Shown: positions 1 to 64,000 of the stretch, piece after piece
How positions within the stretch are numbered: position 1 is the stretch's first letter
How the letters are laid out: every line of letters starts with the position of its first letter
DNA from: Candidatus Nomurabacteria bacterium
GTDB lineage: Bacteria > Patescibacteriota > Minisyncoccia > Phycocordibacterales > UBA918
NCBI GenBank assembly: GCA_020632155.1
Contig: JACKGE010000002.1
Location: forward strand, 91,685 to 155,684
Direction: 5' to 3'
Length of the DNA stretch: 64,000 bases
Position numbers and translations under genes: made by a program
The notes under the pieces: model-generated
Database searches by the model: none
Told to the model about the DNA's origin: nothing
What the model saw: only the letters and a program-made list of their open reading frames with translations

Positions 1-183
1 CTCTTTAGAAGTATAAGAGGTATGGAAATAAAACCAACTGTGCTACAAAAAATAAGCACTATAAAGATGGTCTCCAAAGAACTGTGTTCTGGAATTGTTA
101 TATAGAATCCTATATACCACGACAACAAAGCGATTAGCGGAGTTAGTATAAATATTCCTTTTTCTACAAAATGAAAATGCATA

Positions 184-1086
184 TTATTTCATTGCTTCAA
201 TACCGCTGGTAATTTCACTCACCTCAGCAGTAATAGCTGCTTGGCGGGCATTGTTGAATTTAAGAGTGAGAAGTTTGGTCACCTCTTTGGCTTTATCAGT
301 GGCGTTTTTCATGGCTACCATACGAGCGGAATGCTCAGAGGCTTTGCTTTCAAGAAGGGCGTGGTAAAGAATGACCTCGACCAGAAGTGGGATCAGGGCA
401 TTTAACACCCCTTCCTCACCACCTTCAACTGTATACGCTATTTTGTTATCAGTCGGAGCCGCTACATCACTAAATTTACCGGTCTTTGGCTTGATGCCGC
501 GCATAATGTAGTGCACTTCTGCTGGATCAAGTGGCAAAATAGTGCGTGACGTTGGCTCCTGCTCGAAGGTAGAGAGGAAGTTTTGGTACATAACCTCTAC
601 AGCACCGTATTCACCGGCCGAAAAGCTGGTCAGAATGGTCTTGGCCATAGAGACAACATCTTCAAACGTTATGTCGTCAGAGACGTTTATGTGGTTTTCT
701 AGCACCGTCCTACCACTGCGCTCAGCAAATTCAAGGGCTTTGCGCCCAATAGCAATGACGTCAACTTCACTGTGGTCAAAAAAGTACTGTTCAGCGCGCT
801 TTAAGACGGCACTGTTAACACTTCCTGCTAAGCCTTTATCACTAGTGACAATCACCAAGAGGCGCTTAGGGTTATCACGCTTTTCTGCAAGCGGATGATG
901 TAGACCTTCTTGAGACTGACTGATGTTTGACAGTACACGCATGGCAGCATGTACGTAGGCGCGACTCTCAAAAGCGCGTTCTTGGCTCTTTCGCATCTTC
1001 ACTGCTGAGACCGCCTCCATGGCTTTGGTCACCTTGGCGGTTTTTTGGGTAGAAACTATTTTGTTTTTTATCTGCTTAAGTGCCAT
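184..1086 (-). CDS. atpG: F1Fo ATP synthase gamma subunit
   Basis: The 300-aa translation (MALKQIKNKIVSTQKTAKVTKAMEAVSAVKMRKSQERAFESRAY...) matches the ATP synthase gamma family; the gene follows atpA by 12 nt in operon order. Confidence 0.9.
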   Translation of the reverse strand: MALKQIKNKIVSTQKTAKVTKAMEAVSAVKMRKSQERAFESRAYVHAAMRVLSNISQSQEGLHHPLAEKRDNPKRLLVIVTSDKGLAGSVNSAVLKRAEQYFFDHSEVDVIAIGRKALEFAERSGRTVLENHINVSDDITFEDVVSMAKTILTSFSAGEYGAVEVMYQNFLSTFEQEPTSRTILPLDPAEVHYIMRGIKPKTGKFSDVAAPTDNKIAYTVEGGEEGVLNALIPLLVEVILYHALLESKASEHSARMVAMKNATDKAKEVTKLLTLKFNNARQAAITAEVSEITSGIEAMK

Positions 1087-1098
1087 GACGTAATCTAA

Positions 1099-2664
1099 CT
1101 ATGAACCGTAGTACGAACTATGTGCTTCTTTGAAGTCAGCGATGGCTGTGTCGAGTTTGGCGACGAGTTCGTCAGTAAGCTCGCGTCCTGTTTCAATAGC
1201 GTCAAAAATATCCTTGCGGTCACGCTCAATGAAACCGAGCCATGTTTCTTCAATAGCATGAACATTCTCTGCTTCAGTACCGTCAAAAATGCCGTTGTTT
1301 GCTGCGTAGATAGAGACTACCTGTTTGTAGAATGGCATTGGGTCATTTTGCTTTTGCTTCAAGAGTTCTACGTACTTGCGACCAGAATCAAGTCTTGCTT
1401 TGGTCTCTTCATCAAGGTCACTGGCAAACTGCATAAAGGCCTCAAGCTCGCGGAACTGGGCCAGCTCCAAGCGAATCTTACCTGACACTTTTTTCATGGC
1501 CTTGGTTTGAGCTGAAGAGCCCACGCGGGAGACGGAAATACCCACATTTAAAGCTGGGCGAATGCCTTTATTAAAGAGGTCTCCTTCAAGAAAGATCTGG
1601 CCATCAGTAATAGAAATTACGTTGGTTGGAATATACGCTGACACGTCACCTTCCTGTGTCTCAATAATCGGAAGCGCGGTAATAGAGCCACCACCGAGTT
1701 CTGCGGAGAGTTTTGCTGAGCGCTCAAGAAGACGTGAGTGTAGATAGAAAATATCACCTGGGTAGGCCTCACGTCCTGGTGGACGACGGAGCAAAAGTGA
1801 CATTTGTCGATACGCAACAGCATGTTTGGAAAGGTCATCAAATACCACCAAAACGTCTTTCCCTTGCTGCATAAAGTATTCACCAATAGCTGCACCTGCA
1901 AACGGCGCCAAAAAGAGCATTGGTGAAGCCTCTGAAGCTGAGGTAGCGACAATGGTGGTGTACTCCATGGCGCCGGCCGCTTCCAGCTTGGCCATCAGGC
2001 TAACTGTCTTAGATCGCTTTTGTCCAATAGCGACGTAAATACAAATTGGGCGTTTTTCTTTGGGCTCGTACTTTTGGTTGATGATGGTATCGATAGCGAT
2101 AGTTGTTTTACCGGTTTGTCTGTCGCCAATAATAAGCTCGCGTTGGCCGCGGCCAATCGGAATCATGGAGTCGATGGCCTTGATGCCGGTGTGCACTGGT
2201 TCATTTACACCAGAGCGCTCCATAACGCCGTACGCTACCCGTTCAATTGGCATGTCTGCTTTGCCTTCAATAGCACCCTTTCCATCAATAGTTTCACCAA
2301 GTGGGTTTACAACCCGCCCCACGATGTCTTCACTAACCGGAATGGAAAGTAGTTTTTTGGTGCGACGCACACGCATCCCCTCTCGAACACGCGCTGCACC
2401 ACCAAGCACGACCACTTTCACAGTATCCTCCTCAAGGTTCAATATGAGGCCGTAGAGAGTATCATCACTTTTGATCGCCTCTTCGAGACTAAGTCCGTCG
2501 GTATCTTCAAAAATGACCATTTCCATCATTTCTGCATCTTTGAGGCCATCTATTTCAGCGATACCATCTGAAGCTGCGGTTACGACACCGACTTCTTCGG
2601 GAATTGATGTGATATCGAGTGACTCAATCTCTTTTTTGATCTTATCGATTATGGTTGTGCTCAT
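1099..2664 (-). CDS. atpA: F1Fo ATP synthase alpha subunit
   Basis: 521 aa with Walker A GDRQTGKTTIAIDTIINQK and alpha-subunit-specific conserved blocks; its position between delta and gamma fits the operon. Confidence 0.95.
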   Translation of the reverse strand: MSTTIIDKIKKEIESLDITSIPEEVGVVTAASDGIAEIDGLKDAEMMEMVIFEDTDGLSLEEAIKSDDTLYGLILNLEEDTVKVVVLGGAARVREGMRVRRTKKLLSIPVSEDIVGRVVNPLGETIDGKGAIEGKADMPIERVAYGVMERSGVNEPVHTGIKAIDSMIPIGRGQRELIIGDRQTGKTTIAIDTIINQKYEPKEKRPICIYVAIGQKRSKTVSLMAKLEAAGAMEYTTIVATSASEASPMLFLAPFAGAAIGEYFMQQGKDVLVVFDDLSKHAVAYRQMSLLLRRPPGREAYPGDIFYLHSRLLERSAKLSAELGGGSITALPIIETQEGDVSAYIPTNVISITDGQIFLEGDLFNKGIRPALNVGISVSRVGSSAQTKAMKKVSGKIRLELAQFRELEAFMQFASDLDEETKARLDSGRKYVELLKQKQNDPMPFYKQVVSIYAANNGIFDGTEAENVHAIEETWLGFIERDRKDIFDAIETGRELTDELVAKLDTAIADFKEAHSSYYGS

Positions 2665-2682
2665 AACGGTTTGTGTGGGTTG

Positions 2683-3066
2683 CTATTTAGTAATATTTCG
2701 ATACAGCTTCACTAAAGCTGAACGGTAGGTTGTATCAAGACGACGGTGAGCGCTTTCGACGAGAAGACCGCCAATGACCGCTTCATCGATAGAAAGCTCG
2801 TACTCAGGCTCAGCTTCAAGTAACGTGAGTGCCTTGGTGATCTCAGCTTTTTGTTTTTTAGCAGCCTCTTCACTAACTACAGTAACGGTAGTTTTAGCGT
2901 GAGACTGTAAACGACTCATTTTACGCTCTACTGAACGCAAAATTGCTGACTTTAATTTGCTATGGCTGTGTGCTGCCAGTGTCTGATCAAGTCCGCGAAA
3001 TACATCAGCTGGTTTTGTTCCAGCTTGCAATAGCTCTACAACAGCTGATGCATAGTGCTCTTTCAT
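2683..3066 (-). CDS. atpH: F1Fo ATP synthase delta (OSCP) subunit, short form (127 aa)
   Basis: The C-terminal delta-like sequence (...IGGLLVESAHRRLDTTYRSALVKL) and position between atpF and atpA identify it. The start overlaps the atpF stop, so no longer N-terminus is possible in this frame. Confidence 0.65.
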   Translation of the reverse strand: MKEHYASAVVELLQAGTKPADVFRGLDQTLAAHSHSKLKSAILRSVERKMSRLQSHAKTTVTVVSEEAAKKQKAEITKALTLLEAEPEYELSIDEAVIGGLLVESAHRRLDTTYRSALVKLYRNITK

Positions 3067-3068
3067 GG

Positions 3069-3515
3069 TTAAGTGCGCTCTCTTAAGACTTGTTCAGCTG
3101 CCAAAACTGCGAGTTTAGCAATTTCCGCCTCACTTTCCTTTTTGGCTTGATTCTTTAGTTCAGTACCGGCTGCCTCGGCTTTTTCTACAATGCCTTCAGC
3201 TTTGTGTTCAGCTTCGTGGATGAGTTCACGGCTTTTTTCTTCAGCAAATACTTTTGCGCGAGCAGCCACATCTTCCGCTTCTTTGTGGGCACCGGTGAGG
3301 ATGTGTTGTTTTTCCTCTTCAGCTGCATCTTTGGCGGCTTTAGCGGCGTCGGCATCAGCCATTCCTTGCTTTATCTTCTCTTCGCGTTCACGCAGCATGT
3401 TTAACACTGGCGTGTACAAAAAGTACGACAAAGCACCCATCAAGACCACGAAGTTTATGATCTGAATAATGATGAGTTTGGCATCTATTCCAAAGGCATG
3501 TATAAGCTGTTCCAT
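3069..3515 (-). CDS. atpF: F1Fo ATP synthase subunit b
   Basis: N-terminal TM helix followed by a long charged A/E/K-rich coiled coil (EREEKIKQGMADADAAKAAKDAAEEEKQ...) is typical of subunit b; operon position agrees. Confidence 0.8.
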   Translation of the reverse strand: MEQLIHAFGIDAKLIIIQIINFVVLMGALSYFLYTPVLNMLREREEKIKQGMADADAAKAAKDAAEEEKQHILTGAHKEAEDVAARAKVFAEEKSRELIHEAEHKAEGIVEKAEAAGTELKNQAKKESEAEIAKLAVLAAEQVLRERT

Positions 3516-3663
3516 GATTTACTTCAGTATGTTTATGAAGGAGTGCACAGGATGCCTCAAATGCAAGGCGTTTGAAAAAAATATTGTGAGGTGAACTTTG
3601 GGCGTTCAGTGAGCAATATTTTTTGAAAAACAACGCAGCAGATGAGGTATATCTGTGTGCTCC

Positions 3664-3996
<333 letters not shown>

Positions 3997-3999
3997 CTA

Positions 4000-4818
4000 C
4001 TAGTGTGGTTCTTCAATCGCTAGCTTGATGAAATATAACGTCAAAATAGCAAAGATAAAGGCCTGAATAAAGCCCACAAAGAGCTCATAGGCAATGAGTG
4101 GCACTGGCAGTACGTACGGTGTAGCCAAGAACATCACCACCAACAGTAGCGTCTTGCCAGCAAAAATATTGCCAAATAGACGAAATGAGAACGAGATCAA
4201 GCGAGCCATTTCACTTAATAGTTCAATGAGTCCAATCACAAAACCCAGAGGGGAGCGGAAGTTAATGAATTTACCAACATACTTAAAGAAACCAAGTACG
4301 GTTACTCCAGCCAGTTCAATAGCTACAAAAGCTACAATTGCAAACGCGATGGTGATGTTAAGGTCAGTCGCAGCAGGATGGAAGAACGGTATAAGCTTCT
4401 GCGCCACTTCCCCATGACTTTCTGCTTCGCCGTAGTAACCTATGGCGTCAATCCCTGGTAACAGCCCGACCCAATTCATGACCAAGATAAATATAAAAAT
4501 GGTCATCACGAGTGGAAAGTAGCGTTTGGCGTAAGCCTGACTTTCAAGTACGTCAGCCATATAGTCGTAGACGCCGCCAAGTAGTAGCTCGAAAAAGTTT
4601 TGTAGCTTGTTTGGAATCAGCGCTATCTTTCCTCTGACACGCCACGCGATCAGTAACAGAATGGCCATAGTGAGCCATACAGTAAGGAGTGTACTGGTGA
4701 TAGCAATTCCACCAATGGTAGTAACTGTTTCTGGGGCAAGGTGTATAGCAATACCCTCACTTTCATGACTTTCGTGAGTCTCTTCGGCTGCTTCAGCAAT
4801 CGTGTATATAGCTAACAT
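4000..4818 (-). CDS. atpB: F1Fo ATP synthase subunit a
   Basis: 272-aa polytopic membrane protein with a conserved C-terminal a-subunit region (...LLLVVMFLATPYVLPVPLIAYELFVGFIQAFIFAILTLYF); first gene of the operon. Confidence 0.85.
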   Translation of the reverse strand: MLAIYTIAEAAEETHESHESEGIAIHLAPETVTTIGGIAITSTLLTVWLTMAILLLIAWRVRGKIALIPNKLQNFFELLLGGVYDYMADVLESQAYAKRYFPLVMTIFIFILVMNWVGLLPGIDAIGYYGEAESHGEVAQKLIPFFHPAATDLNITIAFAIVAFVAIELAGVTVLGFFKYVGKFINFRSPLGFVIGLIELLSEMARLISFSFRLFGNIFAGKTLLLVVMFLATPYVLPVPLIAYELFVGFIQAFIFAILTLYFIKLAIEEPH

Positions 4819-4921
4819 AGTTCACCGCTTCCCCGCCAAAAGACAGGATTTGCGCCGGTATACTAACACGAATTTAGCGATACGGGAACGCTTTTACTGG
4901 ATATGTACACTCCTTTTAGAC

Positions 4922-5623
4922 CTAGATGGTTATCTCTGACGCTACTGGAGCCTCGCTAGGCATTTGCTTCACTTCTTGATACAAGCGGTACAGATAAATG
5001 ACAGAAACTGGTACCAGAATTAAATTCATAAGGTAAATGAGGGACACTGCAATAAGTGGCATTATTACTGTACTGAGTAGACTTACAGCCAATGAAAAAG
5101 CAAAGGCGTATACGAACGAAAATCCGACAAACACCAAAAGTCGCCACGCTACGGCCCACCACTGTCCTTTGATGTAGTGATAGCTCTGTTTACATGAGGC
5201 AATCGGGCCTTTATCTTCAAGCACAAGAACAATATATGCCAGCGACGTATAGATCATTATCATAATACCCGGAACTACGAGCAGGAGCAGCCCAAGCAAC
5301 GTCATGAAGCCAAGCAAAAGACTAAGTAAGACATATTTCCAGAAAAACCCATACGACTGCTTAAACGACGCCATAATCGTCATTGTTGGGTCGTTTACAG
5401 CCTTTACCAGTGCAATGGCGGCATACACATTAAGAACTATGAGGATAACCGACACGACTGCAAAGGCCACTGAGGTGCCGAGCGCGAGCTCTTGGCCATC
5501 TTCCACATTAAAGACCAATAGGTACGAGCCAATAGTAGGCAGGAGGTAGATCCCGCCGTACAAGGCAATATTTGAGAAATACTGCGCAAATGACTCTTTT
5601 ATAAGGATAAAGGGGCTTTTCAT
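4922..5623 (-). CDS. hypothetical polytopic membrane protein (upstream of atp operon)
   Basis: 233 aa with five to six predicted TM helices; no recognised motif. It occupies the position often held by atpI, but similarity is not evident. Confidence 0.5.
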   Translation of the reverse strand: MKSPFILIKESFAQYFSNIALYGGIYLLPTIGSYLLVFNVEDGQELALGTSVAFAVVSVILIVLNVYAAIALVKAVNDPTMTIMASFKQSYGFFWKYVLLSLLLGFMTLLGLLLLVVPGIMIMIYTSLAYIVLVLEDKGPIASCKQSYHYIKGQWWAVAWRLLVFVGFSFVYAFAFSLAVSLLSTVIMPLIAVSLIYLMNLILVPVSVIYLYRLYQEVKQMPSEAPVASEITI

Positions 5624-5689
5624 AGGTTGGCGTTAGTTTATATATATTTATTTTAGCAGTTTAGTTGCCTTTCTGTAGCTCTTTTGTGT

Positions 5690-5728
5690 ATAAAAAACAC
5701 AGCCTTACCAAGCTGTGTTTTTTATTTC
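5690..5728. terminator. bidirectional rho-independent terminator
   Basis: Hairpin AAAAAACACAGC-cttaccaa-GCTGTGTTTTTT, followed by T-runs on both strands. It lies just downstream of the minus-strand tRNA cluster. Confidence 0.7.
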
Positions 5729-5737
5729 GTTTCAGTG

Positions 5738-5805
5738 TGGACCCGACTGGACTCGAACCAGCGGTCGCTCCTCCGTGCATAAACAGAGTGCTTGGACATA
5801 CTGAG
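5738..5805 (-). pseudogene. degenerate partial duplicate of tRNA-Ala (3' portion only)
   Basis: 41 nt (tttcgtttcagtgtggacccgactggactcgaaccagcgg) are identical to the 3' half plus 13-nt 3' flank of the downstream tRNA-Ala(TGC), giving the same T-arm and 3' acceptor strand. The anticodon region is indel-ridden (6- or 8-nt loop only) and no 5' acceptor strand complementary to CGGGTCC is present. Confidence 0.55.
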
Positions 5806-5832
5806 GTTAAACAGTCTGGGAGACTGTTTAAC
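5806..5832. other. perfect 12-bp stem / 3-nt loop hairpin between the two tRNA-Ala copies
   Basis: GTTAAACAGTCT-ggg-AGACTGTTTAAC is exactly complementary; it may be a processing or termination element between the tRNA units. Confidence 0.6.
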
Positions 5833-5860
5833 GGCCCACTCAACAAATTTCGTTTCAGTG

Positions 5861-5934
5861 TGGACCCGACTGGACTCGAACCAGCGGCCTCCTGAGTGCA
5901 AAACAGGTGCTCTAGCCATCTGAGCTACGGGCCC
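5861..5934 (-). tRNA. tRNA-Ala (anticodon UGC)
   Basis: Reverse complement GGGCCCGTAGCTCAGATGGCTAGAGCACCTGTTTTGCACTCAGGAGGCCGCTGGTTCGAGTCCAGTCGGGTCCA folds as a cloverleaf. It has the G3:U70 Ala identity pair, anticodon loop TTTGCAC, T-loop TTCGAGT, and CCA not encoded. Confidence 0.85.
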
Positions 5935-6039
5935 ACACTGAAACCAAAAATATGAAAGTCGCAATATATTACTGATTAACTGACAAATAGTCAACTAATC
6001 TTGGGTGCAAAATTAGACTGTGCTATCATATCTGCCTAC

Positions 6040-6110
6040 TGGGCTCATAGTATAACGGTAACACGCATCCATGGCATGGATGAGTTCGGGGTTCGATTCC
6101 CCGTGAGTCC
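6040..6110 (+). tRNA. tRNA-Ala (anticodon GGC)
   Basis: GGGCTCATAGTATAACGGTAACACGCATCCATGGCATGGATGAGTTCGGGGTTCGATTCCCCGTGAGTCCA has acceptor GGGCTCA/TGAGTCC with G3:U70, anticodon stem CATCC/GGATG with loop ATGGCAT, T-loop TTCGATT, and CCA not encoded. Confidence 0.8.
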
Positions 6111-6215
6111 ACAGCATATACGCACAAAGACACCTTTGGTGCCTTTGATGCGTATAGCTGTGGACTCAAGCAGGCAACCTGTGTTGCCTGCGGCGGGGAA
6201 TCGAAGCGGCGCAAG
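6108..6215 (+). other. structured region immediately 3' of tRNA-Ala(GGC): long bulged stem-loop, second hairpin, T-run
   Basis: The imperfect ~20-bp stem CCACAGCATATACGCACAAAG...CTTTGATGCGTATAGCTGTGG begins inside the tRNA 3' end at 6108-6165 and has an inner CACC-ttt-GGTG hairpin. A second hairpin, GCAGGCAAC-ctgtg-GTTGCCTGC, sits at 6170-6192. Then comes a T-arm-like fragment GGGGAATCGAA and TTTTTT. The ORF-track ORFs 6001-6279(+) and 6026-6214(-) here are judged spurious. Confidence 0.45.
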
Positions 6216-6346
6216 ATATTTTTTGAGCGTTCCTAGCGAGAAAAATCTGAGCCGCCGTCCAGAAGCCTTAGTATTTTAGGAGTGTAACGAACTAAAGTAC
6301 TTAGAACTTCGGGGACGATTTCCAAGCATTTACTTATCTTTATTTT

Positions 6347-6868
6347 CTACTCCACCACCCACGGTTCACCAGCAGTTACTGAAGTCCGCGTGCCAACAAC
6401 AAGTTTTCCTGACTTGTCCCAACCAAGTGCTGTATCAGAGTTCAAGCTGGCGACATGCATACCCTCTCTGGTCTGTACTCTGTGGACTGTATCCGTATCA
6501 GCATCGTAGATATAGTTCAAACAAAAATTATCATCGCTGCTTAACTGACTGCAAAAATATGCGTACTGCCCGCTCGGTGAAACTGTGGCACTGACGATCG
6601 CGTTATAAAAACCCTCTTTGTTTTCAAGTTCATCATATGCTTTAGCTGCAATCACCCGCTCTGTGTCTCCAAGCACCATAAATAAGCCGTCATGTCGCTC
6701 CTCCAGAGTGGCGGTAATAGCTGTGGCCTGTTGTGTAGAGTCAACAATACTCTCAACTTGATATTGTGTCGCCGGAACTGTAGTTGTAATACCAAACGCA
6801 ATAAATGCTGTTGTGAATCCAATCGTGTATGCCAGTACCACCAGCGTCGCTTGTTCATGTTTCATCAT
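6347..6868 (-). CDS. hypothetical membrane-anchored/secreted protein
   Basis: An N-terminal hydrophobic helix (LVVLAYTIGFTTAFIAFGITTT) is followed by a soluble domain. The start is placed at the internal Met (MMKHEQ...) to avoid overlap with the upstream gene. Confidence 0.5.
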   Translation of the reverse strand: MMKHEQATLVVLAYTIGFTTAFIAFGITTTVPATQYQVESIVDSTQQATAITATLEERHDGLFMVLGDTERVIAAKAYDELENKEGFYNAIVSATVSPSGQYAYFCSQLSSDDNFCLNYIYDADTDTVHRVQTREGMHVASLNSDTALGWDKSGKLVVGTRTSVTAGEPWVVE

Positions 6869-6884
6869 ACTTGAAATTCTAACA

Positions 6885-7187
6885 TTATTTACCACACAAC
6901 TTCTCAATGCGCTCTGCTAAAGCTGTGTCTAACTTTGTGAGACCTTTGGCTTCATGTGTAGTTAGTTTGATTCGCATCGTGGAATATTTGTATGTAATTT
7001 CGGGGTGATGCTTAAGTAACTCAGCATGGACACAGATGCGAGCAATAAGTACCAGTCCATCTACGTACTGTGAAAAAGATATTTCCCGAACCAAATCTTT
7101 GTCTCCTCGTTTTAACTCCCAATTTGGAAATTTTTTAACAAATGTTTGCAGTTGCTTTTTAGTAAGGAGCTTTTGCTTCATTACCAT
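6885..7187 (-). CDS. pterin-4a-carbinolamine dehydratase (PCD/DCoH family)
   Basis: 100 aa with the family hallmark ...HHPEITYKYSTMRIKLTTHEAKGLT. Confidence 0.8.
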   Translation of the reverse strand: MVMKQKLLTKKQLQTFVKKFPNWELKRGDKDLVREISFSQYVDGLVLIARICVHAELLKHHPEITYKYSTMRIKLTTHEAKGLTKLDTALAERIEKLCGK

Positions 7188-7221
7188 CTATAGTAACAGC
7201 GCGCCTCTACTTCACTATTAG

Positions 7222-8199
7222 TTATACACGGCCCTTATGATAAGCATCGAGCAGTAGGTGCTCAATAAAATGACTATACGAGCACCCTACAGCTGATAGC
7301 GAGCGCGGTAGTAATGATTCACTTGTAAGTCCGGGGAGTGTATTTACCTCCAAAAAGTACACCCCGTCGGCAGTAACAATAAAGTCACTTCGTGAATACT
7401 GAGCGAGGCCAAGTGTTTGATGCACCATTGTGGCTGCATCCTCTAAAGCTGTCTTTTCAGCTTTAGAAAAGCGCCCCGGGCATATTTCCTCGGTTTTTCC
7501 GTTGTATTTGTTCTCATAATCAAAAAAGAGAGACTCGGCCGGTGGCACAATCTCAATCGCAGGTAGTCGGTAAATACTTTGATCTCGGAAACGTTCGACA
7601 ACTCCCACCGTCGCTTCTTTGCCAACCAATCGTTGCTCAACCAGTACTTCCTCGTGCTGTTTTGTTATCTCTGTAAGAGCAGTATATAAATCATTCACAC
7701 CAGCAGCGTTTCGGACATCAATAGACGAACCACCGTTGATAGGTTTTATAACGTACTCTGGTCCAAACAAAGATTCGATGGAAGTGGCAACACGATACAG
7801 GTCAGCACTGTCGCGGGACACTTTCATATGTGGTGCCATATTGATCCCAGCTTCCTTTAAGTGTTCTTTGGTGAGCAGCTTATTCATGGCAATAGCAGAT
7901 GGATACGGACCACTACCGGTATACGGCACGTGGGCTCGCTCAAGTTGTCGCTGTAACGTACCATCTTCACCATAAACGCCATGAAGTGCTATAAAGACCA
8001 CATCGACACTCTCAAGTACCATAAGCGGGTCACGCTGAAACCCGCTTTCAATCCAGTCACCAGCACGCGTCACAATAATATCGCGTACTCGGTATCTTTC
8101 TGGAGCCAGTACAGATAAGACCTCAGCGCCAGTGCGCATCGAGACATCATGCTCTTGGCTAGGGCCGCCCCGTATAATAGCCACCGAAAGTCGTTGCAT
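7222..8199 (-). CDS. ddl: D-alanine--D-alanine ligase
   Basis: 325 aa; the N-terminal GGPSQEHDVS, HGVYGEDGTLQ, and ATP-grasp C-terminal blocks (EVNTLPG) match Ddl. Confidence 0.85.
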   Translation of the reverse strand: MQRLSVAIIRGGPSQEHDVSMRTGAEVLSVLAPERYRVRDIIVTRAGDWIESGFQRDPLMVLESVDVVFIALHGVYGEDGTLQRQLERAHVPYTGSGPYPSAIAMNKLLTKEHLKEAGINMAPHMKVSRDSADLYRVATSIESLFGPEYVIKPINGGSSIDVRNAAGVNDLYTALTEITKQHEEVLVEQRLVGKEATVGVVERFRDQSIYRLPAIEIVPPAESLFFDYENKYNGKTEEICPGRFSKAEKTALEDAATMVHQTLGLAQYSRSDFIVTADGVYFLEVNTLPGLTSESLLPRSLSAVGCSYSHFIEHLLLDAYHKGRV

Positions 8200-8219
8200 A
8201 CCAGTATGATACCACGCAG

Positions 8220-9470
8220 TTATCCTAGGCGTGATGTAGGCAAAAAAGTTTGGCTGCGTTTTTTTGTGTGGTACCCAATAGCAAAACGATGGGCCTCGGC
8301 ATTGGCAAGTAAGATCTCGTTTTGAAACTGCTTTACAAGCCTTGAAGAGCCCTTTATGGCTTTTGGTTTGTGGTGTTCATCCTTAGTAACCGCAACCACA
8401 GGGATGAGCATATGATGTGCTTTTAATACCTTCTCGGCTACGTTTTTTTGTGCGGTGCTACCATCAACTACCATAAGTTGTGGCAGGGGCCACTCAGGGT
8501 GACCTAAGCGCCGCTCTAACACCTCACGAAGTGCTGCAGTGTCATTGGAAGCGGTGACGGTTTGTATTTTAAATTTACGGTAGTCACTTTTTATTACTTC
8601 CCCGCCTTCAAGCACCGTCATAACACCAACCATGTCTGCTCCTGCCATATGCGCTATGTCATACGCTTCGATGCGTGCGCGCTTTTCGTCTCGGTACAGT
8701 TTTAACTCATTTTTTATAAGCGCAATATCTTGTATATGTTCTAATGCAAAAATGCGTCGTTTACAAACCTCAGCATCTTCAAATCGTTCATGCTTCGCAT
8801 GAGTAAGCATTTCTTTCTCAAGCTCTTTGATGACCGTCGCTTTTTTCCCTTCAAAAAATAGCCTAATGTGTCTAATGGTTGTGGCGTACTTTTGTTTACT
8901 TGCTTCGTCTGGGTACAGACCTATCTGGCGATTGAAATCAATCGTGCCGCGCGAGAGTTTGCTCTTTTGGCTGCCAACAGGATCTTTGGTGTCATAAAAT
9001 TTAAACAAACGACGTACAATTTTTAGGGCCTCACGAAACAACGTACCGGATGTAAACGGACCAAAGTGGTATTTGATGTCTCGCTCGTTGTATTGCTCCG
9101 TTAGGTCTTTGCCGCGAACCACGAGCACTCGTGGCCACTCCTCATTGGTGATGATGAGGTGATTGTAGCTTTTATCGTCTTTGGAGATGGTGTTATAGCG
9201 GGGTTTGTGTGTACGTATTAAGTTTGTCTCCAAAATAAGCGCCTCAAGCACCGAATCAGTGACGGTCCAGTCAATACTCTTAGCCTCCGCTACCATCTTT
9301 TCGATGAGTTCAGAGCGCTTCTCAGCCACATCGGTTGCAAAATAGCTGCGCACTCGGTTCTTAAGCGACGTGGCTTTACCGATATACAAAATCTCTTTGC
9401 GAGCACCGAGAAAAAAATACACCCCAGAGGCGTCGGGTAATTTTTTCTTTGCTAGGGCTTCTTTGGTCAC
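8220..9470 (-). CDS. uvrC: excinuclease ABC subunit C, short form lacking C-terminal (HhH)2
   Basis: The N-terminus carries a GIY-YIG motif (GVYFFLG...ILYIGKATSLKNRVRSYF). A UVR-like segment follows (EKEMLTHAKHERFEDAEVCKRRIFALE). The RNaseH-like endonuclease block is RIEAYDIAHMAGADMVGVMTV...KSDYRKFKI. The protein ends at 416 aa with no HhH domain. Confidence 0.75.
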   Translation of the reverse strand: MTKEALAKKKLPDASGVYFFLGARKEILYIGKATSLKNRVRSYFATDVAEKRSELIEKMVAEAKSIDWTVTDSVLEALILETNLIRTHKPRYNTISKDDKSYNHLIITNEEWPRVLVVRGKDLTEQYNERDIKYHFGPFTSGTLFREALKIVRRLFKFYDTKDPVGSQKSKLSRGTIDFNRQIGLYPDEASKQKYATTIRHIRLFFEGKKATVIKELEKEMLTHAKHERFEDAEVCKRRIFALEHIQDIALIKNELKLYRDEKRARIEAYDIAHMAGADMVGVMTVLEGGEVIKSDYRKFKIQTVTASNDTAALREVLERRLGHPEWPLPQLMVVDGSTAQKNVAEKVLKAHHMLIPVVAVTKDEHHKPKAIKGSSRLVKQFQNEILLANAEAHRFAIGYHTKKRSQTFLPTSRLG

Positions 9471-9527
9471 AGTACTAGTGTATGAAAAACAACCGAGCGG
9501 CGCAAATCAATGCGCCGCTGTAACCGA

Positions 9528-9746
9528 TTAGGCTGAGATGGGGTTCGCGTTTGAGAGCAGCTTTATGTAACGCTTAACATATCGTTTGAATGGTCTTCGC
9601 GGCATGTTGAGACGTCGAGCTGTGGCAGAAATCGTCCTAATAAGCTGCTGCGGCGAATGCTTTTCGGAAACATGTTCATGATGTACTACCTCGTTTGCAC
9701 ATTCATAAACAGCAATCCAAAACCAGCTGGGCAAGGATGTCTTCAT
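9528..9746 (-). CDS. small hypothetical protein (72 aa)
   Basis: ORF in the 355-bp uvrC-uvrA spacer with a basic C-terminus and no recognisable motif; it may be non-coding. Confidence 0.3.
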   Translation of the reverse strand: MKTSLPSWFWIAVYECANEVVHHEHVSEKHSPQQLIRTISATARRLNMPRRPFKRYVKRYIKLLSNANPISA

Positions 9747-9825
9747 TTTTCCCCCTATCTGGGTTAAATGTTACGTTGAGTAGAACCTTCTGAACCCTTA
9801 GTATAGGGCAAAGCCCAAAATGACG

Positions 9826-12435
9826 CTACTTTCTTTTCAACATCTTTTTAAGATACTGGCCGGTAAATGACTTCTTATTTTCAGCCACATCTTCTGGAGT
9901 ACCCTTGGCAATTAGCTGACCGCCACCTTCCCCACCTTCGGGGCCGATATCCAATATATAATCAGCACACTTAATGAGGTCGAGGTTATGCTCAATGACC
10001 ATAACGGTGTTTCCACGATTAACAAGCTCCTGCAGTATTTCAATCAGTTTTTTAACATCTTCGTAATGAAGACCTATAGTAGGCTCATCAAGCAAGTAGA
10101 TGGTCTTCTGTGTATGTGGACGGTACAGCTCTGAAGCTATCTTAACCCGCTGCGCTTCACCGCCAGAGAGTGTGGTGGCGCTTTGTCCGAGCTCAAGGTA
10201 GCCAAGACCAACGTCCAGCAGTGTTTTGAGGCGTTCATAAATGGCAGGCACGTCGATAAAGAAATCCGCTGCTTCCTCAATGGTCATATGTAAGACCTCG
10301 TGAATATTCTTTTTTTGTAGGTTACCTCAAGTGTTTCTTTGGTAAAGCGTTTGCCATCACACATCACACGTAACATACACCGTGGGCAAAAAGTGCATCT
10401 CAACCGCAATGACACCGTTACCCTGACAGGCTTCGCAGCGACCTCCTTTGACATTGAAGCTAAACCTACCCGGTTTCCAACCGCGCGCTCTCGCCTCACT
10501 CGTGGCTGCAAACATATCGCGTATGTGCGTAAAGGCGCCAGTGTACGTGGCCGGATTACTACGCGGTGTACGACCAATCGGTGACTGGTCGATAAGCACC
10601 GTACGCCCTAAGTACTCACTGCCGGAGAAACTACTGCAGTTATAGGTGTGGGGCGTGCGATGCTTTTTCTCAAGGCGTGAACGTAGGTTTTTATGTAGTA
10701 TCTCGTACATAAAAGACGATTTGCCAGAGCCAGAGACACCGGTTACGCAGATCAAACGTCCAAGCGGCACATCGACGTTAAGATTTTTAATGTTAAAAGC
10801 CTTGCCGCCTTTTATCTTTATTGAGCCTTTTTCACTGCTACGGCGCTCCGGAATTTCTATACGTTTATCACCACGAAGATAATCTAGCGTTACTGATTTT
10901 GATGGGTTAGTTTTGGCAGAAAGAAGTGGTTCGAGGTCATCTGCTACCACCACTTCGCCGCCATGGACACCAGCGCCCGGGCCTATGTCAACGATATAAT
11001 CAGCAGCAAAAATAGTATCTTCATCATGCTCTACCACCAAAATAGTGTTTCCAAGATCACGTAAGTCGGTTAATGTTTTGATAAGTCGGTCGTTGTCGCG
11101 TTGATGGAGACCAATGGTAGGCTCATCAAGGACATACAGGGCACCCACTAGGCCGGAACCGAGTTGGCTAGCAAGCCTAATACGTTGCGCTTCGCCGCCG
11201 GAGAGCGTGTTGGCACGGCGGTCCAGTGTCAGGTATTCAATACCGACGTTATTCATAAATTCAAGTCGTTCAATGATCTCACGTAGCGCTGGCCATGCAA
11301 TATCCTGCTGTTTTTTACTCAGTTTTAGACTGCTGATAAAGTTTGCTGCTTCTTTGACTGTCATGGACGTAAAAGCAACAATATTTTTACCAAGGTCTTT
11401 TTTCCCGTCACCGCCGAGGTACACGCGCAAGGCCTCGGGGCGCAAACGCGCTCCCTTACAGACCGGACACTCGTCGCTTTGAAATATACCCACTACACCA
11501 AGACCGTTACATTCAGGGCAGGCACCATATGGTGAGTTAAACGAGAACAGACGCGGCTCCACTTCTGGAAATGAAGAACCGTCAACTGGACAAATAAACT
11601 TGGCTGAAAGTGTACGCTCACTGCCGTCCGGACTCTCCACTTTTACCAACCCATTAGATTCACGAAGTGCTAACTCTACCGCTTCTGAAAGGCGCTCACG
11701 TGAACCTTTTGGGTCGCTACTGAATTCACTGACGTATATTTCGTCTACAAGCACATCAATATCGTGTCGTTTTGTCTTGGTGAGAACGATCTTTTCACGC
11801 AGCTGTTTGATATTTCCATCTATTTTTACCGTTTCGTAACCTTTGTTTAGGAGGTCATACAACATCTGGTAGTACTCGCCCTTTCGCCCGACGACAAGCG
11901 GCGCAAAAATGGCTACCCGCCCTTTACTGACCTCAATACCCATGATCTGTTCTTTTTTGGCACTTTTGACCTCTTTGTTTTCTATTGACGTAAGTACAAT
12001 ACCAAGTATCTCGTCTTGTGATAGCTTTTGAATCGGTGTATCAACCTCTAAACAGTATGGTTGACCGACGCGAGCATAGAGAATACGCAGGTAGTCGTAG
12101 ATTTCTGTAATGGTGGCGACTGTTGAACGTGGGTTTCGGCTGGCAGATTTTTGGTCAATGGAGATGGCCGGAGACAGTCCACTTATCTCGTCAACATCAG
12201 GTTTTTGCATTTTATTGAGAAACTGACGTGCATACGCAGACAAAGATTCAACGTACCGACGCTGCCCTTCAGCAAAAATTGTATCGAATGCCAGCGATGA
12301 TTTACCTGAGCCAGACGGACCGGTAACAGCAATCATTTTGCCGCGCGGCATTGAAACATCAATGTTTTTGAGATTGTGCGTCCTGGCACCACGCACAATG
12401 ATTTGTTCTTCTTTTTTATCGTTATTCTTAGCCAT
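9826..12435 (-). pseudogene. uvrA: excinuclease ABC subunit A interrupted by two frameshifts
   Basis: The 692-aa N-terminal ORF (12435-10357) has the UvrA Walker A motif [14 protein letters not shown] and zinc fingers. Reading continues in a second frame as ...[17 protein letters not shown], then in a third frame (10287-9826) as [10 protein letters not shown]...[15 protein letters not shown]...DEPTIGLH (the second ABC signature). Restoring the frames requires adding 2 nt in tgtgatgtgtgatgg near 10356-10362 and one A in the A7 run at 10297-10303. Confidence 0.8.
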
Positions 12436-12505
12436 AGTATGATAAGCGCCTGCAGATGGTGCTGCAGGTAAGGCACTGCCAGTATACCAAAGAATGTCTT
12501 AACTG

Positions 12506-13858
12506 CTAGGCAGCCTCTTTTGGTAATGAGACCACCACGTGAGTGCCAACCCCTTTGATGGATTCAACTGCCAAACTTCCTCCCATTAGTTCAATGAGTT
12601 GTTTGGTGATCCACATACCAAGACCGGTGCCAGTAATTTCGTTCACACTGTCATTTTCCACTCGAAAGAACGGAGCAAAAAGCTTTTTCTGATCTTCGGC
12701 TGCAATACCCATACCGGTGTCTTTAATACGTAGTTCTACCACTTGTTGTTTTTCTTCGAGTGAAATGGTAATGCTACCCTCTTTTGTATATTTTATTGCA
12801 TTACTGATTAGGTTAGTGAGGGCTTGATGTAGTCGTTTGGCATCAACGTGCGCTGCTGGTTGTATACTTTCGTCAACATCGAGAATAACTTCAATTCCTT
12901 TCTCTGCTGCTGATGACAAAAGTTCGTCCCGAACTGCATTTAAAACGGGTGCAATATTCGTTGAAGCATTTTTTACTTTGAGCTTACCGGATTGAATACG
13001 AGCGACATCAAGCAAGTCGTTTACAATGGTGAGCAATCGTTCTGCAGAAGTGCGGATGCGTGAATTGTACTCTTTGTTTTGGCCATGCACTTGACCAGAC
13101 TCTTCTACCATACTGGCATACCCTTTGATGGCGGTAAGTGGCGCCCGCAGTTCGTGTGCAATCATGTTTGTAAAGAGGTCCTTCATCTCGTTAGCTTTTT
13201 TCGTCTCTGCGTACAGATACCGGTAATCGGTTGAACGGATCTGCCAGTACGCAATAAGGAGCATGAGTAGGTACACAAACGCCAATGAGTAATACGCATT
13301 TTGTTTTCTAGCTTTGATAACGGCGTCTAAGTTGGTCAGATCGTGTTCACTGTATATGAAATATCGTACCTGATCACTATTTGTGATCAGTTTGACTGCC
13401 AGCCAAACACGGCCACCGGAGTACTCATGTGGGTAAATGAGCGTGTTGTCCTGCACGGCGGCAAACTCTAGCATGGGGGTTATTTGTTCAATTTTTTCTG
13501 GAGTGGTTGTGCTAGAGCCAGCGATCACGATAAAGTCGCTGTCATTTGTTTGCTTTAGTATGAGGACACCGGTTAGATCGTTATTAGTTTCTACTAGTTT
13601 TTTCAGCTCAGGCTCAAGAACAGCCACATTTAGCTGGTCCGTTTGTAGCAGTAGAAGCTCTAGTGTGTCATGCAAAAACCCAACCTGTGTTCGATACAGA
13701 GTGTCTTGGTTACTTTCAGCCGCTCGCAAAAATTGTTGACCGGAATACAAAAAAACCAGTGGCACACCGACTAACAACATTAAAGCTAGTAAGATATGCG
13801 GATGAGCAGTGACATAGCGGAACCCTCGTTCTATAGCATACAGAACACTTGAGATCAT
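12506..13858 (-). CDS. sensor histidine kinase (two TM helices, HisKA + HATPase_c)
   Basis: H-box HELRAPLTAIKGYASMVEE; N, G1 and G2 boxes (NLISNAIKYT, IKDTGMGI, GTGLGM); two TM segments flank a periplasmic domain. No response regulator gene lies in the window. Confidence 0.85.
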   Translation of the reverse strand: MISSVLYAIERGFRYVTAHPHILLALMLLVGVPLVFLYSGQQFLRAAESNQDTLYRTQVGFLHDTLELLLLQTDQLNVAVLEPELKKLVETNNDLTGVLILKQTNDSDFIVIAGSSTTTPEKIEQITPMLEFAAVQDNTLIYPHEYSGGRVWLAVKLITNSDQVRYFIYSEHDLTNLDAVIKARKQNAYYSLAFVYLLMLLIAYWQIRSTDYRYLYAETKKANEMKDLFTNMIAHELRAPLTAIKGYASMVEESGQVHGQNKEYNSRIRTSAERLLTIVNDLLDVARIQSGKLKVKNASTNIAPVLNAVRDELLSSAAEKGIEVILDVDESIQPAAHVDAKRLHQALTNLISNAIKYTKEGSITISLEEKQQVVELRIKDTGMGIAAEDQKKLFAPFFRVENDSVNEITGTGLGMWITKQLIELMGGSLAVESIKGVGTHVVVSLPKEAA

Positions 13859-13863
13859 GATAC

Positions 13864-16464
13864 TTACATGGAAACGTAGCCTTCAGCTACTAAATGTTCT
13901 TGTGGGCGTTCGGTGCGCAGATGCATACCTAGAAGCAACAAAATAAGTCCGATAATGACAACAGAAAGTGAGAGTACGAACATCAAGATGCGTTCACTGA
14001 GGAGATCGTTTTCAGTCTGCTCAGTTGAGGCTGCCACAGTAGCGGCTTCAGTCACTGTACTGAAGGCCTCAGCAGTTTTAACGAATCGTAACACTTCACT
14101 CTTAGCTACTATTTTACCGGTATTATCCGTCATACCAACATAGAGTTCGTGTTCGCCATCTTCCAGTTCTTTATCAAACTGATAATTCCAAACACCATTC
14201 TCGTCGGTTCGTACCGTTACAATGACTGGTGTACTAAAAATATACAAAGTGACAAAACTGTTTGGCAATGCCGAGCCTTCCACATATAATTGCGGTTCAG
14301 TAAACGCTGGTGCAATTGTCTCTTGCTCAGCTGTATCTTCTAGACTCTCACTACGCACGGTTTCAATAGTATGTATGTGTAGTATGTCACTGCGAACCAA
14401 TCCTTTTTCCTTTGGTGATTCATACACGAGAACTGCTTCAGCGGAGCTATTTGTCGGATCATATCCAGAAACGATCTCAATACCATCAAGAACACCGTCA
14501 CTGTCCGTATCAGGTTCTAACGGGTTGGTATGATAAATAAACTGCTCATCGTAGTCGGACACTCCATCTTTGTCTGTGTCCTTCGTAACCTTATCTCCCA
14601 CTCGTTCACGTACAATGGATTCAGTACGAGCTACACGATCTTCCATATCAGCTAACTCTTCTTGCAGTTGTTCATCCAAGCCCGCTACAAAATCATCTGT
14701 ACCTGAAGTAATAATGCCAGTCAACATTCTTTGTTTTAGTTCTTGCACATTATCTTGCGCTTGCTTGATAGCTGATGGGTCACCACTGCGATACGCGACA
14801 GCCAGGCGTTCTGCGGCCTCACTTAAGTCTTGCTGGTGCTCACCTAAGATCGTCTTTGCTTGCTGAGTCAGTGCTCGCTTACCAGCCTCATTTTCACGAC
14901 TAGCAACCTCTTCTTTAATAACGCGCAGTTGTGTGGCCGTCTCGACATCTTCAATGACCTGTGCGTCGTGCTCATCCTGTATTTTAGTAGTTGGGTTTGC
15001 CACCTTTAGCTTAATGCTATTGCTAGTCACTTTATTTGAACCATATGCTGCTACTGCATATAGCTCATAGTCTCCGTTTGGCGTGTTAGTTGTATTCCAT
15101 TCGATGTGCCAATGGTCAGATGCTTCAACTGATGCTCTTCCGATAAATATCGCTCGAGTGGCGTTTTTAGGAGCAACGTAAAACTCAACTCTCTGAGGAG
15201 TATTCGACGTTTCTGCCGAAATTTGCACGGCTCCAACGACTTGTTCATTTTGAGGTTTTAAAACAACAATACTGTCTTTACTCACTGCTTCAAGTGCATC
15301 AGATTCAATATCTGTAGCTGAGGACTCTGTTGTACTGACATCATCTAAGGTGACGGTCATGTGTTCGCTTTCACGCTGTCCGTCGACCGTTTCTGCCTCA
15401 ACAAACAGTACGTACGTTCCTCGATTATTGTCTTTGTTATTCCATCGAAATGTCCAGCGTTCGTCTGAATCCTGTTTTGCTAAACCAAGACGATACAATT
15501 TTCCAGTAGCTGATTCTACGGCCTTAACCTCAACAGCAGTGGTACTTGGATCAGTAGTAATTGAAAGTGATATTCGATCATTACTATTTTGTTGAATAGT
15601 AAAGACAGGTGCTGTTGATCCTGAAGAAGTATGTGATGTGCTTGCGTGTGCAGCAGTCGGGTCACCAAAGTTTATTATTTGCTCGACATCTTCTGACTCT
15701 ACCTGTAACTCAGCATCCTCAGAGGTGTCAATAACTGAATAGACTCGTCCACTTGGATCTTGTTGCCACTCGTCGTCAAGTAACAACTTGAGGCGATATG
15801 AAGCAGGATTAGTATTGTCTGTGTGCCATATTCCGTGCCACAACGAAATACCGTTAGTATTTTTAGTTACAAAAGTTAACTCTTCATCAAGGACCACTCG
15901 ATTGCCGTTAATAGTATTAACTCCATATATACCAACTGAGTCATAGTTCCCGTTAGTTCTAAACTCAAACTCCCGGTCTCCATTATCAGTTTCGTGTTTG
16001 ACTGTGATCTCATACATTTGAACCAGGCTGTCGACGAGCCTAGTAGTATACGTAGAAGCGAGCTGACTTACTTCCGTTGGTCTGGCAACTAGGTTCACCA
16101 GATCATTTGAAACCGGCTGAACCGTAAGATACGAAAAAAAAGCGCCTATGATAACAAACGCGAGGCCAGCAACACGGGCAGTTTGAATGGCCACTTTATC
16201 GACATCAAGCGGAAACCGAAATGGTGATAAACTGATCAAGCTCAAGCGGTCCCGCAGCTTAATGGAAGTCGGAAACTTAGGTAATAGCTTACTATTATGG
16301 GTTTCAGTTGGTGCTTTTTTTCGACCTCCTGTTTTAGAGCCTTTGGAAGCAGATTTCTTGACCGGCTTTTTTTTGACTGTTTTTTTGGGTGCCTTTTTTG
16401 CTGCAACTTTTTTTGTTGCTTTTTTAGCAGCCACCTTTTTGACAGGCTTTTTGAGTGTTGGCAT
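13864..16464 (-). CDS. large bitopic membrane protein with a lysine-rich histone-H1-like N-terminal tail and thrombospondin-type-3-like Ca-binding repeats
   Basis: The N-terminus is MPTLKKPVKKVAAKKATKKVAAKKAPKKTVKKKPVKKSASK... and a TM helix follows at about residue 100. A roughly 700-aa extracytoplasmic region carries DTDKDGVSDYDE / DTDSDGVLDG motifs, with a second C-terminal TM. Its stop is 5 nt from the histidine kinase start, so the two are translationally coupled. Confidence 0.7.
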   Translation of the reverse strand: MPTLKKPVKKVAAKKATKKVAAKKAPKKTVKKKPVKKSASKGSKTGGRKKAPTETHNSKLLPKFPTSIKLRDRLSLISLSPFRFPLDVDKVAIQTARVAGLAFVIIGAFFSYLTVQPVSNDLVNLVARPTEVSQLASTYTTRLVDSLVQMYEITVKHETDNGDREFEFRTNGNYDSVGIYGVNTINGNRVVLDEELTFVTKNTNGISLWHGIWHTDNTNPASYRLKLLLDDEWQQDPSGRVYSVIDTSEDAELQVESEDVEQIINFGDPTAAHASTSHTSSGSTAPVFTIQQNSNDRISLSITTDPSTTAVEVKAVESATGKLYRLGLAKQDSDERWTFRWNNKDNNRGTYVLFVEAETVDGQRESEHMTVTLDDVSTTESSATDIESDALEAVSKDSIVVLKPQNEQVVGAVQISAETSNTPQRVEFYVAPKNATRAIFIGRASVEASDHWHIEWNTTNTPNGDYELYAVAAYGSNKVTSNSIKLKVANPTTKIQDEHDAQVIEDVETATQLRVIKEEVASRENEAGKRALTQQAKTILGEHQQDLSEAAERLAVAYRSGDPSAIKQAQDNVQELKQRMLTGIITSGTDDFVAGLDEQLQEELADMEDRVARTESIVRERVGDKVTKDTDKDGVSDYDEQFIYHTNPLEPDTDSDGVLDGIEIVSGYDPTNSSAEAVLVYESPKEKGLVRSDILHIHTIETVRSESLEDTAEQETIAPAFTEPQLYVEGSALPNSFVTLYIFSTPVIVTVRTDENGVWNYQFDKELEDGEHELYVGMTDNTGKIVAKSEVLRFVKTAEAFSTVTEAATVAASTEQTENDLLSERILMFVLSLSVVIIGLILLLLGMHLRTERPQEHLVAEGYVSM

Positions 16465-16501
16465 TTGCCCTCATTATAACGGGTACGGGTAGCAGAACTC
16501 C

Positions 16502-18541
16502 TTACTTCTGTGGATTCTTTTTCTGTAGCGACTCTTCAAGGTACCGAATTTCATCACGAATGATGGCGGCAGTTTCAAAATCAAGCCGCGCAACCGCTTC
16601 ACCCATTTGCGCCCGCTTTTCACGCAGGGTAGCTTTGGGGCGTTTTTTAAAGAGTTCCATGTCGACCTTAAGAAGTGAGTCAACAGTCTCGTCGTGTTCG
16701 CTGCGAAGTTGGTCGGCAATGGAACGGATCTCCTTCTTAATGGTTTGCGGGGTGATGTTGTGTTCTTCGTTATAGGCAAGCTGCAAGGCGCGGCGGCGTT
16801 CTGTTTCTTCTGTGGCGGCTTTGAGTGCCTTAGTAACTTCGTCGGCATATAAGACCACGCGACCATTGACATTGCGAGCTGCCCGTCCGATAGTCTGGAT
16901 AAGCGCCGTCTCACTGCGCAGAAAACCTTCTTTGTCGGCGTCGAGAATAGCCACCAGCTCTACTTCCGGTAAGTCAAGGCCTTCACGTAGTAGGTTGACA
17001 CCCACCAAACAATCAAAGTCTCCTTTGCGAAACTCAGTTAAGGTCTCAATCCGTTCAATGGTGTCTACGTCGCTGTGAATATATTTGGTTTTAATTCCCT
17101 TTTCAGTCAAAAAATCGGTTAGGTCTTCGGCCATTTTTTTGGTAAGCGTAGTCGTAAGGACGCGGGCGCCGCGCTCGATAGTTGCTACAGCGTCTGCAAT
17201 AAAGTCTTTGACCTGCCCTTCATAGGAGCCTTTCTGGGTAACGGGGCGTAGTTCTATCTGCGGATCAACCAATCCCGTTGGGCGAATGATCTGCTCGGCC
17301 ACACGGCCGTTTGGTGCTACCGACTGTTCAAACTCATACTTACCGGGGGTAGCTGACGTGTAAATACACTGTCCGACTCGCTCTGTAAACTCAGTAAATT
17401 GTAACGGCCGGTTATCGACCGCGCTTGGCAAACGAAAACCAAACTCCACCAGAGTATTTTTGCGTGAGCGATCGCCAGCATACATGGCGTTAAGCTGGGG
17501 GATGGTCACGTGTGATTCATCAATAACAGTGAGAAAGTCTGGCCGACCATCTTTAGTGTGCGGAAAGTACGACAACAGCGTATACGGCGCTTCACCCGGT
17601 TTTCGCCGGTCAAAATGACGGGAGTAATTTTCGATACCGTTACAGTAGCCAACTTCACGAATCAGCGCGAGGTCATGTTCGGTACGCCGTTTAAGTCGCT
17701 CTGCTTCAAGTAACTTCCCTTCTTTTTTAAACTGTTTTAACTGTGTTTCCAGTTCTTGTTTTATATCTTCAATAGCAACTTTTCGCTCTTCGTCCGGAGT
17801 CACAAAGTGTTTGGCGGGAAAAAGATAAAATACGTCGGGCTCAGCAATTATTTCGCGAGTGACTGCGTCTATTTTGGTGATAGCACTAACTGAATCACCC
17901 GCAAACTGCAATCGGTAGATAACGCGTTCGTTAGTGGGCATTATTTCTATCGTATTGCCAATGGCTCTGAAATGTCCTGGGGTAAGATCAGCATTGGTAC
18001 GCTCAAAATAGAGACCAACTAGGTCGCGAATAAAGCCTGCTCTGGTAGCTGTGTAGCCCTGTTCGATTTTTTTGTGTACGCGCTCGTACTCAGCCGGTGA
18101 ACCAAGGCCATAGATACATGAGACCGACGCCACAATAATAACGTCTTGTCTTGTTAAGAGTGCTTGTGTTGAAGCATGGCGCAAACGGTCGATCTCAGCG
18201 TTAATCTGCGCCTCTTTCTCTATATAGGTGTCACTGGTTGGCATGTACGCCTCCGGCTGATAGTAGTCATAGTAGGAGACAAAGTAATGGACGGCGTTAT
18301 TAGGGAAAAAGTCGCGGTACTCCTGCGCTAACTGCGCCGCTAACGTTTTGTTGTGAGCAATAACGAGGGTTGGCTTTTGTACTTCAGCTATCACATTGGC
18401 GGCCGTAAAGGTCTTTCCCGAGCCAGTCACACCCAAGAGTGTTTGGTGCTTTTCACCACCCCTAAAGCCCCCAACCAATGAAGTAATGGCTTTAGGTTGG
18501 TCACCAGCTGGTTGTTTGTCTGTAGCTAACTCAAATTTCAC
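16502..18541 (-). CDS. uvrB: excinuclease ABC subunit B
   Basis: 679 aa with GVTGSGKTFTAANVIAEVQKPTLVIAHNKTLAAQL, YFVSYYDYYQPEAY, helicase motifs, and a C-terminal UVR domain. Confidence 0.95.
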   Translation of the reverse strand: MKFELATDKQPAGDQPKAITSLVGGFRGGEKHQTLLGVTGSGKTFTAANVIAEVQKPTLVIAHNKTLAAQLAQEYRDFFPNNAVHYFVSYYDYYQPEAYMPTSDTYIEKEAQINAEIDRLRHASTQALLTRQDVIIVASVSCIYGLGSPAEYERVHKKIEQGYTATRAGFIRDLVGLYFERTNADLTPGHFRAIGNTIEIMPTNERVIYRLQFAGDSVSAITKIDAVTREIIAEPDVFYLFPAKHFVTPDEERKVAIEDIKQELETQLKQFKKEGKLLEAERLKRRTEHDLALIREVGYCNGIENYSRHFDRRKPGEAPYTLLSYFPHTKDGRPDFLTVIDESHVTIPQLNAMYAGDRSRKNTLVEFGFRLPSAVDNRPLQFTEFTERVGQCIYTSATPGKYEFEQSVAPNGRVAEQIIRPTGLVDPQIELRPVTQKGSYEGQVKDFIADAVATIERGARVLTTTLTKKMAEDLTDFLTEKGIKTKYIHSDVDTIERIETLTEFRKGDFDCLVGVNLLREGLDLPEVELVAILDADKEGFLRSETALIQTIGRAARNVNGRVVLYADEVTKALKAATEETERRRALQLAYNEEHNITPQTIKKEIRSIADQLRSEHDETVDSLLKVDMELFKKRPKATLREKRAQMGEAVARLDFETAAIIRDEIRYLEESLQKKNPQK

Positions 18542-18610
18542 TAAATGAGTATAGCAAAATAATGTTTTTCTGGTACAGTCGATATGACCTTATCTTCAAA
18601 GGAGAGTACC

Positions 18611-18823
18611 GTGGCAAAGAAAAGAGATTGCTGGGTTAATTGTGAAGTCGTTCCTTCAGTACAACAGATTCAAACAAGGTTACGCCAGTTGAGTGGGATT
18701 TCGTTCCCCAACCACGCTATCAGTCGCAAATATGACGCGATTGTCATTACCACAACGGTTGGTGGGCTCAAGAAGCAACCCTGGTGGCCTCAATTTGAGC
18801 AGTGGCTCAAAGAACAACACTAA
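18611..18823 (+). CDS. small hypothetical protein, the only plausible + strand CDS
   Basis: The ORF track gives 18584-18823. A GTG at 18611 is preceded by a strong SD (AAGGAG, 7 nt upstream). There is no motif match, and it lies in the uvrB-tgt spacer, divergent from uvrB. Confidence 0.35.
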   Translation: MAKKRDCWVNCEVVPSVQQIQTRLRQLSGISFPNHAISRKYDAIVITTTVGGLKKQPWWPQFEQWLKEQH

Positions 18824-18865
18824 AAGAATGCGGGGTGGCGCTAATCAGCGCCACCTTTATAAATA

Positions 18866-20071
18866 TCATTTAAGCAATATTTGCTCTCTTATTTTTTTAG
18901 TGAAATTGACGATGGTATAGAGGTTATGGATACTGGCAAGGTGTGCACCGAGCATCTCCTGACTACGGAACAGGTGGGCTAGATAGGCCTTGGTGTAGTT
19001 TTGACACACGTAGCAACTACACGCTTCGTCTGGTTTACCAAGGTCACGAATAAATTTTTGGTTTAAAAGATTGGTCTTTTTGATGCCTTCATTGGTATGC
19101 TCGTAGATTGTGGCATTGCGAGCAATGCGGGTTGGCGCGACGCAATCAAAAGTATCGCAGCCCATCGTTACCCCGGCAGTGATATCTTCCGGCTCACCAA
19201 TACCTAAGAGGTGCCGGGGTTTGTCTGCTGGCAGAATAGCGTTTACAACTTTAAGTGACTCACCAAGGTCTTCTTTGCTAAAACTGCCGCCGATTCCAAA
19301 CCCATCAAAATCCATCGCTGCTAGCGTCGCAGCACTTTCCTGCCGCAAGTCGAGATGCCTCCCGCCCTGCACCACGCCGTAAATACCCTGCTTTTTAAGA
19401 GCATCGTAATTTTGCTTATGAGCTAAGATAGAACGTTTGGCCCAGCGGTGGGTGCGGTCCATGGCTTCTTTTTGATACTCCCGCTCGGCGGTAGGGCTGG
19501 TACACTCATCAAACGCAATGATGATGTCCGCTCCGATGTTATGTTGGATATCAATAGAGCGCTCCGGCGTAAAACGATGCATGGAACCATCGATATGTGA
19601 CGTAAAGGTAACTCCCTCTTCATCAATGACACAGAGTTTGCCGTGCTGGGTAGCGAGTTCCCTTGAGTAGACATTGAGTCCGGCGGCCGCCTCTTTCTCT
19701 GCTCCGGCTGCGTCTTTGGCAAACTTGGTCACTCCTTTACCAAAAGCGGCACCGAGTGAAAAGACCTGAAACCCACCACTGTCGGTCATAGTGGGCATGT
19801 TCCAATTTGAGAAACTATGTAAACCACCCGCTGCTTTTACGACTTCATCTCCCGGTTGCAAAAACAAGTGGTACGTATTGGCAAGAGCCACCTCTGCCCC
19901 AACTAACTCGGTTAGATCTTCTGGTTTCAGGCTTTTGACTGTCCCTTTGGTGCCAACGGTCACAAACGCTGGTGTTTCAATATCACCATGAGGTGTATGA
20001 ATGACACCAGCCCGGGCCATAGACCCGGGCTGGTTTTTAATAACTTCAAATGTTACTGGTGTTGACGACAT
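18866..20071 (-). CDS. tgt: queuine tRNA-ribosyltransferase
   Basis: 401 aa with conserved TGT blocks (PAFVTVGTKGTVK, TDSGGFQVFSL) and a C-terminal zinc site (CSCYVCQNYTKAYLAHL). Confidence 0.9.
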   Translation of the reverse strand: MSSTPVTFEVIKNQPGSMARAGVIHTPHGDIETPAFVTVGTKGTVKSLKPEDLTELVGAEVALANTYHLFLQPGDEVVKAAGGLHSFSNWNMPTMTDSGGFQVFSLGAAFGKGVTKFAKDAAGAEKEAAAGLNVYSRELATQHGKLCVIDEEGVTFTSHIDGSMHRFTPERSIDIQHNIGADIIIAFDECTSPTAEREYQKEAMDRTHRWAKRSILAHKQNYDALKKQGIYGVVQGGRHLDLRQESAATLAAMDFDGFGIGGSFSKEDLGESLKVVNAILPADKPRHLLGIGEPEDITAGVTMGCDTFDCVAPTRIARNATIYEHTNEGIKKTNLLNQKFIRDLGKPDEACSCYVCQNYTKAYLAHLFRSQEMLGAHLASIHNLYTIVNFTKKIREQILLK

Positions 20072-20079
20072 TGTGTAGA

Positions 20080-20099
20080 TAGTACGATATATCGTACTA
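20080..20099. promoter_or_regulatory. perfect 20-bp palindrome in the 40-bp FKBP-tgt spacer
   Basis: TAGTACGATATATCGTACTA is exactly self-complementary and sits 9-28 nt upstream of the tgt start codon. It could be an operator or a 5'-UTR hairpin. Confidence 0.4.
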
Positions 20100-20111
20100 C
20101 ATTTTTGTTCA

Positions 20112-20642
20112 CTATTTTATTTCGAGTAGTTCAATGGCAAACACAAGTGTAGCGCCCCCTGGGATTGGTCCGTAGCCTTTTTCACCATAGCCAAACTGTG
20201 CTGGTATGACCAGAATACGCTGACCGCCTCGCTTCATACCAACAACACCTTGTTCCCAGCCAGCAATGACCTTGCCTGCACCAACGGTAAACGTGAACGG
20301 TGTACCACGAGTGTAGCTGTTATCAAACTGTTGTCCATTTTGGAGCGTGCCGATGTAGTTTACGGTGATAGCATCACCTTCAGCAACAGCTCGTCCTTCA
20401 CCAATAATTACGTCATCAATAACTACTTTTTGTAAGCTTCCACCATCAGTACTGGCATCAAGGAGCGCGCTGCGCACCGCAGATTGACCACTATCTCCGG
20501 CAGCCACAAGAGAGGCCTGCTGCTCGGCCGACTCAGCGCTGGTGAGCGGACTAGTAGCCGTTTCAACACGAAACAAAAAAAGAGCCGCGGCCATGGCCAT
20601 AATACTGATACCGATTCCCACTGCTTCAAACTTATTTATCAT
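20112..20642 (-). CDS. FKBP-type peptidyl-prolyl cis-trans isomerase, membrane-anchored
   Basis: An N-terminal TM helix is followed by an FKBP domain (GDAITVNYIGTLQNGQQFDNSYTRGTPFTFTVGAGKVIAGWEQGVVGMKRGGQRILVIPAQFGYG). Confidence 0.85.
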   Translation of the reverse strand: MINKFEAVGIGISIMAMAAALFLFRVETATSPLTSAESAEQQASLVAAGDSGQSAVRSALLDASTDGGSLQKVVIDDVIIGEGRAVAEGDAITVNYIGTLQNGQQFDNSYTRGTPFTFTVGAGKVIAGWEQGVVGMKRGGQRILVIPAQFGYGEKGYGPIPGGATLVFAIELLEIK

Positions 20643-20674
20643 ACTGATTCTATTTTCTTAGTAGCCTCGACATA

Positions 20675-21787
20675 CTAGTCTATCTGTGGTGAAATTGCAA
20701 GAACTGCTGGATCAAAGTACGTTGCTACCTCTGGACTACTGGTACGCAAAATACGGGCAATGAGATCGTCTTTTTGTTGCCCCTCCATCTCTCTTGGTGT
20801 CGCTGGGGTCCCGACAGAAGTGATTGGTGTCAGAGTGAACTGTAATTTTGTGTCAACAACACTCACTGTAAGCATTAGGCCTTCTTGTACATCCTGTGAA
20901 AAATACTGGTCAAACACAAAGTTACCAAGTGAATAAAAAATTGGCACGCTGTTGTACACTTCTACATCTTGAACAACATGCGGATGATTACCGATGACCG
21001 CATCGGCTCCCACTTCAATTAAAGCGTGGGCCAATTCTTCTTGCTGCTTTGCGTGTTTGAGCTGATATTCGTTTCCCCAGTGTACATACACTAGTTGCTG
21101 ATCTGTTTGCTTTTCTAACGTCGCTACGAGGTCTGTTACAGCCTCTACGTCTAGTTGCTTAGTTACAAAATTAATACCGACAATCGCTACTGCTTGTTTG
21201 TCTAGCAAAATGGTAGCAACGCTGATATCAGGACTGGTGATTGCTTCATGACCAAAAACTGTTATGCCGGACGAGACTAAGCTGCTTTTGGTGTGGACAT
21301 AACCACTTTCACCAAAGTCTAACGAATGGTTGTTGGCTAATGACATGTGCGTAAAGCCGGCCGGCTTTAGCCTCGCGGCAAGATCAGAGTCAACTGAAAA
21401 AACAAAGGTGTTGTCTTTGGTTGGTGTATGGTGCTCTGGAATAGCCGCCTCAAAGTTACCTATGACGTATGAGGCGTCTTTGAATAATTCAGGCGTGTGT
21501 ACAAATGGATCGACAGTATTGTACAGCACCTTGCGTTCAACATCGCGAGCTAACATAACGTCACCAACAAAGACCATGCTGGCCGCCTCATGTGAGCGCA
21601 CTATAAGCGTCCCAAAGAAAAGTTCCCGCGCTGTAGACCACGACAAAAAAGCACTGTCCTGAAGCATATATCCACTAGTGACAAACGAAAAGCAAAGCGC
21701 AAACGCGACACACGCAAATAAAAGGACATGTGAACTTCGAGACATGACCCTGCTTTTGTAGCACACTATGAAAAAGTATGCGACCAA
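20675..21787 (-). CDS. CapA/PgsA-family metallophosphatase-fold protein (poly-gamma-glutamate capsule synthesis-like)
   Basis: FVGDVMLARDV, ANNHSLDFG and GNHPHVVQ blocks, plus an N-terminal signal/TM. Confidence 0.7.
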   Translation of the reverse strand: MVAYFFIVCYKSRVMSRSSHVLLFACVAFALCFSFVTSGYMLQDSAFLSWSTARELFFGTLIVRSHEAASMVFVGDVMLARDVERKVLYNTVDPFVHTPELFKDASYVIGNFEAAIPEHHTPTKDNTFVFSVDSDLAARLKPAGFTHMSLANNHSLDFGESGYVHTKSSLVSSGITVFGHEAITSPDISVATILLDKQAVAIVGINFVTKQLDVEAVTDLVATLEKQTDQQLVYVHWGNEYQLKHAKQQEELAHALIEVGADAVIGNHPHVVQDVEVYNSVPIFYSLGNFVFDQYFSQDVQEGLMLTVSVVDTKLQFTLTPITSVGTPATPREMEGQQKDDLIARILRTSSPEVATYFDPAVLAISPQID

Positions 21788-22192
21788 TTAAAGTGCTGTG
21801 AGTGTCAGATCATAATGCATGACCAGTGCTGTCAACATGGCCAAGGAAACTGCAATAGACGCTACGACAATACTAAAAAGCTGGGGCATGGAGACCTGTC
21901 GTTTGCTTTGTCTAATCGACTCAATATCAGCTGATGACATGTCTACATTAATCCCCAAAAGAGCGCTGATAGTCTCTGGTTTGAGACGGTCATCGGTATT
22001 AAAGACCCGATGGAGCGTGTCTACACGGCTCTTGTGAGTGTGTGTATTCTCACGCAGTACCATGAGTGCCATCTCAGTATCATCTTTGTGCCAATTTGCT
22101 GACACGAGGACTGAACGTATTTCTTCGTCAGAAGCTGTCGGTTCAAGGCCATTGATGCGCAGTACACGCTCTATTTGATCCTTAGTTATCAT
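21788..22192 (-). CDS. hypothetical protein with C-terminal TM helix
   Basis: 134 aa with no recognised motif. The start overlaps the upstream gene's stop, and the gene is directly adjacent to CapA. Confidence 0.45.
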   Translation of the reverse strand: MITKDQIERVLRINGLEPTASDEEIRSVLVSANWHKDDTEMALMVLRENTHTHKSRVDTLHRVFNTDDRLKPETISALLGINVDMSSADIESIRQSKRQVSMPQLFSIVVASIAVSLAMLTALVMHYDLTLTAL

Positions 22193-23216
22193 GGTTAGTT
22201 GATACTAAGTGTTGCGTGTAAAGCTCTAACAATACAAGTAGCAAACTTACCAGAACCGGTCCAACAATAAATCCGATTGGTCCAAAGAACGATACACCGC
22301 CAAGGACTGCAAGTAAGATTAAAAACGGGTGAATGGCATTGCCTCGACTCATGAGATACGGACCGAGCAGGTTATCAATGAGGCCGACAGCCAACACTGC
22401 CCAGACGGTCAGTCCAACTGCGCCCACATAGTCGGCACTGAAGACTAGATACAGTATTGATGGAACTAAGACGATCGTGGTACCGACACTTGGCACCAAA
22501 GCGCCAAACGCAGCTATCACACCGAGCAAAACAGCGCGATCAAAACCAAACAAAGACAAACCGATGCCAGTGAGCGTGCCCTGAATAAGGGCTACTAGTA
22601 TAGTTCCAGTCGCTACTGAGCGCACCGAAACAGCTAGTCGGCTTAAAATGAGCTCGTCACGGTCATCAGGCAGTGGGCTGATGCGCACCAGTGTTTTAGT
22701 AAACGTTTTGCCGTCTCGGAAAAAGTAAAACGAACCGACCATCGAAATAAAAAACAAGAAAATCGTCGAGGCAGTGCCAGCAAATACCGCTCCCAGATTG
22801 GAAGCTAGCCACTCAGCTCCCTGTCTCATGTACTCGGTGATGTTTAGTTCAAGGCCTGGAATATAGCGCTGCGCGGTATGTTCAATGTTTGTGAGTGACT
22901 CTGCAAACGTATACTGCGAACTGTCCAGCAGCTTATAAATAGAGACTGCTTCATTCACCAATAACGAGCTAATGGTCAAGATCGGTAAGATGACCACCAA
23001 CACAACGGTTCCGGTAGCTAAAAGAGCGGCCACTGTTTCGTTATTTCGCGGCACTTTAGCCTTAATGCGGTCATAGAGTGGATAGCAAATGGTAACGATA
23101 ATGGCTGAGAGTGCCAAAGCAGAAATGAATGGCAAGAACATGCGCCACACCAAATACGCTACCAAGGCCATAAAGCCAAAGAAAAAAGTGTTTTCAACTA
23201 CACGATCGAGTTGCAT
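22182..23216 (-). CDS. AI-2E family transporter (PerM/UPF0118-like)
   Basis: 344-aa polytopic membrane protein; its length, topology and conserved central region are consistent with AI-2E family members. Confidence 0.6.
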   Translation of the reverse strand: MQLDRVVENTFFFGFMALVAYLVWRMFLPFISALALSAIIVTICYPLYDRIKAKVPRNNETVAALLATGTVVLVVILPILTISSLLVNEAVSIYKLLDSSQYTFAESLTNIEHTAQRYIPGLELNITEYMRQGAEWLASNLGAVFAGTASTIFLFFISMVGSFYFFRDGKTFTKTLVRISPLPDDRDELILSRLAVSVRSVATGTILVALIQGTLTGIGLSLFGFDRAVLLGVIAAFGALVPSVGTTIVLVPSILYLVFSADYVGAVGLTVWAVLAVGLIDNLLGPYLMSRGNAIHPFLILLAVLGGVSFFGPIGFIVGPVLVSLLLVLLELYTQHLVSTNHDN

Positions 23217-23242
23217 GCCAGTATTGTAACATCAAAAACACA

Positions 23243-23275
23243 AAAGCCAGGCATGAAGCCCGGCTTTGTTCTATT
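23243..23275 (-). terminator. rho-independent terminator of the glutamate dehydrogenase gene
   Basis: Hairpin AAGCC(A)GGC-atga-AGCCCGGCTT; on the minus strand it is followed by TTTTGTGTTTTTGATG. Confidence 0.55.
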
Positions 23276-23554
23276 TTAGTTCTTTTATTTGTTGTTGCGA
23301 CACTTGTGCTGCCAGCTCAATGGTCTTCAAAGACTCAGTGGCGGCGCGATCAAGGGCAGCAATACTTGAACTAAAATAGAAACTGATCCCCCATAACATG
23401 ATGAGAAATCCAATGGCGCGGAACATACATTTTGCGTTGCTTCACCTAACTACTGCGGACAAACAGTAGCGGACCTAAACGGACCAGTGACGCAAAAAGC
23501 AGTTCCGCGAAGAACTGCTTTCTACATATTACAACATATTTAAAATATGTAAAG

Positions 23555-24832
23555 TTACATAAATGTACCGCGATATCGCATAGCAGCAGTGATGCGCTCA
23601 ACCCCTATTTGGTAGGCTGCCTCACGCAGACTGATATCTTTTTCCAGTGCTTTTTGATGTACGGCGGCAAAAGCGGTTTCCATCTTCTCTTGCAGGCGCA
23701 TGGCCACTTCCTCCTTCGTCCAGTACAGTTGCTGACGATTTTGCACCCACTCAAAATATGACACCGTGACCCCCCCAGCGTTAGCAAGTACATCTGGAAT
23801 GACCGTAACACCCTGTTCAAACAGCTGTTTGTCAGCCTCTGGTGTGGTTGGGTTGTTAGCCAACTCAAGGATTACGCCTGCCTGCAACTTTTGAATTGTC
23901 TCTGGTGTGAGAACGTTATCAAGTGCCGCCGGAACAAAGATGTCAGCTTCAACTGAAAATATATCGTCCGGAGACAGGGCCACCGCTCCATCTTTCTGCA
24001 TTTGCTCGGTATCACAGACACCAGCGGTGCAGTAGAGTGACGAGACACTGCCCTTGTCAGTTTTTACAGCATCAATGATATGCGGATCCAAGCCGCCTTT
24101 GGCGTACAGCGTACCTTGACTGTCAGACACAGCCACAATGATAAAACCGGCGTCATAGAGAAGCTTAGCGAGCGTCGCACCGGCATTACCAAATCCCTGT
24201 ATGGCCACTCTCTGGCGCTCATGGTGCTTCTGTTTGAGAGCAAGTAACTGCAATAGTACGTGTACTCCACCTTGCGCAGTTGCAGAGTCGCGCCCGTAAG
24301 AACCACCAAGCGCAAGTGGTTTACCAGTGATCATTCCTGGCTCTTTATGTCCGACCAAGCTTTCATACTCATCGAGCATCCAGCTCATGATGGTCGCGTT
24401 GGTGTAGACATCTGGTGCGGGAATGTCTTTATCCACGCCAAGGTGAGGGACAAACTCTTTGACATATGCGCGAGCAATGACCTCAAGGTCTTTGGCGCTA
24501 TACTGTTTTGGATCGATGACCACTCCCCCTTTGGCACCACCAAGCGGCACATCTATAACAGCACACTTTATGGCCATGGCAGCAGCCAACGCTTGGACCT
24601 CATGAAGGTCAGCCGCTGGATGAAAACGGATACCACCTTTATACGGACCCCGCGCATTATTGAACTGGACCCTAAACGCCTCAAAATTTTGCGGTCCGTT
24701 TTCAAGTACAACTGACAAGCTAGCACGGTGTGTTTCATTGGCAGAAAGGAGCGCCGCCTGCTCAGCCTCAGAAAGACTGAGCGACTTGGCGGCGCTAGTA
24801 ATATGCTGACGTATTTGCTCAAACGGATTCAT
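23555..24832 (-). CDS. gdh: NAD(P)-dependent glutamate dehydrogenase (Glu/Leu/Phe/Val dehydrogenase family)
   Basis: Catalytic block KGGIRFHPAADLHEVQALAAAMAIKCAVIDVPLGGAKGGV and a Rossmann GFGNAG. Confidence 0.9.
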   Translation of the reverse strand: MNPFEQIRQHITSAAKSLSLSEAEQAALLSANETHRASLSVVLENGPQNFEAFRVQFNNARGPYKGGIRFHPAADLHEVQALAAAMAIKCAVIDVPLGGAKGGVVIDPKQYSAKDLEVIARAYVKEFVPHLGVDKDIPAPDVYTNATIMSWMLDEYESLVGHKEPGMITGKPLALGGSYGRDSATAQGGVHVLLQLLALKQKHHERQRVAIQGFGNAGATLAKLLYDAGFIIVAVSDSQGTLYAKGGLDPHIIDAVKTDKGSVSSLYCTAGVCDTEQMQKDGAVALSPDDIFSVEADIFVPAALDNVLTPETIQKLQAGVILELANNPTTPEADKQLFEQGVTVIPDVLANAGGVTVSYFEWVQNRQQLYWTKEEVAMRLQEKMETAFAAVHQKALEKDISLREAAYQIGVERITAAMRYRGTFM

Positions 24833-24849
24833 AGTGGTTTCTTTAGCTG

Positions 24850-25410
24850 TTAATTACTACGTGCGGCCTCGATCGTATCTTTCAGCTCAGTTGGGTCAAC
24901 CACACCACGTACCTGGAGGAGTTTTGAGCCATCTTTGGCAAAAACCACGGTTTCTGGCATGGCATACGCTTCAATATCTTTATACATTCCATCCGTCGTA
25001 TCAATGACCACAGTAAGGTGCGGCAAACCACCTAGAGAAGCTACAAATGCCCGAGCAACATCTTCCGGTTCATCTCTGTTGACAGCAACAAACCGTACAG
25101 TGCTTGTTCCCATGGCTGCAGCCATCTGATCCAGTGAAATAAGCTCCTCGCGCGAATGTGGAGACCAAGACGCCCAGAGGTTTATTACTTCAATACGAGG
25201 AGTAGTGGGGTCAAGAGAAACAGGCTTTCCTGACAGGTCCACAAACTGACTATCGGCATACACTCCTTGGGCGGCTTTACGAGCATCAGGTGTATACGCT
25301 GTTTGCTGACGATGTGTTAGATAATACTGCACCGAAAGCGCCGCTAACAAAAGCACGCAGCCAAGTAGTGCAAGGGTAACAAAAGCTGTACGTTGCTGAC
25401 TCATTGGCAT
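24850..25410 (-). CDS. membrane-anchored thioredoxin-fold protein (TlpA/ResA-like) with active site SxxS instead of CxxC
   Basis: VINLWASWSPHSREEL aligns to the W-A-[ST]-W-C-x-P-C-R motif; the codons are tct and tcg, so both are serine. An N-terminal TM is present, and a redoxin-like C-terminal region follows. Confidence 0.65.
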   Translation of the reverse strand: MPMSQQRTAFVTLALLGCVLLLAALSVQYYLTHRQQTAYTPDARKAAQGVYADSQFVDLSGKPVSLDPTTPRIEVINLWASWSPHSREELISLDQMAAAMGTSTVRFVAVNRDEPEDVARAFVASLGGLPHLTVVIDTTDGMYKDIEAYAMPETVVFAKDGSKLLQVRGVVDPTELKDTIEAARSN

Positions 25411-25922
25411 TACCCTTTGATAAAGAGCTCAAAATCTTCCGGAGTTTCACCCGGTAGTGCCTCAATCAGATTGAGCTCTACTTCCCTCCCTTGAAACATC
25501 GCTTTAAAACTTGCTTCCGGTGAGGCCGCTACGCTGATCTTATAACGCTGTGCCGTTTGCATTTGTGCGCATGTTTCGGAATGGTTAATGACAGAAAACA
25601 CGAACGTAACTTGCTCTGGATAGGACTCCGCCACCGTTGCATTAGTGTCCAAAAGATCACATGGCGTTGGAAAAACGATCTCCCCAACTACTGTGTGAAT
25701 GCCGTTGTTAAAGAAATGTTTACCTTCAATGCGAGTGATCTCCGGATATGAGTGAATGGTCTCACTTAAAGTGGAGTCAACTGGCGCTGACTCTTGGACG
25801 TGTACTTCGCTTTTTTTAAGCCACGCAAACATAAACATACCGATCACGACGAGAACAAAGAGTACAACTGCGAGTGTGATAGCACGTTGGTTCATAGACA
25901 TTATTCTAACTACTATTACCAT
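25410..25922 (-). CDS. hypothetical membrane-anchored protein
   Basis: 170 aa with an N-terminal TM and no motif. Its stop overlaps the downstream gene's start. Confidence 0.45.
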   Translation of the reverse strand: MVIVVRIMSMNQRAITLAVVLFVLVVIGMFMFAWLKKSEVHVQESAPVDSTLSETIHSYPEITRIEGKHFFNNGIHTVVGEIVFPTPCDLLDTNATVAESYPEQVTFVFSVINHSETCAQMQTAQRYKISVAASPEASFKAMFQGREVELNLIEALPGETPEDFELFIKG

Positions 25923-25952
25923 CAGTATACCACTGTTTCTGGTCCACAGCAG

Positions 25953-27602
25953 TTAGTTTGAAAGCTGATCGCGTCCGAGATAGATAACGATAGCAGGATT
26001 GGATTCAGTAGTGGTCTCGGTAGTGGCCGACGGGAGTGCTCCTCCAAGTACGCTACTAAGAGCAAGTGCGCTGTCAGTAAGCGCAGGGTCATAAACGATC
26101 ACGGAGCGCTTATCAATTCGACCAGCTTCAGTTGAAAGTGTTTGCACCGCATATCCTTTTGAAGCTAAACGGACTGCTGTCTCTGCCGCAACGCCGCTTT
26201 GGCCACTGGTGTTAACCAGCGTTATGGTAAATGGTTGGGTGGTTGACGCTGATAGGGTATTACTCTCACCGATTTTTTCACTTAAAATAATCTCTTCGGA
26301 GCTAAGATTTATTACCTGTGATGGATTTTCGATTGCCACTTCAAAACTGCGCGAATCAACAGTGACCGTTTTGATGTAGAAAAAGAGTCCGACAGCGATA
26401 GTGACAAGTACGGTAAACGCAATGAAGAAGCGGTTGTACGTTTTGATAAAACTAGACAAAGCGTGTGCTACATCAACTACACCGTCGACCTTATGAAACT
26501 GGGTGCGGAGATCCAAGAAACCGGTTCGAATCGGTGAGCTGATGGTTTGGTATGAACTGAGATTCACATCACCACGTGACACGTTTCGAGTTCTATCAGC
26601 GGTTGCTAAGCGCGAGTACGTCCCCGGAGCGACACCTGCCAGTGCTAACATCCGACGCACATATGAACGGATCGCCCAAACTATGAACATGACAATGAGC
26701 CCAACTATGAGTAGGGTCAACAGTAACGGCTTCAGGGGCACAACCCAAAATGTGACCTCACTGTCACTAAACTGACGCACGTCGTTACCGTACGCAAGCG
26801 CAACCTTGGCCGTGTATCTACCGATATCCGTAACTGAAAACTCACCTTGCCACGAGAATTGGAAGTTACGAATACTGTCTGGCAGAACGTTACCAAAGTG
26901 GGTCTGCAGATTAATAGGAATCACACCTCGCTCTTTGCCCCACATATTGTAAATAGTTATCTGTCCTTGTGGTTGAATATGTACATTGCCGCGATTTTCA
27001 AACCGAAGATCAAACTCAGCTTCAGGGCGTGTTGCAAAACGATTTGCAACCGAGAATGATCGTATTCTTCCGTCTTCGACCACATCTCCTTCTATCCGCA
27101 AAAAGAACAGTGATGTAACGATCTGGGACGTCCGTATCTCCAGTCGGTCGCTGCTTTCAGGTGGTTTGGTTCCCACAAGCACAGCCGCGAAGTGGCCGCC
27201 AGGGGCAGCGTCTTCGGGTACATCAATGGTAAACGGGATGGTCAGACTTTGTTCCGGTTCGATAGTGTAAGGTGTTTCAGGGTCCAGTTGTATCCACTCC
27301 GCAAGCGTACTGCCTTCGGTCACGTCCGAAAGAATGGGAACAAACTTTCCTTGCCCGCTTTCGCCACGTGGTGCAAAGTTGACCGGCCGCGCATAGACAG
27401 TAAGTGGAAACGTATTGGTGTTGATCACCTTGATGTTACTTTGCCACATCTGACCTTTGGTGGCAGACATCTCAAAAAGTGTCGGTGTGACCGACAATGA
27501 AAGCGACTCTTGCGCTACGGCACCTATTGGTACAAATGTGGCCAGTATAAAAGCCACTAATACATATAGTCTAACGCTTCTGTGTAAGGTCGATATCATG
27601 AT
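25953..27602 (-). CDS. DUF916/DUF3324-like surface domain + TM + LytR_C-like C-terminal domain
   Basis: Signal/TM, then a ~300-aa beta-rich region, then TM (PLLLTLLIVGLIVMFIVWAI), then a second TM. The C-terminus resembles LytR_C (TLVNTSGQSGVAAETAVRLASKGYAVQTLSTEAGRIDKRSVIVYDPALTDSALALSSVLGGALP). The start is set at the internal Met (MISTLHRS...) to avoid a 140-nt overlap with the upstream gene. Confidence 0.55.
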   Translation of the reverse strand: MMISTLHRSVRLYVLVAFILATFVPIGAVAQESLSLSVTPTLFEMSATKGQMWQSNIKVINTNTFPLTVYARPVNFAPRGESGQGKFVPILSDVTEGSTLAEWIQLDPETPYTIEPEQSLTIPFTIDVPEDAAPGGHFAAVLVGTKPPESSDRLEIRTSQIVTSLFFLRIEGDVVEDGRIRSFSVANRFATRPEAEFDLRFENRGNVHIQPQGQITIYNMWGKERGVIPINLQTHFGNVLPDSIRNFQFSWQGEFSVTDIGRYTAKVALAYGNDVRQFSDSEVTFWVVPLKPLLLTLLIVGLIVMFIVWAIRSYVRRMLALAGVAPGTYSRLATADRTRNVSRGDVNLSSYQTISSPIRTGFLDLRTQFHKVDGVVDVAHALSSFIKTYNRFFIAFTVLVTIAVGLFFYIKTVTVDSRSFEVAIENPSQVINLSSEEIILSEKIGESNTLSASTTQPFTITLVNTSGQSGVAAETAVRLASKGYAVQTLSTEAGRIDKRSVIVYDPALTDSALALSSVLGGALPSATTETTTESNPAIVIYLGRDQLSN

Positions 27603-28575
27603 CTTTAACGGCTGACGTGCCCTCTTTAATAAAGAGAGGGAGCTCATGGTGATCTTCTTCAATAGCGCCATGATACTGGTGCAGTTTGCGGTACCATAGC
27701 GTGGCCGCAAGGAGTGCCACCACGAGCAAAAACAAGAACAGTAACAACAATTTGACCCATGGTATCACGTAAAAGTAGGCTGTGTCATAGACAGAGGCAA
27801 TATCCTCTGTTCCATAATCAATCGTTAAAAAGGCTTTATATCGCCCTAATAGGCCAGCGGTTGGTACACTGACAGTAAAGCTGCTCTCCTGCCCAGGAGT
27901 AAGTACGCTGTGGTCAGCATTGACCGGTAGCGTAGTGACTTCCACTCCTTTGCTATCTGAAATAATGATCTCGCCAGTGGGAGCAATCTCCGCTTCACCT
28001 GGATTGGTAAGGGTGTAGGTTATTGCTTCGTTTTGCTCGTCAAAAACGAACCGTTTTACAATAAAATTGTCCAGTTTTAAAAACTCCTTTTTGTTTTGCG
28101 CTACCGCTAAGGTTACGATCACACCGGGTGCAATTCCCTTTTCCACCTGCTCAGCTGCAATGGTGCTGTTGCGACCGGTTCCAAATCCAATAAACACATA
28201 GTACACACCCGGCACGGCGTGGGGATGGATGTGGATCGTAAGTGGTATCTCGATCGTCTCGCCAGGCATCAGCTCCTGACCACCACGCGCTATTTCGATC
28301 CAACTTGAAGGAGTGACAGTATTGTCTGACGCAGCTGGAGCGGTGAAATCAATGATATCTCCGCCTTCATCGACTGCCACAACGTTGACTGTCGGATACA
28401 CGGTTAGTTTATAGTGGTTGAAGTTTTCAACTGTAATAGTACGAGAAATAATGTCCCGTGGTTCAACCGCAAGGTCAATGACGCGCGGTGTCACTTTATG
28501 ATTGATGGCCTGCGCTGAAGTGCCTAGCGGAACAATACAAACGAACCACAACAAACTATAAAAAAGATACTTCAT
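27571..28575 (-). CDS. cell-surface protein, DUF916/DUF3324-like architecture (signal peptide, two beta domains, C-terminal TM + basic tail)
   Basis: 334 aa. The signal peptide is MKYLFYSLLWFVCIVPLGTSAQA, and the C-terminal anchor is LLLLFLFLLVVALLAATLWYRKLHQYH followed by charged residues. It is a paralogue-like match of the 324-aa protein (43850-44824) and of the N-terminus of the 585-aa protein (25953-27602). Confidence 0.55.
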   Translation of the reverse strand: MKYLFYSLLWFVCIVPLGTSAQAINHKVTPRVIDLAVEPRDIISRTITVENFNHYKLTVYPTVNVVAVDEGGDIIDFTAPAASDNTVTPSSWIEIARGGQELMPGETIEIPLTIHIHPHAVPGVYYVFIGFGTGRNSTIAAEQVEKGIAPGVIVTLAVAQNKKEFLKLDNFIVKRFVFDEQNEAITYTLTNPGEAEIAPTGEIIISDSKGVEVTTLPVNADHSVLTPGQESSFTVSVPTAGLLGRYKAFLTIDYGTEDIASVYDTAYFYVIPWVKLLLLFLFLLVVALLAATLWYRKLHQYHGAIEEDHHELPLFIKEGTSAVKDHDIDLTQKR

Positions 28576-28579
28576 ACAA

Positions 28580-31500
28580 TTAGAATACCGGTATAGCTAA
28601 GTATACAACGTCAGTACTATAGAGACCGGCCGGCTGTTCGTCAGTGATCTCCACCTTATAAATGATATTCGAACTGTCACTAGCTGGGAGTGAGCTATAC
28701 ATGACTTCGCGCGGCGTTGGTTCAAATGCGGCATAGCTGTCGGTAGGTGAAAACCGCGTGCTGGTGCCACTTAACGTGTCATCACCCGCGTGGTAACCAA
28801 AGCACCCGGTGGTTGAAGCGAGACAACCACTATTCCAACCAAGTGGCGCGTAGTTGGTTCCAAGAATAGCCGGAATAGTGCCACCATGACTACTCACGAG
28901 ATCACTGCGGGCATACATGAGTACTTGGTATCCTTCAGTGGCGTTGGTGGTAACACCAAGGGTATGGGCCGCTGTGACTTCTGTATCAAGTGGTAGTGAA
29001 CCAAAATTGACCATGGACGGTGTTGTGGTTGCGTCTGTGGTGACTCCTTCGGTGTTTGTTCCGGACGGTAGACCACTAACAGAAAACGAGAGGCTTGGTC
29101 CTTCAATCTGTAGACTCGGATAGCTGGAGCTAGCAACAAGTGGATCGTCGGTGGTAGCATCGACTAACCTGAAGTAATAGACCGCGCTGGCTCGCGCTGC
29201 CGCTTGTGCTAATGTAAATTCCATTTCGACACTGGTATTTGCGTCGTGGGTAAAGGTACTACTGGTAGTGGCCGCTTCGTTGTGTGTACCACAACCGGTT
29301 CCGCTACCGCCACTACAGCTTTCACTATCTGAAAGGACGTTAGCATCAATAAGTGCGTTATCAACGCCGGCGCCATCTGCATAACACCAGGTGGAAGTCG
29401 CGGTGCATGACGAGGTAGCTACCAAGGTTGTGCCTCCATCACTAAAATTAGCGTACTCAGAATACTGCAAGGCAAACTTGATATTACTACCGGCAGCTCC
29501 TTCTACCTCAGATGCAGTCACGCGCAGCTTGAGGATATCACCATCCGCTATTCCTGTCGGCGCAATATTTTCTCCGGCCAGTGAATTACTTGGTGTAAGA
29601 CTGGTCTCATCATCAAACCACTGCCAGTTACCTGAGACGGGTGTGTAGCCGGTGGTACGGAGTGTTGGGTAATACAAGTATTCGGACAACAAAGTTCCAT
29701 CGCTTTCAACCATTCGGAAACAATAGTCTGAGCGTTGGAGGGCGCCGTTGTGTTCCACTACCCAATCGTATTCAACGTCATCACCAAGAGTAGCGGCATT
29801 TGGGTTTACCAGTGAATTATTTTCCTCTTCATAGGTAGCTGCCACATCAGACACCGACAGCACTGTTGACGGGAGGGTTGTACCATCACTTGGAGTAGCG
29901 TTATAACCGCGCCAGATAGCACCACTACCGGCTGCGCCCACATCTGTCCACGACACAATAGCGCCGCACGACGCACCACTACGAAGTCCGTACTGTAATT
30001 TAAAGGCTTTGCTAGTCTCTGGAAATGCTGCATTCTTTACATTAAGTGACATGCGTAGCCGTACTCGCTCCCCCTCAGCGAGCGGATCATCGGTACCGGT
30101 AAGCTCCGCGTTTTCACCTAAGTCAGTTGCCCCGACCGGCCACGGGTCAGTTGGCGTCAAGGTGTCATTGTCGGCATAGATACGGAAATAATTTTGCGTG
30201 AACGCAAGTTGTGCTACCGGCCACTCGACGACAGAAACCTTGAAGTTTTGTGTTTGTCCCGCATCACTTTCATACAGTTCATACTCAGTGGTACTGGTAA
30301 CGGTAGTACCGAGCATCGCTCTTGGAAACGCCGTACCACTACCCGTACTGTCGTTAGTTATAAAAATAGAGGCATTACTGACACTACCGAGGGTACCGCC
30401 AAACGTAAACAGCGTCGTGCGCGGCTCAATAGCCTCGTTCCCATCAAGGCTCTCGTTGTTGTCATGGTATACCGTCATGGCGCCGGTGTTAAGTTGGGTA
30501 TTCTCAACAAGCCACGCCACTGAGACCTGTTCTGTGGGTTGGTTGGTACCACTGTTGAGTTGGAACGAGATGTTGCCTAAACTACTGAGCCACACTTGAT
30601 GACCATAATCGTCAAGACCGATATAATCGCCACCAATACGCTTTTGGGCATGGATAAACGCCTTATCAAGACCACCGACAGCAGTTATTGGTTCGGTCTC
30701 GGTCACACCAGCAGCACTATAGGTATGTTCGATGCGCTGCACTTTCCAATTGACGCCAGTAAACTCTACGACCGCGTAGCTGACATCAGTGATAGAGCTT
30801 TCACTGGTGGTTGCCCGAGTAAAGACCGGGACGTTTGACGTTGTGTCCCAAGCGGCGGTGTTTTGGTTGGCGGGAAATTCGTTTTGGTTACCATCAGAGC
30901 GCTGGCCAGTAATAAAGACCACGACATCAGCGTCGTCAGCTACTGTACTGACTGCAGTGCCGGTAGCAACAAGTCCGGTGGTGCCGTGACTGACTGTGCC
31001 GGTATCACGCACTACCATTTCATTATCAGAACCGGATAATCCGATGTACTCGACCAGCTCCCAGCTTACTCTGGTGTCGTTGGCTGCTCCGGAAGGACGC
31101 GCAACGGTAAAACTAGAGGTCAGATCGCTTTGATCCGATATGTACGCAGTTACGTTAACCGCTGTTTGTGTACCTTGCGAAGACGCACCGGCACCAGTCA
31201 GCTGGGAGTCAGTGATGCGCACAAATGCTGTTGAGGTACTGGCAGGCGGCGTGTAATCTACTCCGGCTACAAACGTGCGACTGGTTCCCGATATGAATTC
31301 GGTCTTACGCTGCACAAAGAAATCTTGTCGCTCGCGTGTAGTGAGTTCGCCATACTCTGTGTAGGCAGTGAGCGCACTGCCGCTGTCGGTAAGTCTAAAA
31401 CAGTAATCAGTACCGTAGGCCGATTGATCGGTTGCCATAATGGCAAATTCAAGTTCAGTGTACTGCGATGCTGAAAGAGTAAGCGAGCCGGTCTCATCAC

Positions 31501-34500
31501 TTACCTCTCGCTGTCCACCATTAGTGCCGAGAAACGTGCCCCCACCGTCAGTGACCCCACCATTTCCAGGACTGATATCAGTGGTGTCATTACCCTCCGT
31601 AAGCTGTGAGGTGGTGGCCATCGTGAACGCGGTACCACTGGCGATCCGCTGCCAGACCCCCACGGTGCTGCAGGTACCGACTTTGGTACCGTACTCTAGT
31701 CGATATGTGGTCCCGGCACTACTTACGCTGCCGGTATTCTCAACCCGAAATCGAAGACGATAGGGCGCATAGCGCGCCACATTAGGAAGTGGCGTGTTTT
31801 CTGTGCCGCCCGTTGCGGACGTGGCTCCTGTTTCGTCACCATTGTCGTTGCGCCAATGATAGCCCGTCTGAGTTAACACCGCTGCGTTTATTGTTGTACT
31901 ACCAGTTGGATCGACCGCACTACTAGGGCCTACAGAAGATGAGGTGACCACGACATCATTTGACGGGTCAGCAATAGTGACATTGACCGTGTTGCCATTG
32001 GCAGCAGCTGTATCTACATCTGCAACTACGTAGCCACAGAGTGTGTTAGTGCTATTTATGGTTACACTATCAGAAAAAGTGGACGTGCCGTTAGCACTAC
32101 CAAAACTCGACGCCGACCCGAACAGCGACTCAGTACCTGCGTATGATTCACTAGCGCAATCATACGGTGCGGAAGTATCAAGCTCATAATACAGACGGAT
32201 ATTTGACAGTTCGGTACTGGCGTCTGCAGTACCGTCTTCACTGATGGTGATGTCGGTCACGGTGCGATCACTGCCGGCACGAGTCACCACAAAAGTGCCG
32301 CCAAGATACTGGTTGCTGGTCCCGGCATTTATGCTGGCAGTAGCAGTGCCACTAGCAGTGACTGTGATATCAGCAGAAATGGTGCCCTCTGGGTACACTG
32401 AATAGTTACGTAGTGGCGTCCCTGCATCAGTCATCCGAAAACAGTAGGTTGTCCCTTGCGGCGAGCTGGCAGTCGGTTCGATCGCAAATTCGAGTTCCAA
32501 AAAGTTACTAGTACTGAACGTAAGCGCTCCGGCCTGTGAACTCGTATCTAACAGAGCGCCGTTTGGAGTCAAATGTGTACTGTTTTCGTTTGTGGTACCA
32601 CCACTTGCAGGCGCAAGATCACTACTGTCAGTGCTGTCTATCAAGAACAATGAATCTGACATGTCCCAGTCACCGCCGCCAGCACCAACATCCGTCCAGC
32701 CGGTGGCGGCGTCACAAGTAGAAGATTTAGCGGCGTACTCAAGTCGCAGGCTTACTGGCGCTGATGACGTAGAACCTTCTGCGGATATTTGGGTGCGGAG
32801 GCGACGAATGGTGCCGTTGGCAAAGCCGAGAGCTGGTGTATCTTCCGCCCCTTCAACTGATGTGGCGCTACCTTCAAGGCCATCATCATTAAGCCACTGG
32901 TAATGTACTTGGGTTAGCTCGGCATTTTGCAGCGTGACGCTCCCGGTTGGCGCAATACTAACAGCTGGCCCAATACTGCCACCACCGGTATAGGTTATAT
33001 CTGTGGTGGGGTCATCAATTGACACTTGTACGGTTTGTCCGTCACTAGCGCTACTGGTCACGTCATACACCACGTACGCACAAAGTGTTTGGGTGGTTGA
33101 AATGCCTACTGCTTCGGAAAAACTAGAAATACCATCAGCTCCAGAGAAACCGTTCGTGTCGGTGCTACCATACTGGCTTTCTGTAGAGGTACCAGAAAAC
33201 GATTCACTAGCGCAGTCATACGGAAATGAGGTATCAAGATCATAATAGACCGCAATATTGTTTACGCCGGTAGTACCATCCACTGTACCGGATTCGGTAA
33301 AGGTCAAACTAGTGATGTTACGTGCCGTTGAATTGGTTTTAATGGCAAATGAGCCACCAAGTTCATGGCTCGTCTGTGGTATATCAACCGTTGCTGTCTG
33401 TGTACCAGTGGCACTTACTTCCACATCATCAAGAAACAGTTTTGAGAGCTCAATACCTTGCAGTGCAATATTACCAGCCTCAAGCTCTGCATCAGCAGCA
33501 TCCTCTTCATCAAACATCGTTATTTCCAGATACTGGCTACTCGTGAGGCCCGGCAAAATAAGCCCTCCTGCTGAACCAGCGGCAAATGAGTCTTGACTAC
33601 CTTGGTTACCACGCAAGAAGCTACCGTGTCCACCGTATGGAACGGTAGTAGCGCCATCAAGTCGCCACTCAATACGATACGGGTCGCGGTCGCCAGAGGC
33701 AACATTTGATCGAGTAGCGTAGATGTTTGAAAAGAACAGGTAATCTCCATCAAGATCAATCTGCACTTGTGATGGGTTAGTACCGTTGGAGTGAGAAAAC
33801 GCAGCACCATCAACTTCAATTTCGCTATCAAAATCAAGCGGTGCCGCCGTACTCGGTACTGACTGTGAACTCGCTGAGGAAAGTGAAATATAATTGGCAG
33901 TATCAGGTAGGGCAACAATGGACACAGCCGTCTCCCCGCCAAAAATAACTGTGGTTGGCGGCGTACCGTCATCAGTGTTCTCTTGGCGGACTTCAACATT
34001 GAGGATCTCGTTGGTTGAGGTAGCCTTTTGAATGATGCCGGCGTACGCAAGTGTGCCGTAGTAGGTACCGCCACCACCACGGACATATGTAGTTACACGC
34101 GTGCCGGGGATCGCAACCCCGCCCAACGTAAGGACTGACTCGTAATTTTGTCGCTCCCCCGAGTTAGCGGTTTGGTGAATGCGGATGTTATATGTAACCA
34201 GAAAATGGTCTCCGGTATTTCCCTTAAGAGTCATATCGGCCCCCGAAGAATACCCGAACGTGTCAGTGTCCACTTCATCAATAGTATCCCACGTCACATC
34301 GGTAAACGAAGTGGTACCGGCAATATCACTGCTATCCGTGCCTTTACGAAGACGTAGATAATCGAGGTCATCTTTAAGTTTAAGGATTGAGACGCCGTTC
34401 ACACCGGCGCGTAACTGCGTCTGATTATCTGAACTGGTGTCGTCACGAGCGACATGAACGGTAAGTGTGTCATCAGCAGTAGCATCAATAATGGCGGTGC

Positions 34501-34954
34501 CGTTAGAGTAGGCGTAGTTGTCGTCACCGGCACTATCACGAATATAACCGGCACCACGGCCGTATGCACTTTCGCCACTGTCAGTCGACAAAAACGTTTC
34601 AAATGTGCGACGGTTTTCGCCGCCAGTACCGGTTTCTTCGGTCCACGCGTTGTACATGACCAGATATTTACCACCTTCTGTAAGAGCCATCGTTGTACTA
34701 CCGGTGTTTAACGTAATATTACTGTTCTCAGAAACAACCGTATCCCAAAGGACATCAACTGTACTGCCGCCGTTTGGTACTGCGGTGGTATCACTTTGGT
34801 TGCGAAAGACAGAAAAATCACCGGCAGCAGCCAGTGCCCGAGCGACAAGTGAGAAGTCAAAAGCAATATTGATATGAAGGCCAGTTGCAAACACAACCGC
34901 TACCAAAAAGCCTGCTATTCCCTTTTTTGCTATACGCCAAAAACGTCCGTTCAT
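28580..34954 (-). CDS. giant secreted repeat protein (2124 aa)
   Basis: N-terminal signal/TM. A ~170-aa module recurs at least four times: it begins [HQ]Y[HQR]W[RL]NDDG-like and ends YCFR[LM]TD / YYFRLVDA. The C-terminus ends AGLYSTDVVYLAIPVF, with no LPXTG and no C-terminal TM. Confidence 0.8.
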   Translation of the reverse strand: MNGRFWRIAKKGIAGFLVAVVFATGLHINIAFDFSLVARALAAAGDFSVFRNQSDTTAVPNGGSTVDVLWDTVVSENSNITLNTGSTTMALTEGGKYLVMYNAWTEETGTGGENRRTFETFLSTDSGESAYGRGAGYIRDSAGDDNYAYSNGTAIIDATADDTLTVHVARDDTSSDNQTQLRAGVNGVSILKLKDDLDYLRLRKGTDSSDIAGTTSFTDVTWDTIDEVDTDTFGYSSGADMTLKGNTGDHFLVTYNIRIHQTANSGERQNYESVLTLGGVAIPGTRVTTYVRGGGGTYYGTLAYAGIIQKATSTNEILNVEVRQENTDDGTPPTTVIFGGETAVSIVALPDTANYISLSSASSQSVPSTAAPLDFDSEIEVDGAAFSHSNGTNPSQVQIDLDGDYLFFSNIYATRSNVASGDRDPYRIEWRLDGATTVPYGGHGSFLRGNQGSQDSFAAGSAGGLILPGLTSSQYLEITMFDEEDAADAELEAGNIALQGIELSKLFLDDVEVSATGTQTATVDIPQTSHELGGSFAIKTNSTARNITSLTFTESGTVDGTTGVNNIAVYYDLDTSFPYDCASESFSGTSTESQYGSTDTNGFSGADGISSFSEAVGISTTQTLCAYVVYDVTSSASDGQTVQVSIDDPTTDITYTGGGSIGPAVSIAPTGSVTLQNAELTQVHYQWLNDDGLEGSATSVEGAEDTPALGFANGTIRRLRTQISAEGSTSSAPVSLRLEYAAKSSTCDAATGWTDVGAGGGDWDMSDSLFLIDSTDSSDLAPASGGTTNENSTHLTPNGALLDTSSQAGALTFSTSNFLELEFAIEPTASSPQGTTYCFRMTDAGTPLRNYSVYPEGTISADITVTASGTATASINAGTSNQYLGGTFVVTRAGSDRTVTDITISEDGTADASTELSNIRLYYELDTSAPYDCASESYAGTESLFGSASSFGSANGTSTFSDSVTINSTNTLCGYVVADVDTAAANGNTVNVTIADPSNDVVVTSSSVGPSSAVDPTGSTTINAAVLTQTGYHWRNDNGDETGATSATGGTENTPLPNVARYAPYRLRFRVENTGSVSSAGTTYRLEYGTKVGTCSTVGVWQRIASGTAFTMATTSQLTEGNDTTDISPGNGGVTDGGGTFLGTNGGQREVSDETGSLTLSASQYTELEFAIMATDQSAYGTDYCFRLTDSGSALTAYTEYGELTTRERQDFFVQRKTEFISGTSRTFVAGVDYTPPASTSTAFVRITDSQLTGAGASSQGTQTAVNVTAYISDQSDLTSSFTVARPSGAANDTRVSWELVEYIGLSGSDNEMVVRDTGTVSHGTTGLVATGTAVSTVADDADVVVFITGQRSDGNQNEFPANQNTAAWDTTSNVPVFTRATTSESSITDVSYAVVEFTGVNWKVQRIEHTYSAAGVTETEPITAVGGLDKAFIHAQKRIGGDYIGLDDYGHQVWLSSLGNISFQLNSGTNQPTEQVSVAWLVENTQLNTGAMTVYHDNNESLDGNEAIEPRTTLFTFGGTLGSVSNASIFITNDSTGSGTAFPRAMLGTTVTSTTEYELYESDAGQTQNFKVSVVEWPVAQLAFTQNYFRIYADNDTLTPTDPWPVGATDLGENAELTGTDDPLAEGERVRLRMSLNVKNAAFPETSKAFKLQYGLRSGASCGAIVSWTDVGAAGSGAIWRGYNATPSDGTTLPSTVLSVSDVAATYEEENNSLVNPNAATLGDDVEYDWVVEHNGALQRSDYCFRMVESDGTLLSEYLYYPTLRTTGYTPVSGNWQWFDDETSLTPSNSLAGENIAPTGIADGDILKLRVTASEVEGAAGSNIKFALQYSEYANFSDGGTTLVATSSCTATSTWCYADGAGVDNALIDANVLSDSESCSGGSGTGCGTHNEAATTSSTFTHDANTSVEMEFTLAQAAARASAVYYFRLVDATTDDPLVASSSYPSLQIEGPSLSFSVSGLPSGTNTEGVTTDATTTPSMVNFGSLPLDTEVTAAHTLGVTTNATEGYQVLMYARSDLVSSHGGTIPAILGTNYAPLGWNSGCLASTTGCFGYHAGDDTLSGTSTRFSPTDSYAAFEPTPREVMYSSLPASDSSNIIYKVEITDEQPAGLYSTDVVYLAIPVF

Positions 34955-35024
34955 ATCGGTGAACTTATTTCTATTCTACTACAGTGCCTGACAAAATCTG
35001 TTGCCAACACTGCATTATTTAGTG

Positions 35025-36617
35025 CTACTCGGTTGTGCTAGTTCCGGTGCTGGTTGCAGGCTCTGTGGTGCTCGCAAGCGGCTCAATGACAATGTCAAAT
35101 GGCGTAAGCTCAAAGGTAGAGGAAGCTTGATCAGAAGTGATTGTTGTAGTGGTGGCGTTGTCTGGAATCAGTGGCAGATGGCCACCAGTTGAACTGGCAC
35201 TAAGGACACTACTGGTACCGGTTACTTCTTGCATTTCTTCCTCTATGGTTTTGGTTGTTATTAACACCTTTACCTCATCCGTAGTTTGCGGCAGTGGTGC
35301 AGCCGGTTCAGGGTCACTGCCGGGAGTGGATGCAACTGGGCGAGACTCTCCGGTACGCGGATCAAAACTGCTGGTGACCACATCACCATTTTCGTACTCA
35401 GTATCGTACACGAGCATGTACCGAGCATTCTTTATTTCTCCACCAGACGGAGTATCGATGGAACGCACAGTCTGTCGTTCATGATCGTACACATAACTTT
35501 GCAATGATCCAAGGTTGGTCATTGTTTGCCAGAGAACAAAACCATTTGATACTGACGGGCTAAGATCCTGAGCCTCGTTGTTAGTGAGTGCGGTTGTGCT
35601 TGAGCCATCAAACAGTACGATCTCCCAGTCATGACCATCCCACTCTTGCCAAGCAACCAGACCGTCGTCAACGCTTGGTTCCATGCTGTTTTGTGATGGA
35701 AGCGAAAGAACAGTCTCTTTTTTATCGTTTAGGTCATACGAAACAATTTGGTACCGGCCGTTTACCAGTCGCTGCCACACCGCTGCGCTGCCACTGGGGT
35801 CAACCACCGGCTTGGTGTCATCATACGCGTTGTCGGTAAGTTGCATGACCTTGCCGTTTTTGATGAAAAATATCTCATAATCACCATCTTGAGCATCAAT
35901 GTCGGCGTAAATGTCATTTTCTGTACTGCCGAAAGCCGCTTTGGAGGCAGCATTACAATAGTACGAGCCGTCGTTCATAGAAACACACTCATTTTCTGCA
36001 AACACGATCTTGTTTTTGAGCGCTTGTTCTAGATCTGCATCAGTGAGCACAAGCGTCGTATCGTCAACTTCGTCGTCATTAGCTGTCACATCGTTTTCAT
36101 CCTCAGTCAGAGTCTCATCATCGTTGTTTGAAGTGGTCTGTTGGTCACGTACTTCAGCTGTCTGCGCGTCGCTATCAATCTCAGAATCGTCTATAGCATC
36201 ATCGCCAATTTCTGTGCTATCTGTTTGAACACTTTCATCAAGCTCGTCATTCTCTTCCTGAAGAGTTCTGTCAATCTCTTCACCCAAATCTTGGTCTGGA
36301 GTATCTTCAGTTACGGTTTCCGATATTTGTGCTACGTCAGTAGCGACTCCAGATTCTTCTGGAGACTGGTCAATTTCTTCCGTCTGTTGTTCCGGTTCAG
36401 AGTTTGCTGGTGTAATCTTTTCAGCTTGAGTCTCGGTTACAACTTCTGCTTCTGCAGTATCAGTTTCAGAAGCTAGTACGTACGAACACGGCTGTAGTAG
36501 TGTAAAAGCCAACAGCAAGAAACCTACGCTTTTTGCAGTACGGCTTTTAAATACGAAGGTATAGAGCCAAGGTAAATCCCTTAGCAATACATGTTTTTGG
36601 CTATTTTGTGGTGACAT
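35025..36617 (-). CDS. secreted acidic protein with D/E-rich low-complexity region and probable beta-propeller repeats
   Basis: N-terminal TM, then a ~150-aa D/E/T-rich tract, then W-containing repeats (LVAWQEWDGHDWEIVLFDG, GFVLWQTMTNLG) reminiscent of TolB/PD40-type blades. There is a T/S-rich C-terminus. Confidence 0.55.
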   Translation of the reverse strand: MSPQNSQKHVLLRDLPWLYTFVFKSRTAKSVGFLLLAFTLLQPCSYVLASETDTAEAEVVTETQAEKITPANSEPEQQTEEIDQSPEESGVATDVAQISETVTEDTPDQDLGEEIDRTLQEENDELDESVQTDSTEIGDDAIDDSEIDSDAQTAEVRDQQTTSNNDDETLTEDENDVTANDDEVDDTTLVLTDADLEQALKNKIVFAENECVSMNDGSYYCNAASKAAFGSTENDIYADIDAQDGDYEIFFIKNGKVMQLTDNAYDDTKPVVDPSGSAAVWQRLVNGRYQIVSYDLNDKKETVLSLPSQNSMEPSVDDGLVAWQEWDGHDWEIVLFDGSSTTALTNNEAQDLSPSVSNGFVLWQTMTNLGSLQSYVYDHERQTVRSIDTPSGGEIKNARYMLVYDTEYENGDVVTSSFDPRTGESRPVASTPGSDPEPAAPLPQTTDEVKVLITTKTIEEEMQEVTGTSSVLSASSTGGHLPLIPDNATTTTITSDQASSTFELTPFDIVIEPLASTTEPATSTGTSTTE

Positions 36618-36724
36618 GTAACGTTGTACATAGGGAGAGGTGATCCCAAAAGTACTCCCATCACACCATAATTATAGCTTGTACCCTAGCTTATACAGGG
36701 TGTTATCAACAGTATTTTCCACAG

Positions 36725-37468
36725 TTATCGTCGCCACGAGTCAGCTAATATTATAGAAAAGTCAGTAAAGTTCATGCGTTTGTCCTCATTAAAATCGTAA
36801 ATGATCTTTTTGTCGGTCCAAGCAGCCATAAACTGTAAAATGTCTGTCAACGTGACCTTCCCATCGCCATTGATGTCGGTATACACGCGTATTTCCGCCG
36901 TGGCAGTAAGGACTCCGTCTTCACCTTGAGCAACGATAACAACGCTTTTCTCCCCTACTTTAGTAGCAGCGACTTCAGTCCCTGAGCCATCTCCCGCCAA
37001 AAAAGCCACGTCACTGGCGGCAAACTGCGCAATACCGGTGGCCTTGGCCACAGCATTTATGGTGACGATCCTGTGTTCTCCCAAAAAACCGCGTCGGAAC
37101 GTGCCTCCGCTTAGATGGACGACGCCATTCTCAGCGTATGGTTCAGTGGTCCAAATAGTGATGACTGATTCTCCGGTATCAATACCGGTAATGGCCACTT
37201 TGTCTTCTGGGTACTCGAGGTCGATATTAATTGCATTGACCGGAACATGTGCACCAACAAATACATCTACACTAAATGGTTTACCGGCCTCAATAGTGGC
37301 ACTTGAAAACTCCAGGCGCATGTAAGACGCGTCACTCGGCAAAATAACTGCTGCTCCTATGAGCGAGAAAGCGGTGACAATAAGCGGAAACGCGTACCGC
37401 ACCGTTCGACTACGGTTAGTGCGGCAGGAAAAGCAAAATCGATAAATGATCCGTTGGAGCCATTTCAT
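36725..37468 (-). CDS. membrane-anchored protein with cohesin-like domain and C-terminal type-I dockerin
   Basis: The dockerin duplicated Ca-binding segments are YTDINGDGKVTLTDILQFMAAW and DFNEDKRMNFTDFSIILADSW. The upstream beta-sandwich region has a cohesin-like pattern (SVDVFVGAHVPVNAINIDLEYPEDKVAITGIDTGESVITIW). Confidence 0.65.
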   Translation of the reverse strand: MKWLQRIIYRFCFSCRTNRSRTVRYAFPLIVTAFSLIGAAVILPSDASYMRLEFSSATIEAGKPFSVDVFVGAHVPVNAINIDLEYPEDKVAITGIDTGESVITIWTTEPYAENGVVHLSGGTFRRGFLGEHRIVTINAVAKATGIAQFAASDVAFLAGDGSGTEVAATKVGEKSVVIVAQGEDGVLTATAEIRVYTDINGDGKVTLTDILQFMAAWTDKKIIYDFNEDKRMNFTDFSIILADSWRR

Positions 37469-38127
37469 GAATTAAACAGCTTGGCGCTGATAGACTCTAT
37501 TTGTCTAGTGAGCACTGCTGCTGATTGACTAATTTCTTGTGCCTGAGACATGAGTGCGCGCACCGACTCGTCTGTAGGCTGTGCACCTGACAGCAATAGC
37601 TCAATGACACCTCGCTGTAATGGGACTTGGGCCTGCAACAATGCTACCTTTTGTTTTTCAAGCGATAGTAGAAGATCCCAGTCCTCCAGTGTTGTAGGAG
37701 CTGGATCAAGTGTCACAAACGACTCATGCAGTGTCACTAACGTGCGGTACGTTTCGTATGTCATAACTGTTGACTCATACATGGCAGCCTTGCGATCAGC
37801 AAAGTATGAGGCGCAAGCATCAAACAACAGGTTAAGAGTGACAAGCTCACCATGATCCAGTGAGGCAAGAGTATCAAGAGAATGATCAAATGTGTTTCGG
37901 CTTGCACTTGAGCAATCTTTCACATAACTATCAATTGACTCAGTGGCTTGGTTTTTTACCAAGAGCCTTGTCTTTTCTTGTAATTCAGCTGCCGTTACAT
38001 CGATCTTTAGTTGTAGTTCGTGTGCAGATGTTTCTTGTGAATGTTTGATGATATAACCTGCAATAAGCACAACGAGGGCTACAAATGCGAGTGCGACGGT
38101 AAGGTACTTTCTTCGGGCTGTGTGCAT
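37465..38127 (-). CDS. hypothetical bitopic protein with coiled-coil region
   Basis: 220 aa with an N-terminal TM and no motif. Its stop overlaps the downstream gene's start. Confidence 0.45.
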   Translation of the reverse strand: MHTARRKYLTVALAFVALVVLIAGYIIKHSQETSAHELQLKIDVTAAELQEKTRLLVKNQATESIDSYVKDCSSASRNTFDHSLDTLASLDHGELVTLNLLFDACASYFADRKAAMYESTVMTYETYRTLVTLHESFVTLDPAPTTLEDWDLLLSLEKQKVALLQAQVPLQRGVIELLLSGAQPTDESVRALMSQAQEISQSAAVLTRQIESISAKLFNS

Positions 38128-38137
38128 AGGCTATCTA

Positions 38138-39895
38138 TTATTCAACAATATCGTCTACTTCTTCTAATTCAGTCTTGATGCGATCGTGGGCGCTCGTGAG
38201 CGACTTGCTCAGAGAAACGATAAGGTGCTCTTCCGCTTTTGTGAGTTTTTTGGTTTTGCGCGACTTTTCTAGCGCTTGCTTTTCAGCATCCATGAGCTTA
38301 TGGAGAGTGACAAACTCACGTTCAAGAATATCCAACGCTTCTTTGGATTCACGAACCACTGTAGTACGAATAGTTCGAACCCGTGCCAAGAAATAAATGA
38401 CTGCCAAAAAGAGCAAGAGTACTATGGCTAGCAGTGGTACCAATACTGACAAAATACTTACGACCAAATTTCCAATGCGAAGATATCCTGGTTGTTGGAC
38501 AGCAATGCGAACTGTTTCAGACGTCTCGCTTTGCGCGCCATATGCATCGACAGCACGAGCCTTGATCTCATAGACACCTTGCGAGAGTGTGCCCTCAGGG
38601 ATAAACGTAAAGACACCCGCATCATCAGCGACAACCTCATATTCAGCCGGCTGCGCACCTACCTTTGTGAGTGTTATATACACAGTAGCCCCGCTTCGTG
38701 TAATACCTTTAATGACTGGTATGACCTCTTCGTTTATTTGACTTGGGTAGTCAGTGAACTGCGGTTTGTCAAATGACTCAACTGAAAACGAACGCGTGGC
38801 AACCAAACTATTACCGGCTGCATCAAACGCCTCAATAACAAGTGTATGATGACCAGGAGCCAGACTAGTCAGTGTAAGGGTACTAGTACTACTTGCTGGA
38901 ACAAACTCATATGGCTCAGCCCCATCGAGCTGCACCATGAAACGAATAACACCGGACCCCTCGTCCTCGGTAATTAGATTGAACTCGGGTTCTGGGTTAG
39001 CTCGGTCGGCGCCCTCAATCTCTGCAATATCAAATCGACTCGGTGCTACCGTATCCACCGCTAAGCGATAGTGAGTGACTCTACCCCATCCCTCATCATT
39101 CTTAAATTGAATATGAAAATACTGTACTCCTTCATCCAGATCGTTTAGTTCAATAGAGCTAGGGGGTGTGTCATATACCTTTGTAGGGATAGAGCCGCTT
39201 TTGTCATCGAGTAAAGTACGAATTGCTGTCACCCCTGCCGGCAACGTCCACGATAGCTGCGCTGTTTGCTTTGCATACCAACCAGCCGGGTCTGGATGAG
39301 TATTTGAGGACACCTGCGGCGCTGCCGGTGTGTTTGGTGGCGCTATGTATTCAATGACTTCTGGTTCTGCGGCCACTTCAGCAGCAGCGATCGTGTACGA
39401 ACCACTATTCATGGCAGTAAGCACGTTGGTACCACGTCCGTCAGCCGCCAAGACCGAACCATTACTGAAGGTGACTTTGGCCGTTCCTGCAGCCTTAGCT
39501 CTAAAGGTTACTGAAAGCACTGTGCCGGCAGAGCCGGTGTACCCAGTCGGTGAACCACCACCAAAACTGATCGTACCAGCGCTATTTGAAAAAGTTGGTT
39601 CAACCGCCCAGAGACTGAATATTGAGCCTTTACTTAGTGAAACCACCGAAAGTGTGCTTGGATCGAACTTTAGCGTGCCTTCTGCAGCGTTAATAGCTTG
39701 TCCTGAAGTATTAACCACTATCCGCGTAGTGAATGTGCCACCGGCTGTATAGACACCAGTACTTGGGCTGGCTGAAAGTGTGGCCGCCAGTACCGTAGTG
39801 AAACTCACCAAGAAAAATACACTGCCGAAAAATACAGCGAGGACAGTCTTATAGAACTTCAGTGTTAGGTTTTGTGCTGTCATACAATCATTCAT
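38138..39895 (-). CDS. membrane-anchored cohesin-like surface protein with cytoplasmic coiled-coil tail
   Basis: Signal/TM, then a cohesin-like domain (ATLSASPSTGVYTAGGTFTTRIVVNTSGQAINAAEGTLKFDPSTLSVVSLSKGSIFSLWAVEP...), then Ig/FN3-like domains. A TM follows (ILSVLVPLLAIVLLLFLAVIYFLA), then a charged coiled-coil C-terminus. Confidence 0.6.
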   Translation of the reverse strand: MNDCMTAQNLTLKFYKTVLAVFFGSVFFLVSFTTVLAATLSASPSTGVYTAGGTFTTRIVVNTSGQAINAAEGTLKFDPSTLSVVSLSKGSIFSLWAVEPTFSNSAGTISFGGGSPTGYTGSAGTVLSVTFRAKAAGTAKVTFSNGSVLAADGRGTNVLTAMNSGSYTIAAAEVAAEPEVIEYIAPPNTPAAPQVSSNTHPDPAGWYAKQTAQLSWTLPAGVTAIRTLLDDKSGSIPTKVYDTPPSSIELNDLDEGVQYFHIQFKNDEGWGRVTHYRLAVDTVAPSRFDIAEIEGADRANPEPEFNLITEDEGSGVIRFMVQLDGAEPYEFVPASSTSTLTLTSLAPGHHTLVIEAFDAAGNSLVATRSFSVESFDKPQFTDYPSQINEEVIPVIKGITRSGATVYITLTKVGAQPAEYEVVADDAGVFTFIPEGTLSQGVYEIKARAVDAYGAQSETSETVRIAVQQPGYLRIGNLVVSILSVLVPLLAIVLLLFLAVIYFLARVRTIRTTVVRESKEALDILEREFVTLHKLMDAEKQALEKSRKTKKLTKAEEHLIVSLSKSLTSAHDRIKTELEEVDDIVE

Positions 39896-40901
39896 TTTTT
39901 ATTTCTTCAGCTTGCAAACGCTTTAGTGTGCGACGATAGTAAAACAGAGCAAACAAAGAGACCAAAATAATGATACCTCCTGCAATGAACAAACCGGCGC
40001 TAACAAAGTCTCTTTCGCTGTATCCGCGCAACTCTTCACTTGGTACCAATACAGCGACATACTCATTACCAGCTTTATCAACCGCCTTAACGCGGATAGT
40101 GCTATTGAGCGACTGGTCCTTCAACAGATACGGGCTCTTACCAGTGATCCACGGTGCATCTGCGCGACCCCAAGCAAACAGGTCAAACTGATCGAGTGGC
40201 TCCTCTATGAGTTCATAGTGGTCAAGGCCGGACTGTTTGTCGGTAGTATTAAAAGTTATGAAGTAACGGCCGCCGTAGATGGACTTGTCGTTACTAAGGG
40301 TGATGTTAAAACTCTGTGGTGGTAACTCGTCAGCCACAACCCGCTGCTGCCAGTCATCAATCGGCTGCGGCCGTGGTCGTTTTCCTACCAAAAGATCTGC
40401 GCCGAGGGCCGAAAGCGGGGCTTGTGTGCCAAATCCATCATTTAAGTACACTGCCGTTTCCGGACCAAACGCAACTGTTGCAAGGCCGTCATTGCTACCC
40501 GCGCCTACTGAAAAACCTGGCGCTTGAAACATAAGTTCGAACAGCACGTTGGTGAGTCTTGGATCACCATCAATTCGTCCGCAGTAACCATTCGGGATCC
40601 CGCCTGCAAAAGTCACCTGATGATTAACGCTATCGATTGTCGGTTCTTCTACCCAGATCGGTACGATCGAGTTGCCACGCGCAATATCAGCCAGTACAAC
40701 ATTCGCTTCGTATGTGATAACACCACTAATGACGTTTACACACTCACCGTCGTCGGTATCAAGGCGCACCGCAACCGCACGGGTATCTCCTGGATACACT
40801 TCTAGTTCTTGCGGCTCCATGTAGAGTGTGGCTGCATACACGGGCACAACTCCAAAAAACAATCCAGCAAAGACCACTGCTTTTACTGCTGAGCGAAGCA
40901 T
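39888..40901 (-). CDS. cohesin-like surface protein with C-terminal TM anchor
   Basis: The likely start is MLRSAVKAVVFAGLFFGVVPVYA (signal). The cohesin-like domain is ATLYMEPQELEVYPGDTRAVAVRLDTDDGECVNVISGVITYEANVVLADIARGNSIVPIWVEEP. The C-terminal anchor is TM LFIAGGIIILVSLFALFYY + RRTLKRLQAEEIKNE, and there is an 8-nt overlap with the downstream gene. Confidence 0.55.
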   Translation of the reverse strand: MLRSAVKAVVFAGLFFGVVPVYAATLYMEPQELEVYPGDTRAVAVRLDTDDGECVNVISGVITYEANVVLADIARGNSIVPIWVEEPTIDSVNHQVTFAGGIPNGYCGRIDGDPRLTNVLFELMFQAPGFSVGAGSNDGLATVAFGPETAVYLNDGFGTQAPLSALGADLLVGKRPRPQPIDDWQQRVVADELPPQSFNITLSNDKSIYGGRYFITFNTTDKQSGLDHYELIEEPLDQFDLFAWGRADAPWITGKSPYLLKDQSLNSTIRVKAVDKAGNEYVAVLVPSEELRGYSERDFVSAGLFIAGGIIILVSLFALFYYRRTLKRLQAEEIKNE

Positions 40902-41125
40902 AATAATTGAATTATACGTTACTAGGCCCGTAGTAAACGTCTGCAAATGTGCACAAAGAAAACCGGATAAACGAAAGCACAAATCTTTTGTAAGTTAGTT
41001 AGAACTGTCTCTGTGACCAAACACGGTGGCCGTTGTGACGCCCTCTATTTTCAGGATTGTGGTTGTAAGCCGGCCCACCGCGTTAGAAGGTTGCGTATTT
41101 TGATAATTTTAATTCCCAAAATACG

Positions 41126-41160
41126 AAAAACCCCTCTCGTGGTGGGAGATAGGGTTTTCG
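41126..41160 (-). terminator. rho-independent terminator of the 387-aa secreted-protein gene
   Basis: AAAACCC(C)TCTC-gtggtgg-GAGA(TA)GGGTTTT; on the minus strand it is followed by TTTTTCGTATTTTGGG. Confidence 0.55.
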
Positions 41161-41173
41161 TTGCTCAAAGCTG

Positions 41174-42337
41174 TTAGAACGTTGGTGTTGCGATGTAGGT
41201 CAGTGTAGTTGAGTAGTCATCTGCTGCCTCTTGCAAAGCAGAGACCTCTACCTGATAGGCAACGGTTGTAGAACCGATGTTATCAGTAGTATTGTCTGCA
41301 ACACTATTGTGCGAGAAGATCTCACGCGGTGTAGTGCTAGCAGCTACCCAACATCCTCCAGTAAGTGCCGCAGCACAAGACTGGAAAGTACCACCACCGT
41401 CATCATGATCATCGCTTGAGGTCAAACCCCAGTGTCCGTAGGTTGCCGGTGAACCGACAACTGCAGACGGCGATGCCCAGTCAGACGGAGTGTTGGTGTA
41501 CGCCCCATCAGCAAATCCATCAATGACAGCACCAGTAGCTGAAGACAAGTCTCCATCTTGCTCAACAGTAACCACAAATCCGTAATTGGCGTTTGTGAGC
41601 ACGTTAAGCTGCTGACCTACCGTCACGACCTCATTTTGACCGAGTGTACCAAATGGTATCTCAGTTGCTGAAGAAGTGGCTGTAGTTGTTGTACCGTTGA
41701 TGTCGATACCAGTAGTGGCAAAACCACTGACGGTAAACTCAAACACAGTATCAACAGACGCTGTCACGGTAACGTTGTCGAGGATAGCCACGACTGCGGT
41801 ACCGCTATCATTGTTTGCTCCATCACCAGAAGTAATGTCAATATCATACGAATTGGCAGTACCTGGATTAGACATTTGGTTGGTACCTCCATCGGCGTTT
41901 GTACCGATCTTGATCGTAACGGTAGCGTTGGCGCCGATAGTACCAGCTGCTGAAGTAAACGTAAGGTCTTGCCCAGCAATACCTACGCCCCAGGTTGCTC
42001 CTGAAGGTGAACCCGCAAGGGTAACGTCCGAACCATTGACCTCAAGATCAATGTCGGCTACACCGACAGAACCAAATGAAAATCCTGCTGGAAATGAAAC
42101 AACGATCGTCTCACCCGCCTCGACGCCAGCAGAACCAGACGGAATGACGTACTGGATCTCGTGATCAGTCGCTGCACTGATATCAGAATCAGTGAGCGTA
42201 TCTTTCACGCTAGTGACGCGAGCTGCTTCGGCCGAGTTAAAGACCGGCAGGCCGAGCGACCACAGCAAAACTGTGATGCTGGCAATAAGTGAGATAGCTT
42301 GGAGCATTCGAACCGACGTTGGAGCGGTGCGAATCAT
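41174..42337 (-). CDS. secreted protein (387 aa) sharing C-terminal module with the 2124-aa protein
   Basis: The signal peptide is MIRTAPTSVRMLQAISLIASITVLLWSLGLPVFNSAEA. It is T/S/G/A-rich and beta-rich, and ends ...TPREIFSHNS...DYSTTLTYIATPTF (compare ...TPREVMYSS...VVYLAIPVF in the 2124-aa protein). Confidence 0.6.
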   Translation of the reverse strand: MIRTAPTSVRMLQAISLIASITVLLWSLGLPVFNSAEAARVTSVKDTLTDSDISAATDHEIQYVIPSGSAGVEAGETIVVSFPAGFSFGSVGVADIDLEVNGSDVTLAGSPSGATWGVGIAGQDLTFTSAAGTIGANATVTIKIGTNADGGTNQMSNPGTANSYDIDITSGDGANNDSGTAVVAILDNVTVTASVDTVFEFTVSGFATTGIDINGTTTTATSSATEIPFGTLGQNEVVTVGQQLNVLTNANYGFVVTVEQDGDLSSATGAVIDGFADGAYTNTPSDWASPSAVVGSPATYGHWGLTSSDDHDDGGGTFQSCAAALTGGCWVAASTTPREIFSHNSVADNTTDNIGSTTVAYQVEVSALQEAADDYSTTLTYIATPTF

Positions 42338-42487
42338 ATAAGCTCTCGTTGTATTAACCTACCACGTGCGCACAAGGCGCAAGAGCATCAACGCGTGGTG
42401 TGCGTCTTTTGGGTCAAGTCTCCACTCCCGACCCCGATGCTAGCGCAGTAAGTATATCTGCGTTCATAACACTCGGCTGCTAGTGTC

Positions 42488-42585
42488 TTCCAGCACCACT
42501 TTTTACAGCACGTCTACACATCCACACCGCCTATACAATACAGACAGCGAAACTAACAAACGTAACTGCAAAAAGTGGTGCTGGA
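42488..42585. repeat. 19-bp inverted repeat (1 mismatch) flanking a ~58-bp core in the 393-bp leader region
   Basis: CCAGCACCACTTTTTACAG at 42488-42506 pairs with CTGCAAAAAGTGGTGCTGG at 42567-42585. This may be a structured RNA in the 5'-UTR of the 387-aa gene or a MITE-like remnant. Confidence 0.4.
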
Positions 42586-42707
42586 CCAAGTGGTCTAAAG
42601 GCCACCTTTTGAAGCAGATACACTTTTATTGTAGCCTACTCACACAATGAAATGCGTATTCGTATTGTGAACAACATGTCGAAAGTCGTGTTTTTTAAAA
42701 CCAATGA

Positions 42708-42734
42708 ATAAAACCCTCCTAGAGAGGGTTTTAT
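42708..42734 (-). terminator. hairpin terminator overlapping the stop codon of the dockerin-protein gene
   Basis: ATAAAACCCTC-ctaga-GAGGGTTTTAT is a perfect 11-bp stem; a U-rich tract follows on the minus strand. Confidence 0.5.
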
Positions 42735-43846
42735 CCAGTCCAATTAAAGAGAAGGATCGAAAAGTCTTCAAGACCAACGTTGCCATTACCGTTTATGTCA
42801 GCTGGTGGATCAGAATCACCACCGCTTGTTTGCCACCAAAATATCAAAATAGAAAAGTCTATCAAGTTAATGCGACCATCCCGATTAAGGTCAGAAGGTG
42901 TCCCTGGTGAGCCGTCAATACCAACAAACAGCTGTAGTGAGCTACTATACGAACTTTGTGTCACTAAAGAGCCGCTACCACTCTGGTATCGGGCTTTTAG
43001 CACGTACTCAGCGGAAGAAAGTCCTGTGGTGTCATACGCAATCGACCAGTCACCTTGACTGTTGGCAGTATTCTCACCGATTTTGTTGCTACCTAAGTAA
43101 ACTGATACTGTGCGGCTCGGCGGTGCCTGACCGGAAATAGTAAGGATAGCACCGGGGTCGATAGTGGCGTCATTTACCTTGATGGTTGGTGGTAGGTACA
43201 CATCGTTTACATTGGTCACCGCTCCTTGGGTCACATCAAAGGTTGTTGTATACGTTATTGAGCGAGTACCAAACGCGTCCGTGGACCAAAAACCGATTGT
43301 GGCTGGTCCCGGGTCTGCGTTCATAGAAAATTCAAACTCACCGTTACTGGCAGCACGCACGGTACCAACCGAGTCACCGTCAAGCAAAATGTTAACGGTC
43401 CGCCCTGGGTATGCGATACCACTGACTCGCACCACGGTATCACCAAGATCTTCGTTTGAACCCCCTGAGGAGCGTGAACCGCCACCGCCGCTACCGCCAC
43501 CGCCGCTACCAGCAGGCTCAATGGTGCAGTCAGCGCCACAAAAGTCTCCGTCGTCGTTGTTACCATCGTCACATTCTTCCCCATGAACGGTCTGTAAAAC
43601 CCCGTCACCGCAGTACGGGCCAAAGCGGCATGTTACATCACACTGCCTACCGACAATGGTTGTGCTGTACTCACCCGTCTCGCCGGGCACATCACATTCC
43701 TCGGGAGCGGTAACAAGTGAGTCGCCGCAGTTGCTGATGCTAACTGTTGTGGTTGCGATCGATTGTGCAAACACTCCAACGCCGCCACTGACACATAATC
43801 CAAACAACGCAATACAGGCGAGTAGATACTTGTATAGCGCAGGCAT
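42731..43846 (-). CDS. secreted Cys-rich / Ig-like protein with C-terminal type-I dockerin
   Basis: Signal peptide, then a Cys-rich region (CGDSLVTAPEECDVPGE...CDVTCRFGPYCGDGVLQTVHGEECDDGNNDDGDFCGADC), then a Gly-Ser linker, then a beta domain. The dockerin segments are DLNRDGRINLIDFSILIFWW and DINGNGNVGLEDFSILLFNW. Confidence 0.65.
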   Translation of the reverse strand: MPALYKYLLACIALFGLCVSGGVGVFAQSIATTTVSISNCGDSLVTAPEECDVPGETGEYSTTIVGRQCDVTCRFGPYCGDGVLQTVHGEECDDGNNDDGDFCGADCTIEPAGSGGGGSGGGGSRSSGGSNEDLGDTVVRVSGIAYPGRTVNILLDGDSVGTVRAASNGEFEFSMNADPGPATIGFWSTDAFGTRSITYTTTFDVTQGAVTNVNDVYLPPTIKVNDATIDPGAILTISGQAPPSRTVSVYLGSNKIGENTANSQGDWSIAYDTTGLSSAEYVLKARYQSGSGSLVTQSSYSSSLQLFVGIDGSPGTPSDLNRDGRINLIDFSILIFWWQTSGGDSDPPADINGNGNVGLEDFSILLFNWTG

Positions 43847-43849
43847 AAG

Positions 43850-44824
43850 CTATGTCTTTTTTAGTGCACGACTAGATCTACGGGCATAAAGACCAGCTCC
43901 AATTAGCAAAAGCAGCGCAAGAAGCGGCAAAATGATCGAGGCCTTATGAGATAGTGAAAGGCCCATAAAACCGTAGCCCGCAACTTGTAAACTACCATAT
44001 GGCAACACGCTAAGGGTTAACTCTCCTTCTTGTTTGATATCATCACCATTTTTGATCTGGTAACGAGCGATATAACTACCCGCTTTGAGGTGGACCGGGA
44101 GTTCTGCAATGACATCGTCAGTAGCAAACGGTTCCACTCTTTTGATGCGATTTGTATGGGAAACTTCTTCAAGGAGCACTTTACCGGTAGCGTCATAAAT
44201 ATGGAATGATACTTCCGATGGTGCGACGTTGACGTTACCAGTGTTCTCAAGGGTCATTCCAAAACGGATCTTACCTGGAAAATATAGCCAGCCAACTTTA
44301 TGACCCTCGTTAAGATCCGGTAAACTGATCTTGCGAACTTTAAAGTCTTTGATCTCTTTATCGATCACGGTTAAGTCGATGTCAACCTGTGCTCCAAGAG
44401 AGATACTGACCGCACCAGCACTCACCTGATCATCCGGTGCTGCCGTTTTGATACGGATCACACCTTCATAACGCTTGAAGTCTACGCCATCTGGTACCAC
44501 TACACGTACCGTCATTGGCACTTTGGTCTCACCTTGTGGTAAAGGGATCGAGTCTCCTTCTACAATTGAGATCCAATCAGCAAACTCGGGAGCGTCAACG
44601 GTAATGAGCGCTTTAAGCGGCTTGTTTGGATCGCTACGCACCATTAATATCTGCTGCTCATAAACAGAGTTCCGCGTCAGGCTGGTATTACGCACATACG
44701 GGGGTGTAATACCAAAACCAGCATATACGTTCTGTGCCCCAAGCACAGTACAGAATATGCTGAAAAGAAAAAGTGCTAGCGTTTTCCTAAGCATGAAAAG
44801 TTGCGCCTCCGCGCTTGTTCTCAA
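43850..44824 (-). CDS. cell-surface protein, DUF916/DUF3324-like architecture (paralogue of 27571-28575)
   Basis: 324 aa with a signal peptide, two beta domains, and a C-terminal TM ILPLLALLLLIGAGLYA + RRSSRALKKT. Confidence 0.55.
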   Translation of the reverse strand: MRTSAEAQLFMLRKTLALFLFSIFCTVLGAQNVYAGFGITPPYVRNTSLTRNSVYEQQILMVRSDPNKPLKALITVDAPEFADWISIVEGDSIPLPQGETKVPMTVRVVVPDGVDFKRYEGVIRIKTAAPDDQVSAGAVSISLGAQVDIDLTVIDKEIKDFKVRKISLPDLNEGHKVGWLYFPGKIRFGMTLENTGNVNVAPSEVSFHIYDATGKVLLEEVSHTNRIKRVEPFATDDVIAELPVHLKAGSYIARYQIKNGDDIKQEGELTLSVLPYGSLQVAGYGFMGLSLSHKASIILPLLALLLLIGAGLYARRSSRALKKT

Positions 44825-44848
44825 TTATCAAAAAAAAACCGCAAAAAC

Positions 44849-44883
44849 GCAATAACCGCCGTTGGGATAACGGCGGTTATTGC
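44849..44883 (-). terminator. strong rho-independent terminator of the 616-aa gene
   Basis: Perfect 15-bp stem GCAATAACCGCCGTT-gggat-AACGGCGGTTATTGC; on the minus strand it is followed by GTTTTTGCGGTTTTTTTTTTGATAA. Confidence 0.75.
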
Positions 44884-44900
44884 GACAAACGAGCTGCGGT

Positions 44901-46751
44901 TTAGAGGCCCCATTCAGCTGGCTCACTAGCTACAGCTGTGAAAGTGTTTTCACCCGTATAGAGGCCAGCCAACGTGATCGTACCCGGAACTGCAATACCC
45001 CAGTAGGTTATGCCCGTAGCTTGAGTAGACGTGGCTTGAGATTTCAATACGTTAAGCTCCAGTTCTTGCGGAGTTGTTGAGGAAAGATCGGTACCTGATC
45101 CGTATGACAAGGCGGAGGTTCCAAACTCTTGTGAAAAATCAGGAATAGTTGAAGTGGCTGAAGATGTACACGGTGTCACGCCAGAATACGTTGGACACAT
45201 AGATGCTCCCGACAGCTCTTGGTCAAGACCAACGTTACCGGTTGCTGCAACAGTAGTAGTGGCAGATAACGTACCAGTGTCGGTGCCCGGTTCGAGCTCA
45301 CCGTACGGAATGGTGGCAGTGTTAAGAGCCATAGCGAGCAGGCTGTTGAGCTCTTGACCGGTCGAACCAACGCTGTACGTACCAGTAGCAAAGTCATCAT
45401 CAATTGGGCTTACTGCCGCTACCCAGTTTTCAGTGTTGTAGTACGAAACTGTTGAAGTGCCGTCTGTTGAGTCAGCAATGTACCAAAGTGGGAATGTACA
45501 ATCGTATATTTGAGTAGTGTCAGATGGACCAGTACAGCTGGTCGAAGAGGCGGTACACGAAAGGTTCCAAATAGCTGAACTGACCCCACTTGGGTAACAG
45601 TTGTTAGCATTGTACGAACCAGACGTACCATCACAGGTTGATGAACCAACACCGGAGCGGAAAACAGACAGTATGTATCCGGTAATCTCATCGCCAGCAG
45701 AGGCATTCTCACAACTGTTATTGTCAGTAGCAGTAAACTGAAGTGTAAAACCGGTAGTCTCCCCTGCTTCCTGTGTAAGTGTAATATCGGAACCACCATT
45801 AAGCGTTATGGCTGCTGGTGACACAGACGGAGCTACGTTACTGACAGACAGCGTTGAGTCTGAACCTTGGGTAGCACCAGTTGCCTCATGTCCATGTTCG
45901 TCAACAATGTATCCATACGCAGTATAGTCTTGGTCTTGGGTCGGGATAACTATTGTATATGAAGCCGTTTGGTCTCCGGTTGATAGTGTCGAGGTGGCTA
46001 GTGTGCCGCCCGCACCACACTGATTGGTGCTGGTGTTGTAATCTGGATCGTTACAAACAACAAGCTGCAGTGTGTCAGCCGTGTCTATAACGTCAGCGTC
46101 AGAGGAGCTGGCGTAGAAATTAACTACCGAACCCGGTCCAGCCGGTGAATCATCATAGAACAACGTGAACGTTGGTCGATGATTTACATAAAATGGCGAG
46201 GAGTTTGTGGCGTTTAAACCAGTACTGTAGGTTGAGTTACAACGCGCATTAGTGTCGATAGCGTCACAGATCCAAGCCACCCAATCATTCTCTTCCACAA
46301 AAGCTTCTGTAGTGGTTGTGGCGGCACTAGCCTGTACGCCACTGGCTGTGCTGGCAGAGACAGCCCATAGTGTTGCTCCGGCACCACACTGCGGATCGAC
46401 AACGCTCGTTCCCGGCGTTGGTGTAGCATTCGTACTACAAATGAGAAGCTGGTAGTTCTCACTGTTTGAGTCCGTCGCCGTACCGACCCATGTTACGGTG
46501 TCACCCGAGTTAGTTGGAGTTGAGGTGGAGGATTCCGTTTGCTCGTAAGCAAGCTCCGTCCATTGTGGCGGGGTGTTCAGCACCGTTACTGAAGTAGTAG
46601 CGGTACTTTGGGCCTCAACGGTTTTGAATTCTTTACTACCGAGGTTTAGCAAAAAAATGAACGCAAAAACGAGCACTCCCATGAGCGTCGTCAAAACCGT
46701 CACCTTTCCGGCTGTGCTAAGCGGCAGCTTGTGGCTCTCGTTGTACAACAT
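44901..46751 (-). CDS. secreted protein (616 aa) sharing an N-terminal repeat-type module and a ~300-aa C-terminal module with the giant 4232-aa protein
   Basis: N-terminal TM/signal. The C-terminal region (AAITLNGGSDITL...DNNSCENAS...WYIADSTDGTSTVSYYNTENW...GITYWGIAVPGTITLAGLYTGENTFTAV) is collinear with the giant protein's C-terminus (GAVTLNGGNDIDL...DNNSCYIS...YYFADPTDSGSTYDGQEW...EVYWGIAIPFGTASNPHTGNNTFYAI). Confidence 0.75.
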   Translation of the reverse strand: MLYNESHKLPLSTAGKVTVLTTLMGVLVFAFIFLLNLGSKEFKTVEAQSTATTSVTVLNTPPQWTELAYEQTESSTSTPTNSGDTVTWVGTATDSNSENYQLLICSTNATPTPGTSVVDPQCGAGATLWAVSASTASGVQASAATTTTEAFVEENDWVAWICDAIDTNARCNSTYSTGLNATNSSPFYVNHRPTFTLFYDDSPAGPGSVVNFYASSSDADVIDTADTLQLVVCNDPDYNTSTNQCGAGGTLATSTLSTGDQTASYTIVIPTQDQDYTAYGYIVDEHGHEATGATQGSDSTLSVSNVAPSVSPAAITLNGGSDITLTQEAGETTGFTLQFTATDNNSCENASAGDEITGYILSVFRSGVGSSTCDGTSGSYNANNCYPSGVSSAIWNLSCTASSTSCTGPSDTTQIYDCTFPLWYIADSTDGTSTVSYYNTENWVAAVSPIDDDFATGTYSVGSTGQELNSLLAMALNTATIPYGELEPGTDTGTLSATTTVAATGNVGLDQELSGASMCPTYSGVTPCTSSATSTIPDFSQEFGTSALSYGSGTDLSSTTPQELELNVLKSQATSTQATGITYWGIAVPGTITLAGLYTGENTFTAVASEPAEWGL

Positions 46752-46835
46752 ATATGCTATTAATATTTAAAGCTCCTTTATATTGTAGCGAATTTGTCAA
46801 AAATAGCCGATAAGTTATACACAGGCGGAAGATGA

Positions 46836-48044
46836 CTATTCATATCGAATGGCATCAAGCGGATTTAGTGTCGCAGCTCGCCGAGCCGGGAAAATACCCG
46901 TCAAATATCCCACTCCGGCGGAAAACATGGCGATAAAAAGCAAGAACATAAAAGGAAATGAGAACAATTTGACCGCTTGCCCACCGAACTGGCTGGCCAC
47001 CAAGTTAAGGAGGAGATTGATGGTACTACCCAGCACCACACCCATTATGATCCCCGAAAGGCCTCCCAAAAATCCCACCACGATGGATTCCGAGACGAAC
47101 AACCATTTGATGTCACTTGGTGAGGCACCGATAGTACGCATGATTCCGATCTCTTTGGTACGTTCAAGCAAGGTAACGGTCATAGTATTGAACATACCAA
47201 TAGCTGACACCACAAGCGCAATACCACCAAAGACTGCCAAGACTGCCTGCACACCTTGGAAGATCTTAGACGCTTGTTCTACTGTCTTTGAAAGCGCTGT
47301 CACGCGATACCCCGCTTCAATAAGCTGCTCTTCAACAGCGCCTAAAAACTCATTGGTATCAACACGGACCTGAATACGTTCGTATTCTTCAATGCCAACA
47401 TGGGAACGCAATTCCGGTAGCATCATAAGGGCGTTGAGCACACCCTCTTCTTTGGTAATACCACGCACGGTGTACTCTTTGTCGATCAATACCTCAGAAA
47501 CGTCACCAGTACCGTCATCAAGTGGAACCAACAAGCGAAATTTAACCTTTTGTCCGACAAAGGAAGCGGCGTCTTCTATACCAAAGAGTTTAAGTACTGC
47601 CGGAGAGAGCATAACAGTATTTTGATCATCAAGGTCTTCGTCGGTAAACACCTCACCAGCCGAAGCAGTGACACCGGCGTAGCGCAAATAAGCCGGTTCA
47701 GCACCCTGAATGAATACATTACCGGTAAGACCCTTATATGTAATAAGGGCTGGGAAACGAGCTAATGGAGCGGCATCAAGTACGTGCTCTTTTTGTTCAA
47801 ACTGTACTACCGTCTCTGATGTGAGTCTAAGATTTTGCGCGCCGGTCGCTGACACTCCAAGCGAAAGCAGTGTCTCACCAAACACGATCTGTTCGAGAAT
47901 GATCTGCTGCAAGCCAAAACCAAGCCCTACGAGGACCACCACCGCTCCAGTACCAACACCCATACCCAAAATAGTAAGCCATGTTCGGAGCGGATTGGTT
48001 TTGAACATTCGAGTCGAAAGTTGTGCGAGGTCTCGGGTACGCAT
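46836..48044 (-). CDS. ABC transporter permease, FtsX/MacB type (N-terminal TM, periplasmic MacB_PCD-like domain, 3 C-terminal TM)
   Basis: 402 aa. The topology and C-terminal FtsX-like TM bundle (IGIMRTIGASPSDIKWLFVSESIVVGFLGGLSGIIMGV...) match MacB/LolC-type permeases. Confidence 0.75.
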   Translation of the reverse strand: MRTRDLAQLSTRMFKTNPLRTWLTILGMGVGTGAVVVLVGLGFGLQQIILEQIVFGETLLSLGVSATGAQNLRLTSETVVQFEQKEHVLDAAPLARFPALITYKGLTGNVFIQGAEPAYLRYAGVTASAGEVFTDEDLDDQNTVMLSPAVLKLFGIEDAASFVGQKVKFRLLVPLDDGTGDVSEVLIDKEYTVRGITKEEGVLNALMMLPELRSHVGIEEYERIQVRVDTNEFLGAVEEQLIEAGYRVTALSKTVEQASKIFQGVQAVLAVFGGIALVVSAIGMFNTMTVTLLERTKEIGIMRTIGASPSDIKWLFVSESIVVGFLGGLSGIIMGVVLGSTINLLLNLVASQFGGQAVKLFSFPFMFLLFIAMFSAGVGYLTGIFPARRAATLNPLDAIRYE

Positions 48045-48050
48045 ACTGAA

Positions 48051-49373
48051 TTAACTCTTATAGCTTACATCAACACCTTGAGCAATAAGCTTTTCGAAGT
48101 AGCGAGTCAAAGAATCAGCTTCTTTCTCTGTCAAAGATAACCCTCCGGTTGTCACACCTTTACTCAAGGACTCATTAAAATCATCTTCACCAGCCACACC
48201 AGTGACTCGGTCAGCAATGAGCTCCACTAAATTCTCATCTTGTTTTTTAGACAACGTAAGGCGGTGACTATGCAGCAAATGGTCACGCATACGCTCTGCC
48301 AGTTGGTGTTGATTGAAAAAGAGAGTGTCGTGTCCTTGGCGCGCGCGAAAACGTCTGATGTCGTCTGCTTGTTTGATGATATTAAGTGAACGATCAGCCA
48401 TCTCTTTGGCTGTTTTTTCGTCCATGCCTACCCCTCCCTTTTCATACGGCAAAATAAGCGAACGAATAAAGGCTTTTTTATCCACTTTACCGGCAATAAG
48501 AAATCCAAGTGAGCGCTCTAGGCGAATTATTTGGTCAAACGTATACTCTTGGGTCAAGTAGTTGGTCATACTTTTGACGCGCAAGGTATCAACCGAGTCG
48601 TACGGATACAGACGAGCCAGTTGCTCAAGCTCAGTTACAATGGTCTCCCCTTCTTTGACCGGTTTGATCTGCTTGCGTTGTGGGTTTACGACTTCACGCA
48701 CGATAAAGCCGTCTTTCAGATAGTACACGCGATGGGCGTAAGAAAGGTGGGCAGCGTTGTGTGAGACCATGATAATGGTGCGCTTATCAAAGGTGTTGAT
48801 CTCATCTATTTTGTCCATCACTTGCTGAGTTGAGACCGAGTCTAGGTTACCAGTCGGTTCATCCGCCAAAAGAATTTTTGGATCATTAACCATGCTGCGA
48901 GAAACCGAGACACGTTGCTGTTGACCTCCCGAAAGCATGGCTGGGATCTTATGTGACACATGACCCACGCCAAAACGATCTAAGAGTGATTGTGCGCGTC
49001 GTTCACGAGTGGTCTTGTCAGCATCACAAAAGATCATTGGTAGTGCCACATTATCGAGCACTGACAATGATGGAATGAGATTAAACTGCTGAAAGATGAT
49101 GCCCATGACATACCGCTGGAAGTAGACTCGCTCTTCTGGCGGATATGAATAGATGTCGTCGCCACGAATAAGTAGCGTCCCTTCAGCCGGAGGCAGTGAA
49201 CCCTGAATGGCATACATAAGAGTGGATTTGCCGGAGCCAGATGCACCAAAAAGGATGATGTACTCACCCTCATAAATATCGGTATTCACGCCTTGCAGCG
49301 CCTTGAATTCGTTTGATTTACCTTTGTTGTACGTGATTGCAAGGTCACGACAAATAATAAGCGGTTTAGCCAT
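48051..49373 (-). CDS. ABC transporter ATP-binding protein (MacB/LolD-type NBD) with ~200-aa C-terminal extension of unknown function
   Basis: Walker A GASGSGKSTL, signature LSGGQQQRVSVSRSM, Walker B LLADEPTGNLD, and H-loop SHN. Residues ~235-440 are extra and alpha-helical/charged, with no recognised motif. Confidence 0.8.
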   Translation of the reverse strand: MAKPLIICRDLAITYNKGKSNEFKALQGVNTDIYEGEYIILFGASGSGKSTLMYAIQGSLPPAEGTLLIRGDDIYSYPPEERVYFQRYVMGIIFQQFNLIPSLSVLDNVALPMIFCDADKTTRERRAQSLLDRFGVGHVSHKIPAMLSGGQQQRVSVSRSMVNDPKILLADEPTGNLDSVSTQQVMDKIDEINTFDKRTIIMVSHNAAHLSYAHRVYYLKDGFIVREVVNPQRKQIKPVKEGETIVTELEQLARLYPYDSVDTLRVKSMTNYLTQEYTFDQIIRLERSLGFLIAGKVDKKAFIRSLILPYEKGGVGMDEKTAKEMADRSLNIIKQADDIRRFRARQGHDTLFFNQHQLAERMRDHLLHSHRLTLSKKQDENLVELIADRVTGVAGEDDFNESLSKGVTTGGLSLTEKEADSLTRYFEKLIAQGVDVSYKS

Positions 49374-49449
49374 AAAGAACGTTCACCAGTTTGGTACCTA
49401 TATCCTATCATCACCACTGCCGTATACAGGATAGTGAAACTGTATAACA

Positions 49450-49611
49450 CCTCGCTACCGCTCGGACCGGATAAAACAAGCCACACCACAATTCAAAATC
49501 ATAATCTGGTGGCACAAGGCGAGTATATGTACATGCGTTCCACCTAGCCCTGATTCGCTGCGCTCATATCGGGCTTCCTCGCTACCGCTCGGACCGGATA
49601 AAACAAGCCAC
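49450..49611. repeat. 35-nt direct repeat (two copies) in the spacer upstream of the ABC operon
   Basis: CCTCGCTACCGCTCGGACCGGATAAAACAAGCCAC occurs identically at 49450-49484 and 49577-49611. The second copy forms the 5' arm of a perfect 14-bp hairpin (GGATAAAACAAGCC-acgc-GGCTTGTTTTATCC, 49596-49627) overlapping the FN3-protein stop codon. Confidence 0.6.
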
Positions 49612-49621
49612 GCGGCTTGTT

Positions 49622-51121
49622 TTATCCACCGATGTTGCGGACCCAACCGAAGGTTGCTTCAAAGTTCTCGAGGATGAGGTCAATGATGTTCTTTTCCTGG
49701 ATCGGAGTAAAGAGCACAAAGTTTTCACTCTTGATGGCATTACCGGCCTCATCTTCACAATCAAGCCAAAATTGATAGACCGTTGCCGGTGCAAAGTCGA
49801 CAATGACCTCAACGTGTTTTTCGGTGTAATTGATCTGCTCCGGTTCAATGACCGTAGGGTCAACGCCTCCAGCTACACCTTCTTGGTAGGTCATTACACA
49901 ATAAGCTGGTTCATCTGTTCCCCACTCAACAATGGTCTGGATACGCGACTCACTACCAGGAAACAGTGTTGACTCGTTTGTAACGTTTGAAATGATCGGT
50001 GGTGAGGTATCGCGTACTGTAATGAACGTGATCGGCTGACTCTTCACTCGATCGCCGCCGGCGTTCTCTGCTATCACAAAGGCCACGTACCGTGTACCAA
50101 GTGTGAGGTCAGAGATACGCATCTGATGTGAGGTTGCGAGTGTTGGTCGACCTTTTGAGTTCTGTGCTCCAGTTGAAAGGTCTTGATATTCAATGGTGGC
50201 TTTGGCTGGCACCGTAGTGTCCCACGCTAGTGTAGCCGCATTTTCCTCGACCTTTACGATACGTAAGTTTCGTATCTCTGGCAGAGAGGCTTTGGTCTGG
50301 AACGTAAAGTCTCGGCTTGAACCAGTAATACCATAGGAGTCAGTTGACCGTACTTGGAAGTGATACTCCGTAAATGGCTCAAGTCCAATGAGGCGAACTT
50401 CGTGATCAGTGGTGGGAGCGTCAGTACTGGACTGCGAGTAGACGTACGAGCTCGGCACATACTCAGTTGATGGAGAAAATTCCACGACTGAACTAGCGGG
50501 GCGGTCAGTGGTCCACTTTACGATAGCCGATGTTGTTTCCGGAATCACCGTTGGCGGTCCAACGATAGTAAGATCTTCGGTGATGCCTTGAATGGCTTTT
50601 ACGATCTCATTTTGTATCTCCTGTAGTTTTGATACCTCGGTGATCTCTTGGATCTGCTCGGTGATCTCTTGTACAGTCGGTTGTGACGTAGTGGTTGAAT
50701 CTGTTGCTTCCTGTCCCTGACCCTGTCCTTGGGCTGAGTTTTCGCCGTCACCGGACTGTGGCGAGCCGTCAAGTTGAATCTTGTAATCAGCTGAAATACC
50801 TTGGTTGCCGTCAGCATCAGAGGAAAGAACACGGAAGTAGTAGGTACGGCCAGGCTCAAGTGACTCGAGACTGATACTGTGCTGTCGTTTGTCAGTCCCT
50901 GGTACACGCACAATACCGTAGTCTTCCGAAAGGCCATAGTTAATGAGTGAATCCGCGTCCTCGTCGGTCTCCCAGGTAATGGTCATACTACTATCAGAGT
51001 CTTTGTTGACCTGCACATTACTGATGACTGGTGCTTCTTCGTCAGCAAAAGTCGGTACTGGCACTGAGCTCATTACCGTAAAAACAAACAGCACAACGAT
51101 ACCGAAAGACCGCTTGTACAT
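49622..51121 (-). CDS. secreted protein with four fibronectin type III domains
   Basis: Signal peptide. The FN3 repeats contain TYYFRVLSSDADGNQG, TEYHFQVRSTDSYG, TRYVAFVIAENAGGD and VYQFWLDCEDEAGN, and a Q/E-rich linker follows the first. Confidence 0.7.
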   Translation of the reverse strand: MYKRSFGIVVLFVFTVMSSVPVPTFADEEAPVISNVQVNKDSDSSMTITWETDEDADSLINYGLSEDYGIVRVPGTDKRQHSISLESLEPGRTYYFRVLSSDADGNQGISADYKIQLDGSPQSGDGENSAQGQGQGQEATDSTTTSQPTVQEITEQIQEITEVSKLQEIQNEIVKAIQGITEDLTIVGPPTVIPETTSAIVKWTTDRPASSVVEFSPSTEYVPSSYVYSQSSTDAPTTDHEVRLIGLEPFTEYHFQVRSTDSYGITGSSRDFTFQTKASLPEIRNLRIVKVEENAATLAWDTTVPAKATIEYQDLSTGAQNSKGRPTLATSHQMRISDLTLGTRYVAFVIAENAGGDRVKSQPITFITVRDTSPPIISNVTNESTLFPGSESRIQTIVEWGTDEPAYCVMTYQEGVAGGVDPTVIEPEQINYTEKHVEVIVDFAPATVYQFWLDCEDEAGNAIKSENFVLFTPIQEKNIIDLILENFEATFGWVRNIGG

Positions 51122-51226
51122 TTGTTATTAGTGTACCAAGCTTTGCTTTTTCTGCGGCTCTGGTGCGGGGATACTAATTTGATCTAGCATTCTGCTCGAA
51201 CCAGAGGTGTCAGCGCCCGAATGCCG

Positions 51227-54200
51227 TTAGTCTCCGATAGCGTAGAAGGTATTGTTTCCGGTATGTGGGTTACTGGCGGTACCAAACGGAATGGCAATAC
51301 CCCAGTACACTTCGTCTTCAACTGGCGGCGTTACCGCGGTCGGCTTACCTAGATCAACCTCGTAGTTTGTACTGGTAGTGGCAAGGTTCGTACAATAGAC
51401 GCAAGAGCTATAGTCAAACGTACTGGTGGCAAAGCGTTGCTGACTAGCGTCAATAGTTGAACCACTACCGTCTGAAAGATCACTACCTACGATCTGCACA
51501 TCAAGATCATCATTACCTAAGTTAACAAGAGTGGTAGTGGCGTTGTACGAGCCAGTATCATCATTGACCGCCAGTGAGCCATATGAGATGGAATTCTCTA
51601 CATCAAGTGCGCGCAGCGTTAACATCTCCACTCCGGGCGCTGACCCAAACGCAATATTGCCGGAACCGTCAACTACCTCAAGGTAGGCGAGCCACTCTTG
51701 ACCATCATACGTACTGCCGCTATCAGTTGGGTCAGCGAAGTAGTAAATGTCGGCAGCGCAGCTAAGTGTACAGGAGCTACCAGCACAAGCTGAGAAGCTA
51801 CACTGTGGTGCGGTACTGATGTAACAACTGTTATTATCAGCCGTGCAAGCTGCTCCGGCGCCACTACGATATATGGTTGAAGTAGCGGTAATGAGGTCTG
51901 CGTAGCCGTTAAGATCGGTCACGGTAGCCGTAGCATAGATGGTTGTTGTGGCTCCAATAGCAAGGTCGATATCATTACCACCATTTAGCGTCACCGCCCC
52001 AAATGTCGGACTAAACTGGAGTGACAACTCAGCCACACTTGTGTACGAATCGAGTTCAGTGCCGTCGTTGGTGACCCGCAGACAGTACGCTTCATCAGCC
52101 ACGTTAACAGTTGGAGTCAACACATATTCCAGCTCAGTGTACTCATTTTGGAGCGTATCGATAGACGTACTCTTATTAGCGGTATTAGCCACAATACGAC
52201 CGGTGGTAAAGGTGCCATTTACGTCCGATAAGTGATCGGTCGTGGTTTGGTTATTGGTCACCGTACTGGAGGTGGCCATACAAATGGCACTACTGCCACA
52301 ACTAGCTAAGACTGGCACTGCACTGTAACTACCGCTACCGACTGCTTCGCAGCTTGGTGAGGCGCCTTTTGGTGCCGCCTCCAGCTGGAATTGCTGACCG
52401 GTAATATCAAGTCCTGAGTTTTCGACTGCAAAGCGCAGGCGAGCCACATCACCGACCTGATAGGCACTGGCTGGCGTATCTATTGCAGCTGCCCACGAGG
52501 CGCCGCCAGCTGTTTGCTCAGCCCCAAGATAGACCGTTGGATCAGTGGTAACTCGTGGGTACGAGATGTAACTGTCCCAACCACCATTCATGCCCCAGTA
52601 GGTAAAGCCCATACCACCAGTTGTGTAGCTGCTGTCACTTACACTAAGCGTTGCAGCAACACTGTCGGTTGGATCATACACAGTAATAGAAATGGTGTCA
52701 TCAGTTTGCCAATCAACTCGCACATCATACCAACCGGTAGTGTAGGTAAGGGTTGAGGAAGCGAGAATAGTACCCGAACTTTCCGTATCGATAACATTTT
52801 TAACTAAGGAGACCCGGTCGGTACCATAAAGTTCAAAACAAATACCGTAGTTATTGTTGTTCGTTCCCGGTGTCTGTACGCCAAAGAGTGTACAGACCTC
52901 ATCGGCTGCTCCGGCTGTAGCGTCTACATACTGTCGGTAGCGAATGACTTCACCTTGTGCCACTAAGTTGCCGGTCTGGAATACACCATCGGTTGCACGA
53001 TCACTTTCATGGCCACTGGTATCAAGACCGTAGTTACCACCATAATTAAAGCTGGTGCCAACCGTAAAGAGTCCGGTGTCACCGCTGTACTCACTAAGAG
53101 AGCCGTCTTCAAAGTCATCAATGAAATTCATGACCGCATCACCATCACTGGCCGTATCAACTGTACTGCTACCGTAGTACATGTAGAGTGTTGTGTACGC
53201 TGAGGCTGGTAAGCTCGGGACCGATACCCATACTTCTGCATCGCTACCAGCATTGACCCGCTCAGTCCAGTACGATACCGGCGTGCCGGAACTATCCGTA
53301 AAGCGAAGGTCATCAAAGTCTGCTTGCATGTCTGCGTCGTACGGAACGGTAACGAGAACAGACGTCGTAGCGTAGGTTGTGTTGTCATTATTTCGCAGTC
53401 GCACACTGGCTCGCTTGGTCCAGCCATTGTCATACCAGTCACTATCCGGAGCACCTTCACCACCATCATCGAGTCGCCAGCGATAGTGTGTTTGTTCAAT
53501 AAGAAGACATGCACTGTCCTCCCAGCGGATAGAACCACAGTCATCCGTGCCATCAATATCAAAGTCTTCTCCAGCCAGATTGCCCGTGTGGCCAGTGAAG
53601 CGCCACGCGTTGCTGCTGGTAGCAGCTAAGTTAACGTTTATGCCGGTAATTGCCGTAGTAGTGGCAAAGCGCATACCAGTGAATATCTTGGACGCGTTGG
53701 CGTTTAACGTTTCGGTCGCTAGTGTGATGAGGCTACCGCCTGAAACTGCCAGTTCGAAGTCACCATTTGAAAGATTGGAAATGGTCGGCGTACCGGAGAG
53801 GTCAAGACCGTTCGCATCAAGATTGCGGAACTGGTAGTAGTTGGCGTTTAACGTGCCACTGGTGACACCGAGTGTATACGTACCACTACCTTGATTGGTG
53901 ATCAAAGTTGCGTTGCCACTACCACCGACAATATTGAGTGTGCCACCATCGACAGTAGTGGTTGCCCCTCCCGCAATCTGTACCGTTACAGCGCGCGGTG
54001 TAATACTCGTACCATCAAAGTCAGTTGCGTAACTCCAATACTCAGTAGTGGTACTGATATGGAAATCTCCAAAGATGAAGAGTGAGCCATTCACTCCGGC
54101 ATGCCGCTGTGAATACAGTGAGCTACTACCATCAACTGTGGTAGTAAGGGCACTTGAATTCCATAATCTAATATCACTATTTGCTCCAATACTTAGTATG

Positions 54201-57200
54201 TTGTATTGATCACTGCCGAGAGATTTACTGTTAACGCTGTATGCATTGGCACCATCGAGGTACAGCGTGCTGCCCGTCCACGTGGTGGCGGAACCACCAA
54301 GATTATTAGTAAAGACACCGCCGACATACATCGTAGTTCCTGACTGCTGGACATAGGCAGTTGCAGCCGACAGAGTGAAGTTGTTGGTAGTGGTCGCGTC
54401 AGTTTGCATGGTCCAACTACCGGTACCAGAGACAACCAAGTTATAGAAGTCGTTGCCTCCAGGATAGATGTTTTTACCAGCACCAGAAGAATTAAAGAGG
54501 ACCGTACCCGAAGCGTGCGCAAAGGTGCCGGCAGTAGCATCAAACGAACCGCCAACTGACAAAGTACCAACAGCAGATGTAAAGGTGCCAGTGCCGAGAG
54601 TAAGACTACCACGCAGGGTTGCACTGGTGTCGAGTACCGTAACATCACTACCGCCGGAAACAACAACAGAGCCAAGGTCAGAGCCACCAAATTGCAGTGA
54701 AGTGGCGCCCGTAGCTCGGTAGAGATCAAGTGTATTGTTGTTATACGTAACCGTACCAGCGTTACTGAAGTTGCCCCCGACCGCGTAGATACCACTTGGC
54801 AACGTAAGACTTCCTGCAGAGATGGTCACATTGCCGGTTGAAGTGGCGTTGGTGTCAGGCATGGTCCATGCGCCACCCGTACCAGCAAAGGTGGTAGTAG
54901 CGAGGTCAGAACCACCAAGACGAACTACGTTACCCCCACTAGTGGCGGTAAAGATCATCGGTGAGGCACTGGCGTCAAAATTACCGCCGGTATTGTTAAG
55001 CGAACCAGAAAGAGTAGTGGTACCGGTTGGTAAGGTAAGGTCACCACTGGCGATCGAAAGGTCATGAGCAGTTAAACTTGAGTCAGTAACAGACCAATCT
55101 CCACTACCGATAAAGTCAATATCGTAGAAACTGTCGTTGTTCACATCTATGGTCTCGCCACTTTGGTCAGAGGTAAACTCCACGGTTGAGTTAGCAGCTT
55201 CAAATGACGCCCCGGCGTTTGCGGTAAACGAGGCTCCGACCGACAAAGTGTCGCTGCTGCTCATAGTGAGAGTGGCGCCGTTATAAAGCTGGAGCGCACC
55301 GTCGTAACTTGAACCTCCTCCCCCGCCACTTATAGTCACGTCACCGCCCGGATCAAAACTCTTGTTGGTCCAAACAATGAGCTTGTGGTCAGCCGGTAGC
55401 GTTAAGCTGTCGGTGCCGGCATCTACTGCTGTAAATGGTATATCACCGTCATCGGAAGAGTCCCAGACTGCCATATCTTCGATGTTGATTGCACTGATAT
55501 TTTCGTGCCGTACGATCACCCGCTGCTCGTAGATATCCATATTACTGATATTGGATATCGGATCGACCGATACCGTTGCGCCACTACCAACTCCATTATC
55601 AATGTAGACAGTGAGTGTATCGTTTGGACTAAAGGAGATACCACTAATACTGTACGCTCCGGTACCAACAGCACAGCTGGTGGTGTATGAAGTCAGACCA
55701 GCCACTCGTAAGTGTACGTTTTGTGTTACACCATTACAGATACCAACACCAGACGCGGTACTACCTTCATCACTGTAGACATGGCCGGAAATGTTGATGA
55801 CCGCCGCTGAGTCGTCCCATACAATTTCACCCGGATCACCACTGTCATTATCATTTCCTTCACCATCAAAACCACCACTATGGTTCGTAAAGCGCCAGCT
55901 ACTGACACTGATGCCACTTACCGTTACGTTGCTGGCACCACTGACCCCGCCGCCGAGACGGAAGATGTTGTTGGTAAAGTTCTTGGCCGGATTTTGATCA
56001 ATAACTGAACCGGCAACAGTCATACTACTGGCGCCGTTTAGGTCCGCTGACAAGTCAGTAAAGCCGAGAGTGGTTACGGTTGGGGTGCCGGTAAACGAGA
56101 GACCAGTACTGTCGATATTGCGGATTGATACGTACTGCCAAGTGGTGCTGGCTGTGCCCCCGACTGTAAGACCATAGGTACCCGACCCTTGGTTAGTAAT
56201 GGTAGTGGTGGCAGTAGTAGTGCCCTTTACTGAGAGTGTCCCGCCGGTGTATGTGGCGCTGGCGCCACTGGCAAACTGGACATCAGCAACACGCGGACTA
56301 CCACTAATGTCCGCACCATCAAAGTCGGTGAGGTAACTCCAATGATCGCTGTCACTCGCCTGCATGTAATCACCGTAGATATGTAAGAGTCCATCACTAC
56401 CGCCATGGTCCATCGAGTAAAGACCACCGCCTGTTTCGGTCACAACGCTACTGTACGTGCTGTCCCAGAACTTTGCGCTGGTACCACTGACAATATGTAC
56501 CGTGTCATAACTGTCTCCTACCCCTTTTGGATTGACTGTGAATCCACCACCAAAGAGACTGAGCGTACTGCCGGTCCACGTAGTACCGCTGTCTCCCGTG
56601 TTGTTAGTAAAGGCGCCGCCAACCGCTAGGGTCGTACCACTTTGGGCCACAAAGTTTGAGCTGGTTGCCAAGGTCCACGCGCCAGTTGAGGTAGCGTTTT
56701 CAGTCAGTGTACCGGTGCCGGAGCCGGAGAGCGTCACTCTACCAAACGAAGCACTGCCCGGTGCGATCGAGTAGGCATCGCTGCTGACGAATTCAACGAG
56801 GCCGCCCGACACAGTAAAGCCGCCGTCGTTATCATAACTACCCGAAAGCTGTAAGGTATTACTACTGCTTTCTATATAGGTACCATTGGCACGAACTGTC
56901 ATATCCCCGCCGACTGCTACTAGTGGATCGAGGGTATTGGCGTTGACAGTAGTGGTAGTAGCACCGCCAATAGACAGGTTATGTACGATGTTGATACCGG
57001 TTGAACCAAGTATGACCGTTTGTGGAGACAACTCAGCATTAAGATCAAGATTGTAGTAGTTCATTGGGTAAACCGTGCCCGAACCGCTATACCGAACCGT
57101 ACTGGTGTCGTATGAAATCGAACCGTTGTTTACCACTACGGTACCATTGCCACGCAAGTTCCAGCCGCCACTGCCGAGAAGGAGTGTATGACCACTTTGT

Positions 57201-60200
57201 GTTCGCAGCACGCTGGTAACGGTAGTAGTAGCGGTGCTAGCTCTCGTTGTTGTTCCGACCAGACTGCCATTACCAAAGGTCAGACTGGCAAAGGTCCACG
57301 GTGTGTTGCCGCCAAAGGTGTTGGTTTGCTGTAGTGTCACCGTACCACCGGTCATTGCTACTACTCCATCACCGGCCATAGAACCGCCACTAATAGAAAT
57401 ATTGCCGGAACCAGTTAGCGTACCGTCGGTAACAGTGACATCGTGGGCCACCGAGAGCGTAGCGGCGTTGGTCCACTCTCCCCCGCTACCATTGAAGGTG
57501 ACGTCATACAAGTTCTGTGTTGATGATGCGCTAATGAAGTGTCCGGTCGTGGTTGCATTAAAGAGCACGAGCGACGTACTCGGACTAAAGAGTGCCCCAC
57601 TCTCTGCGCGGTAGTTGCCACCAATGGTAAGGGTCTCACCGGCCGCCGCTTCAAACGACGCTGTCGGTGCCAAATGAAGTGATCCGTCATAGGCGCTCGG
57701 TGTACTATTGCCGAGTAACGTTGTATCACCGTCTGGCGCAAAGGTCATACCATCCCACACGTATAACTCGTTGCCGGCAAGGACAGTCAGCGTATCTGGC
57801 GCGCCCACGCTTGCCACAAACGGAATATCAGAGTCATCGGTAGCGTCAAAGAGGGTCATATCTGCGATCGTTAGCGGTGTGTCATCTTCGTGTCTGACAA
57901 TCACCCGATCCCCATAGAGGTCGAGTCCACCAATAGTGTTGGTGTCGGGACTATCAGGCTTAAGCGCAAACTGCATGGAGTGTGACTCACTGCCCGTACC
58001 ACCGGCAGTGATCTCAGAATCACCGGTTGCTCCGGCAGTAGTCATGAGCCGTGAGGCCACACTGAGGTCATTACCACCGCTGACAATGTCTTCAGCTACC
58101 GTTGTCCACGCGCCGCCCGGCATATTGATATTGCTATCTCCGTCCATGTACCAAACCGCGATTGCCAGGGCATTATGTACCGTTGTCGTGATACTTGGTG
58201 CGCTTGGAGATGCATCATTGGCATGATTGGTCCATGAACCTTCGACATCAAATGGGTCTCGAAGGTCAACCCCATCAAATGAACCCATCCAGTAGCTATA
58301 GTTTTCTGTACTGGTGTCATTTGAGGTAAAGGTGTAACTGGTTGGTTCAGTTGAGACATCGTCAACAGTGCGATACCACAAACGGCTGTAGATAGTGCTA
58401 CCACTTCCACTTGGCGTTACGCCTTCTGGACCTGGTGTCCAACCGGCTGGTGCAGAGATATCAAACTCATCGTCTTTACCGATTATGAGTACGAGGAAAT
58501 CATCTTGAGCAGTTCCTGGGCGGTCCACAATGAACGTGCTGGCAGCGTTAACACTGCCAATACCAGTACTGCTGAAACGAAGTGAGACATCAGCTGGGGT
58601 CGTATCAACCACATTGATAATCGGTGTACGGGTGACCACCGCAGCGCTCGTAGTACCACCACCGTAACTAGCTCGCTTGAGGGCAAATTGGCCGGAGTTG
58701 GTATCGTCTGAAGTAGCATCGATGGCGGAGAGGCTGGCATTACCGGTCACTCCGGCGGTAGCCATAAGACGAGTTGCAATACTAAGGCTGTTTCCGCCAT
58801 TGACGATATCCTCAGTTTGCGTGGTCCATGAACCACCCGGCATAGTGACATCGGTATCATTGTCTACATACCATGCAGCAATAACCAGCGAACCATTTGT
58901 GACCGTAGTGATAGAGGTAGCTGCCGGTGTCTGGGTATTGAGCTGTGTTGTCCACGTCGGTGTGACATCAAATGGGTCACCGAGGTCTACTCCACTAAAC
59001 GATCCAATCCAGTAACTGTAACTTTCGGTGTCAGTATCAGCCGAGGTAAAGGCGTACGCAGTTGGTTCAGCTGTGACATCAACCACCGGCTTATACCAAA
59101 GACCAGTAAACTGTTGGTTGTTGTTTGGGAGTCCAAGTGTATCGGCTTCAGTCCAGCCAGCTGGTGGATCAATAGCCAAGTCGTCATCTTTACCAAAGAC
59201 AGCGACAAGAATATCACCATTACTGACACTTGGGCGGTCAACGATTACTGTACCTCCACTGACAACAGTGCCGCTTCCTGAGTCTTGATCTTGCAAGGTA
59301 ACCGCACTTGGATCAGCGGCGTACGCGTCATGGTCAAGGTATACCGTTACCTTTGGATCACCTTCATAAGACACATCACGAACGGTATAGCTACCATCTT
59401 CAGGACTACAGGCAGCACTGGTGGTGCTACTGCCGTCGATGACCACGGTCACCACCGGTGAAAGTCCGTCACAAGTTGGAGCGCCAAGTGGTGTACTGCC
59501 ATCATCAGCATAGACCACACCGGTCACGGTAATACTGTGCTGACTATCGTCCCACTGAATAGCTCCGGGGTCGCCATCATCGTTGTCATACAGCTCACCG
59601 TAGGTGTCGCCACTGCCGTTTCGCATCCACCAGTATGAGCTGGCAAGGCCACTGAGCGTCACGTTAATTGGGCTGGTACCACTGGCAACAAAGCCGAGAC
59701 GGAAGAACTGTTGCGCTGGATTATTATCAATGACATCGGCAGCTACTGTCATGGCGCTACTGCTTGTGCCGATGGCAAACGTACCGTCAGCGATATCAGT
59801 CACCGTTGTGGTGCTACCACCAAGTTGCCAACCGTTACTGCCAAGACCGGAAAAGGCAAAGTACTGCGCAGTGATAGTACTGCCAAAGGTGGTGAGGTCA
59901 AATGCACCATCTATAGCTTCAATGGTGGTTGACGCCCCGCCGTCACCAACCAAATTAAAGCCGTACGGCAGCGTAAGCGCTGAGCTACTAGCGATATAGA
60001 CCGACACCGCTCGCTCGCTACTGCTGGCACTAAGATCCGTACCGTCAAAATCAGTGGCATACGACCAGTATTCCGTAGCGCCACGACCGTCATAGTCACC
60101 ATATATATAGAGAAGGCCATTACTTCCGCCATAGTCGGGCAGATAGAGCGAACCAGTATCTAAGACACTGCTTGAAGCAATGGTGGTATTCCACATGACG

Positions 60201-63200
60201 ATGTCAGCATCTTGCTCTACCACCACTGTGTCATACACATCTCCAGTTGAACTTTTGTCATGAACTGTATGATCATTGCCATAGAGTCGCAAGGTACTAC
60301 CGGTCCATGTGGTAACACTGGCAATATCATTGGTGAAATTGCCACCAACACTTACCGTTGCGCTACTACTGGCAGTGAAATCATTTGCAGCAAGAAGGTC
60401 GAGGTTGTTAGCGGCGTCAATATTTTCGGTCACCGTCCAGCCACCACTTGGATTATTAAAGGAGAGGTCATAAAAGACATTACCGCCGGCAGCTACCGTC
60501 TCGCCGGTATCATTACTATCAAATATCACCGCTCCGGTACCAGCTTCATACAGACCCTGCGCCAGGAATGATCCAGCAATAGTGAAGTTGCCCGACGGAC
60601 CAATAACTTGCACTGAGCCGATAGAGACGTCACCAATAACATCAACACTGACATCGGTAAGTGTCAGACTGTCAACAGCACCAAAACCGGAACTGGTGGC
60701 ATAGAAGGTAGTAGGACTGCCTTGATTTATATATTCCGCATTGACCCACGCAGACGGCCTCGTGGTAGTGGCAAATCGAAGCTCGTCAATATAGCCGTTG
60801 TAGCTACCAGCAGTGGTGTAGCGTCCGACTTCAAGCGGACCAGTGTTAGACGGGTTATTGACGGTCTGATTAATGACACCATTGGCAACTCCATCCTCAA
60901 ACATGTACATATTAAGACCGGACGTTACCTCACCCATGTTAAAGAAGTGATGCCAGCCGGCGGAGTGACTAAAGGAGTAACTATAGGTACGGCCGAAGTA
61001 GAAGTACGCAGCTGAGCCACTGTACCATGGCATGAATGAAATACGGTTTGGTGTGGCTCCGGTACCCCACTGGTACACACCTTCGGTGTTAGAAGTCGTT
61101 TGATAGTACCAACCGGATGAGACGATATTGTCTCCCCCGCTCCACGCCCAGTCGCTATCGTCAAGATATCCACTGGCGGTGCCGGTAAGATCAAGGGCAG
61201 AACCCATAGTACCGGTTGTAGTGGCTTGTCCGGTACCATTGGCGGCAAGGTCTTTCCCGTGACCGGAAGCATCAACTGCCCCCACACTTGGGTCATCTTC
61301 AAAGTGATACACTGCTTCGTATTCGCTCCAAACGGCATAGGCACCATACGGATCACTGGCTGCGTAACCACTGGCGGTACTGTTGTTGTGATAGATATAG
61401 AAGATGGTATCAGAGACGTTGGAAATAGATGGAGCCAAGAAGTGAAGTTCTCCTGTCATGGCAACCGGATCGAACGAGACCAACTCATACGGCACTTCAG
61501 TTTGACCATCACTGGTGGTAATACGTATGTCGCCACCATCAGTGCGAACCTCGCTCCAGAAACTACTACCCAGTGTAGAGAGATCCACATACACGGGGAA
61601 ATTAGTCAGTGACGAGGAGATGTTGGCTGAATCAACAGTGATACCTTTACGCGATAACCATGAAGTGTCATACCATCCAAATGATGCTGCTAACGATCCG
61701 AAGATCACGTCATTAAATGACGATCCATTAGTACGGATGGTCTGATCTGCATTCGGCAAAAATCGTACCAGTGCGCTGTTTGCATCAAAGGCGCCGCCGC
61801 CAGTGACATTAAGTCCTCCGCGGATAACGAGAGTGGTATCAGGGAATGTTACATCACCATTACTGATGACCATACTACCGCTTGTGGTTGCATTACTGTC
61901 AGTAAAGGTCCAGTCACCACTACCCGAGAACGTAACGTTGTACAGCTGGTTGTAAAGTGACGTACCAAGAAGTGTTACCACCTCACTGCCACTACCGGTC
62001 ATTTGCAAGGTGGCGTTGTTGTGGAGGAACGTACCACCGGTATTAAGGAACGAGCCACCAACACTGGTGATACCAGACGGCAACGTAATGGTACCGGTAG
62101 CGATAGTGAGGTCACTGAGTACCGTGAGGTTGGCTTCGGTGAAGTAAATATCAGTATCAGGATCATTGAAGGTAAGCTGATAGAATGACGAGCCATTGGT
62201 CTTAATGATGTGACTAGCACTCGCGCTGCTATCTCCGGGGTCATACGTCTCGACACTGCTAGTGGCGTAAAAAGTAGTTGGGGTCTTTTGACTCACATAC
62301 TCAGCATCGATCCAGGCTTCCGTACGACTCGCCATAGTGAAGCGAAGTTCATCAATATATCCTTCATAGGAACCGGTAGTACCTTGTCGACCGATCTGCA
62401 AGTTACCACTATTGGCGGTCCCCGCCACTGTCTGCGTGACTGTATCACGCAAAATGCCATCTTCATAAATGGTGTTTGAAGCCCCACTAGCAGCAAAACC
62501 TTGTGTGGTGAAATGATGCCAACTAGTGACACGCGCGAAGGTATAGGTGGCCCCACTCGTTACACCAAAGTAATGGAGTCCGTTATCGCCCGAATACCAC
62601 GGCCGAAACTCAATGCGATCTGGGCTGTTAGTGGTACCCCACGCCCAGAGAGCTTCGTTACTGGCGGCTGATTGGTAGTACCAACCGGATGAAGTCAGAT
62701 CGTCTCCGCTGGTCCATGACCAATCGGTGTCATACATAACGCCAGTAGCCGTGCCAACAAGACTAAGAGCAGAACCTAACGCGCCGGTTGTGGTCGATTG
62801 ACCGGTACCACCTGGAGTGAGATCTTTACCATTTCCAGACGCATCCGGCACCTCAACAGTTGGATCGGCTTCAAAGTGGTACACCGCTTGATACTCGGTC
62901 CAGACAGAGTATGCTCCGTACGGATCGCTATCCGAATAACCAGCAGCTGAGTTATTGTTGTAATACACATAGAACGTTGTGTTAGTGGCGCTCGAAAGTG
63001 ACGGCGCTAAGAAGTGAAGTTCACCCGTTTCGGTGCCGGTATTAATGGCAACTAGGTCTATCGGTACTTCCGTTTGTCCGTCTCCTGTGGTCATTCTGAT
63101 ATCGCCACCGTCTGTGTTTACGTTACTCCAAAAACCACTGCCGAGTGTAGAGAGATCCAGATAGACTGGGAAATTGGTGAGATCACTATCGATCTGACTC

Positions 63201-64000
63201 GCTTGGATCGTCACCGCTTGTCGCGAGACAAAATCAGTATCACTATACCAATCGGTAGATCCAGGGTCGCCAGGAGCGTACGTGCGGTCATCTGGTACAA
63301 AGATCACGTGACTGGTCTGTGGTGAGAAGGTATGGTTGTTGGTCCAGTCACCACCAACGGAAATGGTGTGGGTGCCGCCGCCAGAAAGTGTGTCATCCGC
63401 GCCAATAGTGACGTCATACGCTTCAACATCAGTAGTAATGACTACGTTTTTAACCGAACCATTTACCACTACATCACCGATATTTTGTTTAACAGCGTTA
63501 TTATCCGTCCACTGGGCGTTTGCAGTACCATCAAAGGTAGTGGTACCCGTACCGCTCCAGTAGCCACTGGCGCCGGTTGTGAGATGGCGGGCGACGGTAA
63601 TACTAGAAGATGATCGATCAAAAGTTCCATACGTTACAAACAGATCGCCGTTAACATCAACTGCATCAAACGTCTTCCAAGTAGCTGTACCACTGCCCTC
63701 GCCAAACGTGAGACTACCAAACGACAGCAGGCCTCCGGCGTCATCAATGGTTTCGCTGGTGCTGGTGGCAGTGAATATGACTGGGCTAGCGGTCGAGACA
63801 AAAGTGCTGTTGTTCTGCCACGAACCAGAAACACGGATAGTATTACTGTCAGAATCAATATAGCCATCGTTTACAATATCGTGAACAGTGACATTTCCAC
63901 TACCACTTGCATCAGGTACATACACGTTACCAGCGCCGATGTATAGACTATTGTCAGCACAACTACCAACCGCACACAGTGTGAGATCATTATTGCCATC
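51227..64000 (-). CDS. giant secreted multi-module protein (at least 4250 aa; N-terminus lies beyond the window end): beta-helix-like repeats, three DUF2341/LamG-like jelly-roll units, other duplicated modules, and a conserved C-terminal module
   Basis: The ORF track gives 51227-63925 using a GTG, but the frame stays open to position 64000, so the gene is truncated by the window. Three internal units resemble DUF2341/LamG pairs (SDLTNFPVYLDLSTLGSGFWSNVNTDGGDIRMTTGDGQTEVP...; SSLTNFPVYVDLSTLGSSFWSEVRTDGGDIRITTSDGQTEVP...; RLRNNDNTTYATTSVLVTVPYDADMQADFDDLRFTDSSGTPVSYW...), assigned from memory. A ~180-aa module is triplicated (WSY[AL]TDFDG[AT]D...IQWDDS), as are G/T/S-rich beta-helix-like stretches. 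The C-terminus ends ...EVYWGIAIPFGTASNPHTGNNTFYAIGD. Confidence 0.85.
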   Translation of the reverse strand, partial: DGNNDLTLCAVGSCADNSLYIGAGNVYVPDASGSGNVTVHDIVNDGYIDSDSNTIRVSGSWQNNSTFVSTASPVIFTATSTSETIDDAGGLLSFGSLTFGEGSGTATWKTFDAVDVNGDLFVTYGTFDRSSSSITVARHLTTGASGYWSGTGTTTFDGTANAQWTDNNAVKQNIGDVVVNGSVKNVVITTDVEAYDVTIGADDTLSGGGTHTISVGGDWTNNHTFSPQTSHVIFVPDDRTYAPGDPGSTDWYSDTDFVSRQAVTIQASQIDSDLTNFPVYLDLSTLGSGFWSNVNTDGGDIRMTTGDGQTEVPIDLVAINTGTETGELHFLAPSLSSATNTTFYVYYNNNSAAGYSDSDPYGAYSVWTEYQAVYHFEADPTVEVPDASGNGKDLTPGGTGQSTTTGALGSALSLVGTATGVMYDTDWSWTSGDDLTSSGWYYQSAASNEALWAWGTTNSPDRIEFRPWYSGDNGLHYFGVTSGATYTFARVTSWHHFTTQGFAASGASNTIYEDGILRDTVTQTVAGTANSGNLQIGRQGTTGSYEGYIDELRFTMASRTEAWIDAEYVSQKTPTTFYATSSVETYDPGDSSASASHIIKTNGSSFYQLTFNDPDTDIYFTEANLTVLSDLTIATGTITLPSGITSVGGSFLNTGGTFLHNNATLQMTGSGSEVVTLLGTSLYNQLYNVTFSGSGDWTFTDSNATTSGSMVISNGDVTFPDTTLVIRGGLNVTGGGAFDANSALVRFLPNADQTIRTNGSSFNDVIFGSLAASFGWYDTSWLSRKGITVDSANISSSLTNFPVYVDLSTLGSSFWSEVRTDGGDIRITTSDGQTEVPYELVSFDPVAMTGELHFLAPSISNVSDTIFYIYHNNSTASGYAASDPYGAYAVWSEYEAVYHFEDDPSVGAVDASGHGKDLAANGTGQATTTGTMGSALDLTGTASGYLDDSDWAWSGGDNIVSSGWYYQTTSNTEGVYQWGTGATPNRISFMPWYSGSAAYFYFGRTYSYSFSHSAGWHHFFNMGEVTSGLNMYMFEDGVANGVINQTVNNPSNTGPLEVGRYTTAGSYNGYIDELRFATTTRPSAWVNAEYINQGSPTTFYATSSGFGAVDSLTLTDVSVDVIGDVSIGSVQVIGPSGNFTIAGSFLAQGLYEAGTGAVIFDSNDTGETVAAGGNVFYDLSFNNPSGGWTVTENIDAANNLDLLAANDFTASSSATVSVGGNFTNDIASVTTWTGSTLRLYGNDHTVHDKSSTGDVYDTVVVEQDADIVMWNTTIASSSVLDTGSLYLPDYGGSNGLLYIYGDYDGRGATEYWSYATDFDGTDLSASSSERAVSVYIASSSALTLPYGFNLVGDGGASTTIEAIDGAFDLTTFGSTITAQYFAFSGLGSNGWQLGGSTTTVTDIADGTFAIGTSSSAMTVAADVIDNNPAQQFFRLGFVASGTSPINVTLSGLASSYWWMRNGSGDTYGELYDNDDGDPGAIQWDDSQHSITVTGVVYADDGSTPLGAPTCDGLSPVVTVVIDGSSTTSAACSPEDGSYTVRDVSYEGDPKVTVYLDHDAYAADPSAVTLQDQDSGSGTVVSGGTVIVDRPSVSNGDILVAVFGKDDDLAIDPPAGWTEADTLGLPNNNQQFTGLWYKPVVDVTAEPTAYAFTSADTDTESYSYWIGSFSGVDLGDPFDVTPTWTTQLNTQTPAATSITTVTNGSLVIAAWYVDNDTDVTMPGGSWTTQTEDIVNGGNSLSIATRLMATAGVTGNASLSAIDATSDDTNSGQFALKRASYGGGTTSAAVVTRTPIINVVDTTPADVSLRFSSTGIGSVNAASTFIVDRPGTAQDDFLVLIIGKDDEFDISAPAGWTPGPEGVTPSGSGSTIYSRLWYRTVDDVSTEPTSYTFTSNDTSTENYSYWMGSFDGVDLRDPFDVEGSWTNHANDASPSAPSITTTVHNALAIAVWYMDGDSNINMPGGAWTTVAEDIVSGGNDLSVASRLMTTAGATGDSEITAGGTGSESHSMQFALKPDSPDTNTIGGLDLYGDRVIVRHEDDTPLTIADMTLFDATDDSDIPFVASVGAPDTLTVLAGNELYVWDGMTFAPDGDTTLLGNSTPSAYDGSLHLAPTASFEAAAGETLTIGGNYRAESGALFSPSTSLVLFNATTTGHFISASSTQNLYDVTFNGSGGEWTNAATLSVAHDVTVTDGTLTGSGNISISGGSMAGDGVVAMTGGTVTLQQTNTFGGNTPWTFASLTFGNGSLVGTTTRASTATTTVTSVLRTQSGHTLLLGSGGWNLRGNGTVVVNNGSISYDTSTVRYSGSGTVYPMNYYNLDLNAELSPQTVILGSTGINIVHNLSIGGATTTTVNANTLDPLVAVGGDMTVRANGTYIESSSNTLQLSGSYDNDGGFTVSGGLVEFVSSDAYSIAPGSASFGRVTLSGSGTGTLTENATSTGAWTLATSSNFVAQSGTTLAVGGAFTNNTGDSGTTWTGSTLSLFGGGFTVNPKGVGDSYDTVHIVSGTSAKFWDSTYSSVVTETGGGLYSMDHGGSDGLLHIYGDYMQASDSDHWSYLTDFDGADISGSPRVADVQFASGASATYTGGTLSVKGTTTATTTITNQGSGTYGLTVGGTASTTWQYVSIRNIDSTGLSFTGTPTVTTLGFTDLSADLNGASSMTVAGSVIDQNPAKNFTNNIFRLGGGVSGASNVTVSGISVSSWRFTNHSGGFDGEGNDNDSGDPGEIVWDDSAAVINISGHVYSDEGSTASGVGICNGVTQNVHLRVAGLTSYTTSCAVGTGAYSISGISFSPNDTLTVYIDNGVGSGATVSVDPISNISNMDIYEQRVIVRHENISAINIEDMAVWDSSDDGDIPFTAVDAGTDSLTLPADHKLIVWTNKSFDPGGDVTISGGGGGSSYDGALQLYNGATLTMSSSDTLSVGASFTANAGASFEAANSTVEFTSDQSGETIDVNNDSFYDIDFIGSGDWSVTDSSLTAHDLSIASGDLTLPTGTTTLSGSLNNTGGNFDASASPMIFTATSGGNVVRLGGSDLATTTFAGTGGAWTMPDTNATSTGNVTISAGSLTLPSGIYAVGGNFSNAGTVTYNNNTLDLYRATGATSLQFGGSDLGSVVVSGGSDVTVLDTSATLRGSLTLGTGTFTSAVGTLSVGGSFDATAGTFAHASGTVLFNSSGAGKNIYPGGNDFYNLVVSGTGSWTMQTDATTTNNFTLSAATAYVQQSGTTMYVGGVFTNNLGGSATTWTGSTLYLDGANAYSVNSKSLGSDQYNILSIGANSDIRLWNSSALTTTVDGSSSLYSQRHAGVNGSLFIFGDFHISTTTEYWSYATDFDGTSITPRAVTVQIAGGATTTVDGGTLNIVGGSGNATLITNQGSGTYTLGVTSGTLNANYYQFRNLDANGLDLSGTPTISNLSNGDFELAVSGGSLITLATETLNANASKIFTGMRFATTTAITGINVNLAATSSNAWRFTGHTGNLAGEDFDIDGTDDCGSIRWEDSACLLIEQTHYRWRLDDGGEGAPDSDWYDNGWTKRASVRLRNNDNTTYATTSVLVTVPYDADMQADFDDLRFTDSSGTPVSYWTERVNAGSDAEVWVSVPSLPASAYTTLYMYYGSSTVDTASDGDAVMNFIDDFEDGSLSEYSGDTGLFTVGTSFNYGGNYGLDTSGHESDRATDGVFQTGNLVAQGEVIRYRQYVDATAGAADEVCTLFGVQTPGTNNNNYGICFELYGTDRVSLVKNVIDTESSGTILASSTLTYTTGWYDVRVDWQTDDTISITVYDPTDSVAATLSVSDSSYTTGGMGFTYWGMNGGWDSYISYPRVTTDPTVYLGAEQTAGGASWAAAIDTPASAYQVGDVARLRFAVENSGLDITGQQFQLEAAPKGASPSCEAVGSGSYSAVPVLASCGSSAICMATSSTVTNNQTTTDHLSDVNGTFTTGRIVANTANKSTSIDTLQNEYTELEYVLTPTVNVADEAYCLRVTNDGTELDSYTSVAELSLQFSPTFGAVTLNGGNDIDLAIGATTTIYATATVTDLNGYADLITATSTIYRSGAGAACTADNNSCYISTAPQCSFSACAGSSCTLSCAADIYYFADPTDSGSTYDGQEWLAYLEVVDGSGNIAFGSAPGVEMLTLRALDVENSISYGSLAVNDDTGSYNATTTLVNLGNDDLDVQIVGSDLSDGSGSTIDASQQRFATSTFDYSSCVYCTNLATTSTNYEVDLGKPTAVTPPVEDEVYWGIAIPFGTASNPHTGNNTFYAIGD

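Follow-up and report, generated by a model that had tools for sequence, protein, structure and literature searches.

Reading frames that break at short repeats are known from several systems. At the contingency loci of Neisseria, Haemophilus and Campylobacter, the length of a repeat in the coding region sets the on/off state, and the known contingency repeats are far longer than (TG)3-4. The dnaX-type -1 frameshift takes place on an A-rich slippery run ending in G (A AAA AAG), with a Shine-Dalgarno-like element upstream and a stimulatory structure downstream. In young slipped-strand pseudogenes, a conserved gene is interrupted within an A-run or a dinucleotide repeat and the partners of its pathway are intact. 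In yeast, the synthesis that accompanies gene conversion raises frameshifts in short runs. Among sequencing artefacts, Nanopore data also contract dinucleotide repeats. Homopolymer indels that cause frameshifts are a documented systematic error of Nanopore sequencing (PMC9262707; PMC8011154).

We compared these systems with the uvrA gene of an organism of the Paceibacteria (Patescibacteria, candidate phyla radiation), which is interrupted twice in the deposited sequence. The window, which is the whole stretch of DNA that was analysed, comprises 64,000 nucleotides. The UvrA encoded there is normal in every tested respect save continuity. Its disruption fits the class of false frameshifts known from long-read or hybrid metagenome-assembled genomes (MAGs), with a strain seam as the extra detail, and it is not novel biology. 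We judge it likely that both deletions are errors of the deposited assembly and do not belong to the DNA of the organism.

The uvrA reading frame and its two deficits

The uvrA gene lies on the minus strand (12435→9826), and its 2610 nt are divisible by 3, as seen from the ORF listing and the translations. Three segments, all on the minus strand, were distinguished. The 5' segment (10357..12435) is read in frame A, covers residues 1-692 and ends in VYVTCDV, followed in the ORF list by a TGA at 10359-10357. The middle segment (10311..10361) consists of 17 codons that are readable only in frame B (+1). The 3' segment (9826..10311) is again in frame A and runs from KNIHEVLH through MTIEE to the stop, its first ATG being at 10287 (ORF 9826..10287). 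Because the 2610-nt span is divisible by 3, the N- and C-terminal parts share one frame.

The frame changes at two simple-sequence tracts of the minus strand. Site 1 (10354..10368) reads tgtgatgtgtgatgg and holds (TG)3 at 10358-10363, where (TG)4 is needed for V-C-D-G, which leaves a deficit of 2 nt. Site 2 (10310..10316) is an A7 run where A8 (AAA AAA AAG) is needed, a deficit of 1 nt. These are the sole (TG) run of at least three units and the sole homopolymer of at least 7 nt in uvrA.

Both pieces of the protein were recognised by the NCBIfam profile TIGR00630, the N piece with 884 bits (cut-off of 729.8) over profile positions 1-766 and the C piece with 229 bits over positions given as 792-942 and as 790-924. 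The middle segment makes up the latter half of the C-terminal zinc module and aligns to residues ~786-802 of the Geobacillus UvrA structure 2R6F, and the 3' segment carries three motifs of the second ABC module, namely the signature, the Walker B and the H-loop. Both of the ABC ATPase modules that stand in tandem in a UvrA are present, as judged from TIGR00630 and from the repaired C-terminal third against 2R6F. In the deposited sequence, the second CxxC is divided between the frames, and the continuous frame with a CxxC...CxxC zinc module appears only after a TG and an A are added. After repair of the gene, in which site 1 was lengthened by a TG (tgtgatgtg^tgatgg) and the A7 run by one A, it encoded a protein of 870 aa. 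The C-terminal third of this protein aligns to 2R6F (residues 631-958) without a gap, and the protein aligns gap-free to all relatives too.

Two other accounts of the frame were tried and rejected. A genetic code with TGA as a sense codon was discarded since the wrong-frame stretch also contains a TAA. A compensated frameshift, with uvrA read in a single frame throughout, was discarded since that frame contains two stops.

Outside uvrA, the window is clean. Besides uvrB and uvrC, ~40 other genes appear intact, and the Pfam and NCBIfam profiles are fully covered in every gene of the window that has a family. When 1,588 ORFs from related loci were compared with the window by tblastn, stops within alignments were found only at ~10330 and ~10360. 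Additionally, 16 further coding homopolymers with a length of 7 nt or more, including A8, T8 and C7, are in frame, and so is the only other (GT)4.

An earlier, sequence-only reading of this DNA had proposed that uvrA is disrupted by two frameshifts at simple-sequence tracts and that the other genes, uvrB and uvrC included, are intact. The ORFs, the translations and the NCBIfam pieces confirm the former, and profile coverage, tblastn and the in-frame homopolymers support the latter as far as it can be tested. The three frames it described for UvrA should be corrected to three segments in two frames.

Relatives, the same-species allele and the haplotype switch

The UvrA of this clade is under strong constraint. 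Its amino-acid identity to the relatives is 86-93% (70-76% for UvrC), and few protein genes of the window are as conserved as uvrA. For the pairwise dN/dS against the closest other species, the synonymous sites were saturated and only dN was usable. The repaired UvrA shows no change at the 367 columns that are at least 97% conserved in 83 relatives. The closest relatives (L001, L002 and L004) share 16 of the 17 residues of the middle segment, and the 3' segment is 94-96% identical to L001 and L002.

At the DNA level, all of the relatives compared (83 of 83) read straight through both sites. The Val-Cys codons at site 1 vary freely among them; nine have GTGTGT, and three of these nine have the full (TG)4 context. 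The A-run at site 2 has most commonly a length of 5 and is interrupted by AAG in most relatives. An A8 was found in two of 84 loci (L009 and L011), the latter reading TAC AAA AAA AAG AAC. Both intact tract forms assumed in the repair exist in nature.

Several searches returned other species only or had no match. The related-locus scan with the repaired UvrA in genome contigs gave other species at up to 89% identity, and the scan with UvrC in metagenome contigs gave other species at up to 74%. A 93-aa protein query spanning the junctions had a best match of 85% and was uninformative on fragments of the same organism. The exact DNA pattern over both sites, with flexible repeat lengths, had no match in genome or metagenome contigs, and neither a uvrA fragment nor the repaired protein was found in the protein collection. 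Likewise, exact-product look-ups in the contig index had no match for the uvrA fragments, UvrC, the histidine kinase or Ddl.

An independent scaffold of the same species was reached through a cluster mate (at least 90%) of the histidine kinase upstream of uvrA. This scaffold, L166 (ENA ERZ28659597, sample SAMN08389276), has 4,559 bp, and its uvrA ORF is open for 857 codons, up to the scaffold end. Against window positions 14423..9868, it is 97.8% identical over 4,559 nt, with 98 mismatches and only two gap openings, which fall exactly at sites 1 and 2. At site 1, L166 has GATGTGTGTGATGGC, that is (TG)4, and at site 2 it has TACAAAAAAAAGAAT, that is A8; all 17 residues of the middle segment match. 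The 2-nt deficit at the TG tract and the 1-nt deficit in the A-run, were both put forward in the sequence-only reading, and the repair predicted there is exactly what L166 carries. The comparison with the uvrA of related genomes that it suggested gave an intact gene in the 83 relatives and in L166. It had also named A8 and an extra TG as what would make uvrA intact after all. The L166 scaffold comes near to this by carrying both; however, it is another haplotype in the adjacent block and not a set of reads.

The mismatches to L166 are unevenly spread. From 12750 to 10365 (2.4 kb), the window and L166 do not differ at all, and the TG indel is the first difference. It is followed by SNPs at 10326 and 10320 and then by the A indel. 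The divergent block (9940..10326, minus strand) differs from L166 by ~13% overall, has both indels at its 5' edge and is flanked by 100% identity; the last 70 nt of the L166 alignment are again identical to the window. The dense part of the block, at 9940-10255, begins ~110 nt past the first indel and contains ~50 differences in 316 nt (~16%). From the 50 uvrA codons that differ between the window and L166, 49 are synonymous and one is non-synonymous, and the first frameshift site lies upstream of all 50.

Of the two block haplotypes, each has the other as its nearest match, with 86.7% identity; to all other loci, the identity is ~77%. A third haplotype (L167, Logan SRR12358675) alternately matches the window and L166. 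Given the uneven mismatches and this third haplotype, the population is a mosaic of strains, with the two indels placed on the edge of a haplotype switch. As the boundary zone occupies ~110 of 4,559 nt, a chance coincidence of unrelated indels with the switch has a probability of ~2%.

Provenance of the contig and origin of the two deletions

The protein accessions give an indication of where the contig comes from. In the record, which holds a contig of 194,332 bp and names its proteins 'Candidatus Nomurabacteria bacterium', UvrC is MCB9811875 and the window histidine kinase is MCB9811876, and the neighbours of UvrC are MCB9811873 and MCB9811874, then MCB9811876 and MCB9811878. Between UvrC and the histidine kinase, where uvrA sits, the record has no protein accession; therefore, it already handles uvrA as non-coding or as a pseudogene region. 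The proteins MCB9805934-38 of a relative, JACKFZ01 (isolate HK-STAS-PATE-18), have the same naming style and were assigned ~6,000 accessions earlier. The close accessions and the shared naming style indicate the same submission batch, so the window contig probably belongs to the HK-STAS activated-sludge MAG set.

The HK-STAS MAGs (Liu et al. 2021) were assembled with metaFlye from Nanopore reads of 86.7% accuracy (PMC8518188). Long reads of at least 70% identity and short reads of at least 80% identity were then recruited bin-wise, and a Unicycler hybrid assembly of Nanopore and Illumina reads was performed, with a re-assembly step for bridging gaps (PMC8518188). In a mock community benchmark, this workflow left 0.96-1.79 indels per 100 kb (PMC8518188), and therefore ~1 indel is expected in a 64-kb window.

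From this provenance, we infer a bridging step through which a hybrid Nanopore and Illumina assembly of a strain-rich activated-sludge population could have produced both deletions. With uvrA so strongly conserved, reads of co-occurring close relatives would be recruited into one bin, the short-read graph would break where the haplotypes diverge, and a join or bridge of error-prone long-read consensus made by Unicycler would span the break. Within a bridged patch of this kind, the longest simple repeats, A8 and (TG)4, may each have been called one unit short. In that case, the organism would encode an intact UvrA of 870 aa that acts with the intact UvrB and UvrC. Because the assembly was probably made by long-read bridging, the errors would be local and not evenly spread.

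Errors of the assembly are consistent with the residual indel rate, with the otherwise clean window and with a gene free of decay. Relative to L166, the closest relative, the repeats are contracted (A8→A7 and (TG)4→(TG)3), and they lie in a region of strain heterogeneity, at the edge where the identity to L166 falls from 100% to ~84-87%. As in known indel errors of Nanopore or hybrid metagenome assemblies, the deletions sit in the longest simple repeats of a gene whose conservation is otherwise perfect, and each repeat is longer by exactly one unit in a close relative; the same signature is described, for homopolymers, in PMC9262707 and PMC8011154. A metaFlye and Unicycler hybrid MAG is the probable source. 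In contrast to the usual errors of this kind, there are just two in 64 kb, they are ~50 nt apart, and one is in a dinucleotide repeat. The coincidence with a haplotype switch differs from general base-calling error and indicates a join or bridge problem. Some points stand against errors of the assembly. L166 differs in the adjacent block, so it proves the ancestral state and not an error. The remaining window is clean, and two lesions in one gene are also expected from relaxed selection. Moreover, Illumina polishing normally corrects A8 and (TG)4 easily. The sequence-only reading took the good quality elsewhere as an argument against sequencing error, which it listed as one of three alternatives; the window is indeed clean, but the argument loses weight since the indels lie at the edge of the haplotype switch.

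A real and very recent inactivation of uvrA, specific to one strain whose sisters keep nucleotide excision repair, is unlikely in our assessment, and several of the same observations can be read in its favour. Replication slippage, or error-prone synthesis during the recombination that imported the divergent 3' block, would have shortened A8 and (TG)4; the first frameshift would have killed uvrA, and the second would have been neutral. Two lesions in uvrA and none in ~40 other genes are what is expected once selection is lost, both tracts are the most slippage-prone in uvrA, the assembly is accurate elsewhere, and next to the indels lies a block that may represent a true recombination tract. 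The missing uvrA protein accession in the NCBI record shows that the gene was deposited in its disrupted state. The locus is like young slipped-strand pseudogenes in that a conserved uvrA is interrupted in an A-run and in a dinucleotide repeat, with intact pathway partners. However, these pseudogenes differ from it in their decay. The repaired uvrA has no further lesion and no excess of non-synonymous change, with none of the 367 conserved columns changed and 49 synonymous codon differences against one, and the constraint on UvrA in this clade is unusually strong (86-93% identity, with synonymous sites saturated). Intact uvrB and uvrC, the intact allele of the same species and the 83 intact relatives also argue against it, no independent assembly with the disrupted allele was found, and a real null unrelated to recombination would have to accept the ~2% coincidence with the switch edge. 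The genuine pseudogenisation raised in the sequence-only reading is an unlikely alternative, and the repaired gene shows no sign of relaxed selection. The more specific course, in which two slippage events abolished uvrA in one sludge strain while a divergent recombination tract was being imported, and in which the lineage may be without mismatch repair, we hold to be distinctly improbable.

The two deletions could also be functional. Expression could be switched by phase variation in tract length, or the frames could be joined by ribosomal or transcriptional slippage (-2 at GUG UGA and -1 at A AAA AAG). The tract lengths do differ between the window and L166, and repeat length within the coding region would set the on/off state as in the contingency loci. 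Unlike those loci, the uvrA tracts are much shorter, two of them must change together, and they are not maintained in the relatives, where the A-run is mostly broken by AAG and most commonly five long; a housekeeping repair gene is also an atypical target. The slipped-strand phase switch of the sequence-only reading thus finds no support in tracts that are short and not conserved. Similarly, with the G that follows it, the A7 run is like the dnaX-type slippery motif and has a Shine-Dalgarno-like GAGGU 7 nt upstream. However, the 80 nt downstream of the run fold no better than shuffled sequences (z = -0.5), so that a stimulatory structure of the dnaX type is missing, and the site is kept in no relative. 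Before the A-run shift, a separate -2 shift would be required 47 nt upstream. At site 1, this -2 shift has poor re-pairing, and a +1 shift would lose a zinc-binding cysteine. No shift is needed in any of the 83 relatives or in L166, and two independent events would give a negligible yield; a functional switch or recoding is very improbable. It is scarcely credible that a 692-aa N fragment and a 153-aa C fragment, the latter started at the internal ATG at 10287, assemble into a working UvrA without a covalent link. Each fragment has complete motifs, and the ATG has a Shine-Dalgarno-like GAGGT 7 nt upstream. Nevertheless, the GAGGT and the ATG encode a conserved H-E-V-L-H-M and also occur in most relatives with an intact gene, ~25 residues, including two zinc ligands, would be absent, and no relative is divided at the same position.

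Excision repair and the surrounding window

If both deletions are errors of the assembly, as we favour, the locus has a practical side: the label 'pseudogene' in a deposited hybrid MAG can indicate where strain haplotypes have been joined, even if the sequence around it is clean over 60 kb. The conclusion that this organism is without nucleotide excision repair is probably wrong. If the allele were real, a bacterium of the candidate phyla radiation would have lost, at the level of a strain, a repair gene under very strong conservation, which would be of modest interest. A strain devoid of nucleotide excision repair would then live alongside sisters that have it, and the locus would be a natural case of recombination-associated frameshift mutagenesis in an uncultured bacterium of this radiation.

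Both partners of UvrA are encoded on the minus strand of the window. The uvrB gene (16502..18541; protein MCB9811878.1) is intact and matches NCBIfam PRK05298 with 956 bits over profile positions 1-652 of 653. The uvrC gene (8220..9470; protein MCB9811875.1) is intact and encodes a short form of 416 aa, a normal length for the clade, in which the UvrC of relatives has 409-411 aa. The Rfam search of the window gave two tRNAs and nothing else. The window is 94% coding, and all genes but one tRNA are on the minus strand.

UvrA and UvrC proteins of the clade

The repaired UvrA, which is read from window 9826-12435 on the minus strand with the missing TG and A put back, comprises about 870 aa, whereas UvrA of model bacteria has 940-970. 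The Pfam search recovered the UvrB-interaction domain (PF17760) in the repaired protein, and no Pfam match was obtained for the DNA-binding (insertion) domain. In the NCBIfam alignment, about 85 profile positions were skipped ahead of residue 319.

The uvrC gene was located at 8220-9470 in the window and, in loci of the closest relatives from other species, at 8949-10178 (L001) and 9059-10294 (L002). The UvrC proteins of this clade have only 409-416 aa, and the GIY-YIG, UVR, and RNase H-like endonuclease domains were all found in them. The C-terminal helix-hairpin-helix region seems to be missing, as the clade proteins are about 160-200 aa shorter than the UvrC family models (roughly 575-650 residues). 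The short UvrC is a lineage-wide trait and not a truncation peculiar to the window genome. Compared among the same relatives, UvrA is far more conserved (86-93%) than UvrC (70-76%).

Between uvrA and uvrC lies a 72-aa ORF (window 9528-9746) without a family match and without a protein accession in the NCBI record. The relatives harbor an ORF of 58-70 aa in the equivalent position (L001 8723-8899 and L002 8781-8993).

Haplotypes and assemblies around uvrA

Window 9868-14423, the ENA scaffold ERZ28659597 (L166), and the Logan contig SRR12358675 (L167) represent three haplotypes of the same species, each a mosaic of the others. The divergence of individual blocks ranges from 0% to about 13%, and the sharing patterns among the three interleave inside 100 nt. 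This mosaic reflects either frequent recombination in the Paceibacteria population or consensus-chimeric assemblies.

A uvrA gene adjoining uvrC was also observed in a related Patescibacteria contig (L165, ENA ERZ25039521 contig_15386, 3011-4691), broken into fragments none of which exceeds about 160 aa. This contig exemplifies a long-read-style assembly full of frameshifts, whereas the window carries one clean pair of indels.

Other genes of the window

Two giant genes were annotated. The product of the first (28580-34954; 2,124 aa) had no match in Pfam. The second (51227-64000) encodes at least 4,232 aa, with the frame still open where the window ends, and DUF2341 was its sole domain match. 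Of two neighboring genes, the one at 36725-37468 codes for a protein with a dockerin type I domain, and the one at 38138-39895 for a protein with cohesin and bacterial Ig-like (Big_13) domains; in this member of the candidate phyla radiation, the two may constitute a cohesin-dockerin pair.

The gene for the delta (OSCP) subunit of ATP synthase (2683-3066) is located 2 nt downstream of the b subunit gene and encodes only 127 aa, matching only positions 56-171 of the 172-position profile; the short length of this subunit may be natural. Two divergent tRNA-Ala genes, with anticodons TGC (5860-5934, minus strand) and GGC (6041-6112, plus strand), are spaced by 106 nt, and the latter is the sole plus-strand gene within the 64 kb window.

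Follow-up and report, generated by a model that had tools for sequence, protein, structure and literature searches.

The window analyzed here is a 64-kb stretch of a “Candidatus Nomurabacteria” genome (Patescibacteria, which are ultra-small bacteria). It carries genes for proteins with cohesin and dockerin modules, the plug-and-socket pair best known from cellulose-degrading machines, for which the original prediction had proposed a non-cellulosomal network acting as a display scaffold at the cell surface. The predicted open reading frames were confirmed at their positions, on the minus strand throughout. The features of the locus are as follows, with the basis of each assignment in parentheses.

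46836..49373, minus strand: MacB-type ABC transporter, permease and ATPase (Pfam)
44901..46751, minus strand: 616-aa secreted Cys-rich beta protein (alignment, synteny)
44848-44884: second terminator-like hairpin, after the 616-aa gene
43850..44824, minus strand: 324-aa PapD/WxLIP-like membrane protein (AF2 model, Foldseek, synteny)
42731..43846, minus strand: 371-aa secreted dockerin protein (Pfam, NCBIfam, family alignment)
42734..42901, minus strand: dockerin module of the 371-aa protein, residues about 316 to 371 (Pfam, family HMM)
42705..42737, minus strand: terminator-like hairpin overlapping the stop of the 371-aa gene (15-bp stem, then a T-rich tract)
41174..42337, minus strand: 387-aa divergent Pam-pilin-like subunit
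39888..40982, minus strand: 364-aa cohesin-TM protein (BLASTP, hhalign, hydrophobicity, alignment)
38138..39895, minus strand: 585-aa cohesin-TM-tail protein (Pfam, NCBIfam, homologues)
37465..38127, minus strand: 220-aa protein (ORF, Pfam scan, hydrophobicity, synteny)
36725..37468, minus strand: 247-aa cohesin and dockerin protein (Pfam, hhalign, alignment)
35025..36617, minus strand: 530-aa protein (ORF, synteny, NCBIfam)
28580..34954, minus strand: 2124-aa giant secreted protein (387-aa C-domain HMM, synteny)
27571..28575, minus strand: 334-aa second chaperone-like protein (hhalign, iterated HMM, sequence)

The dockerins expected in the 371-aa and 247-aa proteins were both recovered by Pfam Dockerin_1 (PF00404) above its gathering score of 22.9 bits, with 27.2 bits for residues 318 to 365 of the former and 31.6 bits for residues 196 to 240 of the latter (module at residues 196 to 247, window 36728-36883). 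The module of the 371-aa protein scores 113.6 bits with its family HMM, contains two Ca-loop segments, DLNRDGRINLID and DINGNGNVGLED, and forms the C terminus of the protein (...NWTG). Each dockerin has two 12-residue Ca-loop segments, whose residues were tallied in 38 and 40 orthologues. Loop positions 1, 5, and 12 hardly vary (36 to 40 sequences): the residue is D, except at position 5 of segment 2 of the 371-aa protein, where it is N or D. N and D predominate at position 3; position 9 is N in segment 1 of the 371-aa protein and polar or variable in the other segments. In segment 2 of the 247-aa protein of the window, Lys replaces Gly at loop position 6.

Three cohesin-like domains had also been proposed, and all three stand. 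Pfam Cohesin (PF00963; gathering score, 24.1 bits) scores 39.5 bits at residues 50 to 169 of the 585-aa protein (domain at residues 38 to 172, window 39380-39784), and a precomputed PF00963 match is present in most of the best 120 of its >1122 homologues. Pfam made no call on the domains of the 364-aa and 247-aa proteins, which are paralogues of the 585-aa cohesin. The 364-aa domain (residues about 50 to 200, window 40383-40835) matches it by BLASTP with an E value of 6e-10 and by hhalign of family profiles at 99.9% (E value of 2.4e-33), a match spanning the cohesin and Ig domains. For the 247-aa domain (residues about 48 to 180, window 36929-37327), the corresponding values are 2e-8 and 98.9% (E value of 1.7e-17). 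A six-frame search of the whole 64-kb window with family HMMs returned exactly three cohesins and exactly two dockerins, and no further copy of either module.

It is improbable, though worth weighing, that these modules are homologues that do not pair with each other, the cohesins serving as plain Ig-like spacers and the dockerins as Ca-binding, EF-hand-like stabilizing tails. The cohesin profile barely matches solved cohesins in the PDB (E value of about 0.3), and at the C terminus of the 247-aa family EF-hand proteins outscore dockerins, of which a solved example matches with an E value of 0.0085. Against this, both Pfam families exceed their curated thresholds, the 371-aa family profile matches several solved dockerins (2y3n_B, E value of 9.7e-6; 5nrm_B, 1daq, and 2mte, E values of about 9e-4), and no part of the 371-aa protein is better conserved in the family alignment than the dockerin. 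Moreover, dockerin and cohesin genes remain adjacent across lineages with only 30 to 40% protein identity, a pattern that is difficult to account for unless they share a function. Judged from sequence, the cohesin and dockerin modules are genuine and non-cellulosomal.

The carriers differ in architecture. The 585-aa protein consists of a signal peptide, the cohesin, three Ig/FN3-like domains (Big_13, OmpL47-type; Pfam Big_13, 45.7 bits), a TM segment (residues about 476 to 503, within a hydrophobic stretch at residues 471 to 510), and a charged, conserved cytoplasmic tail (residues about 504 to 585) with the motif SRKTKKLTKAE, in which neither Pfam nor NCBIfam detected a signaling domain. The 364-aa protein has a signal peptide, the cohesin-like domain, one Ig-like domain, a C-terminal TM segment (hydrophobic residues 325 to 350), and a short basic tail. 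The protein is a paralogue of the 585-aa protein in truncated form (cohesin, Ig, and TM), a relationship absent from the original prediction, and its true start is probably M28 at 40901. The C-terminal membrane anchors proposed for these two proteins are thus borne out by hydrophobic segments. The 247-aa protein, correctly predicted to combine both modules, runs from a conserved cytoplasmic TVRYxFP motif through an N-terminal TM anchor (hydrophobic residues 25 to 47), the cohesin-like domain, and a linker to the dockerin; its membrane anchoring had not been noted before. Each cohesin carrier therefore has a single cohesin and is tethered to the cytoplasmic membrane, C-terminally in the 585-aa and 364-aa proteins and N-terminally in the 247-aa protein.

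The 371-aa protein is secreted. Its signal peptide is followed by a conserved, beta-strand-like N-terminal motif (ATTTVSISNCG), a Cys-rich repeat (DUF4215/myxo_disulf_rpt; Pfam DUF4215, 33 bits; NCBIfam TIGR02232, 37.9 bits, passing its cutoff), a Gly-rich linker, two Ig-like domains (Big_6/GxPGS-like; Pfam Big_6, 36.9 bits), and the dockerin. NCBIfam NF058592 scores 39.2 bits, below its cutoff of 45.

With one cohesin per protein and no glycoside hydrolase or CBM family among the window proteins scanned, the system is non-cellulosomal, as originally proposed. Non-cellulosomal cohesins and dockerins have precedents. A protein with both modules has reportedly been found in Archaeoglobus fulgidus, the source of the cohesin in PDB 2xdh, and glycosidase complexes of Clostridium perfringens are another example. 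Such modules were reportedly surveyed by Peer, Smith, Bayer, Lamed, and Borovok in 2009 (FEMS Microbiol Lett 291:1). The present locus resembles these cases in the absence of a cellulosome from the organism, in single modules per protein, in the one protein with both modules (as in A. fulgidus), and in duplicated Ca-binding dockerin segments. It differs from them in its fixed operonic arrangement, which hundreds of Patescibacteria species conserve, in the integral membrane nature of every cohesin carrier, and in a pilus-like setting with no enzyme cargo. In Clostridium thermocellum, the anchoring scaffoldins OlpB and SdbA serve the type II dockerin of CipA, and the putative retention of a secreted dockerin protein at the surface by a cell-bound cohesin would be comparable. 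Unlike in cellulosomes, there is no multicohesin scaffoldin, CBM, or dockerin-bearing glycoside hydrolase here, and the anchors are TM helices, with a conserved cytoplasmic tail, rather than SLH domains or sortase-dependent attachment.

The block is widely conserved. At least 582 hits to the 585-aa protein come from species-representative Patescibacteria genomes, and at least 52 of the 54 informative loci drawn from these preserve the gene order dockerin protein, short cohesin-TM protein, long cohesin-TM-tail protein. Upstream of the 585-type gene, 58 of 59 loci have a second cohesin ORF and 52 of 54 have a 371-type dockerin gene. Some 25 full-length loci show strict synteny of about 14 genes. 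The persistence of the dockerin gene beside two cohesin genes across distant lineages argues for cognate partners, and this linkage, together with a weak distance correlation, suggests dockerin-cohesin pairing: in mirror-tree analysis, weak covariation favors the 364-aa protein for the 371-aa dockerin and the 585-aa protein for that of the 247-aa protein. Recurrence in hundreds of species marks the block as a core envelope device and not a single-genome oddity.

The neighboring genes indicate what the block may serve. The 324-aa gene and the 371-aa dockerin gene form a two-gene unit with terminators on both flanks. With an iterated HMM for Ig-like chaperone domains, in which drift is possible, a chaperone-like (324-type) ORF was detected immediately upstream of the dockerin gene in 43 of 59 loci, some of them in distant lineages. 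The 324-aa protein carries two beta-sandwich domains in tandem between a signal/TM helix and a C-terminal TM helix (residues 291 to 323). Its AF2 model (pLDDT, 84) matches WxLIP (9i25_C/9i1y), FimC, PapD, DraB, and RbmA in the PDB by Foldseek with E values of 1e-8 to 1e-6 (about 1e-7 to 1e-6 for FimC, PapD, and DraB); TM-scores are low (0.2 to 0.43) because the angle between its two domains differs. On fold alone, the model may represent a chaperone, an RbmA/PamR-like anchor, or a protein with a WxLIP-like role. The 334-aa protein has the same layout of signal peptide, beta domains, and C-terminal TM segment (residues 265 to 298), matches the 324-aa family by hhalign (68%; E value of 4.9e-5), was also retrieved by the iterated HMM, and possibly completes a PamC/PamD-like pair.

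The putative fiber subunits are the 387-aa and 2124-aa proteins. The 387-aa protein is secreted and has two predicted Ig-like domains (N-domain, residues 44 to 185; C-domain, residues 199 to 387), modeled by AF2 as two beta domains (residues 44 to 185 and 199 to 385; pLDDT, 86). Its fold matches in the PDB are generic Ig-like pilins and adhesins, with no Pam structure among them. The Pam NCBIfam models are NF058581 and NF058579; NF058581 (CPR_Pam_pilin_C; cutoff, 55 bits) scores 18.3 bits on the window protein, over its last 40 residues only, and matches 27 of 33 family members at an E value of ≤0.01. The C-terminal ∼170 residues of the 2124-aa protein (about 28583-29095) are homologous to the 387-aa C-domain (HMM E value of 4.8e-21), and its gene is syntenic across loci. 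So is the gene for the 616-aa protein, whose mature N terminus has the motif ATTT(L/V)T(V/L) in common with the 371-aa protein; this protein has no Pfam or NCBIfam match and no profile homology to the 387-aa family.

The transporter comprises a 402-aa permease (Pfam MacB_PCD, 71 bits; FtsX, 66.4 bits) and a separate 440-aa ATPase (ABC_tran, 113.4 bits) with a C-terminal extension of about 200 to 260 aa, a combination characteristic of MacB-type (type VII) ABC transporters. The 530-aa protein, another syntenic member of the locus, is acidic in its N-terminal half and gives weak signals for a TolB-like beta-propeller. The 220-aa protein has an N-terminal TM segment (residues 6 to 30) and a helical extracytoplasmic domain; its gene is translationally coupled between the 585-aa and 247-aa genes and syntenic in Kaiser-/Nomurabacteria-type loci. 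ATP synthase genes lie near the locus in the window.

These neighbors recall the Pam pilus, a CPR-specific donor-strand-exchange pilus whose chaperones are anchored in the membrane and whose own membrane anchor, PamR, works through an N-terminal strand; pam operons also have ATP synthase genes nearby (Troman et al. 2026, bioRxiv 10.64898/2026.03.03.709456). The taxa of that preprint are Saccharimonadia and Microgenomatia, and its text is silent on cohesins, dockerins, and MacB-type ABC components (bioRxiv 10.64898/2026.03.03.709456). Both systems are CPR-specific, lack an usher, and lie near ATP synthase genes. The putative two-domain Ig-like subunits described here appear to share the Pam pilin C-domain, the 324-aa and 334-aa proteins are two-domain and PapD/FimC-like with C-terminal TM helices, as in Pam, and a candidate membrane-tethering component with an N-terminal strand is present, as PamR is in Pam. 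The systems differ in that the pilin-like proteins of the window fall below the NCBIfam cutoff and in that the putative tether is split between a dockerin protein and membrane cohesins, whereas that of Pam is one TM protein. In three other loci (L047, L052, and L081), Pam pilins above the NF058581 cutoff (80 to 157 bits) lie directly upstream of the chaperone-dockerin-cohesin-cohesin block.

WxL clusters of Firmicutes, in which WxLIP consists of DUF916 and DUF3324 (PMC10599100; PDB 9i1y and 9i25), likewise place a membrane-anchored two-domain Ig-like protein beside small and giant secreted proteins sharing a C-terminal domain. The 324-aa model matches WxLIP, and in locus L056 (order: pilin, WxLIP_PGBD-like protein, Big_6 plus dockerin, cohesin, cohesin plus Big_13) the 324-aa orthologue scores 24.1 bits with Pfam WxLIP_PGBD, under the threshold of 27.3. 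However, WxL motif domains are missing here, and neither cohesin nor dockerin occurs in WxL clusters. Chaperone-usher (Pap/Fim) pili share the PapD/FimC-like fold of the 324-aa protein; with sortase-dependent pili, they also share shaft-pilin-like Ig domains, as in the 387-aa protein, and the need for a basal anchoring step. Unlike either, this locus has no usher, sortase, LPXTG motif, or outer membrane, and the chaperone-like proteins are membrane anchored, in contrast to those of chaperone-usher pili.

In this context, the proposed display scaffold was only partly upheld. As dockerin-bearing cargo, the Cys-rich 371-aa protein is the obvious choice, but a free-standing network or scaffold is at odds with a single cohesin per carrier, with only two dockerins in the window, and with the genes forming a single conserved block within a wider surface-fiber locus of strict synteny, which also encodes Pam-pilin-like subunits, two membrane-anchored PapD/WxLIP-like proteins, and a MacB-type ABC transporter. 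A stand-alone display module, in which membrane cohesins present the 371-aa protein as an adhesin or host-binding factor, perhaps with dockerin proteins encoded elsewhere, and pilus genes adjoin only because both serve host attachment, is a somewhat unlikely reading. In many distant loci no Pam-like pilin was detected within 10 kb of the dockerin-cohesin-cohesin trio, so a fiber may not be needed for the trio to work. A cohesin held beyond three Ig-like domains suits presentation at the outer wall face, the Ig and Cys-rich modules of the 371-aa protein are adhesin-like, and three cohesins for two dockerins leave a free socket. On the other hand, the 585-aa protein is 55 to 64% identical over its full length, including the cytoplasmic tail, among the best 120 of >1122 homologues (about 35% in the most distant loci), which is atypical of a variable adhesin scaffold and looks like a core machine part. 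One cohesin per carrier, the tight operonic linkage to the PapD/WxLIP-like membrane protein in most lineages, and the above-cutoff Pam pilins of the three loci also count against display alone.

Another reading is an envelope-organizing or signaling complex with no fiber, in which the 585-aa, 364-aa, and 247-aa proteins are joined by cohesin-dockerin contacts and position wall or S-layer components or relay signals through the tail, possibly with the MacB/FtsX-type ABC transporter, much as FtsEX works with extracytoplasmic partners. The near-universal presence and high conservation of the 585-aa family in Paceibacteria, its invariant cytoplasmic motif, the coupling of the 220-aa TM/helical protein inside the block, and the ABC pair, about 80% identical and fixed in position in Kaiser-/Nomurabacteria-type loci, are consistent with such a complex. 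We nevertheless consider it unlikely: the ABC pair is unlinked to the trio in more distant lineages, the neighbors are secreted beta-rich subunits and chaperone-like proteins rather than wall enzymes, and the tail has no detected signaling domain.

We favor, at a probability of about 0.5, the cohesin and dockerin modules as the membrane-attachment platform of a Patescibacteria-specific fiber locus related to the Pam pilus, most likely fastening a secreted surface protein, and perhaps the fiber itself, to the cell. The 371-aa protein would be exported by Sec and retained at the surface by insertion of its Ca-bound dockerin into a membrane-anchored cohesin, for which the weak covariation favors that of the 364-aa protein. 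The 247-aa dockerin could dock onto another cohesin (that of the 585-aa protein, by the same hint) while offering its own, giving a small hetero-oligomeric base. The 324-aa and 334-aa proteins would handle the 387-aa and 2124-aa subunits, and the cohesin-dockerin joint would tether the resulting fiber to the membrane of a cell that lacks an usher, a sortase, and an outer membrane. Conjecturally, from its sequence motif, the N-terminal strand of the 371-aa protein could complete the last pilin subunit as the PamR strand does, and, more speculatively, the 585-aa tail and the ABC transporter could couple the platform to the cytoplasm. The fullest version, in which the modules serve a donor-strand-exchange pilus as its built-in anchor and terminator, the 371-aa strand caps the proximal fiber end, its dockerin sits in membrane cohesins, and tail and transporter couple assembly to the cytoplasm, is tentative and on balance doubtful. 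If true, cohesin-dockerin would for the first time be seen to act as a structural joint in a pilus machine, and pilus anchoring would have a third solution beside ushers and sortases.

Patescibacteria, most of them uncultured, account for a very large part of bacterial diversity and live attached to hosts, and to our knowledge their surface machinery is almost entirely unannotated. If the modules tether a Pam-type fiber or its basal protein, the Pam pilus system would extend to Paceibacteria. Such tethering would also supply the missing anchoring logic for a pilus with no usher, sortase, or outer membrane and would give cohesin-dockerin a role far from polysaccharide degradation.

Every large ORF of the window is encoded on the minus strand. 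Six of them, designated like the other window proteins by their length in amino acids, match the coordinates of the original prediction exactly:

42731-43846, minus strand: 371 aa, secreted dockerin protein
41174-42337, minus strand: 387 aa, Pam-pilin-like protein
39888-40982, minus strand: 364 aa, short cohesin protein with a C-terminal transmembrane (TM) segment
38138-39895, minus strand: 585 aa, long cohesin protein with a TM segment and cytoplasmic tail
37465-38127, minus strand: 220 aa, a further protein of the block
36725-37468, minus strand: 247 aa, membrane protein with a cohesin-like domain and a dockerin

Both module types, cohesin and dockerin, are real. As predicted, 371 and 247 carry dockerins, both scoring above the Pfam gathering score for Dockerin_1 (27.2 and 31.6 bits) and both with canonical duplicated Ca loops. 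At loop positions 1, 5, and 12 the residue hardly varies (36 to 40 sequences, in sets of 38 and 40 orthologues): D occupies them, with N or D at position 5 of the second segment of 371; at position 3, N or D predominates. The 371-family profile matches solved dockerins (2y3n_B; E = 9.7e-6). In the PDB search with the 247 family, EF-hand proteins rank above dockerins, and the dockerin call was kept because the Pfam threshold was passed and the segment pattern fits. Pfam also identifies a cohesin in 585 (39.5 bits, above the gathering score) together with Big_13, and DUF4215 and Big_6 in 371, but the N-terminal domains of 364 and 247 receive no Pfam cohesin call. These two are recovered by comparison with 585: BLASTP connects the three pairs of cohesin domains among 585, 364, and 247 (E = 6e-10, 2e-8, and 3e-4), and hhalign, with family profiles built from syntenic orthologues, aligns the 585 family with 364 (99.9%; E = 2.4e-33, spanning the cohesin and the next Ig domain) and with 247 (98.9%; E = 1.7e-17). 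Judged by these alignments, the N-terminal domains of 364 and 247 are paralogues of the 585 cohesin, and 247 combines a cohesin-like domain with a dockerin, as had been supposed. Module HMMs applied to the whole window in six frames count exactly three cohesins and two dockerins.

Anchoring of 585 and 364 by C-terminal TM segments is borne out by hydrophobic stretches at residues 471 to 510 and 325 to 350, respectively. A third anchor, overlooked originally, lies near the N terminus of 247 (residues 25 to 47) and follows a conserved TVRYxFP motif. On sequence criteria, all three cohesin carriers (585, 364, and 247) are membrane bound, and the dockerins belong to one secreted protein (371) and one membrane protein with both modules (247). 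The cytoplasmic tail of 585 contains an almost invariant SRKTKKLTKAE. The longest-ORF rule probably misplaced two starts (40901-40982 and 39883-39895, minus strand): orthologue alignments start 364 at M28 (about 337 aa), and the public model of 585, a hypothetical protein of a Candidatus Nomurabacteria MAG with 100% identity, starts at M5, 4 codons later (581 aa), which probably explains why an exact look-up of 585 gave no match.

The locus had been described as noncellulosomal, with no glycoside hydrolases nearby. Neither a glycoside hydrolase nor a CBM was found among the window proteins scanned, and the absence of CAZymes, CBM, and a multicohesin scaffoldin excludes a cellulosome. With the modules and TM segments also holding, the earlier observation is confirmed.

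Relatives of 585 comprise more than 1122 database proteins, the best 120 of which share 55 to 64% identity with it across the whole ∼580 residues, cytoplasmic tail included, and screening one genome from each GTDB species gave at least 582 confirmed relatives. Among the matches listed, they span Kaiser-, Nomura-, Wolfe-, Colwell-, Portnoy-, Jorgensen-, Nealson-, and Doudnabacteria and others, with organism labels that are unreliable for many MAGs. Gene order was constant in most of about 25 loci sampled with full flanks: fn3 protein, ABC ATPase, MacB/FtsX permease, 616, 324, 371, 387, 364, 585, 220, 247, 530, 2124, and 334. Individual members are missing by tblastn in a few of these loci. In the window, the 364, 585, 220, and 247 genes overlap or lie ≤10 nt apart. 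Distant lineages retain the core, with different flanks. The 585-type gene has a 364-type cohesin ORF just upstream in 58 of 59 informative loci and a 371-type dockerin gene no more than 6 kb upstream in 52 of 54. One 364-type ORF in another patescibacterial locus (L056, 8400-9905) is apparently fused to an N-terminal 23S-rRNA-IVP/four-helix-bundle (Avd-like) domain, probably two genes joined by ORF calling.

The proteins have diverged to 30 to 40% identity, yet dockerin-cohesin adjacency has been kept, and this conserved gene order is the best available evidence that the dockerins and cohesins would work together. The modules could instead be homologous domains with no binding between them, given that the cohesin fold is assigned here by sequence and that cohesin matches in the PDB are marginal (E = 0.3 to 0.9 for the 585 protein and the 585-family profile); with Pfam thresholds passed and adjacency conserved, we regard this as highly unlikely.

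In a 2026 preprint, Pam pili are characterized as filaments specific to CPR bacteria, in which donor-strand exchange links two-domain Ig-like pilins; their chaperones, PamC and PamD, are PapD/FimC-like and keep a C-terminal TM helix, and the proposed tether, PamR, is a two-domain TM protein whose N-terminal strand enters the last pilin (bioRxiv 10.64898/2026.03.03.709456). The C terminus of 387 weakly matches the NCBIfam family NF058581, “CPR_Pam_pilin_C” (18.3 bits against a cutoff of 55), and this similarity was the decisive lead to a putative Pam-like system. NF058581 is matched by 27 of 33 members of the 387 family (best E = 1.2e-44), and an HMM of the 387 C-domain matches the last ∼170 residues of 2124 (E = 4.8e-21); the window's own pilin-like proteins score below the curated Pam cutoff. 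In three homologous loci (L047, L052, and L081), Pam pilins well above the cutoff (80 to 157 bits) lie immediately upstream of an ORF of ∼320 to 355 aa, chaperone-like by iterated HMM, which precedes a dockerin protein and then two cohesin proteins, the first short and the second long. The order is the same in L056, where the postpilin protein has a Pfam WxLIP_PGBD match of 24.1 bits and is followed by a protein with Big_6 and Dockerin.

The 387-family profile found no PDB match for the pilin-like protein, and no Pam structure was among the PDB matches of the 585 protein or of the 585- and 387-family profiles. In the 387 family, some single contigs carry at least two paralogues (P0242; P0246 and P0274 on one of 1.08 Mb; P0248 and P0259 on one of 270 kb), a multiplicity that resembles PamA/PamB/PamE, and one paralogue is on a 194,332-bp contig, the same size as that carrying the window's 585. 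The 616 protein was rejected as a pilin paralogue, with no homology to the 387 family by hhalign beyond the signal-peptide region. Upstream of the dockerin-cohesin-cohesin trio in Wolfe-, Colwell-, Portnoybacteria, and ‘Microgenomatus’ loci, the only match to Pam families was a weak one (L055, 16.4 bits), so that the pilus link is not demonstrable in all lineages. The occurrence of the trio with no detectable pilin in many distant loci is the main support for a stand-alone display module, a reading that is possible and rather doubtful.

The 324 protein, modeled from an alignment of database homologues (pLDDT 84), has two beta-sandwich domains in tandem between an N-terminal helix and a C-terminal TM helix. 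Foldseek matches the model to E. faecium WxLIP, FimC, PapD, DraB, and RbmA in the PDB (E = 1e-8 to 1e-6), with TM-scores that are low because the interdomain angle differs; a Pfam scan of the 324 family gave no consistent family. Linkage to this PapD/WxLIP-like membrane protein is conserved: by iterated HMM, the dockerin gene directly follows a 324-like ORF in 43 of 59 loci, distant ones included. The 334 protein, encoded at the other end of the locus, has the same layout and matches the 324 profile weakly (68%; E = 4.9e-5). As 334 is a weak paralogue of 324, the locus may encode a PamC/PamD-like pair. Two strong hairpin terminators bracket the 324 and 371 genes, which suggests a separate two-gene transcript.

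27571-28575, minus strand: 334 aa, with signal peptide, beta domains, C-terminal TM helix, and cytoplasmic tail
44848-44884 and 42705-42737, minus strand: long, perfect hairpins followed by T-rich tracts, flanking 324 and 371

Next to the block are Pam-pilin-like subunits and, within this clade, also a MacB-type ABC transporter. Further features of the window are as follows:

46600-46640 and 43740-43775, minus strand: strand motif of the ATTT(L/V)T(L/V) type, directly following the signal peptide in the 616 and 371 families
48051-49373, minus strand: ABC ATPase, 440 aa, with ABC_tran at residues 26 to 174 only
49622-51121, minus strand: fn3/purple-acid-phosphatase-N protein, conserved and syntenic with the ABC genes, 73 to 83% identity in most loci
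51227-63925, minus strand: 4232-aa giant ORF upstream of the fn3 protein, with DUF2341 as its sole Pfam match
13864-16464, minus strand: 866-aa large surface protein outside the locus, with Big_13, Big_7, and Big_6 Ig-like domains
12506-13858, minus strand: histidine kinase adjoining the 866-aa protein
184-4818, minus strand: genes for the gamma, alpha, and A subunits of F1Fo ATP synthase, some 23 kb downstream of the locus

ATP synthase genes are also a conserved neighbor of pam operons (bioRxiv 10.64898/2026.03.03.709456). The conserved C-terminal extension of the ABC ATPase (about 200 to 260 aa) has no family match, and module and 387 C-domain HMMs found no dockerin or Pam C-domain in the 4232-aa ORF. 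An envelope-organizing or signaling complex acting together with the transporter is an alternative that seems unlikely. The mature N terminus of 371 begins with a conserved strand-like motif, ATTT(L/V)x(L/I)SICGN, common to 616, and 616, 387, and 2124 have unusually long signal peptides, which end in (V/A)EA(Q/A). The strand motif and long signal peptides may represent a shared recognition or donor-strand element.

Noncellulosomal cohesins and dockerins are already known and were reportedly surveyed by Peer et al. in 2009; A. fulgidus and C. perfringens cohesin structures are among the PDB matches. Pam pili are newly described, and the words cohesin, dockerin, ABC, MacB, and FtsX are absent from the Pam preprint (bioRxiv 10.64898/2026.03.03.709456). 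A search for literature on cohesin and dockerin in CPR or Patescibacteria found nothing on this system. We found no record of the combination of a fixed dockerin/cohesin/cohesin block, all cohesins on membrane proteins, a setting within a Pam-like locus, and conservation in hundreds of patescibacterial species.

We favor, with a probability of about 0.5, a docking platform of cohesins and dockerins that is part of a Pam-like fiber locus. The 371 protein would be retained at the surface by insertion of its dockerin into a membrane cohesin, and 247 would dock into another cohesin and present its own. Distance matrices give a weak hint of partners: the 371 dockerin correlates better with the 364 cohesin (r = 0.89; partial, 0.78; n = 58) than with the 585 cohesin (0.79; partial, 0.55), and the 247 dockerin correlates with the 585 cohesin (0.60; partial, 0.40; n = 28), which might pair 371 with 364 and 247 with 585, a pattern confounded by shared phylogeny and rate differences. 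More tentatively, the cohesin-dockerin joint could be the pilus anchor: by analogy with PamR, the N-terminal strand of 371 could complete the last fiber subunit, and the joint would then be the fiber tether. Speculatively, the conserved 585 tail and the transporter may link the platform with the cytoplasm.

What the first reader, a model, noticed from the sequence alone, without database searches (positions are those of the whole stretch)
51227..52150. Conserved C-terminal module (YWGIA[IV]P...G.NTF.A) shared by otherwise different secreted proteins: putative new sorting/anchoring signal
The last ~300 aa of the 4232-aa protein and of the 616-aa protein (44901-45800) are collinear. Matching blocks are [AG]A[IV]TLNGG[NS]DI.L, DNNSC, [YW]Y[FI]AD[PS]TD.G[ST], and the terminal YWGIA[IV]P...TG.NTF[YT]A[IV]. 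The 387-aa and 2124-aa proteins share a second, related C-terminal block (TPRE[IV]...Y...[IV].TP.F / VVYLAIPVF). None of these proteins has a C-terminal TM helix or LPXTG, so the conserved aromatic C-terminal module is a candidate recognition element. It could serve the adjacent MacB-type exporter, serve cohesin/dockerin partners, or drive lipid/glycan attachment.
Basis: seen in the sequence. Interest (0 to 1): 0.7.

Follow-up and report, generated by a model that had tools for sequence, protein, structure and literature searches.

The report
C-terminal attachment module of giant CPR adhesins
The conserved tail shared by the giant protein and the 616-residue protein is a folded pair of immunoglobulin-like domains, not a short signal; it ends thousands of surface proteins of ultra-small Patescibacteria and always travels with one membrane-anchored partner gene, so it most likely fastens these huge adhesins to the cell.

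Summary

The "second, related" block (387-aa and 2124-aa proteins) is a separate family with no detectable similarity to module 1. It matches, below cut-off, NCBIfam CPR_Pam_pilin_C, the donor-strand pilin domain of the Pam pilus described in 2026.

The window carries a gene cluster of about 15 genes. The upstream half of its gene order recurs in 65 Paceibacteria-type genomes, and three loci show the rest. The p324 gene directly follows the 616-aa gene. It encodes a signal peptide, two beta domains and a TM anchor. It stays adjacent to module-1 genes in five distant loci that lack the MacB pair.

Best reading: module 1 is an attachment domain that docks on this anchored partner, probably by strand complementation as in Pam/chaperone-usher pilins or WxL–WxLIP. 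The docking itself is inferred, not shown. Verdict: a new variant of a known kind.

The parts
51227..64000 (-). Giant surface protein. It is truncated at its N-terminus by the window edge: >=4,256 aa here, 6,579-7,004 aa in orthologues. It has a DUF2341 domain at residues 3560-3634 and module 1 at its C-terminus.
   Evidence: ORF list. Frame open to base 63997. Pfam DUF2341 E 1.8e-29. Orthologue lengths.
51626..52018 (-). Module 1, domain D1. It is a Cys-rich Ig-like sandwich, residues ~45-175 of the 307-aa segment. Conserved motifs include TLNGG, TVTDLNGY, NNxCY and ADPTD.
   Evidence: AF2 model with pLDDT 93.3. Conserved Cys columns. D1 lies upstream of the CTD in 140 of 150 representatives.
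51230..51625 (-). Module 1, terminal domain CTD-1. It is a seven-strand Ig-like sandwich, residues ~176-307. It ends in the YWGIAIP...TGNNTFYAIGD hairpin.
   Evidence: AF2 and DSSP. The profile finds 2,131 clusters, and 148 of the best 150 have it within 12 aa of the C-terminus.
44901..46751 (-). 616-aa secreted protein: signal peptide, N-terminal region, then module 1. It is the second module-1 gene of the cluster.
   Evidence: BLASTP E 9e-23 to the giant's tail. HMM hit for CTD-1. A p616-type module-1 ORF is present in 48 of the 65 related loci; the other contigs end before reaching it.
44928..45854 (-). Module 1 (D1 + CTD-1) of the 616-aa protein, residues ~300-608.
46566..46601 (-). Conserved mature N-terminal strand ATTSVTVLNTPP (residues 51-62) of the 616-aa protein. 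It is a candidate donated beta-strand; this is inference.
   Evidence: It is the most conserved 12-residue window among 50 orthologues, 0.86 against a mean of 0.60. It is nearly invariant among four orthologues that are ~55% identical overall.
43850..44824 (-). p324: signal peptide, two beta-rich domains, a C-terminal TM helix (residues 295-313) and a basic tail. It is the proposed membrane-anchored partner of module 1.
   Evidence: Hydropathy. More than 1,335 homologues at 60-77% identity. It follows the 616-aa-type gene in every locus with enough flank. It is adjacent to module-1 genes in five distant loci.
41174..42337 (-). p387, a Pam-type pilin candidate. It has a signal peptide, an N-terminal sandwich (residues 40-184), a conserved linker (185-198; nt 41744-41785) and a C-terminal domain (199-387; nt 41177-41743) that ends in invariant TPTF.
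   Evidence: AF2 pLDDT 89. 50 of 59 family members hit NF058581 CPR_Pam_pilin_C, best E 1.3e-6. Conservation profile.
28580..34954 (-). 2124-aa secreted protein. Its last ~170 aa (nt 28583-29092) are module 2, a Pam-pilin-C-like domain. No p387-type linker lies upstream of that domain.
   Evidence: NF058581 E 1.2e-6, covering model positions 3-148 of 148. BLASTP E 1e-12 to the p387 CTD, with the alignment starting at p387 F199.
27571..28575 (-). p334, a paralogue of the p324 family: signal peptide, two beta domains and a TM helix (residues 276-294). It lies directly downstream of the 2124-aa gene.
25953..27710 (-). p585b. Its ectodomain is paralogous to p334, followed by two TM helices and a C-terminal LytR_C domain.
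   Evidence: BLASTP E 3e-11 to p334. LytR_C E 3.9e-10. Its Nomurabacteria orthologue follows the p387 orthologue.
46836..49373 (-). MacB-type ABC pair: an ATPase of 440 aa (48051-49373) and a MacB_PCD/FtsX permease of 402 aa (46836-48044). It sits between the two module-1 genes.
   Evidence: Pfam. Synteny. Absent from the distant loci.
49622..51121 (-). 499-aa secreted protein with several fn3 / Pur_ac_phosph_N domains. It is a conserved member of the cluster.
   Evidence: synteny.
35025..43846 (-). Cohesin/dockerin set of the same cluster, interrupted by p387. It comprises p371 (dockerin, 42731-43846), p364 (39888-40982, TM), p585 (cohesin + TM, 38138-39895), p220, p247 (dockerin, 36725-37468) and p530.
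   Evidence: Pfam. Paralogy by BLAST. Synteny.

Best explanation
Module 1 is a folded C-terminal attachment module made of two Ig-like domains, D1 and CTD-1. It defines a large family of surface proteins specific to Patescibacteria.

Proposed pathway: the giant adhesin and the 616-aa protein are exported by Sec. Their C-terminal module is then held at the cell surface by the membrane-anchored two-domain protein p324, which is encoded next to them. The most likely contact is beta-strand complementation. This is how Pam and chaperone-usher pilin domains are held by TM-anchored or periplasmic chaperones and by neighbouring subunits. It is also how WxLIP is predicted to hold WxL domains.

The 616-aa protein carries the same module plus an unusually conserved N-terminal strand. 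It would act as an adaptor or stalk subunit between the giant adhesin and the anchor.

Module 2 (p387, p2124) is a parallel Pam-type set in the same cluster: a major pilin, a large tip-type protein, and two anchored chaperone-like proteins (p334, p585b).

Shown: homology, the predicted fold, the strict C-terminal position, the absence of other anchors, and the co-occurrence.
Inferred: the physical contact with p324, strand complementation, and the order of subunits.
For: Homology and family size:
- Real, non-chance homology.
- 120 word-indexed homologues and 2,131 representative clusters.
- The named sources carry Patescibacteria labels: Kaiserbacteria, Parcubacteria, Paceibacterota, Nomurabacteria.

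Fold and position:
- The AF2 model has pLDDT 93.3 and shows two beta-sandwiches.
- The module lies within 12 aa of the C-terminus in 148 of 150 representatives, on proteins of 93-7,696 aa. None has a C-terminal TM helix or LPXTG.
- In distant loci a Kelch propeller is inserted inside CTD-1, yet the final hairpin still ends the protein. This is the behaviour of a structural domain.

Partner gene:
- p324 has a signal peptide, a beta-rich ectodomain and a C-terminal TM helix.
- It is a paralogue of p334 and p585b.
- A p324-family gene follows the 616-aa-type gene in all loci with enough flank. The strict distance rule counts 42 of 45; the three misses do carry it in the gene lists.
- It is adjacent to a module-1-only protein in five of five distant loci, L003, L004, L073, L074 and L075, where no MacB pair is present.
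- The minimal set there is a large module-1 protein, a small module-1-only protein and an anchored two-domain protein. WxL clusters have the same logic, and AF2 predicts a WxLIP strand inserting into WxL (PMC10599100).

Pam-type set in the same cluster:
- The neighbours p387 and p2124 match CPR_Pam_pilin_C.
- p387 shows the Pam pilin layout with a conserved linker that is unstructured in the monomer model.
- In the Pam system, PapD-like chaperones carry a C-terminal TM helix (bioRxiv 10.64898/2026.03.03.709456).

Candidate donor strand:
- The N-terminal strand of the 616-aa family is its most conserved segment.
Against: - Its chaperone-like or WxLIP-like fold therefore rests on architecture alone.
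- Pfam, NCBIfam and PDB sequence searches of the p324 family gave nothing significant. The only hint is one of 26 members hitting WxLIP_HBD at E 0.036.
- Module 1 has no sequence link to Pam pilin C: 0 of 73 members at E<=1; hhalign is not significant.
- CTD-1 is predicted as a seven-strand sandwich that looks complete, which does not demand a donated strand.
- The tails after the last strand vary in length, unlike module 2, which ends at an invariant Phe.
- Gene adjacency is not proof of contact.
Confidence: 0.5

Rival explanations
1. Module 1 is a very divergent Pam-type pilin domain. The giant protein would then be the tip adhesin of the p387 pilus, accepting the p387 linker strand, much as FimH sits on type 1 pili.
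For: - It lies in the same conserved cluster as p387.
- CTD-1 and the p387 CTD share the order 'I.[YF]G.L – strand ending in N.G – strand – ... – terminal hairpin'. The only hhalign match falls on that I.YG.L segment.
- Pam tip pilins have an acceptor domain and no linker.
Against: - 0 of 73 module-1 members hit NF058581.
- The cluster already holds a large protein with a true Pam-like C-domain, p2124.
- Distant loci keep module 1 and p324 without any detectable p387-type gene within the fetched flanks.
Confidence: 0.15
2. Module 1 is the element recognised by the adjacent MacB-type ABC transporter, for export, extraction or release.
For: - The ABC ATPase and MacB permease sit between the two module-1 genes.
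- They are present in almost every orthologous locus with enough flank: 48 of 52 by a strict distance rule. By the gene lists, only L021 lacks the pair.
Against: - That co-occurrence is whole-cluster synteny among orthologues, so it does not single out the module.
- All five distant loci that keep module 1 and p324 lack a MacB pair within the fetched flanks.
- p616, p387 and p2124 have N-terminal hydrophobic signal-like segments, which points to Sec export.
- The module is a ~260-aa folded unit, not a peptide signal.
Confidence: 0.1
3. Module 1 is a passive basal stalk, or a domain that binds the cell wall or a glycan without any protein partner. p324 would have an unrelated surface role.
For: - Both domains look complete in the model.
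- Ig-like domains are common fillers in giant adhesins; this rests on established knowledge.
Against: - The strict terminal position in 148 of 150 representatives is not expected of a filler domain, nor is the retention of the terminal hairpin around inserted domains.
- Standalone proteins made only of a signal peptide plus the module exist.
- p324-family genes stay adjacent across deep divergence.
Confidence: 0.2
4. Module 1 binds one of the TM-anchored cohesin-type proteins of the cluster (p585, p364), acting as an unconventional dockerin.
For: - Cohesin + TM proteins and dockerin proteins are conserved in the cluster.
- They also occur in distant locus L003.
Against: - Canonical dockerins are on other proteins, p371 and p247. 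Those already account for the cohesins.
- No dockerin or EF-hand match was found in 73 module-1 members.
- L004 and L075 have module 1 and p324 but no cohesin gene nearby.
Confidence: 0.05

Closest known systems
Pam pilus system of CPR bacteria: PamA/PamB pilins, TM-anchored PapD-like chaperones PamC/PamD, tip pilin PamT, anchor PamR (bioRxiv 10.64898/2026.03.03.709456; NCBIfam NF058581 CPR_Pam_pilin_C)
   Same: - Same superphylum.
- The cluster encodes a ~38-kDa secreted protein (p387) with an N-terminal sandwich, a conserved linker and a C-terminal domain that matches NF058581.
- A large protein (p2124) ends in the same domain without a linker, as a tip-type subunit would.
- Several neighbours have a signal peptide, two beta domains and a C-terminal TM helix.
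- An ATP synthase operon lies ~21 kb from the cluster end.
   Different: - Module 1, the subject of the finding, shows no sequence similarity to the Pam pilin C domain.
- Scores for module 2 are below the family cut-off (28.7 bits against 55).
- The lineage carries Paceibacteria-type labels, whereas Pam pilins were reported mainly from Saccharimonadia and Microgenomatia.
- The cluster adds a MacB-type ABC pair, cohesin/dockerin proteins and adhesins of 2,000 to 7,000 aa, none of which the Pam paper describes.
WxL / WxLIP (Csc) surface-protein clusters of Firmicutes (PMC10599100)
   Same: - Same gene logic: a large protein with N-terminal binding domains and the module at its C-terminus, a small protein that is essentially the module alone, and a conserved protein with two Ig-like domains plus a C-terminal TM helix.
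- Attachment is non-covalent, without LPXTG.
- AF2 there predicts a strand of the anchored protein inserting into the module.
   Different: - No Pfam WxL, DUF916 or DUF3324 match above noise.
- There is no dual Trp-x-Leu motif; CTD-1 has a single W-G-[IL].
- Module 1 has two domains, with a Cys-rich D1.
- The organisms are Patescibacteria.
Two-domain tip adhesins of chaperone-usher pili (FimH, PapG) and their PapD/FimC chaperones
   Same: - An N-terminal binding region is joined to a C-terminal Ig-like pilin domain that fixes the adhesin to the fibre.
- The chaperone has two Ig-like domains.
- Conserved terminal strands are present.
   Different: - There is no outer membrane and no usher.
- The candidate chaperone is membrane-anchored.
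- No PapD_N/PapD_C Pfam match was found.
Folded C-terminal sorting domains such as the T9SS CTD (Por_Secre_tail)
   Same: An Ig-like beta-sandwich at the extreme C-terminus of otherwise unrelated, often very large, secreted proteins.
   Different: - No TIGR04183 match to the module.
- No type IX secretion genes were seen in the window, and Patescibacteria are regarded as having a single membrane (own knowledge).
- Module 1 is three times larger and has two domains.
- There is no evidence of cleavage.

Membership tests
Pam pilin C-terminal domain (NCBIfam NF058581) | Match to the family profile at or above its curated cut-off (55 bits) | tested here: not met
   Module 1: no hit for p4232 or p616 and 0 of 73 family members at E<=1. 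Module 2 for comparison: p2124 scores 28.7 bits, E 1.2e-6, over the full model; p387 scores 18.3 bits; 50 of 59 p387 relatives hit, best E 1.3e-6. All are below cut-off.
Pam pilus system | [quoted passage not shown] | tested here: inconclusive
   p387 fits: sandwich at 40-184, a conserved linker at 185-198 that is unstructured in the model, and a CTD at 199-387. Module 1 proteins have D1 + CTD-1 and no evident inter-domain donor linker. The 616-aa protein has a conserved N-terminal strand instead. Whether the fold is truncated could not be judged without coordinates.
Pam pilus system | PapD/FimC-like chaperones that carry a C-terminal TM helix | tested here: inconclusive
   p324, p334 and p585b have a signal peptide, a ~260-aa beta-rich ectodomain and a TM helix, and they are paralogues. 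There is no PapD_N/PapD_C or other significant Pfam, NCBIfam or PDB sequence match.
Pam pilus system / chaperone-usher pili | Assembly by donor-strand exchange between subunits | not testable with these tools
   This needs multimer prediction or cryo-EM. Only indirect signs are available: conserved candidate strands.
WxL domain proteins | Pfam WxL (PF13731) match and two Trp-x-Leu motifs in the C-terminal domain | tested here: not met
   No WxL hit at E<=1 in the four proteins, in 73 module-1 members or in 59 module-2 members. CTD-1 has a single W-G-[IL] in YWGI.
WxL clusters | Cluster of at least one WxLIP (DUF916-DUF3324-TM) with a small and a large module-bearing protein | tested here: inconclusive
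   The gene logic is met. The DUF916/DUF3324 profiles are not matched, except by one of 26 members at E 0.036 for WxLIP_HBD.
Chaperone-usher pilins | Incomplete Ig fold resembling solved chaperone-usher pilins, with an outer-membrane usher | tested here: not met
Sortase substrates (LPXTG) and C-terminal TM anchors | LPXTG-type motif followed by a hydrophobic segment and a basic tail at the C-terminus | tested here: not met
   None in the four proteins. 0 of 150 representatives.
Dockerin modules | Pfam Dockerin_1 / paired EF-hand-like Ca-binding loops | tested here: not met
   Dockerin_1 is found only in p371 and p247. None was found in module-1 members.
T9SS C-terminal domain | TIGR04183 Por_Secre_tail match at the C-terminus, with type IX secretion genes | tested here: not met
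   No hit on the modules. There are only weak sub-threshold hits, on p324 and p585b rather than on the module.

The most novel reading that the evidence does not exclude
Paceibacteria-type Patescibacteria may possess a second, undescribed strand-complemented surface assembly, distinct from Pam pili. In it, a two-domain C-terminal module mounts adhesins of 6,000-7,000 aa on a membrane-anchored Ig-like receptor through a 616-aa adaptor subunit. A MacB-type ABC mechanotransducer in the same cluster would supply the energy for assembly or for passage through the wall.
Probability: 0.25. Interest if true: 0.8.

Novelty: new variant of a known kind. Interest (0 to 1): 0.6.

Why it matters
Patescibacteria (CPR) live attached to other cells, and how they hold on is largely unknown. 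This module marks thousands of their largest surface proteins. No Pfam or NCBIfam model matched it, so genome annotation does not see it.

Knowing that it is the conserved foot of these proteins, paired with one anchored partner, gives three things:
- a handle to find the adhesin repertoire of any CPR genome;
- a concrete pair to test for attachment (module 1 and p324);
- a second example, next to the Pam pili just described, of single-membrane bacteria that appear to fix fibres or adhesins by Ig-domain complementation rather than by sortase.

The conserved MacB pair inside the cluster also raises a testable question: does such assembly need energy?

Tried and rejected
- Sequence link between the two modules. 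I ran hhalign on full alignments and on separated domains, plus shuffle tests. Nothing was significant.
- Known-family assignment of module 1. I searched Pfam and NCBIfam with single sequences and with 73 members, and searched PDB sequences with single sequences and a profile. Only noise came back. Two members hit pilus_FilA at E 0.0011, which I treat as chance.
- The afdb50 fold library was not available.
- p324 family. Pfam on 26 members, a profile against PDB sequences, and phmmer of p334 and p585b gave nothing usable.
- Many ~350-aa 'proteins' among the hits looked like standalone modules. They start at an internal Met of the giant's sequence, so they are gene-calling fragments. Genuine standalone forms exist only among the distant relatives P0116-P0120.
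- Literature search for a description of this cohesin/dockerin/giant-protein cluster in Patescibacteria found none.
A closer subset worked. The 65 loci are therefore mostly orthologous, and their synteny is not independent evidence.
Full report
**Context.** All large ORFs lie on the minus strand. The region from 25.9 to 64 kb encodes a run of secreted and membrane-anchored proteins. The rest of the window holds housekeeping genes: an ATP synthase operon at 184-4818, uvrABC, tgt and ddl. The closest named relatives of the proteins are from Candidatus Kaiserbacteria, Paceibacterota, Nomurabacteria and Parcubacteria. The organism is therefore a Paceibacteria-type member of the Patescibacteria/CPR.

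**Observation.**
- The last ~300 residues of the giant ORF and residues ~270-607 of the 616-aa protein align with 31% identity, E 9e-23.
- The giant ORF is open to the window edge. Orthologues called on full contigs have 6,579-7,004 residues.

**What module 1 is.**
- With a 73-sequence alignment, AlphaFold2 gives pLDDT 93.3 and pTM 0.82.
- The model has two beta-sandwich domains. D1 is Cys-rich and covers residues ~45-175 of the 307-aa segment. The terminal CTD-1 has seven strands, covers ~176-307 and ends in the hairpin YWGIAIP...TGNNTFYAIGD.
- No Pfam, NCBIfam or PDB-sequence match exists for the module or for 73 of its relatives.
- A CTD-1 profile searched against 1.84 billion representatives finds 2,131 proteins at E<=1e-3 and 1,332 at E<=1e-10.
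- Among the best 150, the module ends within 12 residues of the C-terminus in 148. D1 lies upstream in 140. Lengths run from 93 to 7,696 aa, with 25 above 5,000. None has a C-terminal TM helix or LPXTG.
- Many ~350-aa hits are fragments that start at an internal Met. Distant relatives (P0116-P0120) are genuine small proteins made of a signal peptide plus the module.
- In loci L003, L073 and L074 a larger protein carries CTD-1 split by a ~280-330-aa insertion, a Kelch propeller. The final hairpin is still at the extreme C-terminus.
- The module is therefore a structural domain pair, not a linear signal.

**What module 2 is.**
- The C-terminus of p2124 matches NCBIfam NF058581 'CPR_Pam_pilin_C' over the whole model, E 1.2e-6, 28.7 bits against a cut-off of 55.
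- 50 of 59 members of the very conserved p387 family also hit it.
- That model stems from the Pam pilus of Ca. Mycosynbacter amalyticus. [quoted passage not shown] Its PapD-like chaperones have a C-terminal TM helix. It also has a linker-less tip pilin and a TM-anchored terminator (bioRxiv 10.64898/2026.03.03.709456).
- The p387 model (pLDDT 89) shows this layout: sandwich at 40-184, a linker at 185-198 that is unstructured in the monomer model, and a CTD at 199-387.
- The C-terminal strand (0.90) and the linker (0.83) are among the most conserved segments of the family, against a mean of 0.69. The family ends at an invariant Phe.
- p2124 aligns only from the first CTD strand onward, as a tip-type subunit would.
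- Fold searches with the p387 model give YweA/BslA-like domains, Gram-positive pilin domains and an archaeal TLP filament protein. No chaperone-usher pilin appears in the hits listed, and no Pam entry is in the PDB copy.

**Gene context.**
- Three contigs fetched through p324 homologues show the same order as the window. The order is: giant protein (DUF2341), fn3 protein, ABC ATPase, MacB/FtsX permease, ~620-aa protein, ~310-aa p324, dockerin protein, ~385-aa p387, ~350-aa protein, cohesin+TM protein, ~220-aa protein, dockerin protein, ~550-670-aa protein, ~2,050-aa protein.
- A scan of species-representative genomes returned 65 loci with the same order as far as each contig reaches.
- By a strict distance rule the MacB pair is present in 48 of 52 loci with enough flank, and a p324-family ORF follows the 620-aa gene in 42 of 45. 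By the gene lists, three of the four MacB misses do carry the pair, so only L021 lacks it. The three p324 misses also carry the gene.
- These loci are orthologous, so this is synteny rather than independent co-occurrence.
- The informative cases are five distant loci: L003, L004, L073, L074 and L075. Each has a small module-1 protein directly next to a p324-family gene, and none has a MacB pair in the fetched flanks.
- p324, p334 and the ectodomain of p585b are paralogues. Each has a signal peptide, two beta-rich domains and a TM helix. p334 and p585b follow p2124. The Nomurabacteria orthologue of p585b follows the p387 orthologue.
- So each module-bearing gene set has its own anchored two-domain neighbour.

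**Mechanism.** The best-supported reading is that module 1 is an attachment module docked on the anchored p324 protein. Three known systems work this way:
- Pam pili: a C-terminal pilin domain held by a TM-anchored chaperone and by neighbouring subunits.
- Chaperone-usher tip adhesins: a binding domain plus a pilin domain.
- WxL clusters of Firmicutes: a small WxL protein, a large protein with a C-terminal WxL domain, and WxLIP with two Ig-like domains and a TM helix. AF2 predicts a WxLIP strand inserting into WxL (PMC10599100).

A candidate donated strand exists. The mature N-terminus of the 616-aa family, ATTSVTVLNTPP, is its most conserved 12-residue window in 50 orthologues, 0.86 against a mean of 0.60.

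All of the following remain inference: contact with p324, strand insertion, and the order giant protein, then 616-aa adaptor, then anchor.

Against this reading:
- CTD-1 looks like a complete sandwich.
- It has no sequence or fold link to pilins.
- The p324 fold could not be predicted, and its sequence searches were empty.

**Rivals.**
- Divergent Pam domain placing the giant protein at the tip of the p387 pilus: possible, but without statistical support.
- Recognition by the MacB pair: disfavoured by the distant loci and by the Sec-type N-termini. The pair could still power assembly or wall passage.
- Passive stalk or wall-binding domain: fits the generic fold, but not the strict terminal position, the standalone forms or the conserved neighbour.
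- Cohesin partner: the cluster's cohesins already have canonical dockerin partners.

**Novelty.**
- Module 2 extends the Pam family, published in 2026, to a Paceibacteria-type lineage at sub-threshold scores.
- Module 1 and the p324 family matched no Pfam or NCBIfam model, and I found no paper describing this cluster.
- The principle is known: a C-terminal Ig-like attachment domain with an anchored Ig-like partner. The domain family, its scale, its link to 7,000-aa adhesins and the embedded MacB pair are not.
- Rating: a new variant of a known kind, of moderate to high interest.

Noticed in passing
window 63925-64000: The giant ORF does not start at the GTG at 63925. The frame stays open to the window edge, so the '4232-aa' protein is only the C-terminal part of a protein that has about 6,600-7,000 aa in related genomes.
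   Followed up: yes
L003:4510-6477, L073:2290-7485, L074:1-1371: In distant relatives the terminal domain of module 1 is interrupted by a ~280-330-aa insertion, a Kelch beta-propeller. The last hairpin ([FY]WG...G..T[FY]) still ends the protein, so the domain acts as a scaffold for a displayed binding domain.
   Followed up: partly
L004:256-789 and L075:134-667: A signal peptidase I gene (Peptidase_S26) lies just upstream of the p324-like gene and the small module-1 gene in two distant loci. This recalls the dedicated SipW peptidase of TasA fibres, which assemble by donor strands (own knowledge).
   Followed up: no
window 46566-46601 (minus strand): The mature N-terminus of the 616-aa protein (ATTSVTVLNTPP) is the most conserved stretch of that family, more conserved than the C-terminal motif the finding was built on.
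   Followed up: partly
window 48051-49373 (minus strand): The ABC ATPase of the MacB pair has 440 aa. The ABC_tran domain covers only residues 26-174, and the ~200-aa C-terminal extension has no Pfam match.
   Followed up: no
window 24850-25410 (minus strand): A Redoxin/AhpC-TSA family protein is encoded next to the cluster end. Module 1 has eight conserved Cys columns, so an extracytoplasmic thiol-disulfide role is conceivable.
   Followed up: no
window 25953-27710 (minus strand): p585b joins a p334-like ectodomain to two TM helices and a C-terminal LytR_C domain. This is an unusual fusion for a chaperone-like protein. Its listed TTG start overlaps p334 by ~140 nt, so the real start is probably further downstream.
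   Followed up: no
window 9826-12435 (minus strand): UvrA appears as two ORFs, 692 aa and 153 aa, separated by ~70 nt. The second carries the end of the second ABC domain. This could be a frameshift, a sequencing error or an interruption.
   Followed up: no
window 184-4818: An ATP synthase operon (a, c, b, delta, alpha and gamma subunits) lies ~21 kb from the cluster end. This echoes the Pam paper's report that ATP synthase genes co-localise with pam operons.
   Followed up: no
L032, L065, L068, L069; P0114: Some contigs that carry the whole Patescibacteria-type cluster are labelled Acidimicrobiales, Gammaproteobacteria or Nitrotoga in their records. These are probably mis-binned or mislabelled MAG contigs.
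   Followed up: no
window 41174-42337; alignment A2: The p387 family has more than 1,370 relatives of ~375-390 aa at >=50% identity. All 59 aligned members end at the same invariant TPTF, so the free C-terminus itself may be functionally fixed. Chaperones grip the pilin carboxylate in chaperone-usher systems (own knowledge).
   Followed up: partly
L007:4853-5362: One related cluster has an extra 169-aa gene with a type IV prepilin N_methyl motif, between the fn3 gene and the ABC ATPase.
   Followed up: no
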